A stretch of 32,000 nt of DNA, taken from the NCBI GenBank assembly GCA_038736825.1, contig JAVYME010000004.1, positions 13,237 to 45,236 on the forward strand, in the 5' to 3' direction. Position 1 is the first letter of the stretch. Every line of letters begins with the position of its first letter. The stretch is from Candidatus Iainarchaeum sp. Lineage in GTDB: Archaea > Iainarchaeota > Iainarchaeia > Iainarchaeales > DTGL01. The position numbers and the translations under genes were made by a program. The notes under the pieces are model-generated. The model searched no databases and was not told the origin of the DNA. It saw only the letters and a list, made by a program, of their open reading frames with translations. Shown here in pieces: positions 1-32,000 of the stretch.

Positions 1-147
1 GGGCTTACAATTAGCGCTCTCATAGTCCTTGGCGCCTTTTACAAGCAGTCTGTTTTTGTGGATGTTGCAATAGTTTACGCAATTCTTTCGTTTGTTGGAA
101 CACTCTTTTTTGCAAGATACCTTGAAGCAAGGGAGGCAAAAAAATGA
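1..147 (+). CDS. mbhB: MrpF/MnhF-like subunit (MbhB equivalent), C-terminal fragment; 5' end lies outside the window
   Basis: Frame 1 is open from base 1 to TGA 145-147 (...VDVAIVYAILSFVGTLFFARYLEAREAKK), a typical MnhF C-terminus. The stop overlaps the next ATG (ATGA). Its position matches the conserved mbh gene order. Confidence 0.6.
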   Translation, partial: GLTISALIVLGAFYKQSVFVDVAIVYAILSFVGTLFFARYLEAREAKK

Positions 148-482
148 GCCTTTTATTGTTTTCTTCTTATGTCTTGATTTTATTCGGGATTTTGTTTCAT
201 GCTTTGGGGGCAATCGCTCTTTTCAGGTTTCCTGATGTTTACACTAGAATGCATGGCACTACAATGATTACAACGTTTGGCTCAATTTTTGTTGTTTTTG
301 GGGTTTCCCTTTATGGATTCCAGGCTGGCGATTTTGCCCTCATAGTTCATCCCTTGATAGCGCTTGTTTTCCTCTTGCTTTCAGCGCCAGCGAGCTCGCA
401 TGCAATTGCAAGGGCAGCCCACAACAGCGGGGTTTTTCCCAAGCCGGCGATTGTGGACAGACTGAAGGAGGCAAAAAAGTGA
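144..482 (+). CDS. mbhC: MrpG/MnhG-like subunit of the Mbh/Mrp module (MbhC equivalent)
   Basis: 112 aa with 3 TM segments. The motif LGAIALFRFPDVYTRMHG is characteristic of MnhG. Position in the operon fits. Confidence 0.8.
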   Translation: MSLLLFSSYVLILFGILFHALGAIALFRFPDVYTRMHGTTMITTFGSIFVVFGVSLYGFQAGDFALIVHPLIALVFLLLSAPASSHAIARAAHNSGVFPKPAIVDRLKEAKK

Positions 483-724
483 TTGCTGATATTTTCCATG
501 CACTGGTTTTGCTGGGAGCGCTTTTTTGTGCAATAATGGCTGTCAGGGCAAAAGACCTTTTGATTGCTGTTGTCTTGCTTGGAGCAATGAGTCTTTTGGT
601 TGCAACAGAATTTTATATTTTGCAGGCACCGGATGTGGCAATAACTGAAGCTGCAGTTGGAGCCGGCCTTTCCACTGCAATTTATCTGGTGGCAGTTGAA
701 AAAACCAAGAGGATGGAAGAATGA
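479..724 (+). CDS. mbhD: small membrane subunit, MrpB N-terminal-like (MbhD equivalent)
   Basis: 81 aa, hydrophobic. GTG start overlaps the upstream stop (GTGA). The motif PDVAITEAAVGAG is typical of the MnhB-N/DUF4040 type. Size and order match MbhD. Confidence 0.65.
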   Translation: MIADIFHALVLLGALFCAIMAVRAKDLLIAVVLLGAMSLLVATEFYILQAPDVAITEAAVGAGLSTAIYLVAVEKTKRMEE

Positions 725-987
725 AGCAATCCGCAAAAGTGGTTGTATTGAGTGTTCTCGCCCTCTTCCTGTTTTTTACTGCAATCGCAATGAGGTCTTT
801 TGGGGCTCCTAAAAAAACTGCAATGGATGACTATATGATATTGAATGGTCAAAGGGAGACTGCTGCAAACAATATTGTGGCCGCAATTGTTTTTGATTAC
901 AGGGGTTATGATACTCTTGGCGAGGCAACAATTCTTTTCACTGCGGTCAGCGGTGTTTTTTTGCTGTTCAGGGCGGTGAAAAAATGA
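721..987 (+). CDS. mbhE: small membrane subunit (MbhE equivalent)
   Basis: 88 aa. The motif NIVAAIVFDYRGYDTLGEATILF is MnhB-like. ATGA overlaps on both sides. Confidence 0.65.
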   Translation: MKQSAKVVVLSVLALFLFFTAIAMRSFGAPKKTAMDDYMILNGQRETAANNIVAAIVFDYRGYDTLGEATILFTAVSGVFLLFRAVKK

Positions 988-1463
988 ACGGTCTTTCCAC
1001 TATTGTTAGAACGGTTGCTTTAATTTTGTTTGTTCCCGTGCTTGTTTTAGGGTTTTATGTAATAGCGCATGGGCATCTCACGCCCGGCGGTGGCTTTCAG
1101 GGCGGCACAATTATTGCAACATCGCTGGCGCTTGTTTTGGTTGCTTTTGGGGGAGAGCATTTCAAAAAGGCTGTTTCAAAGGAAACACTGAAAAACCTTG
1201 AAAGCATTGGGCTCACGGTTTTCATTGGTGCTGCTTTGTTGGGGCTCGGGGCTACGTTTTTTGCAAACTTTTTGGCAAACTCTGGGCTTTTGTTTGGGAA
1301 AAGCATTGGGTTTGGAGTGAATCCAGGCTATATTAACACTTCTGGCACTATTGCTGTAATGAATTTTGCTGTTGGCACTGAAGTTGCTGTTGGTTTATCG
1401 CTTGTTTTAATGCTCATGTTTTTTTCCAGTGACAGTGGAATGGAGGGGGGTGAAAAGAAATGA
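984..1463 (+). CDS. mbhF: MnhB-domain membrane subunit (MbhF equivalent)
   Basis: 159 aa. The motif HGHLTPGGGFQGG is the hallmark of the MnhB domain. ATGA overlaps on both sides. Confidence 0.75.
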   Translation: MNGLSTIVRTVALILFVPVLVLGFYVIAHGHLTPGGGFQGGTIIATSLALVLVAFGGEHFKKAVSKETLKNLESIGLTVFIGAALLGLGATFFANFLANSGLLFGKSIGFGVNPGYINTSGTIAVMNFAVGTEVAVGLSLVLMLMFFSSDSGMEGGEKK

Positions 1464-1828
1464 TTTTTGGAAACCTTCCCTTTATTGTTTCTCTTTTAAT
1501 GATTGTTGTGGGTCTTTCAGCCTTGTTGTTTAAAAAGAATCTCATAAAAATGGCCATAGGGCTTTCAATAATGGGTTCTGGCATTAATGTTTTCCTTGTT
1601 GCCTTGTGTTATCGTGACAACAGCATTGCCCCCATATTCACTAATGCGCCTTTAAGCGATGCTTCCAAGGCGGCTGCTGAAATGGCTTTGCCTGTCCCGC
1701 AAGCCTTAACTCTTACAAGCATTGTGATTAGCCTTGCAGTTACCGCTCTAATGCTTTCTCTCGCGGTTCTTTCTTACAGGCATTCTGGGACTCTTGATTC
1801 AGAGAAATCAAGGAGGCTGAAGGGTTGA
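1460..1828 (+). CDS. mbhG: MrpC/NuoK-like membrane subunit (MbhG equivalent)
   Basis: 122 aa with 3 TM segments. Position and size match MbhG. Confidence 0.7.
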   Translation: MIFGNLPFIVSLLMIVVGLSALLFKKNLIKMAIGLSIMGSGINVFLVALCYRDNSIAPIFTNAPLSDASKAAAEMALPVPQALTLTSIVISLAVTALMLSLAVLSYRHSGTLDSEKSRRLKG

Positions 1829-3396
1829 TGGATTTTATTGCGTTTGTTTTGAATCATGCGCCTGCGCTTTCAGTGGCTGTGCCATTGTTGAGTGCCTTTC
1901 TAATTCCTCTTTTTAAAAAGGAGTGGTTGAAGGCATCCATGGCTTTCACTTTATTATCTTTGCTTTTCACTGAAATCCTTGTGCTTTCCGTGTTCTTTAG
2001 CGTTCTTTCTGGGGGTACAAGGGTTTACACGATGGGTGCTGACATTCCAGGGCGGACTCTGCCTTCAGGCATGTCTGTGCCTGTAAGGATTATCCTGCAA
2101 ATAGATGCTCCTTCAGCATTAATGGGCTTGATTGGTGCAACTATTGCGTTGATTGCTGCGTTTTATGCCTTGCAGGGCGTGAAGGACAAGGCTGAGGGCA
2201 AGTTTTATTGCCTTATGCTTTTAATGCTCTCTGGTTTTATTGGCTTTGTTTTCACTGGGGATTTCTTTAACTTGTTTGTTTTCTTTGAGATTCTTTCCAT
2301 TTCTTCTGTTGGCTTGATTGCATTCTGGTTGCACAAGCAAGAGGCAATCGAGGCTGGCTTCAAATATCTTTCAATTAGCGCGGTTGCATCTCTTTTTGTT
2401 TTGCTGGCAATTGCTTTAATGTATGCACAGCACGGTGTTCTCAACATAGCCGCAATATCTCTTGAAACTGCAATCTCGGGTTTTGCAATAATTGATGTGA
2501 TTGCTCTTGGCTTGCTGGTTGCAGGCTTTTTAATGAAGTGCGGCGCGGTTCCAATGCATTACTGGGTTCCAGATGCTTACGGTGAAGCCCCAGAGGCAAT
2601 AACTGCAATTCTTGCAGTTGCAACCCAAGCAAGCCTTTATGCACTTTTAAGGGTTTGCTTTACAATGTTTGGATCCTTTGAACTGATTGGAATAATTGCT
2701 TGGGCAATGATTTTGTTCGGCGTGCTTTCGCTTTTTGTTGGTTCTACAATGTGCTTGCTTCAAAAAGACTTGAAAAGGCTTATTGCATATGGTGGAATTT
2801 CTCAAACCGGTTTTATTCTTGTTGCAATGGGCGCTGGCCTTGCAGCAATAGGCAACCCGGTTTTTTCAGATTTTGGCTTTAAGGCAATGCAGGGCGGAAT
2901 CTTTCACATGATAAACCATGCTTTTTATGAAGCTCTTTTGTTCCTTTCAGCAGGCGCAGTAATCTATGCTGCTGGCACCAAGGATTTGGATGAATTGGGC
3001 GGTCTTGCAAGAAAAATGCCTTTCACTGCAATTCTTTTCCTTGTAGGCGCAATTGCAATGGCTGGCTTGCCTCCATCGAACGGTTTTGCTTCAAAAATCC
3101 TGATTTATGAATCAATTTATTATTTCAACCCTTTTTTGGCTGTGATAGCGCTTGTTTCAAGCGTGATTGTGACTGTTCCGCTTGTTAAGGCTTTTTGCGC
3201 AGTTTTTCTCGGACCAGAGGTTAAAACGCTTTCAGGTGCAAGGGAGGCGCCAAAGGCAATGCTGTTCGCTATGGCGGTTCTTGCATTGATTGTTATATTG
3301 CTCGGATTTTTTCCAAGCATTGTAATAGACTTTGTTGCCAAGCCTGCAGCAAAAGCCTTGCTGGACTGGGGTTCTTACTGGGGGGCTGTAGTGTGA
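1825..3396 (+). CDS. mbhH: MrpD/NuoL-M-N-type antiporter-like subunit (MbhH equivalent)
   Basis: 523 aa, polytopic. The motifs PMHYWVPDAYGEAP and GGIFHMINHAFYEALLFLSAG are typical of proton-conducting Mrp/complex I antiporter subunits. The start is TTG 1825 or ATG 1828, preceded by AGGAGG at 1811-1816. Confidence 0.9.
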   Translation: MMDFIAFVLNHAPALSVAVPLLSAFLIPLFKKEWLKASMAFTLLSLLFTEILVLSVFFSVLSGGTRVYTMGADIPGRTLPSGMSVPVRIILQIDAPSALMGLIGATIALIAAFYALQGVKDKAEGKFYCLMLLMLSGFIGFVFTGDFFNLFVFFEILSISSVGLIAFWLHKQEAIEAGFKYLSISAVASLFVLLAIALMYAQHGVLNIAAISLETAISGFAIIDVIALGLLVAGFLMKCGAVPMHYWVPDAYGEAPEAITAILAVATQASLYALLRVCFTMFGSFELIGIIAWAMILFGVLSLFVGSTMCLLQKDLKRLIAYGGISQTGFILVAMGAGLAAIGNPVFSDFGFKAMQGGIFHMINHAFYEALLFLSAGAVIYAAGTKDLDELGGLARKMPFTAILFLVGAIAMAGLPPSNGFASKILIYESIYYFNPFLAVIALVSSVIVTVPLVKAFCAVFLGPEVKTLSGAREAPKAMLFAMAVLALIVILLGFFPSIVIDFVAKPAAKALLDWGSYWGAVV

Positions 3397-3749
3397 TGAA
3401 CCAGGAAATTTTTGGCGGCACAATGCCTGTTGAATGGAGCCCGCTTGTTTTTATAGTGTCAATTGTTCTTGTCTCACTGGTAGTGGTTGTTGTCAGGTTT
3501 TTTGGAAAAAAAGACTTTGTTGACGGAAAGTTTAGGGCTGATGCATTTCTTTCAGGCAACAAACCGGAAGAAAAACATGAAGTGAAGGCAAGCAATTTCT
3601 TTTGGGGCTTTTTTGAGGCATTAAAGGGATACTATGAAAAAATGCTTGCAATTCACACTGGCTTGCTCAACGATTACATTTTTTGGTTTGTTTTCTGTGT
3701 TTCACTCATATTGATAGCGCTTTACATGGGGGTGGCCTTGTGGGGATAG
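3393..3749 (+). CDS. mbhI: small membrane subunit (MbhI equivalent)
   Basis: 118 aa with 2 TM segments. The start (GTG 3393 or ATG 3396) overlaps the mbhH stop. Size and order match MbhI. Confidence 0.6.
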   Translation: MMNQEIFGGTMPVEWSPLVFIVSIVLVSLVVVVVRFFGKKDFVDGKFRADAFLSGNKPEEKHEVKASNFFWGFFEALKGYYEKMLAIHTGLLNDYIFWFVFCVSLILIALYMGVALWG

Positions 3750-4168
3750 ATTCCTTGAAAAGGTCGCTTTGGGTTTTTCATGTCAACAGTGGTTCCTGCA
3801 ATGGTTGTGATATAGAGATAATTGCAGCTCTCACTCCAAGATATGATGCTGAAAGGTTTGGCATAAAGCTTGTGGGAACCCCAAGGCATGCAGATGTATT
3901 GCTTGTCACAGGCCCTGTCACCAAGCAAATGAAGGAAGAAGTGTTGCGGGTTTACGCTCAAACCCCTCAACCGAAAGTGGTAATGGTTGTGGGCAATTGT
4001 GGAAGCACTGGCGGTGTTTTCTATGAATCCTACAACATTGACGGTCCAGTGAACAAATTGCTGCCAGTTGATGTTTATGTAACCGGCTGCCCTCCAAGGC
4101 CTGAGGCAATCATAGAGGGTGTTGTAAAGGCTTGGAAAAAACTAGAGTCTTTGGAGGCAAAAAAATGA
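3740..4168 (+). CDS. mbhJ: [NiFe]-hydrogenase small subunit, NuoB-like (MbhJ equivalent)
   Basis: The conserved core is WVFHVNSGSCNGCDIEIIAALTPRYDAERFG. The motifs GNCGSTGG and GCPPRPE supply the Cys ligands of the proximal [4Fe-4S] cluster. I prefer GTG 3740 as the start (10-nt overlap with mbhI) over the track's TTG 3683 (67-nt overlap). Confidence 0.85.
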   Translation: MGIDSLKRSLWVFHVNSGSCNGCDIEIIAALTPRYDAERFGIKLVGTPRHADVLLVTGPVTKQMKEEVLRVYAQTPQPKVVMVVGNCGSTGGVFYESYNIDGPVNKLLPVDVYVTGCPPRPEAIIEGVVKAWKKLESLEAKK

Positions 4169-4674
4169 ATCCCGAACAGGTTTTGGAATCATTCAAAAAA
4201 GAATTTCCTGGAATTGAGATAAGGTTGGTTGAACAAGGCTCTGGCAAGCATAAAAAAGCCCAGGTTTGGGCTTTAGTCCAGCCAAAGGATTTCAAGAGAG
4301 CGGTGAAGCACTTGTTTGAATTGCAGGAATTTCCACATTTTTCTGTTTCTTCTGGAAGCGATATTGGAAATGAAATTGAAATAATAAACCATTTTGTGCT
4401 CAATTATGGAGAAAAAGAACCACAAATTCCATTCAATCTTAAAGTGAGGCTGCCAAAGGAAAACCCTGAAATGGAAACAATAACTGATCTTTTTCCAAGC
4501 GCAATCATTTCAGAACAGGAAAAAATGGAAATGCTGGGAATAAAAATTTCCGGAATTCCAAAGAAAAGGGTTTTCACTGATGACAGCATGCCTTCAGGCG
4601 TGTTCCCCTGGAGAAAGGATGGAAAAGGCGCTGAAAAAATAGCAAGGAATGTCCATGAAGGTGGCAAGAAATGA
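4165..4674 (+). CDS. mbhK: NuoC-like subunit (MbhK equivalent)
   Basis: About 169 aa, soluble. ATG 4165 follows GGAGG and overlaps the mbhJ stop (ATGA). Size and order match MbhK. Confidence 0.75.
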   Translation: MNPEQVLESFKKEFPGIEIRLVEQGSGKHKKAQVWALVQPKDFKRAVKHLFELQEFPHFSVSSGSDIGNEIEIINHFVLNYGEKEPQIPFNLKVRLPKENPEMETITDLFPSAIISEQEKMEMLGIKISGIPKKRVFTDDSMPSGVFPWRKDGKGAEKIARNVHEGGKK

Positions 4675-5894
4675 ACAAACAGTTTGAATTGTGCGTTGGA
4701 CCAATACATCCAGCCCTAAAAGAACCAATAAAACTGGATTTTCAAGTTGAAGGCGAGCGCGTTAAAGGGGTTTCTTTCAGTTTAGGGCAAGTGCACCGTG
4801 CAATAGAGTGGGCTGCAACAAAAAGAAACCCGATACAGGTTCTTTACATGGCGGAAAGAATTTGCGGGATTTGCAATATGTGCCATCCGATGGCTTTCAG
4901 CATGGCAATTGAAAGCGCTGCAGGCATTGAAGTGCCAGAGAGAGCTGAATTCATTCGCACAATAAACGCTGAACTTGAAAGAATCCACTCGCACATTTTG
5001 TGGGCTGGAGTTGCAGCGCACGAGCTGGGCTTTGACTCCCTAATGCATTATACTTGGCGCGTCAGAGAAAAAGTCTTAGACATAATAGAATACTTGAATG
5101 GAAACAGAATCACAAAAGGGGTTCTCATGATTGGCGGCGTGAGAAGGGACATTCCAGAAAAAGACTTTGCAAAAGTCAGGGAAGCACTAAACTATTACAA
5201 GGAATTGTACGCAAAACTTGAAAGCATTCTGTTAAAGGACCGCTCAATAATGGCAAGAACAAGGGAAATCGGCATTCTCACAAAAAAGGACGCTCTTGAA
5301 TTGTGCGCTGTGGGCCCAACAGCAAGAGCCTCAGGAGTAAAAAAAGACATTAGAGTGGACTGGCCTTATGCAGCCTATCCCGAGCTTGAAATTGAACCCA
5401 TAACCCCTGAAAGCGCTGGATTCAAGGCAACCGGTGACACTTATGACAGGATTGTGGTGAGATTGCTTGAAATAAAACAATCAATTGAATTGATAGAGCA
5501 ATGCTTGGACAAAATGAAGCCAGGACCGATTCTTGCAGAACCTGTTCTCCAAAAACTGTTAGTGCAATTAAAGACAGTTCAAGGCGAGGGCGTTGCATTC
5601 CAGGAAGCCCCGAGGGGAGAACTAATACACTACATTAAAATGACAGGACAGGAAGCACCTTATGCTTGGAAAGTCAGAGCGCCCACTTATGCAAACCTGC
5701 CTCCCTTAGTGCCAATGCTTTCTGAATGCGAAATAGCCGACATTCCAATAATTGTGGCATCAATAGATCCCTGCATGTCGTGCACAAACCGCGCCATAAT
5801 AACTGACAAAAACAATTCAATGCTTTCAATGGAAGAACTCAGAGAGTTAAGCATTAAAAAAACCCTGAAAATGCAAAAGGAGGCATTGAAATGA
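4671..5894 (+). CDS. mbhL: group 4 [NiFe]-hydrogenase large (catalytic) subunit, NuoD-like (MbhL equivalent)
   Basis: 407 aa. The N-terminal NiFe motif is RICGICNMCH (nt 4863-4886). The C-terminal motif is DPCMSCTNR (nt 5766-5792), followed by a 33-aa extension that could be removed by the adjacent HycI-type protease. Confidence 0.92.
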   Translation: MNKQFELCVGPIHPALKEPIKLDFQVEGERVKGVSFSLGQVHRAIEWAATKRNPIQVLYMAERICGICNMCHPMAFSMAIESAAGIEVPERAEFIRTINAELERIHSHILWAGVAAHELGFDSLMHYTWRVREKVLDIIEYLNGNRITKGVLMIGGVRRDIPEKDFAKVREALNYYKELYAKLESILLKDRSIMARTREIGILTKKDALELCAVGPTARASGVKKDIRVDWPYAAYPELEIEPITPESAGFKATGDTYDRIVVRLLEIKQSIELIEQCLDKMKPGPILAEPVLQKLLVQLKTVQGEGVAFQEAPRGELIHYIKMTGQEAPYAWKVRAPTYANLPPLVPMLSECEIADIPIIVASIDPCMSCTNRAIITDKNNSMLSMEELRELSIKKTLKMQKEALK

Positions 5895-6901
5895 ATGCTT
5901 TGCCATTATTGCTCGCACAGTTTTTGCTTATACCAGTGCTTGCCATAACAGGCATTTTTCTAGGATTGCTTTTTAGGGGAATTGACAGAAAGCTTGGGGC
6001 AAAAATGCAGGCACGCGTTGGCCCGCCAATAATACAGCCCTTTTTGGACTTGAAAAAGCTTTTAATAAAGGAAAACATTGTGCCAAAGCACGCCATAAGC
6101 TGGATTTTCAATTCAATGCCGGTGATAGCACTTGTTTCAGCGCTTTTGCTTTTACTTTACATTCCCTTGTTTGGCTTTGCACCACTTCTCAAAGGCTATG
6201 GAGACCTAATCCTTGTAATGTACCTGTTAATGGTTCCAGCCCTTGCACTCGCCATAGGCGGTTTTTCCTCGGGTTCAACCTATGCCTCTGTTGGAGCGCA
6301 AAGAGAGCTTGTTTTAATGATGAGTTACGAGTTTGCGCTTGCCATAGTGATTGTCACAATTGCATTCATTTCTTCCATTGCCAACCCGCTTTCAAATGCA
6401 TTTTCTCTTGAAACAGTCTCTGAAACACCAATATGGGAGCTTGTAGGGCCAGTTGGCTCAATTGGTGTTTTCCTATTGCTTTTAGCCCTAATGCTTGTAA
6501 TGCCAGTAGAGCTTGGAAGAATCCCTGGAGACATTGCAGAAGCCAAAACCGAAATAGCGGACGGCGTGCTCGTGGAATACAGCGGCCGCAATCTAGCACT
6601 TTTCAACCTGGCACAGGATGTGAGAACAATTGCTTTTGCAGCACTAGTGGTGGCGCTTTTCTTTCCTTACAATTTTTCACCCAGCATTGCAATTCTTGGT
6701 TTTCCAATAGAAGTGATTGCCAATGCTGCCTTTTTCCTTGTAAAGCTTTTCATTGTGGTTTTTGCTGGCTCAATTTTTGTGCATGTTGCAGTGGCAAGGT
6801 TTAAGGTTGACCAAGCAGCAAAAGCCTATTGGGGGCCAGTGCTCACTGTAGCACTTGCTGGAATGGCAATTGCAATTTATGGAACAACAATGGTGGTTTG
6901 A
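5891..6901 (+). CDS. mbhM: NuoH/HycD-like membrane subunit (MbhM equivalent)
   Basis: 336 aa, polytopic. The motifs RVGPPIIQPFLDLKKL and ELVLMMSYEFA, and a GRIPGDIAEAKTEIADG-type loop, are typical of NuoH/HycD. Confidence 0.88.
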   Translation: MNALPLLLAQFLLIPVLAITGIFLGLLFRGIDRKLGAKMQARVGPPIIQPFLDLKKLLIKENIVPKHAISWIFNSMPVIALVSALLLLLYIPLFGFAPLLKGYGDLILVMYLLMVPALALAIGGFSSGSTYASVGAQRELVLMMSYEFALAIVIVTIAFISSIANPLSNAFSLETVSETPIWELVGPVGSIGVFLLLLALMLVMPVELGRIPGDIAEAKTEIADGVLVEYSGRNLALFNLAQDVRTIAFAALVVALFFPYNFSPSIAILGFPIEVIANAAFFLVKLFIVVFAGSIFVHVAVARFKVDQAAKAYWGPVLTVALAGMAIAIYGTTMVV

Positions 6902-6902
6902 A

Positions 6903-7397
6903 ATGGGAATGGCATTTGAACTTTTAAAGCAAATGTTCAAAAAAAGCGCTACAAACAAGTTTCCGGTAAAGTATGCTCCAAAATCCACAACAAAGCTCTT
7001 GGAAAAAGTTGAAAAGGGAGAAATGAAAATTAACCCGCCAATAGCAACACCCCCCAATTTTAGGGGAAGGCTTTCCTATCAAAGAGAAAAATGCATTTTG
7101 TGCAGGCAATGCATTAGAGTGTGCCCTGCAGCTGCACTTGAATTCGACCAGCCATCAAATTCAATCAAGCATTATGCCGCAAGATGCACTTTTTGCGCTC
7201 AATGCGTTGACATCTGTCCCACAAAATGCCTTGCAATGACAGACGAATTCTTGCTTTCAGCTTACGATACAAGCTTGGGCTTTGCTTTGCCAAAAAAAGA
7301 GCCATTGAAAACAGAACAAACAGAGGAAAAAGAAGAAAAGCCAGAGCAAAAAAAAGCAAAACCAAAAGCCAAAAAAAATGCAAAAAAGAAAAAATGA
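6903..7397 (+). CDS. mbhN: 2x[4Fe-4S] ferredoxin-like subunit, NuoI-like (MbhN equivalent), with a Lys-rich C-terminal tail
   Basis: Two cluster motifs are present: CILCRQCIRVCP and CTFCAQCVDICP. ATG 6903 lies 1 nt after the mbhM stop. The last roughly 34 aa (KKEPLKTEQTEEKEEKPEQKKAKPKAKKNAKKKK) are low complexity. Confidence 0.85.
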   Translation: MGMAFELLKQMFKKSATNKFPVKYAPKSTTKLLEKVEKGEMKINPPIATPPNFRGRLSYQREKCILCRQCIRVCPAAALEFDQPSNSIKHYAARCTFCAQCVDICPTKCLAMTDEFLLSAYDTSLGFALPKKEPLKTEQTEEKEEKPEQKKAKPKAKKNAKKKK

Positions 7398-7398
7398 C

Positions 7399-7869
7399 TC
7401 ACAACAGTTCTATTTCTTTCAGTCTGCCCTCTTTCAACAAGCAAATAAGCCTTCTTGCAGCATCTGTTGCTTGCGGGCTAAGCTTGTTTAAATGCCAACC
7501 ATTATTGGGCTGAATTCCGACAATAACAATCTCTTCAACATAAGGCTCTATTTGCGAAACAGTCTGTGAAACCGGAAGCGAATGCGTTGAATAAAACAAA
7601 GAATTCGCTTTAGCCTTGTCTATGCGCCGGATTTCGCCTGGAGAAAGCCCCATTTCCGCAGCATCCACTAAAACCAGCAAAGAAGGCCTTTCCCTTTTAA
7701 TCAAGCCAATAAAGTTTTCAAGAGCAGCTCCAGCATTAACTGAAAGCCAGTCCCGTTCACTGAAATTGTCAGCAATCACGCAGCCGACTGCATCATCGCC
7801 GTTCAATTCTTGACCCATGCCCACAAGCATGCACATTTTTCTGGTTTCATTATAAGACTCAAATTTCAT
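7399..7869 (-). CDS. hycI: hydrogenase maturation endopeptidase (HycI/HybD family)
   Basis: 156 aa. The motifs LVGMGQELNGDDAVG (GxGNxxxxDDGxG-like) and LVLVDAAEMG are typical of this family. It sits next to hypA and the hydrogenase operon. Confidence 0.8.
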   Translation of the reverse strand: MKFESYNETRKMCMLVGMGQELNGDDAVGCVIADNFSERDWLSVNAGAALENFIGLIKRERPSLLVLVDAAEMGLSPGEIRRIDKAKANSLFYSTHSLPVSQTVSQIEPYVEEIVIVGIQPNNGWHLNKLSPQATDAARRLICLLKEGRLKEIELL

Positions 7870-8222
7870 TCAAAAACCACTCTTTTCACTTTTCGCCCTG
7901 TTCCACCGGAAAGCATTGCTTTTTCACCGCAAACAGGGCAATCCAAAAAAAGAGCTTCAGAAAACTCGGCTTCCTTTCTCCATTCGCTTTCATGGCCGTT
8001 CAAGCACTTTATTTTCGGTTTTTCAATTTCAATTTTTATCCTGGCTTTTTCGGCAATAGTGCCCTCTGAAACCACTTTAAAAGCCTCTGTTAGTTCCTCT
8101 GCAGTAACATCCGCTATTTCGCCCAGTTCAATCACAATCTCTTTTATTTTTCCAGCTCTGGCTTTTTTGGCTTCTGCCAGCGCGTCACCCAAAAGCTTTC
8201 TTGCAATCCCAAACTCGTGCAT
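7866..8222 (-). CDS. hypA: hydrogenase nickel-insertion protein HypA
   Basis: 118 aa with the N-terminal MHE nickel-binding motif and a C-terminal CPVCG knuckle. The first knuckle reads CLNGH rather than CxxC. A 4-nt overlap links it to hycI. Confidence 0.85.
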   Translation of the reverse strand: MHEFGIARKLLGDALAEAKKARAGKIKEIVIELGEIADVTAEELTEAFKVVSEGTIAEKARIKIEIEKPKIKCLNGHESEWRKEAEFSEALFLDCPVCGEKAMLSGGTGRKVKRVVFE

Positions 8223-8333
8223 TTCAAAATAGTGTTATTGAATGTTTTTTATTCTTTTTCAAGTCAAAAAAAGCCAACAAAGAAAATTTAAATATTGTTC
8301 GGTTCAAATAATTGCATTCGCTGGTGGTTGGGA

Positions 8334-9038
8334 ATGGAAGACCTGCTAATGCCTTTTCGAAGAAACAGCAAAGTTAAAGAAGAGGCAAAAGAAGAAATAA
8401 AGGACCATGTTGGCACCGACCTTGCAATGGAACACAGGGCAAAGGCAAGGATAAGGGAAGCCGACCTAGAATTTGAAAAAGCTTTCGCAGAAGTGATGGG
8501 TATTCCCTTCAAGCCAAAAAAACTCCCAGAGGAAGAGGAACCCCCAGCCGCTGAAGAAATGCCATGCCCAGAAAAAAAGCAAAGCGACCAAAAACAGTCA
8601 GACCTGAAAGCAATAGTTGAAATGGCAAAAAAGGAAAAAGAACCAATAATTCAAGAAAGCCAAAAAGAAGAAGAAAAAAAAGAAATAGTCCAAAAAGTAA
8701 TTGCTGAAATGAAGGCAAACGCAGTTGCAAGAGATGGCAGTGAAACCAAAGAAGAATTGGAAGAAAAGGAGGTTGACCCGGAATTGAAAAAAAAGCAGCA
8801 GGCTAAATGGGCGACTTTTAATTTCTGGTATTCTGACAGAAACGCATCCTCCTACGCAGAATTCAAAGATGCAATAAAAGCCATAGGCAACCAATCACTG
8901 GAACACCACGCCCGCAACAACGATTTCTCAAAGTATTTGCGCGAATTCTATGACAAAAAAACAGCCGACAAAATAGAATACCTGGAAAACTCGTTCAGGG
9001 GCGAAGAACTGCGATCAAGAATCCTCAAAACGCTCTAA
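8334..9038 (+). CDS. hypothetical protein: K/E-rich disordered N-terminal two-thirds plus a small globular C-terminal domain
   Basis: The ORF is open from TTG 8295. I prefer ATG 8334 because a TATA-like TTTAAATA sits at 8287-8294. The C-terminus (WATFNFWYSDRNASSYAEFKDAIKAIGNQSLEHHARNNDFSKYLREF) looks like a conserved domain of unknown function. Confidence 0.55.
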   Translation: MEDLLMPFRRNSKVKEEAKEEIKDHVGTDLAMEHRAKARIREADLEFEKAFAEVMGIPFKPKKLPEEEEPPAAEEMPCPEKKQSDQKQSDLKAIVEMAKKEKEPIIQESQKEEEKKEIVQKVIAEMKANAVARDGSETKEELEEKEVDPELKKKQQAKWATFNFWYSDRNASSYAEFKDAIKAIGNQSLEHHARNNDFSKYLREFYDKKTADKIEYLENSFRGEELRSRILKTL

Positions 9039-9096
9039 AAAGAAAGCCAAAAACAGCGATTGCAAGTTTTTTATTACTTTTCCCGCAAAATTTTTT

Positions 9097-9588
9097 ATGG
9101 CTGAATTTTGCAAAAAAAACAGGGAAAAAAAGATTTTCATTTCATGGAAAAAGTTTGACTCATTATGCAGGCAACTCGCAAAACAGGTTGAAAAAGAATT
9201 CAAGCCAGAACTGATTGTTGCAATTTCAAGGGGCGGCCTTGTGCCTGCACAAATAATATCGCATTGCATAAAGAACAGCGAATTATATGTCATAAAAGCA
9301 GACTATTACAAGGATGACACTGCAAAAAAAGACATGAAATGGAACACAGAGCCGCTCATAACCCAAAAACTCGACAGGCAAGTGGAAGGCAAGAAAATCC
9401 TTGTAGTGGACGAAGTGACAGATTCGGGTGCAACAGCACTAATGGTGAAAAAATACATAGATTCGCTTAAGCCGGGGGAAGCACGCTACCTCACAGTCCA
9501 TTGGAAGCCATGGAGCAAGTTCAAGCCACACTATTTCGCTGAAGAGGCTGATGGCTGGATAGTGTATCCTTGGGCAAAAAAAGACTGA
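9097..9588 (+). CDS. gpt: purine phosphoribosyltransferase (xanthine-guanine PRT-like)
   Basis: 163 aa. The motifs IVAISRGGLVPA and ILVVDEVTDSGATA (PRPP-binding loop) and a WIVYPW C-terminus match the Gpt architecture as I recall it. Confidence 0.7.
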   Translation: MAEFCKKNREKKIFISWKKFDSLCRQLAKQVEKEFKPELIVAISRGGLVPAQIISHCIKNSELYVIKADYYKDDTAKKDMKWNTEPLITQKLDRQVEGKKILVVDEVTDSGATALMVKKYIDSLKPGEARYLTVHWKPWSKFKPHYFAEEADGWIVYPWAKKD

Positions 9589-9662
9589 ATTGAATTAAAC
9601 AGCAAATCCAAAAAAAATTGAATTCTGTTGTTTAATGCAATAAAAACATTTTTAGCAGTCTT

Positions 9663-10616
9663 TCACTTTGCCAGTTCTTCAAAGCCAACATGTTTTAGTG
9701 CTGCTTTGTGACTATAACCCATGCTGCGCCGATGCAAATAACGCCATCTCTTCTTTTTTGGCAGGTTCAAGAAAACCCACTGGCCTATCTGGTCTCCCAC
9801 AGCCCTAGTCCAGCCTGCCTCTGAAAAGGTTTTTTCTTTTTTATCCCAAACCGCCTTTCTGTCAAAATCCCGCAATGCCGGGCTTTTTATTTTTTTGTTT
9901 GGTTTCAAAAACTTGCGCTCCAAGCAATAAAGCCTGTCTGCAGCCTGCGCAAAAGGCACATCCACCTTTATTACGCCAAGCTTTTGCAAAACATGCACTG
10001 TTTCATGGATTGGACTGCTCTTTGAATACTTGTCATTACGCCAGCCTTTCGTGAAATAAATTTTGCCAGTGTTATCCTGCATTAGTGCGGGATAGATTTC
10101 CCCCTTCCTTTTAATGTAGCGATACAATTCCATTGCCTCTTCCCACATTTCGGTAAGGTCATGACTGTTCTCTTCAAGCACAGCGCTAACCGAAAGAGTT
10201 TTGCCAGTAATCAGGTTTTTCACGCGCCAGCGCACAACATCCTTTTTTTTCTTTGGCAAGCCGTTAGTGAAGACGTCAATTGCAAAATCCATTTGCCTTT
10301 CTATTTCCCTCAAGTCGGCTTTGGAAAGCTTGCCACCGTAAAGCCTTTCCCTAAGGCTTGGCACAGGCAGTTTTGTCCTGCCATTTCTTGCCTTTGCCTC
10401 TTCCTTCCAAGCCCTGCTCAAAAAACCAGCCAGCAATTCTTTTACGGTTTCAGACCTAGAATCAGGGGGAATGTCTGAAGAACCAAAAGAGTCATCCAGA
10501 GAATGCTCTTTTTGAGAAACAGGTATGCTAGCCCTTTTTTTCCTGATTGCCATAAAAGAAAACCGGTAAATCAAACCCCTAAAAAAAACTGCAATTCCAA
10601 TAATAAAATATAACAA
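9663..10616 (-). CDS. hypothetical protein with an N-terminal TM helix and an HExxH motif (putative zinc-dependent hydrolase)
   Basis: 317 aa from TTG 10616, which lies 3 nt after the DedA-like stop. An alternative ATG at 10553 would remove the TM segment. The motif is PIHETVHVLQ. No family was recognised. Confidence 0.5.
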   Translation of the reverse strand: MLYFIIGIAVFFRGLIYRFSFMAIRKKRASIPVSQKEHSLDDSFGSSDIPPDSRSETVKELLAGFLSRAWKEEAKARNGRTKLPVPSLRERLYGGKLSKADLREIERQMDFAIDVFTNGLPKKKKDVVRWRVKNLITGKTLSVSAVLEENSHDLTEMWEEAMELYRYIKRKGEIYPALMQDNTGKIYFTKGWRNDKYSKSSPIHETVHVLQKLGVIKVDVPFAQAADRLYCLERKFLKPNKKIKSPALRDFDRKAVWDKKEKTFSEAGWTRAVGDQIGQWVFLNLPKKKRWRYLHRRSMGYSHKAALKHVGFEELAK

Positions 10617-10619
10617 TGT

Positions 10620-11288
10620 TTAAATAGTTTTACTTGCCTTTCCCCTTCCGCGTTTTCTTCCCTGCTTTACAACAGACTGCGAATTTTCCAATTGTTGACC
10701 TGCAAATGTGGACTCCGCAAGTCTTTTAGCCTGCTTGCCCACCTGCTTCCAGTCCACAAAAATCAAAAGAGCTGCTGCAACAATCCCCAAAACATCAAAA
10801 AAAAGCTTCAAAGAATCAGTGCTGCCAGGCCCTGCAGACTGCTCTACTGCTGCAAAAAGCCCGTGGGATAATACTACAAGGGCAAAATAGGACAAAAGCC
10901 TGCCGCAAAAAAAACCAACCAAAAGCAGTCTCACCTTTATTTTTGTAAGCCCGCTTGCCACGAAAAGCAGGTTGCTTGGAATCGGGCTGAGGGCAAAAAG
11001 GAAAGAGCCTATGAAAATAGCGCCCTCTCTTTGGTCGAAAAAGGCTTTTATTTCCGCAGCGTTTTTTGCTAACTCCTTGTTAAAAAAGCGCCTGAAAAAA
11101 CCGCTGTAAAAAGTCAGAACTGCTCTCCCGCAAGTAGAGCAAACTGCGCCCACAAATGCTAAAAGGAATGGATTGAAGGAAGGATCATTGATTTTTGCAA
11201 GCGACAAAACAACCCACGTTGGAGGCATCAATGCCGGCATAATGTTTAGAAAAAAAACCAGGATGCCCAAGGAAACATAATCAGCCAT
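10620..11288 (-). CDS. DedA/VTT-domain family membrane protein with a basic C-terminal tail
   Basis: Polytopic. The pattern LMPPTWVVLSL...GRAVLTFY...SPIPSNLLFVASG is DedA/YqaA-like. I prefer ATG 11288 over the track's TTG 11315. Confidence 0.55.
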   Translation of the reverse strand: MADYVSLGILVFFLNIMPALMPPTWVVLSLAKINDPSFNPFLLAFVGAVCSTCGRAVLTFYSGFFRRFFNKELAKNAAEIKAFFDQREGAIFIGSFLFALSPIPSNLLFVASGLTKIKVRLLLVGFFCGRLLSYFALVVLSHGLFAAVEQSAGPGSTDSLKLFFDVLGIVAAALLIFVDWKQVGKQAKRLAESTFAGQQLENSQSVVKQGRKRGRGKASKTI

Positions 11289-11389
11289 AAAAGAAACCCA
11301 AATCAAGCAATCCAATATAATACCATCATTAGACTATTTAAAACCTGTCAAGAGAAAGATTTAAAACCATCAAGCACGTATAATTTATC

Positions 11390-11527
11390 ATGGCGAGGCG
11401 GGCTAGAAGTGTTGGAATGCGCAAGCCAACAAAAACAAGCTTAATCCAAAGGGCTTTGGGAAGAGCCTTGGGCGGAGTCTATCCACTGGACAAGGTTGCA
11501 CGCAGCAAAATAGCACGCAAAAAATGA
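11390..11527 (+). CDS. possible small basic protein (45 aa), function unknown
   Basis: ATG 11390 to TGA 11525-11527 gives MARRARSVGMRKPTKTSLIQRALGRALGGVYPLDKVARSKIARKK. A TTTAAAA element about 25 nt upstream would fit a leaderless transcript. It is below the ORF-track length cutoff and no homology was recognised. Confidence 0.3.
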   Translation: MARRARSVGMRKPTKTSLIQRALGRALGGVYPLDKVARSKIARKK

Positions 11528-11585
11528 TTTTTTCCAGTCAACTCAAAAAAAGCCCATTAAAAAAGATTCCAGTGCTAATTTTTAT

Positions 11586-11648
11586 TGCCTCAATGATGAA
11601 CTGACGATGAATCTGACCCTTGATGATTGATGGGCGGTCTGAGGGGCA
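11586..11648 (+). ncRNA. candidate archaeal C/D-box sRNA (2'-O-methylation guide)
   Basis: Boxes: C box AUGAUGA 11593-11599; D' box CUGA 11613-11616; C' box UGAUGA 11621-11626; D box CUGA 11639-11642. Guides: 13 nt at 11600-11612 and 12 nt at 11627-11638. A terminal stem pairs TGCC 11586-11589 with GGCA 11645-11648. The element is intergenic. Confidence 0.6.
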
Positions 11649-11780
11649 CTTTTTGGGATAACACGGTTTTTTGCCTTTAAAACTGCATTCTAGGGGCTTT
11701 TGCAGGCATTTGTTTAAATACCTTATCATGCAAATTTTAACATTTAAAGCATGTTTAAACGGCTTTAAGGAGGTTTTTAA

Positions 11781-11954
11781 ATGGAAGACTTGGTTGTAAA
11801 ATCAAAGGTCAAGGAATACGCAAAAAAGAAAGACATCAGGATGAGCGCTGAAGTTTTCGACGAACTCAACAAAGTCATTGCAGGCAAAATAGACAAAGCC
11901 ATCATGAGAGCCAAAGAAAACAAAAGGCAAACAATAAAAGCCTGCGACATATAA
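11781..11954 (+). CDS. DUF1931-type histone-fold-like small protein (57 aa)
   Basis: AAGGAGG at 11767-11773 precedes ATG 11781. The product is MEDLVVKSKVKEYAKKKDIRMSAEVFDELNKVIAGKIDKAIMRAKENKRQTIKACDI. The pattern VVKSKVKEY...R.S.E....N.......I..A...AK.N.R.T.K..D matches the DUF1931 family as I recall it. A terminator follows. Confidence 0.7.
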   Translation: MEDLVVKSKVKEYAKKKDIRMSAEVFDELNKVIAGKIDKAIMRAKENKRQTIKACDI

Positions 11955-11962
11955 AGAAACTG

Positions 11963-12009
11963 TTTTTTTTAATTGGGCTTTTCTTGGAAAAGCCCGCTTG
12001 TTTTATTTT
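11963..12009 (+). terminator. T8 tract plus a perfect 9-bp hairpin plus a T-rich tail, between convergent genes
   Basis: T8 at 11963-11970. Hairpin GGGCTTTTC-TTG-GAAAAGCCC at 11975-11995. GCTTGTTTTATTTTG follows. Confidence 0.6.
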
Positions 12010-12027
12010 GCAATTTTTTTGCTTGCT

Positions 12028-12540
12028 TTAAGGCAACAGCCTAGTTATCGGGTAATAGTTTATGTCGTTTTCTGAATCAACCACTGCTTGCACAAAAACA
12101 GTGTTCAAATTAGCGCTCAGCCTAACCATTCTGCTTATTTCCGGCATGGAAAAAATTTCATCTTGCGTGCAAACATTTATTACATACTGTGAATGCTCTT
12201 CACCTGGCTTTTTGCCTCTAGGGTACACTCTCAAGTCAAAACCAAACTTGTACCCTGTTTTAACCACATAACCTTTTTCCCTCAAATCCCTGAAAACAAG
12301 GTATTTTGAATAAAACTTTGGATCGGTTTTTTCCCCTATTTCAAGCAATTTTTTTTCAGATACAACAGTCTTGCCTTTGACTATTTCCAGTTTTTCCCTT
12401 TCAACAAGATACAATGCCTCTTTCAAGTCCAATACAAGGTTTTTGCCCTCTGTTTCCCCAAACCCCTTTGAAATAAGCTGGTCTCGCTTTCTTTTCTCTG
12501 AAACCACCACTTTGTTTTCAATAAGTTCAGCCATTTGCAT
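12028..12540 (-). CDS. endA: tRNA-splicing (BHB) endonuclease EndA
   Basis: About 170 aa from ATG 12540 (MQMAELIENK...). The catalytic-domain pattern is YVVKTGYKFGFDLRVYPRG...EHSQYVINV. I reject the N-terminal extension in the track (MFLYSFMMNFF...) because it reads through the AT-rich promoter. Confidence 0.85.
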   Translation of the reverse strand: MQMAELIENKVVVSEKRKRDQLISKGFGETEGKNLVLDLKEALYLVEREKLEIVKGKTVVSEKKLLEIGEKTDPKFYSKYLVFRDLREKGYVVKTGYKFGFDLRVYPRGKKPGEEHSQYVINVCTQDEIFSMPEISRMVRLSANLNTVFVQAVVDSENDINYYPITRLLP

Positions 12541-12606
12541 TACACCGAAAAAGGTATTAAATATAAAGAAATTCATCATAAAAGAATATAAAAACAAGGT
12601 GTTTGA

Positions 12607-13686
12607 ATGGAATTAAATCCTTGGTCGAGCAAGGGCATTTCAGACTACGAGCACGTGTTCAAAGAATTTGGATTGAACGAGTTTCCAGAAGAATGGAAAA
12701 AATCCCTGAAACACTATTTTTTTGAAAGAAACATAGTAATAGCCCACCGAGGCTTTGAACTTGTAATGAAACGCATAGAGGAAAAAAAACCATTCATTAA
12801 CATGACTGGAATTGCCTCCTCTGGGCCGCTGCATTTTGGGCACAAGGCAGACATAGACTTGTTTGTTTTTTTCAAATCGCTTGGAGCGCACAACCATTTT
12901 TGCATTGCAGACATAGACGGTTATGCGAGCAGGGAAAAAATTGCAACAATGGATGAAGCAAAAAAAATCGCTGTCGAAAACCTTGCACACGCTCTTGCCC
13001 TGGGCTTGGATGAAAAAGATGTTTATGTGCAATCACAAATGAACCCTCGCTATTACGAGTTTGTCTTTGAAATAAGCAAGAAAATCACAAACAACATGTT
13101 TGAGGCGGTTTACGGGCACGTGGATTTGGGCAAAGTGAGTGCAGCAATACTTCAGTATGCGGACATTTTGCATCCCCAGTTAAAGGAATGGAATGGAAGA
13201 ATGCCTTCTGTTACAGGAATAGGCTTAGACCAAGATCCACACGCACGCCTTACCCGTGATATAGCGAAAAGACTTCCATATCCCTTGGAAATGCCTTCCT
13301 TTATTTATTTCAAGCACCAGTCCGGCTTAACAGAAGAAAGCAAAATGAGCTCTTCAGCTCCAGAAACCGCGATTTTTTTAAGCGATTCAGAAAAAGAAGT
13401 CAAAAAAAAGATTTCAAATGCTTTTACAGGCGGCCGCGAGACAGTGGAATTGCAGAAAAAACTGGGCGGAAACCCGGAAATCTGCAAGGTTTGCGAAATC
13501 CTTCGCTTTCATTACCCCAATACAAGGGAAGTGGAGCGCATAATGGCTGAATGTAAGTCTGGAAAGCGCTTGTGCGGGGAAACAAAACAGTTCACGATTG
13601 AATTTCTCAACAAATTTTTGAAAGAACACCAAGCAAGAACTGAAAAAAACAGAAAAAAAGCAGAAAAAATAGTGTATGGGAAATAA
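12607..13686 (+). CDS. trpS: tryptophanyl-tRNA synthetase (archaeal/eukaryal type)
   Basis: 359 aa. Class I motifs GPLHFGH (HIGH) and KMSSS (KMSKS) are present. The N-terminal PWSSKGISDYEHVFKEFGL resembles the PW...DY.KLI..FG signature of archaeal/eukaryal TrpRS. AAGGTG lies upstream of the ATG. Confidence 0.85.
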   Translation: MELNPWSSKGISDYEHVFKEFGLNEFPEEWKKSLKHYFFERNIVIAHRGFELVMKRIEEKKPFINMTGIASSGPLHFGHKADIDLFVFFKSLGAHNHFCIADIDGYASREKIATMDEAKKIAVENLAHALALGLDEKDVYVQSQMNPRYYEFVFEISKKITNNMFEAVYGHVDLGKVSAAILQYADILHPQLKEWNGRMPSVTGIGLDQDPHARLTRDIAKRLPYPLEMPSFIYFKHQSGLTEESKMSSSAPETAIFLSDSEKEVKKKISNAFTGGRETVELQKKLGGNPEICKVCEILRFHYPNTREVERIMAECKSGKRLCGETKQFTIEFLNKFLKEHQARTEKNRKKAEKIVYGK

Positions 13687-14328
13687 ATGCCTTTCAAGTT
13701 CAAATGCAAGAGTGTGAAAGGGGTTCCTGTTAAGAGAATGACTGGTTCAAGCCGGATAAAGCTTGAAAAAAAAGCCGAACAGCGAAACCTAAGGCAGTGC
13801 AAGGACTGGCGTGGAATGATTGAAAGGTATTCCACTGAAGGCACAATGCATGGCACTGCAATTATTATTTCACAGGCAAAATTTGAAAAAGAGGGACCTC
13901 TTGTTTTCAGGCCTTGGACTGACGGAAAACTCAAAAGGCGGCTTTCCAATCCAGTGCTTGCATTCATGCAAAAAAGCGATCTCTTGCTTATTTCAAAAAA
14001 ATACAGGATTCCTTTAAGGATTGTGGAAAGGCTTCAAAGAAGGGAAATGGAGGCTATTGCAAGAGAGATTGAAGTGCTTGTTGAAGACCCCAAACCCCGC
14101 TTTTTGGTGAGAACTAAGGGGGAAATTTTTGAGGCTGAAATAGAACCATTGCTTTTGCCGAATGGCAAGCCAAAGCCTTTTGAATATTATTCTGACAAGG
14201 ACCTTGCAAGCATTTACCGGCAGATCGGCATTCCAATGCCTTTGCTTAAACACTTGCGGGAAAGGGAAAGGAACAGGATTCGCAGGGCAAAAGGGCTCAT
14301 TGGAAAAATAAAAAAAGAAGGGAATTGA
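13687..14328 (+). CDS. hypothetical basic protein, translationally adjacent to trpS
   Basis: 213 aa. ATG 13687 immediately follows the trpS TAA. No family was recognised. There are two similar Y-R-x-I-P...L..RE segments. Confidence 0.55.
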   Translation: MPFKFKCKSVKGVPVKRMTGSSRIKLEKKAEQRNLRQCKDWRGMIERYSTEGTMHGTAIIISQAKFEKEGPLVFRPWTDGKLKRRLSNPVLAFMQKSDLLLISKKYRIPLRIVERLQRREMEAIAREIEVLVEDPKPRFLVRTKGEIFEAEIEPLLLPNGKPKPFEYYSDKDLASIYRQIGIPMPLLKHLRERERNRIRRAKGLIGKIKKEGN

Positions 14329-14347
14329 AAGGTTGAAGCCTTTCAAT

Positions 14348-15457
14348 TCAATCTGGAACGCACCACTTGCATTTTTTTATGACGCGTTCTTTTGCGAGAG
14401 CCATTGCAGCGCGCCTTGTGTATTTTTTGTCGCCTGCGCGTTCCAGCACGGTTTTTGTGTTCTTGGTGATTTTTTGTTCAACCATTTTGAACATTTTCTC
14501 TTTAGAGCCGCCAATGTATTCAACATAGCTGGAAATGACTCCCCCGGCATTGGCTACAAAGTCTGGCACAATCCATTTGCCTGAATCAGCCAGCAATTCT
14601 TCAACTTGTTGTGTCATTGGAATATTGGATCCTTGCACTATTAGTTTTGCTTTCACTTGGCTGACTTCACTGGCTTTCACTAGGTCTGGCACTGCTGCTG
14701 TAACCAGAATGTCCACATCCAAGCCGATTATTGCGTGCCTGTCCAGTCTTTCGCATTCTCCTTTATAGCCAACAACAGAGCCTGTTTTTTGTATTGCGTC
14801 CATTAACCCCTTGTATTCCAGTCCTTTGTTGTTTACAACCAATCCTTTAATGTCTGATATTCCGACAAGTTTTGCTCCGGCTTCGCTTAAAAACTTGCCT
14901 GCAAAGCTGCCAACATTGCCAAAGCCTTCTATTGCAACAGTTGCACCGTTAAGTTTGATTCCTGCAAATTCTGCTCCAACCTTTGCAGCATGGAACACGC
15001 CAAAGCCTGTTGAGCCGAGCTCGTGGGGCAAGCCGCCCATGCTTTTTGGTTTTCCAGTACAGGCTTTCCTTGAACCAATGGTTTTTGCAAAAATTGCCAT
15101 TTCTTCTTCGCCAATGTTCATGTCTGGAGCTGAAACATATTTTGAAGGGCAAACCTCTTTCAAGCCTTCTGCAAAGGCTTTCATTAGTTCTGCTTTTCTT
15201 TGCTTTGTTGGAAAATCGCTGTCGGCAATTATGCCGGATTTTGCTCCGCCAAACGGCAAATCTGCAAGTGAACACTTCCAAGTCATTGCCCTTGCAAGCT
15301 TTGCCACTTCGTCCACAGAAACTGTTGTGGTTAACCTGCAGCCTCCCTTTCCCGGCCCTAAGGCAGTGTTGTCTATGACTAAAAACCCTTTTAGTCCGAC
15401 TTTTGGATTGTAAACATGCACTATTTTTTCTGGACCATACCCGTCGAATTCAACCAT
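14348..15457 (-). CDS. Glu/Leu/Phe/Val dehydrogenase family protein (short form, 369 aa)
   Basis: The motifs LGPGKGGCRL and DLPFGGAKSGIIAD (family signature with the catalytic Lys) are present. A Rossmann motif (IEGFGNVGSFAG) follows. Confidence 0.85.
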   Translation of the reverse strand: MVEFDGYGPEKIVHVYNPKVGLKGFLVIDNTALGPGKGGCRLTTTVSVDEVAKLARAMTWKCSLADLPFGGAKSGIIADSDFPTKQRKAELMKAFAEGLKEVCPSKYVSAPDMNIGEEEMAIFAKTIGSRKACTGKPKSMGGLPHELGSTGFGVFHAAKVGAEFAGIKLNGATVAIEGFGNVGSFAGKFLSEAGAKLVGISDIKGLVVNNKGLEYKGLMDAIQKTGSVVGYKGECERLDRHAIIGLDVDILVTAAVPDLVKASEVSQVKAKLIVQGSNIPMTQQVEELLADSGKWIVPDFVANAGGVISSYVEYIGGSKEKMFKMVEQKITKNTKTVLERAGDKKYTRRAAMALAKERVIKKCKWCVPD

Positions 15458-15508
15458 GTAATCCCCCCTAAAAATTTGAAGAATTAATTGAACTACAAAT
15501 CTTTTTAA

Positions 15509-15919
15509 TTATTTTTGGTTGGCTTTTTCTTGTGCAATTTCTATTATTTTTAGACTGTATTCCTTGCTTTTTCGCAGGTTTCCTGCAAGCCTTTTAAAGA
15601 ACTCGTTGTCTTGTTTCAAAAGCACGATTGTTTCCACTCCCTTTAATCTTGCCACGTGGTCAATGTTTTTGGCTGTATCCCCCCATTGAACAACTGTTTC
15701 GCATTTTTTTTTCTTTTTTCCAACAAAGGCTTGTATTTCGCTCATTAGGTTTTCTCCTTGTCCGACTTCAGCCATAGTGAATCCTGAAGTGGCGTTTGCT
15801 GGAGTGTCCACTGGCAGTAATAGGATTACTTCTCTGGCTTTTTCCAAGGCTTGTTCGAGAAAATCTTGGCTGTTTTCTTTTTTTGAAATGAGCGGGATGA
15901 GGATTTTCATTTTTTTCAC
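15509..15919 (-). CDS. possible universal stress protein-like (adenine nucleotide alpha-hydrolase fold) protein
   Basis: 136 aa. KILIPL...EVILLLPVD ... WGDTAKNIDHVARLKGVETIVL gives a loose USP pattern only. Confidence 0.4.
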   Translation of the reverse strand: MKKMKILIPLISKKENSQDFLEQALEKAREVILLLPVDTPANATSGFTMAEVGQGENLMSEIQAFVGKKKKKCETVVQWGDTAKNIDHVARLKGVETIVLLKQDNEFFKRLAGNLRKSKEYSLKIIEIAQEKANQK

Positions 15920-15978
15920 TTCTTGGAGTCCTTTATCCTTAATTGCATAGGGTAAAAGCGTTTTCTGGAATTGAAAGC

Positions 15979-16992
15979 CTATGGTACGAATTCAAACAAT
16001 TCCTTTCTTTTCTCGGTTATTTCGCCTTCCTCTTTTAGAAACTCGCAAATCACTTTTACGAGTTGTTTGTTGAGGTGCAATGCTGTAGATATTTCGTCAG
16101 CAGTTGCAATCGATTTTTTCTTTATGAAGGCAAGCACTTCTGGTGCCTGTTTTTCATACATTTCGGTTTTTATTACAAGGTAATCGCCGTCAAAGGACTT
16201 TATGCCAAGCAATTCTCTTCTCCTTATTTCTTCGTTTTTTTCCTCACATAACTGTTTTGCCTCGTCTTCTGTTGAAATCACTGTGAAGTTGTCTCTTTCA
16301 AGGGAATACGCTGGCTTTGCTTCTTGTGGTTCGACTGCAAGTTTGCTTGCTTGGCTTGATGGTTTATTGAAAGGCTCTTGAATTGTTTTTGCGTTGGTTG
16401 AAGGGAATTCCTGTCTTGTTTTTTCTTTTAGTGATGGCAGAATCATTGGTTTTATCGGGATTTTTTCTTCGCTGTCCCAGTCTTTTTCAATTCTTTTTTC
16501 GGTTTGTGCTTGCATTGCCTGGCTTTTCAGTGATTCTTTTGCTTCTGTTTCTGTTTTTTGTGGCTCTGCTTTCTTTGAAGGCATTGCAGTGCCAACAGCG
16601 CTTTTCACTTTTTCAGCTTCAAATGGTTCCGGTCTTGCCAGTTCCACTTCTTCTTTTGTTTTGTAAACAGCTTTTCTGTACTGGTCGCTCAAGCGGAATG
16701 GAATGATTTTTCCTTCTTTTATTAGTTCTTTCAATCTTTCCCTTTCCTCGCTGGATAAAAACTCTTCAAATTTGCCTTCAACCCTTTCAGAAAGCTTTTT
16801 TTCCGCTAAAAGGGCAAAAATTGCTTTGTCCAATTCAGCTGGGCTTTTTTGCCTTGTTGTTTCAACAAGCACGAAAATGCCGTCTCTTGCTTTTAAAACC
16901 TCGTACTTTTTTCCCTTGGAAAAGCCGAGGGCTTCCGCCTGCTCGTCTGGAATCATAAAGGCTGGAACGCCGGTTTTTTCAATCAAAACCAT
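15979..16992 (-). CDS. hypothetical protein: globular ends (C-terminal winged-helix-like) separated by a K/E/P-rich linker
   Basis: 337 aa from ATG 16992. The C-terminus (SIATADEISTALHLNKQLVKVICEFLKEEGEI) looks wHTH-like. The central 150 aa are low complexity. Confidence 0.55.
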   Translation of the reverse strand: MVLIEKTGVPAFMIPDEQAEALGFSKGKKYEVLKARDGIFVLVETTRQKSPAELDKAIFALLAEKKLSERVEGKFEEFLSSEERERLKELIKEGKIIPFRLSDQYRKAVYKTKEEVELARPEPFEAEKVKSAVGTAMPSKKAEPQKTETEAKESLKSQAMQAQTEKRIEKDWDSEEKIPIKPMILPSLKEKTRQEFPSTNAKTIQEPFNKPSSQASKLAVEPQEAKPAYSLERDNFTVISTEDEAKQLCEEKNEEIRRRELLGIKSFDGDYLVIKTEMYEKQAPEVLAFIKKKSIATADEISTALHLNKQLVKVICEFLKEEGEITEKRKELFEFVP

Positions 16993-17106
16993 TCAAACCA
17001 CAGATTATAGAAAGGGGAAAGGGTTAATATTGTTTTTGGGGGCAAGCTCAATCCAAGGCACTGGCAAAAAAGTTTTTTTTCTTTTGACAGAAGACTTTTT
17101 TGAAAT

Positions 17107-17116
17107 AAAAAAAAAA
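17107..17116 (-). terminator. T10 tract 7 nt downstream of the tRNA-Ala 3' end
   Basis: A10 on the + strand at 17107-17116 reads as T10 on the tRNA strand. Oligo-T is the archaeal termination signal. Confidence 0.5.
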
Positions 17117-17123
17117 GCAGGAT

Positions 17124-17252
17124 TGGACCCAGCGGGAGTCGAACCCGCGGCCTCAGCCTGTTTCGAGCCCTTTCGAGTTTGTTTTTGCGAGCTCTTTCTT
17201 TTTTAAAGAAAGGCTCTGCGAAGGCTGCGTCATACCACTAGACTATGGGCCC
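17124..17252 (-). tRNA. tRNA-Ala (anticodon CGC) with a 57-nt intron at the canonical 37/38 position
   Basis: Sequence on the tRNA strand: GGGCCCA-TA-GTCTAGTGGTATGAC-G-CAGCC-TTCGCA | intron | A-GGCTG-AGGCC-GCGGG-TTCGACT-CCCGC-TGGGTCC-A. The G3:U70 wobble and A73 are the Ala identity elements. The BHB is perfect: stems CAGCC/GGCTG, central 4-bp helix TTCG/CGAA, 3-nt bulges CAG and ACA, outer helix AGCC/GGCT. CCA is not encoded. Confidence 0.92.
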
Positions 17253-17349
17253 TTCTATAGTATGGGTTTGTGGAAAGGTTTAATTGGCTTTTCTAAAGGC
17301 TTTTGTTTTAAGGTGTTCAGGCAATTAGTTGAATGTTTTTTGACTTTTT

Positions 17350-17802
17350 TTAAACCTGTTTTTGGAATATTTTTTTGATTTCCGAGCCAAGGCTTAGCGC
17401 TTTAACATAGTTTTCTTGTTCTATTGCTGTTTTGAGTTCGCTTATTTTTTGCACAACTTCAGGCATTTCTTTTGAGGCGCACAGCGAGCTTAGTTCTGTC
17501 AGTTTTGAAAGAGCGGTTTGCTTGTTTCCGCTTGCAATGGCTTTTTCTGCTTCGTCCATGAGGTTGAGCATTTCTTGGGTTGGCGTGTAATGCACCAAGG
17601 GCTGGGGGTTGCCGGTTATTGCACTCAAATCGCCGGCAAGCAGGGTGTTGACAAGGCTTGCACAGGAAAGATTTTTTGGGTTGATTGAATTGAAAAAGTT
17701 TATCAGGGTTAAGGCAGCCAGTATTAGCACTATCAAGAAGATTATTATTAGCGCGTCCCTTATTATTGCAAAAACGCTTTTTATTTTTTCAAGTCTTTCC
17801 AT
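17350..17802 (-). CDS. hypothetical single-pass membrane protein
   Basis: I prefer ATG 17802 (MERLEKIKSVF...), 5 nt after the ppa stop, because the track's longer start overlaps ppa by 83 nt. It has one TM helix (IIIFLIVLILAALTLINFF) followed by a helical domain. Confidence 0.5.
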   Translation of the reverse strand: MERLEKIKSVFAIIRDALIIIFLIVLILAALTLINFFNSINPKNLSCASLVNTLLAGDLSAITGNPQPLVHYTPTQEMLNLMDEAEKAIASGNKQTALSKLTELSSLCASKEMPEVVQKISELKTAIEQENYVKALSLGSEIKKIFQKQV

Positions 17803-17806
17803 AATT

Positions 17807-18340
17807 TCACTTTTTTTGTTTTTTTTGCTTGTAGCGTTTTGCACAGGTTTTAATGCAGGCAAGGGCTTTTTCTCTGCCTCCAAAGCCAAGCACTTTTACC
17901 CATTTTTTTGGCTCTAATTCCTTGTATGTGCCAAAAAAGTGCGCTATTCTTTTCAGCACGGCACTGTCAAGGTCTGAAAGGTCTTTTATTTTGCTGAAGG
18001 CAGCATCAATTCTTTCAACCGGCACTGCCAAGATTTTGTTATCTGTGCCGTTTTCGTCTTTTGTTCTTAGAATTCCAATTGGTTGCACTTCTACAAGGCA
18101 TCCCGGCACCACTGGTTCATCGTTTATTACAAGCACATCCAGTGGATCCTTGTCGTTTTCAAGTGTTTCTGGAATGAAGCCATAATTGTATGGGTATCTT
18201 GTTGCTGTGAACAAAAACCTGTTTACCTTGATCATGCCTGTTTTCTTGTGCACTTCATATTTTACCCCGCTGTTCTTTGGAATTTCTATTACTGCATTTA
18301 CTTGAAAGGGGGCTTTTTTTCCTATATTGAGTTCTTTCAT
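17807..18340 (-). CDS. ppa: inorganic pyrophosphatase (family I)
   Basis: 177 aa. The motifs VIEIPKNSGVKYEV, YPYNYGFIPETL and DKDPLDVLV are family I PPase signatures. Confidence 0.92.
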   Translation of the reverse strand: MKELNIGKKAPFQVNAVIEIPKNSGVKYEVHKKTGMIKVNRFLFTATRYPYNYGFIPETLENDKDPLDVLVINDEPVVPGCLVEVQPIGILRTKDENGTDNKILAVPVERIDAAFSKIKDLSDLDSAVLKRIAHFFGTYKELEPKKWVKVLGFGGREKALACIKTCAKRYKQKKQKK

Positions 18341-18640
18341 GCAATCACTTTTTGTTTTTCAAGAGAATAATATTGTTTTCACTGCTTAATATAGTTTTGC
18401 CCAAAAGCATTTAGGCTTCAAGCAACTTTAAGAGAGCCTCTAAAGAAAAAAACAAAGCAATAAATGCAAGCAGGCTTTATTTGGAAAAAACAACTGTTAT
18501 TTAAAAAGCAAGCGTTTTTTTGGGAACCAAAAACAACAACAATTTTATATAGTGAAAGGCTAAGTATTATACTGCTGTTTTGTTTTAAGGTGAAGTTTTT
18601 GGCAAAGGAAAAGGTTGTGGAAAGCCGCCTGGAAAAAGAA

Positions 18641-21568
18641 ATGGGCGACGAGTTTGATGAAATATTTGGCCTTGAAGAGGACAAAAAAAAGGCTCGCGAG
18701 CGCATAAAAAAGCTTGTGGAAGAGGAAAAGGAAAAGGCAGCCAAAAAGGAATCCCTGCCAGAGGAAAACAAAAAAAAGCCTGAAAAAGAGCCAGTGATTG
18801 AAAAAAGCGCTGAAACCACCAAACAACCTGAAAAAACAAAAAAAGCAAAAGAAGAAAAAAAGATTGAGCCAAAAAAAGCCAAGCAAACAGAGGTTGAAGC
18901 AAAAGAAAGCGAAAAAGATTCAAAAGAAAAGCCAAAAACTGAAAAAAAGCAAGAGCCAAAAAAGCCTTCTTCAAAAAAGGCAAAAGAAGTGCTGGAAGAA
19001 GATGATCTCTCAGACGGCGGCTCTCAAGATTTTTTTGAAGAAAGCAAGGGCGAGCCATCCAAAAGCGCTTTTGCAGAAATCGTTGAACCTGCAGCTGACA
19101 CAATCTATCCCCCGCTTTCCTTTTTAAACGATGGCAAAAAATCCGTTTTGATTGGCAGAAAAAAATCTGTTTTTGAAAAATACGGTTTTGAGGGCGCCCT
19201 CCACATAGGCAGAATCGCCGAACAAGAGTTTTCAGGCAACGAAGTGTTCCTTGACAGCTTGAACCCGCATGTTGTTTTTGTTTGCGGTGCAAGAGGCTCT
19301 GGAAAAAGCTATGCTTTGGGCATAATGGCTGAAGAACTGGCTTTAAAAAACAAGAACGTCGGCATAATAGTCATAGACCCAGTAGGGGTTTTTTGGAGCA
19401 TGCGATTTCCCAACCGCGAGGAAAAAGAAATAGAATCCTTAAAAGAATGGGGGTTGAAGCCCAAAGGCTTGGAAAACCTTATGGTTTTCATTCCAAAAGG
19501 AATGGAAAAGGAAACCCCAAGGGAAACATATGATGCAACCTTTTCCATCAGGCCCTCACTGCTTACTGCAACCGATTGGTGCCTTACATTTGGCATAGAC
19601 AAGTTTTCGCCAACCGGGCTTTTGCTGGAGCAAGCAATGGAAAAAGTAAAAACCGGTTATACTACAATTGAAGGGGAAAAAATCAAGGCAAAAGGAAAAG
19701 ATTACAGCATAGAGGACATTGTTGCCTGCCTTGAAAAAGACACAGACCTAAATTCAGGGGACACTGGCTATAAAAAGGACTCCATTAGAGCGCTTGTTTC
19801 AAGGTTTGCTGGAGCAAAAGCATGGGGCATTTTTGATTCAACTGGAACCCCGCTAACAGAATTAAGCCGTGAAAACCAGTTAACAGTAATTGACACCTCC
19901 TTTCTCGACGACAACGTCACTGCACTAGTGATTGGAATACTTGCCAGAAGGATTCTTGCAGCAAGAAAGGTTTCAACAAGAAAAGAGGCAGCAAAAAGAA
20001 TGGAAGTGGAAAAGGAAAGCAAACTCCTTGAATTCGAGATTCCGCCCACCTGGCTTTTCATTGACGAAGCCCACTTGCTGATTCCAAGTGGAAACATGAA
20101 AACCCCTGCAACAGAAGGCTTGCTGGAATACGTAAAACAGGGAAGAAGGCCTGGTTGCTCGCTCGTGTTTGCAACACAACAGCCTTCAGCAATAGACTCG
20201 CGCGTTTTAAGCCAGCTCGACATTATAATGACCCACAAGCTTGTCTTCAATGATGACATAAAGGCTGTTTACAAGAGAACACCGGCAATAATTCCCCACA
20301 AATACAAAGCAGGCGCTTTCATAAAAACCCTGCCGGTTGGCACTGCACTTACCGGTGACAGGCGAGAGGAAACCAGTAGAGCCTTCCTTTTAAAATTCAG
20401 GCCCAGAATGAGCCAGCACGAGGGAAGAGAAGCAGAAACCATTGAAGTGAAAAAAACATTGGACAACGAGGCAGTGCAAAGACTTATTGCCGGAATGTAC
20501 CTTAACAGGCTGAAAAGAGACAATTACTTTAAAGTGAAAGAACTGGAAAGAATACTGGATTCAATGAACAAAAAATATAGTGCCAGTGTTGCACTAGAAG
20601 ACATAATAAAAGAATTGAAAAAAAATGGCGCGCTTTTCAAGGAAAAAGAAGGCATTATTGAACTGCCAGTGGAAAAAGAAAAACCGGAAAGCCCAGAGGA
20701 AAGAGAAGAAGAAATCGAAGAAGCCGAAATGGAAAAAGAACCAGAACCAAAAGAAATAGAACAATTAAAAGAAAAAGAAATGCTAAAGGAAGCCGAAAGC
20801 CTTGCAAAAAAAGCAAAAACAGAAGAAGAACCAGCGCCAGTAAGCCTTCTTGCATTCAGCCAAAAAATCAGTGAAGAAAAAGCAAGAGACATCATAAAAA
20901 AGAAAAAGTTCGGGTTCTTGGGATTGCTTGGAAAAAGCCACAGAATAAGCGATTTGCGCTTAAAACACATTACGGTTTTCAAGGTAAAATTCAATTATTT
21001 CAATGAAAAAAACGCTTTCCGGCCGGGCACCCTGTTTGTGAACTCGCAAAGCGGTGAATTCTTGCACTACAAAGACAACAAGTTTGTTGAATCAACAGGT
21101 TTGAAAAGGCTTTACGGGCTCAGTGCAGAAGAAATAAGCGTTTTAAACGTTATTTCAACTCCAAAAACAGCAAAAGAGATAAGCAGGCAGGCTCACATGG
21201 AAGAACCAAAAACCCTGCAAACCCTAAAAAAACTGGTTGAAAAAGGACTGGCAAAACCGAAAAAAGTAAAAGAAAAGCAAGCCTTTGCACTAGCAACAGA
21301 GTTTGAGCTTCCGTTTAGCCCATTGCACCCCTTGCATGACTCCATAAAAGAAATTCCATTAGTGGAAAGCGAAGTGCTCTCAAAAGAAGAAGAACATTAC
21401 TCAAAAAAGGATGTCTCTGAATTATTGAAAAAAATCTGGAAAAAAATTGTAGTGACAAGCATTGAAGAAATATACTGGCCTGCCTATGAAGGCATAATAG
21501 AAGACAGGTATGGCAAAAAAAGCCGCGTTCTAGTTGATGCAGTAACCGGAAAAATTTTGGCTTTTTGA
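18641..21568 (+). CDS. HerA/DUF87-type (FtsK-HerA superfamily) P-loop ATPase with a K/E-rich N-terminal region and a roughly 350-aa C-terminal extension
   Basis: Walker A VCGARGSGKS is at nt 19286-19309. Walker B WLFIDEAH is at about 20051-20074. RRPGCSLVFATQQPSAIDSRVLSQLDIIMTHKL is a HerA-like sensor/arginine-finger region. The start is uncertain: ATG 18641, GTG 18590, or the track's ATG 18464. A TATA-like TTTATATA at 18544-18551 argues against 18464. Confidence 0.8.
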   Translation: MGDEFDEIFGLEEDKKKARERIKKLVEEEKEKAAKKESLPEENKKKPEKEPVIEKSAETTKQPEKTKKAKEEKKIEPKKAKQTEVEAKESEKDSKEKPKTEKKQEPKKPSSKKAKEVLEEDDLSDGGSQDFFEESKGEPSKSAFAEIVEPAADTIYPPLSFLNDGKKSVLIGRKKSVFEKYGFEGALHIGRIAEQEFSGNEVFLDSLNPHVVFVCGARGSGKSYALGIMAEELALKNKNVGIIVIDPVGVFWSMRFPNREEKEIESLKEWGLKPKGLENLMVFIPKGMEKETPRETYDATFSIRPSLLTATDWCLTFGIDKFSPTGLLLEQAMEKVKTGYTTIEGEKIKAKGKDYSIEDIVACLEKDTDLNSGDTGYKKDSIRALVSRFAGAKAWGIFDSTGTPLTELSRENQLTVIDTSFLDDNVTALVIGILARRILAARKVSTRKEAAKRMEVEKESKLLEFEIPPTWLFIDEAHLLIPSGNMKTPATEGLLEYVKQGRRPGCSLVFATQQPSAIDSRVLSQLDIIMTHKLVFNDDIKAVYKRTPAIIPHKYKAGAFIKTLPVGTALTGDRREETSRAFLLKFRPRMSQHEGREAETIEVKKTLDNEAVQRLIAGMYLNRLKRDNYFKVKELERILDSMNKKYSASVALEDIIKELKKNGALFKEKEGIIELPVEKEKPESPEEREEEIEEAEMEKEPEPKEIEQLKEKEMLKEAESLAKKAKTEEEPAPVSLLAFSQKISEEKARDIIKKKKFGFLGLLGKSHRISDLRLKHITVFKVKFNYFNEKNAFRPGTLFVNSQSGEFLHYKDNKFVESTGLKRLYGLSAEEISVLNVISTPKTAKEISRQAHMEEPKTLQTLKKLVEKGLAKPKKVKEKQAFALATEFELPFSPLHPLHDSIKEIPLVESEVLSKEEEHYSKKDVSELLKKIWKKIVVTSIEEIYWPAYEGIIEDRYGKKSRVLVDAVTGKILAF

Positions 21569-21611
21569 ATTGACATTGTCACAAACACGGTTGATGTTAA
21601 AAAAATACTGG

Positions 21612-22244
21612 CTAGTGTTTTGGCTGCCTTGCTCCTTCCTTTAAATTTTTTTTAACGAATTCGCTGGGTTCCACAAAACAGTTCTTTCCAATTATGATGC
21701 CGCAATTGATTGAGGCATTGATGCCGATTTTGGAGCCACTGTTAATGAGAGCGCCCAGTTTTCTCCTGCCAGAATCAATTTTTTTGCCTTTGACTGAGAC
21801 TTTCACGTTTTTATTGTCAAACCGCAGGTTTGCGATTTTTGCGCCAGCCCCAAAATTCACATTCTCTCCGATAATTGAATCGCCAACATAAGAATAGTGG
21901 GGCACATTGGAATTGTTCAAAATAATGGAATTCTTTATTTCGGAATTGGAAACATGACAGTTTTCTCCGATTATCACGTTTTTGCGCAGGAAAGCGTTTG
22001 GGCCAACAATTGAGTTTCTGCCAATATATGCGTTTCCTTCAATTCTTGTGCCGGTTTTCACTATTGCACCTTCTGCAACCTCCAGGTTTCCGTCAACATG
22101 CACGTTTTCCTCTACAATGCCTTTTCTGGAATTTGAAATTGTTTCCCCGCTTCTTTCAAGTTCTTCCAGCAAATGCCACCATTCAAATTCTTTTCTTGAA
22201 TCCAGTTCTTTTTTCACAAAGGCAAGGAATTCTCTTGGATTCAT
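21612..22244 (-). CDS. hexapeptide-repeat (left-handed beta-helix) acyl/acetyltransferase, GlmU C-terminal-domain-like
   Basis: 210 aa. Repeated [LIV]-G-x4 hexapeptides run throughout (IGRNSIVGPNAFL, IGENCHVSNSEI, IGENVNFGAGAKI, IGINASINCGIIIG). A 4-nt overlap links it to glmM. No nucleotidyltransferase domain is present. Confidence 0.75.
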   Translation of the reverse strand: MNPREFLAFVKKELDSRKEFEWWHLLEELERSGETISNSRKGIVEENVHVDGNLEVAEGAIVKTGTRIEGNAYIGRNSIVGPNAFLRKNVIIGENCHVSNSEIKNSIILNNSNVPHYSYVGDSIIGENVNFGAGAKIANLRFDNKNVKVSVKGKKIDSGRRKLGALINSGSKIGINASINCGIIIGKNCFVEPSEFVKKNLKEGARQPKH

Positions 22245-23593
22245 TTTCCCACCTCTTTTTTGATTTCCAAAGCAATTTTTTTTGCAATCCTTTTCACTTT
22301 TTTTATGTCTTTTGCTTCAACCATGACTCGCGCCTTGTTTTCCGTTCCAGAATAGCGCACAAGAATGCGCCCGTTTCTGCCAAGCTCTTTTTTTGCGTTT
22401 TCCATTGCTTTTTTAACAGAAGGCATTTCCTCGAAAGGCTTTTTCTCTCGCACTTCTATGTTTACTAGTTCTTGCGGGAATTTTTCCATTATTGAAGCAA
22501 GCTCTGATAATTTTTTTCCGGTTTCTTTCATTATTCTTGCAATTTGGAGAGCGCAAACAATGCCGTCACCTGTTGAACTGTATTCCCTGAAAATTATGTG
22601 GCCTGATTGTTCTCCGCCAAGCTCAAAATTTCCCTTTCTCAGTTCTTCAATGACATATTTGTCGCCAACGCTTGCCTTTACAACTTTAATGCCGAGCTTT
22701 TTCATTGCTTTTTCAAAGCCCATGTTGCTCATGACGGTTGCCACAACTGTTTTTGAGGAAAGCCTGCCTTTTTTTAACAAATCTGAGGCAAAGATTGCCA
22801 TTAAGAAATCGCCGTCAACTATTTTGCTGTTTTCATCGCAAACTATGACTCGGTCTGCATCCCCATCCAAAGCAATTCCAATGTCGGCTTTGCTTTCTTT
22901 CACTGCTTTTTGAATTATTTCTGGGTGCAATGCTCCACAGCCACGGTTTATGTTGTGGCCGTCTGGTTTGTCGTTTAACACTATGGTTTGAGCGCCAAGC
23001 TCTGAGAAAACCTCGGGCGCAATATGGTATGCTGCACCATTAGCGCAGTCAAGCACTATTTTAAGGCCTGAAAGCGGAATATTGGAAACCGAGTTTTTTG
23101 CAAATTCAATGTATCTGCCCTTTGCGTCTTCAATCCTATAAGCTTTGCCAATCGAGTTCGGTGAAGCGCTCGAATTCAGTTCTTTTGAAAGCACAAGCAA
23201 TTCTATTTCTTCTTCTGCTTTTTCGCTGAGCTTGAATCCCTGGGTGTCAAAAATTTTTATGCCGTTGTCTTCGCTGGGATTGTGGGAGGCACTGATTACT
23301 ATGCCAGCATCACAGTTCATTGACTTGGTTAAATGGGAAATTGCCGGTGTCGGCATTGGCCCTACAAGGAAAACATCTACACCCATTGAAACGATTCCGC
23401 TGGTAAGCGCGGTTTCAAGCATGTAACCGCTAAGCCTTGTGTCCTTGCCTATCACAATGCGGTGTTTTTCCCTTGAATTTTTTTTCTGAAAATAGAGTGC
23501 AACGGCTTTTCCAACCCTTAAAGCGGTTTCTGGAGTCATGGGAAAAACATTTGCTTTTCCCCTGATTCCGTCTGTTCCAAAAACTTTTCCCAT
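22241..23593 (-). CDS. glmM: phosphoglucosamine mutase
   Basis: 450 aa. The N-terminus is MGKVFGTDGIRGKAN. The phosphoserine loop is ISASHNPSEDNGIK. GGEQSGH is also present. Confidence 0.9.
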   Translation of the reverse strand: MGKVFGTDGIRGKANVFPMTPETALRVGKAVALYFQKKNSREKHRIVIGKDTRLSGYMLETALTSGIVSMGVDVFLVGPMPTPAISHLTKSMNCDAGIVISASHNPSEDNGIKIFDTQGFKLSEKAEEEIELLVLSKELNSSASPNSIGKAYRIEDAKGRYIEFAKNSVSNIPLSGLKIVLDCANGAAYHIAPEVFSELGAQTIVLNDKPDGHNINRGCGALHPEIIQKAVKESKADIGIALDGDADRVIVCDENSKIVDGDFLMAIFASDLLKKGRLSSKTVVATVMSNMGFEKAMKKLGIKVVKASVGDKYVIEELRKGNFELGGEQSGHIIFREYSSTGDGIVCALQIARIMKETGKKLSELASIMEKFPQELVNIEVREKKPFEEMPSVKKAMENAKKELGRNGRILVRYSGTENKARVMVEAKDIKKVKRIAKKIALEIKKEVGK

Positions 23594-23615
23594 GCAACAA
23601 CACCAATTGCAAATC

Positions 23616-25370
23616 CTATTTAACTGTTACGCTTTTTGCAAGGTTTCTGGGCTTGTCTGGGTCTAAACGGCGTTCCAGCGCCATATGGTATGCAAGCAAT
23701 TGTATTGGGATTATTCTGAGCAAAAGTCCTTCTTTTCCGTCTTCTTGAACTTCAAAAAACTCGTCAAATACCTCGTTTTTCTTTTCACCAACCCCTATCA
23801 AAAATGCTCCCCTTGCCTTTACCTCCATTGCATTGCTTAAAATCTGTCTTTCGCTTTCTGGAGTTACAAACACTATTACTGGCACGCCTTCTTCAATCAA
23901 TGCTATTGGTCCATGCTTTAATTCTCCGCCTGCAAAGCCTTCAGCGTGAACATAGCTGACTTCCTTTATTTTGAGTGCTGCCTCTAGAGCGCTTGGAAAG
24001 GCATTTCCTCTGCCTATAACGAAAACACTCTGTCTTTTCGCTATTTTTTTGGCAATCTCTTTTGCTTTTGCTGTGTTTTTGCTTATTGTGCAAGCGGCTT
24101 TTTCTGCAATGCTCTCTATAAAGCGTTTTCCTGCAATAAAATTGCCTTTTAAAGAAAAAGCCAGCAGTAAAATGATTGCCAGCTGAGCAGTATAGCTTTT
24201 GGTGGAAAGAACGCATATTTCTGGACCAGAGTTCATTAAGAGGTTTTCATTGCAAAGCCTTGTGAGTGAAGAGCCAACCACATTAACTATTGAAATTGTT
24301 TTTGCATTTTTTTGCTTTGCCAGTCTGACTGCTTCAAGAAGGTCTATTGTTTCACCGCTCTGGGATACTGCGACAACAACGCTTTTTTTTGAGATTAGCG
24401 GAGCATGCCTTGAAAATTCTGATGCAAGCACGGCTTTAACGCTTTTGCCAGCGATTTCTGAAAAAGCATATTCTGCAGCAAGGCATGCGTGATAGCTTGA
24501 ACCGCAACCCAAGAAAAAAACGCTGTCCGCTTTGGAAATAAGGGTTGCCACTTTTTTGAATTTTTTTTGGCTTTGCATTGCGGTTCTTGCAATTGTTTCA
24601 GGCTGTTCGCAAATCTCTTTCAGCATGAAGTGCTCGAAATCACCCTTTTTTGCCTGCTCCACATTCCATTCTATGTTTTTTGGTTTTTTGTTTAATTTTT
24701 TTCCTGAATCTATGCTGAAAACTTTAAGCGAATCACTTATTTCCACCAATTCTTTGTCTTCAAGGAACACAACCTTTTTTGTCATTGGCAGGAATGCCGG
24801 AACATCGCTTGCAAGGAAAAACTCTCCTTGCCATCCAATGCCGGCAACAAGCGGAGAGCCATTGCGCGCTCCAATCAATTCTTGGCAGCCCTCCATTACT
24901 GCCACAATTGCATAGTATCCATCAAGCATGGACAAAGAAGCCCTGACTGCTTCCCTGAAAGCAAGTCCTTTGCCTAAATGGAATTGAATAAGGTGGGGTA
25001 TTACTTCGGTGTCGGTTTCAGAATTAAAGGAATAACCTTTAGAGGCAAGGAATTTTTTTAATTCAAAAAAGTTCTCGATTATGCCATTGTGAACCACTGC
25101 AATCCGGCCATTGCTTGAAAGATGCGGGTGAGCGTTTTTTTCGCTTATTCTTCCATGGGTTGCCCAGCGAGTGTGCCCAATGGCAAGAGAACCGTCCTCA
25201 AAGCCCTTGGGAAGAAAATCAATTTTTCCAGGTTTTTTGAAAATTTTCAAGGAAGAATCATTGATGGCAATGCCCCAGCTGTCATAGCCTCTGTATTCCA
25301 GTCTCTTAAGGCCTTCGAACACTATTCTGCCAGCACTGTTTTTGCCCTTAAAGCCAATTATTCCGCACAT
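23616..25370 (-). CDS. glmS: glutamine--fructose-6-phosphate aminotransferase (isomerising)
   Basis: 584 aa. The N-terminal MCGIIGF provides the Ntn-amidotransferase catalytic Cys. Two SIS-domain regions and the C-terminal LAKSVTV are present. Confidence 0.95.
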   Translation of the reverse strand: MCGIIGFKGKNSAGRIVFEGLKRLEYRGYDSWGIAINDSSLKIFKKPGKIDFLPKGFEDGSLAIGHTRWATHGRISEKNAHPHLSSNGRIAVVHNGIIENFFELKKFLASKGYSFNSETDTEVIPHLIQFHLGKGLAFREAVRASLSMLDGYYAIVAVMEGCQELIGARNGSPLVAGIGWQGEFFLASDVPAFLPMTKKVVFLEDKELVEISDSLKVFSIDSGKKLNKKPKNIEWNVEQAKKGDFEHFMLKEICEQPETIARTAMQSQKKFKKVATLISKADSVFFLGCGSSYHACLAAEYAFSEIAGKSVKAVLASEFSRHAPLISKKSVVVAVSQSGETIDLLEAVRLAKQKNAKTISIVNVVGSSLTRLCNENLLMNSGPEICVLSTKSYTAQLAIILLLAFSLKGNFIAGKRFIESIAEKAACTISKNTAKAKEIAKKIAKRQSVFVIGRGNAFPSALEAALKIKEVSYVHAEGFAGGELKHGPIALIEEGVPVIVFVTPESERQILSNAMEVKARGAFLIGVGEKKNEVFDEFFEVQEDGKEGLLLRIIPIQLLAYHMALERRLDPDKPRNLAKSVTVK

Positions 25371-25499
25371 TCAAAAAACCCCAGAAAAACAACATATTAA
25401 TTGCGTTTTCAAGTAATATAAACCCCGCTAAAAGCAAATTTAACGCCCTAAAAAAACACTAATAATAAGAAAAGCAAATAAATAAAAAATATTTGAAAT

Positions 25500-25530
25500 A
25501 GTATTAAAAATTGTTTAATACTAGTATTAA
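25500..25530. promoter_or_regulatory. overlapping palindromes (candidate operator) immediately upstream of the wHTH gene
   Basis: AGTATTAAA (25500-25508) - AATTG - TTTAATACT (25514-25522) - AGTATTAA (25523-25530). The last two elements form a perfect 16-bp palindrome, TTAATACTAGTATTAA. GGTGAT (SD) lies at 25534-25539 and the TTG start at 25543. Confidence 0.45.
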
Positions 25531-25542
25531 TTTGGTGATATC

Positions 25543-26508
25543 TTGGATTCTTTTGTCACAATTGAAAAAAACAATTCAAGGCTAAAACTCAAAGCAAGAA
25601 TCATTGAATCAATAGACTCAATAAAACCGCTTGCGAACAAAAAAGCATGGCTAATTTTCAAAGAACTATCCAAGCGCGAATCCTATCCTGCAGAAATAGC
25701 CAAAAAACTAGGCTTGGGCCAACAAGAAGCATACTATTACATGAACAAGCTCAAAGCAGCAGGATTAGTCAAAATTGCAAAAAAAGAGGAAAAACAGGGT
25801 GGATTGGCAAAATTCTATTCAGCTACAGATAACTGTTTTGCCCTAGTGCCAGCACTCTCAGAAATAAACAGGCACGAAAGCTTTTCCGCAATAACAGGCG
25901 AAGAAAAAAGCCTTGAAAAAAACATAAAATCCTTCTTTGAACCATTCATAAGCCAAGGCGAACTGAACGCAAAAATCATAGTGGGCGCACCAGACTCACA
26001 CGGCGAATTCCGAGCAAGAGCCAGAGACGCACACCTCGCAGTAGAACTCGCAGGCTTTCTAGGCACGCTTGCAAAAAAAAGCCGCGTGCCCCTAGTTTAC
26101 TTGGACACAACAATCAGAAACCTGAAAGACGAAAACTCCAACTTAATAATAATCGGCGGACCAATCACCAACAGCCTTAGCAGCCAAGCCAACCAACACC
26201 TTTCAATTTCATTCAAGCAAAAAAACGCACAATGGATTATTGAAAGCGAAAACTCTGGAAAAGAATTCACAGAAGACAACATTGGCATTGTGGAAAAAAT
26301 CAAGCACCCCTTCTTTGAATCACGCCATATTCTATTCATTGCAGGCAAAAGAAACGCCGGCACCAGAGCAGCAATCCTCTCAATAATCCAAAACACTGAA
26401 GAAATCGCAAAACCCAACACTTTCAATGAAAAAAAGACAGCACACATTGTGGAAGGCTTAGACTTAGACAGCGACGGAGAAATAGACTCAGTCGAACTAA
26501 AAGAATAG
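25543..26508 (+). CDS. winged-helix (ArsR/TrmB-like) transcriptional regulator with a roughly 200-aa uncharacterised C-terminal alpha/beta domain
   Basis: 321 aa with a TTG start and an SD. The wHTH segment is LIFKELSKRESYPAEIAKKLGLGQQEAYYYMNKLKAAGLV. The C-terminal motifs NLIIIGGPITNS and LFIAGKRNAGTRAA were not assigned to a family. Confidence 0.6.
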   Translation: MDSFVTIEKNNSRLKLKARIIESIDSIKPLANKKAWLIFKELSKRESYPAEIAKKLGLGQQEAYYYMNKLKAAGLVKIAKKEEKQGGLAKFYSATDNCFALVPALSEINRHESFSAITGEEKSLEKNIKSFFEPFISQGELNAKIIVGAPDSHGEFRARARDAHLAVELAGFLGTLAKKSRVPLVYLDTTIRNLKDENSNLIIIGGPITNSLSSQANQHLSISFKQKNAQWIIESENSGKEFTEDNIGIVEKIKHPFFESRHILFIAGKRNAGTRAAILSIIQNTEEIAKPNTFNEKKTAHIVEGLDLDSDGEIDSVELKE

Positions 26509-26607
26509 TGCTTTAAAAGCACTATCAAAGGAACTAGCGAGCACAGAAAACTATAAAAACAAGCATTTGCTTATATTGTCTGAAACAATTGTTTATTGTG
26601 TGGTTTC

Positions 26608-27453
26608 ATGATTAATGCTTTTGGCAATTCCTTGAAAGCCTTTCTGAAAAACCCTTTCATTTTGGTTCCAGCAATAGCCGCAATGGTTGTTGCAGGGATT
26701 TTCACAGAAATTGTGGTAATTCCAGTGCTTGAAGCACTAATAGATTTTATGCTGTTAAAGGGCGGAATGGAATTAGGCCTTTTTGAAGGGGTTTTTGTTT
26801 TTTCAAAACAGTATTTTGAGCTGGTTCTCTTGGTTTTTGCAGCCTTTTTCTTTTCTGCACTGATTTCAGCAATGCTGGCTTTGTTTTATTCAGCTTATGC
26901 TGTGCGCTTGGGAAAACAAGAAGCCTTTTCAGAATCATTGTCAGCCATGTTTTCCATGCTTCCAGGCGCATTTGGCATTATCGTTTCAGGAGTTGTTTTT
27001 TCAATACTGGGAGCAACTTTTTTCTTAATTGCACTAATTGTGTTGCCCTTGCATGAAATTAGCAGTGTTTTCATTGGATTGCTGCTTTTTGCTTTTGCGT
27101 TTTTTTTCATAAAACTTTTCCTTTTCGCAATGCCAGCAATGGCAATTGATGGTTTGAATGCAAGGGACAGCCTTGCTGCAAGCTGGAGGCTCACTTCAAA
27201 AAAGTTTTTTGAATGTTTTTTGGTGCTAGTAATTGCAATATTTTCAATCGCTTTTATTGCAAACCTGGGGCTTTTTTTGGTTGCATTCCTTGGAGAAAAC
27301 ATTCTTTCGCTTGTCCTCACTCTTGCGTTTGAAGCGCTGGTTTTCGCTTTTGCCACCCTCTTCTTTGCCTTTTACTACCAAGACAACCGAAAAGAAACAG
27401 AATCAATTCAAGTCAAAAGGCATGAGTCTTGGAAAAAGCGGGCTAAAAAGTGA
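26608..27453 (+). CDS. polytopic membrane protein, function unknown
   Basis: About 281 aa from ATG 26608 (the track starts at TTG 26596). I count 6-7 predicted TM helices by eye. A TATA-like CTATAAAAA lies about 50 nt upstream. The stop is 16 nt before the SMC-like gene. Confidence 0.55.
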   Translation: MINAFGNSLKAFLKNPFILVPAIAAMVVAGIFTEIVVIPVLEALIDFMLLKGGMELGLFEGVFVFSKQYFELVLLVFAAFFFSALISAMLALFYSAYAVRLGKQEAFSESLSAMFSMLPGAFGIIVSGVVFSILGATFFLIALIVLPLHEISSVFIGLLLFAFAFFFIKLFLFAMPAMAIDGLNARDSLAASWRLTSKKFFECFLVLVIAIFSIAFIANLGLFLVAFLGENILSLVLTLAFEALVFAFATLFFAFYYQDNRKETESIQVKRHESWKKRAKK

Positions 27454-27469
27454 AAGCCGGTAGATTGGA

Positions 27470-30445
27470 ATGGCAGAACTAAAAGAATTAAGGCTTAAAA
27501 ACTTTAAGTCCTTCAAAAAAGCCACGATTCCGTTCAGGAAAGGCTTTACTGCAATAATAGGCCCCAATGGTTCTGGAAAAAGCAATATTTTGGACGCAAT
27601 CCTTTTCGTGCTCGGTTCAACTTCAATGAAATCTTTGCGTGCTGGAAGGATTTCAGGACTGATAAACAATAGTGCTGGAGAATCCTATGGAAAAGTGGAA
27701 ATAGTTGTAGCAGACAAGGAAAGAGAGTGGGCAATCAGTAGGACAATTGACAAAAGCGGCAAAAGCACTTGCCGCATAAACGATGAAAAAACAGGCTTAA
27801 ATGAAGCAGTTGCCTTGCTCAACGAGCTTGGCTTGAAAAGCGATGGCAACAACATTGTAACACAGGGTGACATAACAAAAATTATTGAAATGAGTCCAGA
27901 GGAAAGACGCGAAATAATAGATGATCTTGCAGGAATAAGCGAATTTGACTTAAAAAAGGAAGAGGCTGAAAAAAACCTTGCCAAAGCCGAGGAAAAAGTC
28001 AAAAACACCACGCTTGTCTTGAACGAACGCCTTTCAAGAATTGAAACCCTTGAAAGCGAAAAACGCGCTGCCGAAGAATATTTGGCGCTGGTTGAAAAAA
28101 AGAATAGATCCAAGGCAACAATCCTGAAACTGGAATCAGAAGAAGCGCAAAAAAGTCTTGCAATAGCAAGAGAAAAACTTGAAAAACTGAAAACAGAAGC
28201 GGACTCTTTGGACGAAAAAGCCAGGCAGACAATGGAAACAATAGAACGCACTGAAAAGGAAGTGCAAGAAAAGGAAAGAGAGCTTTTTGAAAAAAAAGAA
28301 AAAGCCCTGAGAGAAATAGTTTCAAAAATAGAATCACTCAAGGGAGAAAAAAACCTGGCTCTTGAAAAAACAGCAAACGAAAAAAGAAGGCTGGCTGAAA
28401 GCGCTGAAAGAGAGGAAGCAATATCGAAAAGGCTGGAAACGCTAAGGGAAGAATCCGCAATTGAAAAAGCAAGGCTTGCAAAAATATCTGAAGAAATTCC
28501 AGAACTTGAAAACAGACTGCAAACAATAATAAAAGAGCTTGAAAGCACAAGCATGGAATCAAAAGAAAAAGAAAGCGAAACAAAGGCAATGGAACAAAAA
28601 CTGGCTGAAACAGAAGAAGAAATAGAAAGCCTGCAAAAACAAGCAACACTCCTTTTGTCTGAAAAAAGCGCTATTGAAAGGCAAAACAGCCTTGCAGAAA
28701 AAGAGCTTAGTGAAATAAGCGAAAAAATAAAAGGGCTTAAAGTTCAAAGAGAAAAAGCACTTCAAGTCAAGGAAAGGCTTGGAGTAATGGAATCCAAAAA
28801 AATAAAACAATCACTGGAAGTTGCAGAAAAAAACTGCGAGAAAGCGCTTTCACAAGAAAAAGAACTAGAGGCAAAAATTGGCGAAATACAGTCAGCCATT
28901 AAAGAACTGAAAAAAGAAATAGCAAAATGCCCTGTATGTGATTCCGACCTTTCCGCCCAAAAGAAAAAACAATTGCTCCAAAAAAAAGAAAACGAGGAAA
29001 AAAAAGCAGTTTTTGAATTAAAGCAAATTTCCTCAACCTTAAACGAAGCAAGAAAAAGAAAAACAGAACTCGAAAAAGAACTGGAAATAATGCAAGAGCT
29101 TGAAAGAGAACTGGCAGTATTGAACGAAAAAACCTCAGCGCTTGCAGAACTCGAAGCAAGGCAAAAAACACTCTTTGCCTCAAAACCAGAAACCACAGAA
29201 ATTTCAGCCAAAATCAAAGAAGTTGAAAAAAAACTTGAAACCCTGAAAGCAAAAAAAAACAGTCTTGCCTTGCAACTGTCATCAGTTAAAACAGGCAAAA
29301 AAACAATAGAATTGAACAGCAAAAAAAGCGAGCTGGAAAACAGGCTAAAAATGCTGGAAACAGAGGCAAATAACATAAAAGAAAAAATCCTTTCAAGAAT
29401 AGAGACTGAAACTGTAGCCTTGATAAAAGAAACAGAAAAAATACACTCTAGTGCCCTCGAAACACAAAAAAGAATAGAAAGCCTTGAAAAAAAATCCCAA
29501 GAACTTGAAAAAACACTTGAAAAACTTGAAACGGAAAGCGAAGAACACTCCAAAAAAATGCAAGCAGAACTGCAAAAAAAAGAAGAACTGGACAAAAAAC
29601 TGGCATCACTCAGGCAAAAAAAAGAATCACTTGAAGCCGAATCAAGAAAAAAAGCCAAAGAAATGGAAGAACTCAGAATAGAAGCAGGAAAAGCAGAAGT
29701 AAGGCTTTCCGACATAGAGGAAGAATTCAAGCAATTCAAGGAATTCAAGCCAATTGAAGGCACTTCAATAAAAGAATTGAAAAAAGACTTGGCTGAAGCA
29801 GAAAAAAAACTAGAAAAAATCGGCCCAGTTAACCTGAGAGCCGCAGAATCCCTTGGAAACGAAAAAACAGAACTCTTGGAAGTAAGAGAAAAACTCAAAA
29901 AACTCGAAGAGGAAAGAAACGCCGTACTCGACATGATTCAAAAAATAGACATAAAAAGAAAGGAAGCCTTCATGCAATGCTTTAATGCAGTAAAAGAAAA
30001 CTTTTCAAAAATGTTTTACAATTTTTTTGAAGGAGTCGGCCAGCTTGGCCTAACGGATCCAGAAAACCCGGCTGACTCTGGGCTAATCATAGAGGCAAAG
30101 CACAAGGGAGAAAACCTGCAAAACATTGACAGCATGAGTGGTGGAGAAAAAAGCCTTGCCGCCCTAGCATTCATTTTTGCAATACAGCAATACGATCCAG
30201 CCCCATTTTATTTCTTTGACGAATCAGATGCTGCTTTGGATGAAGCCAACTCCATTCGGTTGACGAGAATGATAAGCGAAATAAGCAAAAACTCTCAGTT
30301 CATAGCAATAACCCACAACAATTCCATGATTAAAAGCGCAGACCAAATAATTGGAGTTACGCTTGACAAAGACAAATCCAGTGTCATAGGCTTGGACTTA
30401 AAGGAAAAAATCTGGGAAAAAAACAGCGCAAAAAACAACAACTGA
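27470..30445 (+). CDS. smc: SMC-family ATPase (chromosome segregation protein-like) with no recognisable hinge and a central CxxC zinc-hook-like motif
   Basis: The N-terminal head contains FTAIIGPNGSGKSNILDAILFVLG and IVTQGDITKIIEMSPEERREIIDDLAGISEF. The C-terminal head contains MSGGEKSLAALAFIFAIQ, PFYFFDESDAALD and QFIAITHN. About 640 aa of K/E/L-rich coiled coil lie between them. CPVC occupies aa 487-490 of 991 (nt 28928-28939). Confidence 0.88.
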   Translation: MAELKELRLKNFKSFKKATIPFRKGFTAIIGPNGSGKSNILDAILFVLGSTSMKSLRAGRISGLINNSAGESYGKVEIVVADKEREWAISRTIDKSGKSTCRINDEKTGLNEAVALLNELGLKSDGNNIVTQGDITKIIEMSPEERREIIDDLAGISEFDLKKEEAEKNLAKAEEKVKNTTLVLNERLSRIETLESEKRAAEEYLALVEKKNRSKATILKLESEEAQKSLAIAREKLEKLKTEADSLDEKARQTMETIERTEKEVQEKERELFEKKEKALREIVSKIESLKGEKNLALEKTANEKRRLAESAEREEAISKRLETLREESAIEKARLAKISEEIPELENRLQTIIKELESTSMESKEKESETKAMEQKLAETEEEIESLQKQATLLLSEKSAIERQNSLAEKELSEISEKIKGLKVQREKALQVKERLGVMESKKIKQSLEVAEKNCEKALSQEKELEAKIGEIQSAIKELKKEIAKCPVCDSDLSAQKKKQLLQKKENEEKKAVFELKQISSTLNEARKRKTELEKELEIMQELERELAVLNEKTSALAELEARQKTLFASKPETTEISAKIKEVEKKLETLKAKKNSLALQLSSVKTGKKTIELNSKKSELENRLKMLETEANNIKEKILSRIETETVALIKETEKIHSSALETQKRIESLEKKSQELEKTLEKLETESEEHSKKMQAELQKKEELDKKLASLRQKKESLEAESRKKAKEMEELRIEAGKAEVRLSDIEEEFKQFKEFKPIEGTSIKELKKDLAEAEKKLEKIGPVNLRAAESLGNEKTELLEVREKLKKLEEERNAVLDMIQKIDIKRKEAFMQCFNAVKENFSKMFYNFFEGVGQLGLTDPENPADSGLIIEAKHKGENLQNIDSMSGGEKSLAALAFIFAIQQYDPAPFYFFDESDAALDEANSIRLTRMISEISKNSQFIAITHNNSMIKSADQIIGVTLDKDKSSVIGLDLKEKIWEKNSAKNNN

Positions 30446-30454
30446 AAAAAAAAC

Positions 30455-30925
30455 TCATTTTAGTTTTTTTGCAAATTCCATTAGCTTTCTCTTCCCTTCA
30501 GGGCTTTCAGCTTCTTTTTTGGAGAGCATGAGGCTTGCAATCGCTTTTTTTCCAGCAAAGTCCTCAAGTTCTGGCAAAACCTTTTTGTTTTTTGTTCCAC
30601 TTAAAGAAATTGAAAGGAAAGCAAATTTTTTGATTTTTTCCCTGTTTTGTGAAACATAAGCGCGAAGCGCTGGAGAAATATAGCCAGCCCACACTGGCGA
30701 GACAAGAACCAGAACCACATAGGCAGCAGGGTTTTTCTTCAAGGGAGCAATTTTTGTGCTTTTCTTTTTTAAAGCATCAAAGCCGTTTGAAAAAAATCCG
30801 AAAAAACCATTCCGGTCTTTCAAGTCAATTATTCTTTCAATGTCAGCGCCAAGCATTTTTTGTAATTCTTTTGCAATTGCTTCGTTTGTTCCGCTCTTGG
30901 AATAATACGCTATTAGGGTTTTCAC
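30455..30925 (-). CDS. flavodoxin-like fold protein
   Basis: 156 aa with a GTG start directly abutting the upstream stop. The N-terminal MKTLIAYYSKSGTNEAIAKEL is a typical flavodoxin-family FMN-phosphate loop. Confidence 0.6.
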   Translation of the reverse strand: MKTLIAYYSKSGTNEAIAKELQKMLGADIERIIDLKDRNGFFGFFSNGFDALKKKSTKIAPLKKNPAAYVVLVLVSPVWAGYISPALRAYVSQNREKIKKFAFLSISLSGTKNKKVLPELEDFAGKKAIASLMLSKKEAESPEGKRKLMEFAKKLK

Positions 30926-32000
30926 TCAAACTCCTCGCTTTTTGAACGCCCATTTTGCTTTGCTGGTTTTGGCTGTCTTGGGCTTTGCTTTTTCTTTTTC
31001 ACTTGAAGGCTTTTCCTTGGCGCTTTCTGCTTTCAGGCGCGCGATTTTTTTTTCTTCATTTGAAACCTCTGCTTCTTCTTCTGATGCTTTCAATTTTACT
31101 GAGGCAAGCCTGTTTGTGAGCGAGTCAAGGGCTTCCCTGTAATCGGAATCAATTATTTCTCCTTTTTCATATTGTGCTTTAAGCTCTTTCAGCATGAATT
31201 GAATCATTTGGATTTCGCCATGCAATCTGTCTGTTTCAATCAAATGCTTTGACCTTATGCGCTTTTCCTCTTCCAAGGCTGCAAGCTTGTCCTCATGCTC
31301 GGATTTAATTTTTTGGAATTCTTCTTCGCTGAGTTTTTCCCTAAATCTTGCCTTTTCCGCTGACTCTTTCGCCTTTTCAAGGCGTTCTATTCTTTTTGAA
31401 ATGAATCCTTCCTGTTTCTTGTTTTGAGAGAGTTTTATGGCGCCAACAAGGGCAATGCCTGCAATAACCACTAATAGAACCAAAACCAAAATGAAAAAGG
31501 TAACTGTATTGTTTTCGGCAACCTGGATTTTTGGTGTTATTTTTGGCTTGCTCCAGTCTTTTATGGTTTCCACGGAGGCTGATGCAAGTTCTGCCTTTGC
31601 TTGTCTTGTTACAAGCAATAGTTCTTCTGCAAAAAAGGCAAGCCTTAAGCCGGCTTTTGCGTTTTCTGCTGCTTCAGGTGTAGCCTTTTGTTTTTCAAAA
31701 TACTTGGCTGAATCGTAAAAGTATTTTGCGTGGTCAAAGTAAAGTTTTGCCCAAACCATTGTTTGCTCTTCTGATAAAAACTGGGCTTCCAGTTTTGAAA
31801 TCTTTTCACTGAGCAAGCCTATTAGTTCAGGGTAGCCTTTGCCTTGGATTGCTCTCTCTGCTTTTGCCAGAGCAAGAGCAGAGGCTGCATCAAATGCTGC
31901 AGAATCGCTTGAGCCTTCTTTGAGGGCAAGCTTTGCAGCGTTCAGCCTTCTCTCTATGTCTTCAGATTCTTCTGGAAGAATAACTGCAAGCTCGTCTTCT
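30926..32000 (-). CDS. hypothetical membrane protein (extracytoplasmic helical domain - TM - cytoplasmic coiled coil with a K-rich tail); 5' end outside the window
   Basis: The reading frame stays open upstream of the track's TTG 31816 all the way to base 31999 (EDELAVILPEESEDIERRLNAAKLALKEG...), so the gene is truncated by the window edge. The TM helix is FFILVLVLLVVIAGIALVGAI. Confidence 0.55.
   Translation of the reverse strand, partial: EDELAVILPEESEDIERRLNAAKLALKEGSSDSAAFDAASALALAKAERAIQGKGYPELIGLLSEKISKLEAQFLSEEQTMVWAKLYFDHAKYFYDSAKYFEKQKATPEAAENAKAGLRLAFFAEELLLVTRQAKAELASASVETIKDWSKPKITPKIQVAENNTVTFFILVLVLLVVIAGIALVGAIKLSQNKKQEGFISKRIERLEKAKESAEKARFREKLSEEEFQKIKSEHEDKLAALEEEKRIRSKHLIETDRLHGEIQMIQFMLKELKAQYEKGEIIDSDYREALDSLTNRLASVKLKASEEEAEVSNEEKKIARLKAESAKEKPSSEKEKAKPKTAKTSKAKWAFKKRGV

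Follow-up and report, generated by a model that had tools for sequence, protein, structure and literature searches.

A chromosomal-type SMC protein of Iainarchaeota that probably carries a Rad50-type zinc hook in place of the hinge

Coiled-coil ABC ATPases are conventionally split into SMC proteins, which combine a hinge with a kleisin partner, and Rad50, which combines a zinc hook with Mre11, while it is still a matter of debate what the hinge does in DNA loading and loop extrusion. The two modules have been exchanged in the laboratory. In the engineered Bacillus subtilis Smc(Zh), the hinge was swapped for the Pyrococcus furiosus Rad50 hook, with near-normal arm alignment and growth and the same arm-length periodicity as we describe here (Bürmann et al. 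2017, PMC5344682), and the reciprocal Rad50-MukB-hinge chimera has also been engineered (Tatebe et al. 2020, PMC6969161). We found no report of a natural hook-bearing SMC in the searchable literature, only these engineered chimeras. Hook-bearing SMC-like families are known, including the ASRPs (ClsN/coalescin, Sph1/Sph2; NF045487), archaeal coiled-coil ABC ATPases in which a zinc-hook motif takes the place of the hinge, and the SMC-like ATPase LmuB of Lamassu, in which a CPxC hook is common (PMC9389158; PMC10586767); unlike the protein described here, their heads are not SMC-type.

Here, we analyzed a gene encoded in a 32,000-nt stretch of Candidatus Iainarchaeum DNA (the window), whose product we refer to as hook-SMC (Table 1). 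It has the same architecture as Smc(Zh), but while the latter is a laboratory construct, hook-SMC represents a natural lineage under selection across a phylum. We consider it likely that the gene encodes the chromosomal condensin-type SMC of Iainarchaeota (Diapherotrites), in which a Rad50-type CPxC zinc hook has taken over the position of the hinge. All of the motifs quoted in an earlier sequence-only reading of this DNA were recovered at their positions in the 991-aa ORF.

Table 1. Coordinates of the hook-SMC gene, its parts and motifs, and the gene upstream (window positions)
Feature	Position (nt)	Strand	Basis or remark
Upstream gene, 285-aa polytopic membrane protein	26596..27453	+	Pfam, weak PF10110 match
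hook-SMC gene, SMC ATPase with CPxC zinc hook (putative) for hinge	27470..30445	+	ORF, ATG start, 991 aa
Head, N-terminal half, aa 1-170	27470..27979	+	Motif positions; PDB Smc heads 5xei, 4i99 match
Walker A, GPNGSGKS, aa 31-38	27560-27583
Q-loop/neck, IVTQGD...AGISEF, aa 129-159			Q-loop residue Q132; neck motif AGISEF
Ascending coiled-coil arm, aa 171-480	27980..28909	+	AF2 secondary structure; alignment to canonical SMC arms
Apex turn with putative zinc-hook motif CPVC, aa 481-495	28910..28954	+	Conservation, AF2, profiles
CPVC, aa 487-490	28928-28939		0.49 of hook-SMC length
Descending coiled-coil arm, aa 496-810	28955..29899	+	AF2 secondary structure
Head, C-terminal half, aa 811-991	29900..30442	+	Motif positions; PDB 5xei, 5xns, 4i99
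Signature, MSGGEK, aa 889-894	30134-30151
Walker B/D-loop, PFYFFDESDAALD, aa 912-924 / FYFFDESDAALD	30206-30241
QFIAITHN, aa 943-950			H-loop residue H949

The heads of hook-SMC are of the SMC type. Pfam SMC_N matches the protein at 3e-57, and among the NCBIfam models SMC_prok_A (TIGR02169) scores 573.1 bits compared to 142 for the best Rad50 model, with the SMC_prok_A match split into two stretches that flank the hinge part of the profile. In a PDB search, Pyrococcus Smc heads were matched at E = 3e-91 and Rad50 heads at 9e-19, and Foldseek superimposed the head on that of P. furiosus Smc (4i99_A) with a TM score of 0.88 and an rmsd of 2.4 Å. Walker A, Q-loop, signature, Walker B, D-loop and H-loop are all present, as in a split ABC ATPase head of the SMC type, and the columns that are invariant across 61 family sequences comprise N33, G36, K37, Q132, A154 and G155 in the N-terminal half-head and S890, G891, G892, E893, D917, E918, D920, D924 and H949 in the C-terminal half-head. 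NCBIfam, PDB and Foldseek thus agree with the earlier claim that both half-heads are SMC-like rather than Rad50-like. The scores nonetheless fall under the NCBIfam equivalog cutoffs (SMC_prok_A, 573.1 versus 729.4 bits; SMC_prok_B, 463 versus 567), and the identical NCBI protein (P0001) is annotated as "AAA family ATPase [Candidatus Diapherotrites archaeon]". Surveys may, as a consequence, miscount such genomes as having no SMC.

A divergent Rad50/SbcC that acts with Mre11 in double-strand-break repair would also possess a zinc hook and lack both a hinge and an adjacent kleisin gene. A HerA-like ATPase gene is, moreover, conserved a few kb upstream of hook-SMC, and HerA often accompanies archaeal Mre11-Rad50. 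We regard this alternative as very unlikely, since Rad50 models score only 58-142 bits against cutoffs of 700-1087, the PDB matches favor Smc heads, and the arms align residue by residue to canonical SMC arms in a clade that is sister to hinge-type SMCs of DPANN archaea. Furthermore, Metallophos/Mre11 and NurA domains are absent from the window and the examined flanks, and what separates the HerA-like gene from the SMC gene varies by locus.

Equally improbable is membership in another SMC-like family, such as ASRP/ClsN (coalescin), arcadin-4, LmuB or a Wadjet/MADS component. The shared CPxC hook of ASRPs and many LmuBs would fit such an assignment, as would PADLOC scores of 201 bits for mad3 and 80 bits for LmuB. 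However, the ASRP model gives 112.3 bits (cutoff 300) and Rkd4 gives 61 (cutoff 860), and these families have short arms and lengths of ~600-750 aa (ASRPs ~600 aa with distinct heads; LmuB ~650 aa, in a defense context and often with an E-to-Q change in Walker B). The mad3 score is generic, with canonical hinge SMCs reaching 198-204 bits, and we likewise discarded a defense-system reading because the PADLOC mad3 and mad8 matches are both generic. The LmuB model does discriminate, since a genuine and clearly distinct LmuB at the edge of another locus (L003) scores 289 bits. Consistent with these comparisons, hook-SMC has neither a specific match to defense SMC-like ATPases (LmuB, JetC, MADS mad3) nor a defense-island context, and its neighborhood is one of housekeeping genes (Lon, ribosomal L10/L1/L11, FtsZ and GlmS/GlmM) that are syntenic across the phylum.

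Where canonical archaeal SMCs have a hinge of ~180 aa, the alignment places a CPxC turn of ~15 aa. The SMC_hinge domain (PF06470) was not found in hook-SMC by a Pfam scan even at E <= 1, and in precomputed domain assignments it is absent from P0001-P0085 and present from P0086 onward. In the AlphaFold2 (AF2) prediction, one helix runs up to residue 480 and another starts at 496, with a turn at 481-495 between them and without any central globular domain, and in a model of the central region (pLDDT 91.5) this helix-turn-helix places CPVC at the hairpin tip. Pfam and AF2 therefore agree with the claim that a hinge and a globular center are missing. At aa 466-516, the full protein reaches 24.2 bits on the Pfam Rad50_zn_hook model (PF04423), just under the cutoff of 24.3; the isolated apex segment scores 29.1 bits, and the model matches 25 of 28 family apex segments. 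Across aa 170-785 (~600 arm positions), C487, P488 and C490 are the sole invariant columns among 61 sequences with 30-75% identity to hook-SMC. Of 83 hinge-less homologue clusters, ~70 have CPxC at the midpoint, compared to none of the 34 hinge-bearing ones; together with its invariance, this shows that the motif is not there by chance. As modeled, a short turn makes up the center of hook-SMC and displays two invariant cysteines at the hairpin tip, and the earlier expectation that CPVC would be conserved in orthologues and lie at the coiled-coil apex was borne out by the alignment and the AF2 hairpin.

The cysteines could still serve as a structural turn, a redox-sensitive disulfide or another metal or partner site, with dimerization achieved, for example, only by arm packing and head engagement. 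Thirteen clusters nested in the hinge-less clade lack both cysteines as well as the hinge and keep the heads, arms and the rest of the protein, so that some members do without the hook. Yet all 61 divergent sequences keep the motif, it sits exactly at the hairpin tip, its likeness to a structurally proven zinc hook is specific and includes the flanks, and the engineered hook-bearing Smc is functional; we find a role other than that of a hook quite improbable.

The arms likewise resemble those of SMC proteins. Residues 171-810 consist of 51% K+E+L with only nine glycines and five prolines, and both composition and AF2 match the previous description of a hinge-less K/E/L-rich region from about aa 170 to about aa 810. 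Both arms align with canonical archaeal SMC arms up to the hinge boundary. In the AF2 model, the helices (156-480 and 496-853) are interrupted by breaks that are paired between the strands, with a joint-like break at aa 209-225 and an elbow-like break at aa 359-367 in the ascending arm that pair with breaks at aa 607-609 and 756-790 in the descending arm. On this prediction, the two arm strands of ~310 residues each are full length and pair in antiparallel fashion. Within the family, the distance from the neck motif to the first cysteine is 332-334 residues in 86 of 97 members, while 56 of 97 have 299 residues between the second cysteine and the GxVN motif (range 289-301). Arm length is thus tightly conserved and also quantized in steps of ~100 aa, like that of functional SMC arms, which we count in favor of a chromosomal SMC. 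Altogether, hook-SMC shares with the Smc of Smc-ScpAB (TIGR02169; Pyrococcus 4i99, 5xei, 5xns) the head fold, ATPase motifs, neck, joint-like and elbow-like breaks, arm strands of ~310 residues, housekeeping context and an expected homodimeric use. On the other hand, it differs from this Smc in having the 15-residue CPxC turn instead of the PF06470 hinge, and in its gene neighborhood, with no scpA adjacent and a membrane-protein gene immediately upstream at every locus where this could be checked.

At the apex, the closest known counterpart is Rad50/SbcC (P. furiosus 1l8d, 6zff; PF04423), with which hook-SMC shares a CPxC motif at the tip of an antiparallel hairpin and presumably a zinc-bridged dimer. 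The two differ in that the heads and arms of hook-SMC are SMC-type, no Mre11 is nearby, and the residue after the second cysteine is D or E rather than the G of Rad50. When an apex profile was compared against the PDB, the top three matches were all Rad50 hooks (E = 5e-13, 4e-12 and 0.03), the first two being the P. furiosus hooks 1l8d and 6zff, respectively, and the match to the archaeal hook spanned ~100 residues. At E < 0.05, the profile matched no further coiled-coil protein of the PDB, not even a fragment of an SMC arm. The flanks of the P. furiosus hook resemble the hook-SMC apex AIKELKKEIAKCPVCDSDLSAQKKKQLLQK, and its native sequence scores 49.3 bits on the apex profile compared to 1.6 +/- 5.6 when the flanks are shuffled and CPVC is kept (0 of 500 shuffles reached the native score; z = 8.4), while 19.2 bits are left when CPVC is masked. 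Foldseek searches with the apex model also ranked Rad50 hooks at the top, although weakly (E = 0.05-0.3); because any helical hairpin scores alike, these E-values do not discriminate, and we relied on sequence profiles for the hook comparison.

These data bear on where the hook came from. The CPxC turn could have evolved de novo after hinge loss, which would change the account of its origin but not its zinc-mediated function. A motif this short, flanks that the structural demands of a zinc-bridged hairpin could make alike (a hydrophobic residue at Cys2+4, then basic residues), a score of just 17.7 bits for the human Rad50 hook on the apex profile, and the failure to find a donor Rad50 in Iainarchaeota all fit this alternative. 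Against such convergence stand the ~100-residue match to the archaeal hook, the bits that survive masking of CPVC, the shuffled flanks that never come near the native score and the lack of hits to other coiled-coil proteins, and we judge it unlikely. Most likely, the hook segment was acquired by recombination from an archaeal Rad50, in the ancestor shared by the clade. The sequence-only reading had called the protein a natural SMC/Rad50 chimera: the hook-like apex on SMC heads holds, with a profile likeness that extends beyond the motif and supports, though not conclusively, a Rad50 origin over convergence.

In neighbor-joining (NJ) trees, the hinge-less SMCs form one clade (bootstrap 50/50 with all columns and 46/50 with heads only) that is sister to the DPANN hinge-type SMCs, while hinge-type loci labeled Iainarchaeum show no clear sister relation to the hook clade. 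The hook is present in ~55 of the best 79 species-level loci. Its carriers are mostly Ca. Iainarchaeum metagenome-assembled genomes (MAGs), and among them are a complete chromosome of 1.05 Mb and the single-cell genome of I. andersonii. The hook design is therefore conserved across a lineage of tiny DPANN archaea, the Iainarchaeota. Since the window itself comes from a MAG, a canonical smc gene could in principle have lost its hinge through misassembly or deletion. We find this hardly credible, as the same architecture recurs in >80 protein clusters and ~55 species-level genomes from independent studies, with conserved arm lengths and a motif under purifying selection; recurrence across independent assemblies refutes an artifact.

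The gene immediately upstream encodes a membrane protein with about six predicted transmembrane segments and ends 16 nt before the SMC start. The same gene occupies this position, on the same strand, at all hook loci (33 of 33) and all loci with neither hook nor hinge (6 of 6) that have sufficient DNA upstream, compared to none of 10 hinge-type loci. This gene order suggests that the membrane protein and hook-SMC are functionally linked.

A kleisin gene was sought both near hook-SMC and in databases. No scpA, scpB or mre11 gene was found in the window, where neighbors were scanned with Pfam at E <= 1, and none lies within 10 kb on either side of any hook-SMC at >60 loci. Narrow and broad ScpA HMMs also detected nothing near any hook-SMC, in agreement with the earlier observation that no kleisin or mre11 gene is adjacent in the window; a weak ScpA HMM match at one locus (L046) was rejected as ribosomal protein L1. 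A bacterial ScpA query identified ScpA among the locus ORFs only beside hinge-type SMCs (L085 and L080), and the canonical DPANN SMC loci that we checked for an adjacent scpA gave none. Database ScpA searches (a single seed, a representative-library profile, cluster look-ups and a Micrarchaeota ScpA profile) returned, among the matches listed, only Aenigmatarchaeota, Micrarchaeota and similar lineages and no Iainarchaeota, with the single seed giving Aenigmatarchaeota relatives alone, and none of the matches fell on a hook-SMC contig.

By analogy with Rad50, two hook-SMC protomers would share one Zn2+ ion via four cysteines, giving rise to a constitutive homodimer joined at the apex. As in Smc-ScpAB, the heads may then come together and separate with ATP, allowing the complex to entrap or translocate on chromosomal DNA, probably still using a kleisin encoded elsewhere in the genome. 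The membrane protein may act as an anchor, possibly alongside or instead of a classical kleisin. More tentatively, and with somewhat less than even expectation, we propose that most Iainarchaeota rely on hook-SMC, with a hook captured from Rad50, as their only condensin, always co-encoded with a dedicated membrane protein as a possible partner.

Laboratory chimeras suggested that the dimerization modules of these ATPases are interchangeable, and hook-SMC indicates that this exchange also took place in evolution and has persisted, under strong purifying selection, in ~55 or more species, with arm length held within a few residues. If hook-SMC is indeed the only condensin of these archaea, nature would have shown that an SMC can function with no hinge. 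The family offers a natural system for studying what the hinge contributes, how arm geometry has to fit the dimerization module and which partner proteins are used.

The window protein, which carries SMC heads and arms with a CPxC zinc hook in place of the hinge (hook-SMC), is encoded by an intact ORF, and every motif quoted in the sequence-only reading lies where that reading had placed it. A Pfam scan returned SMC_N at 3e-57 together with generic AAA_15/21/23/29 matches, and the best NCBIfam model was SMC_prok_A, which at 573 bits was under its 729-bit cutoff; the runners-up were Rad50 (142 bits), ASRP (112) and arcadin-4 (61). The SMC_prok_A match falls into two stretches, the better of which places residues 497-977 on profile positions 688-1165. 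Among PDB sequences, the best matches were Pyrococcus Smc heads (5xei 3e-91, 5xns 3e-84, 4i99 4e-76), whereas Rad50 heads reached 9e-19 at best, and in Foldseek the head superposed on its P. furiosus Smc counterpart (4i99_A, TM 0.88, rmsd 2.4 A), with Rad50 complexes ranking below it. These comparisons agree with the earlier claim that the heads are SMC-like.

Coordinates of the hook-SMC, its motifs, neighbouring genes and two comparison loci
Feature	Position	Strand	Remarks
Group-4 membrane-hydrogenase/Mrp-like cluster	window 984-8222		[NiFe]-hydrogenase likeness
HerA/DUF87-family ATPase	window 18464-21568	+	C-terminal winged-helix (TrmB/HTH_27) domain
Membrane protein	window 26596-27453	+	~6 TM segments; weak PF10110 GPDPase_memb match
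hook-SMC	window 27470..30445	+	ATG start, 991 aa
296-aa protein	window 30926-31816	-	one TM segment, long K/E-rich coiled coil
Walker A	hook-SMC aa 31-38
Q-loop/neck	hook-SMC aa 129-159
CPVC	hook-SMC aa 487-490 (nt 28928-28939)		at 0.49 of length
Signature MSGGEK	hook-SMC aa 889-894
Walker B/D-loop	hook-SMC aa 912-924
H-loop region	hook-SMC aa 943-950
SMC-like ATPase	locus L003, 1-1318	+	617 aa, partial gene at locus edge; NCPICS in coiled coil
smc, with scpA overlapping its 3' end	locus L085, 372-2874 and 2813-3554		Aenigmatarchaeota-type ScpA

Residues 171-810 are K/E/L-rich, with just 9 Gly and 5 Pro, and SMC_hinge found no match in the protein even at E <= 1. The full-length AlphaFold2 model (mean pLDDT 78.8, 61 family sequences as input) has a helix at 156-480, a non-helical turn at 481-495 and a second helix at 496-853 with no central globular domain, so the proposed absence of a hinge holds on both counts. 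Helix breaks at 209-225/756-790 and 359-367/607-609 lie at equal distances from the apex in this model, the pattern that would be expected if the arm is antiparallel and interrupted by joint-like and elbow-like discontinuities. When aligned by MAFFT with canonical DPANN/archaeal SMCs (~1170 aa), the arms of the hook proteins match on both sides, and the ~180-residue hinge block is represented by ~15 residues, xxxCPxC[D/E]xx[L/I]; as aligned, the hinge is replaced exactly by the hook segment. A separate model of the central 124 residues (pLDDT 91.5, pTM 0.74) consists of helix 2-59, a 7-residue turn containing CPVC, and helix 67-123. Foldseek ranked the Rad50 Zn hook 1l8d first against this model and superposed 6zff_A, a hook in the rod form, at TM 0.73, both with weak E-values (>= 0.05). 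Since any helical hairpin matches such a model, we did not rely on this result.

Sequence profiles gave a more specific picture of the apex. Pfam Rad50_zn_hook matched residues 466-516 of the whole protein at 24.2 bits (gathering cutoff 24.3) and the apex segment scanned alone at 29.1 bits, and 25 of 28 family apex segments matched this model when scanned alone. For an HMM built on the central 124 residues of 28 family members and run against 177,635 PDB sequences, the top three hits were Rad50 hooks (P. furiosus 1l8d 5.4e-13, 6zff 4e-12, human 5gox 0.03), and no other coiled-coil protein fell below E 0.05. The native Pfu Rad50 hook scored 49.3 bits against the apex profile, versus 1.6 +/- 5.6 bits after its flanks were shuffled with CPVC kept (maximum 22.1, 0/500 reaching native, z = 8.4), 19.2 bits with CPVC masked, and 16.5 bits with the proximal +/-15 residues alone shuffled. 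The likeness therefore extends well beyond the four-residue motif. Convergence is accordingly the less favoured origin, and recombination that brought in a Rad50 hook and so made a true chimera is the favoured one, though not proven. The sequence-only reading, which had proposed a natural SMC/Rad50 chimera, is thus upheld as to Rad50-hook likeness.

The database protein identical to hook-SMC (P0001) is annotated as "AAA family ATPase [Candidatus Diapherotrites archaeon]". Database searches recovered ~85 clusters of 920-1015 aa without PF06470, followed by canonical SMCs with PF06470; CPxC lies at 0.48-0.50 of the length in ~70 of the hinge-less clusters and in 0/34 hinge-bearing proteins. Across 61 aligned hook proteins with 30-75% identity to hook-SMC, C487, P488 and C490 are the only positions from residue 170 to 785 that never vary, and the ATPase motifs are likewise invariant. 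The conservation called for by the original proposal is therefore found, as CPxC, and by this alignment the motif is under selection. In neighbour-joining trees with hinge-type SMCs alone as outgroups, the split between hinge-bearing and hinge-less proteins had bootstrap support of 50/50 with all conserved columns and 46/50 with head columns alone, and it was found again in a second data set from genomic loci. This recovered bipartition points to a single origin of the hinge-less SMCs.

A scan of GTDB (one genome per species) yielded 418 relatives, and we typed the best 79 loci. Some ~55 of these 79 have a mid-protein CxxC (one as a CLVC variant), nearly all of them labelled Candidatus Iainarchaeum, Iainarchaeota or Diapherotrites, while the lowest-ranked of the 79, from Micrarchaeota and Altiarchaeales, are hinge-type. 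Among the carriers are one complete chromosome of 1.05 Mb (CP064981.1) and the single-cell genome of Ca. Iainarchaeum andersonii (archaeon GW2011_AR10). A typical Iainarchaeota hook-SMC also lies on two contigs from bins labelled as bacteria: L015 (DAOWAC010000046.1, "Chloroflexota bacterium") and, with the membrane-protein neighbour as well, L043 (JAFCBY010000019.1, "Falkowbacteria bacterium"); both are probably binning errors. Some orthologues (P0034, P0060, L038, L039, L042) have an intein directly after the Walker-A lysine (…NASGK/C…); L042 has a mini form, and some of the others a full-size one that includes a homing-endonuclease domain; P0034 and P0060 reach ~1535 aa. Other DPANN lineages have natural "mini" hinge-type SMCs of ~800-846 aa (L085, P0102, P0109, P0111, P0114, P0116-P0120).

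Nested within the hook clade at two or three places are 13 clusters of ~919-942 aa with neither hinge nor apex CxxC (P0042, P0057, P0059, P0061, P0063, P0065, P0077, P0079-P0082, P0084, P0085; loci L049, L050, L052, L066, L068), whose head-to-head span is ~70 residues shorter. This nesting suggests secondary loss of the hook. Arm length is almost fixed across 97 family sequences: the neck motif and Cys1 are 332-334 residues apart, and Cys2 and GxVN ~299. In a discrete short class (P0036, P0071, P0083, L036, L056, L069), each of the two arm strands is shorter by ~100-110 residues, or one superhelical period of the coiled coil. This difference agrees with published values for SMC arms, whose length changes in ~100-aa steps and whose functional period is 91 aa (PMC5344682).

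By gene content the window is ordinary chromosome, and the setting of hook-SMC is housekeeping. The hydrogenase/Mrp-like cluster comprises Mrp-antiporter-like subunits (MnhB, NuoK-like, NuoL/M-like), small and large hydrogenase subunits, and NuoH-like and ferredoxin subunits; the genes for the HycI protease and HypA are encoded on the other strand. Other window genes encode a tRNA-splicing endonuclease, a class-I aminoacyl-tRNA synthetase, glutamate dehydrogenase, GlmS, GlmM, a hexapeptide transferase and the large HerA/DUF87 ATPase, and distant orthologue loci have a shared neighbourhood, in which a HerA-like gene precedes the SMC gene and Lon, ribosomal L10/L1/L11, Spt5, SecE and FtsZ lie downstream. 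The HerA/DUF87 ATPase (860-1200 aa) lies a few kb upstream of hook-SMC in many genomes, L001-L003 included, separated from it by variable genes; its PADLOC mad8/HerA matches look generic. The convergent 296-aa protein, two genes downstream, matched no Pfam family.

The gene directly upstream on the same strand encodes a membrane protein in L001-L004, L007-L070 and L086-L087, with spacing from overlap to ~25 nt in most loci. Among loci with enough upstream DNA, it accompanies 33/33 hook and 6/6 cysteine-less SMCs, compared to 0/10 hinge-type loci. Poorly conserved in sequence, it may be a co-transcribed partner of hook-SMC. As the earlier reading had noted for the window, no kleisin, ScpB or Mre11 gene is adjacent; none of these, nor NurA, occurs in the window or in the +/-10 kb around the hook-SMCs examined. 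ScpA was readily picked up beside hinge-type SMCs in L085 and L080, and DPANN ScpA profile searches had Aenigmatarchaeota and Micrarchaeota proteins alone among the matches listed.

We considered several other identities. The MADS mad3 score of hook-SMC (201 bits, PADLOC) is generic, since canonical SMCs score 198-204 bits; ASRP/ClsN was rejected on 112 bits versus 573 for SMC_prok_A, and LmuB by PADLOC comparison. The apex is the one that defines Rad50, yet the heads are not of the Rad50 type and no Mre11 gene is a neighbour. The partial ATPase gene in L003 encodes a Lamassu LmuB (PADLOC 289 bits), a separate hook-bearing defence protein in a hook-SMC genome.

With all catalytic residues in its head, full-length arms of tightly conserved length and two invariant cysteines at the hairpin tip, hook-SMC may be linked as Rad50 is: two protomers would share one Zn2+ via four cysteines, the coordination of the Rad50 hook (Hopfner 2002, as cited in PMC5344682), giving a constitutive homodimer joined at the apex, and ATP would then drive head engagement as in Smc-ScpAB. 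Such a zinc-linked SMC homodimer is plausible because engineered swaps function: B. subtilis Smc with its hinge exchanged for the P. furiosus Rad50 hook supports near-normal arm alignment and growth with unchanged arm-length periodicity (PMC5344682), and in fission yeast the reverse chimera, Rad50 with a MukB hinge, is functional (PMC6969161). We infer that hook-SMC works like Smc, although it lacks one defining SMC feature, the hinge, and scores under the curated equivalog cutoff. Reviews present SMC with a hinge and Rad50 with a hook as a dichotomy, giving no exception. In the searchable literature, whose coverage is incomplete, we came upon no account of an SMC that naturally bears a hook, although an earlier description is possible, no paper joining DPANN, SMC and "zinc hook", and nothing relevant on hingeless SMC, Iainarchaeota or Diapherotrites. 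Since P0001 and most family members score below SMC equivalog cutoffs, they bear the NCBI name "AAA family ATPase", and gene-content surveys could therefore count these genomes as being without SMC.
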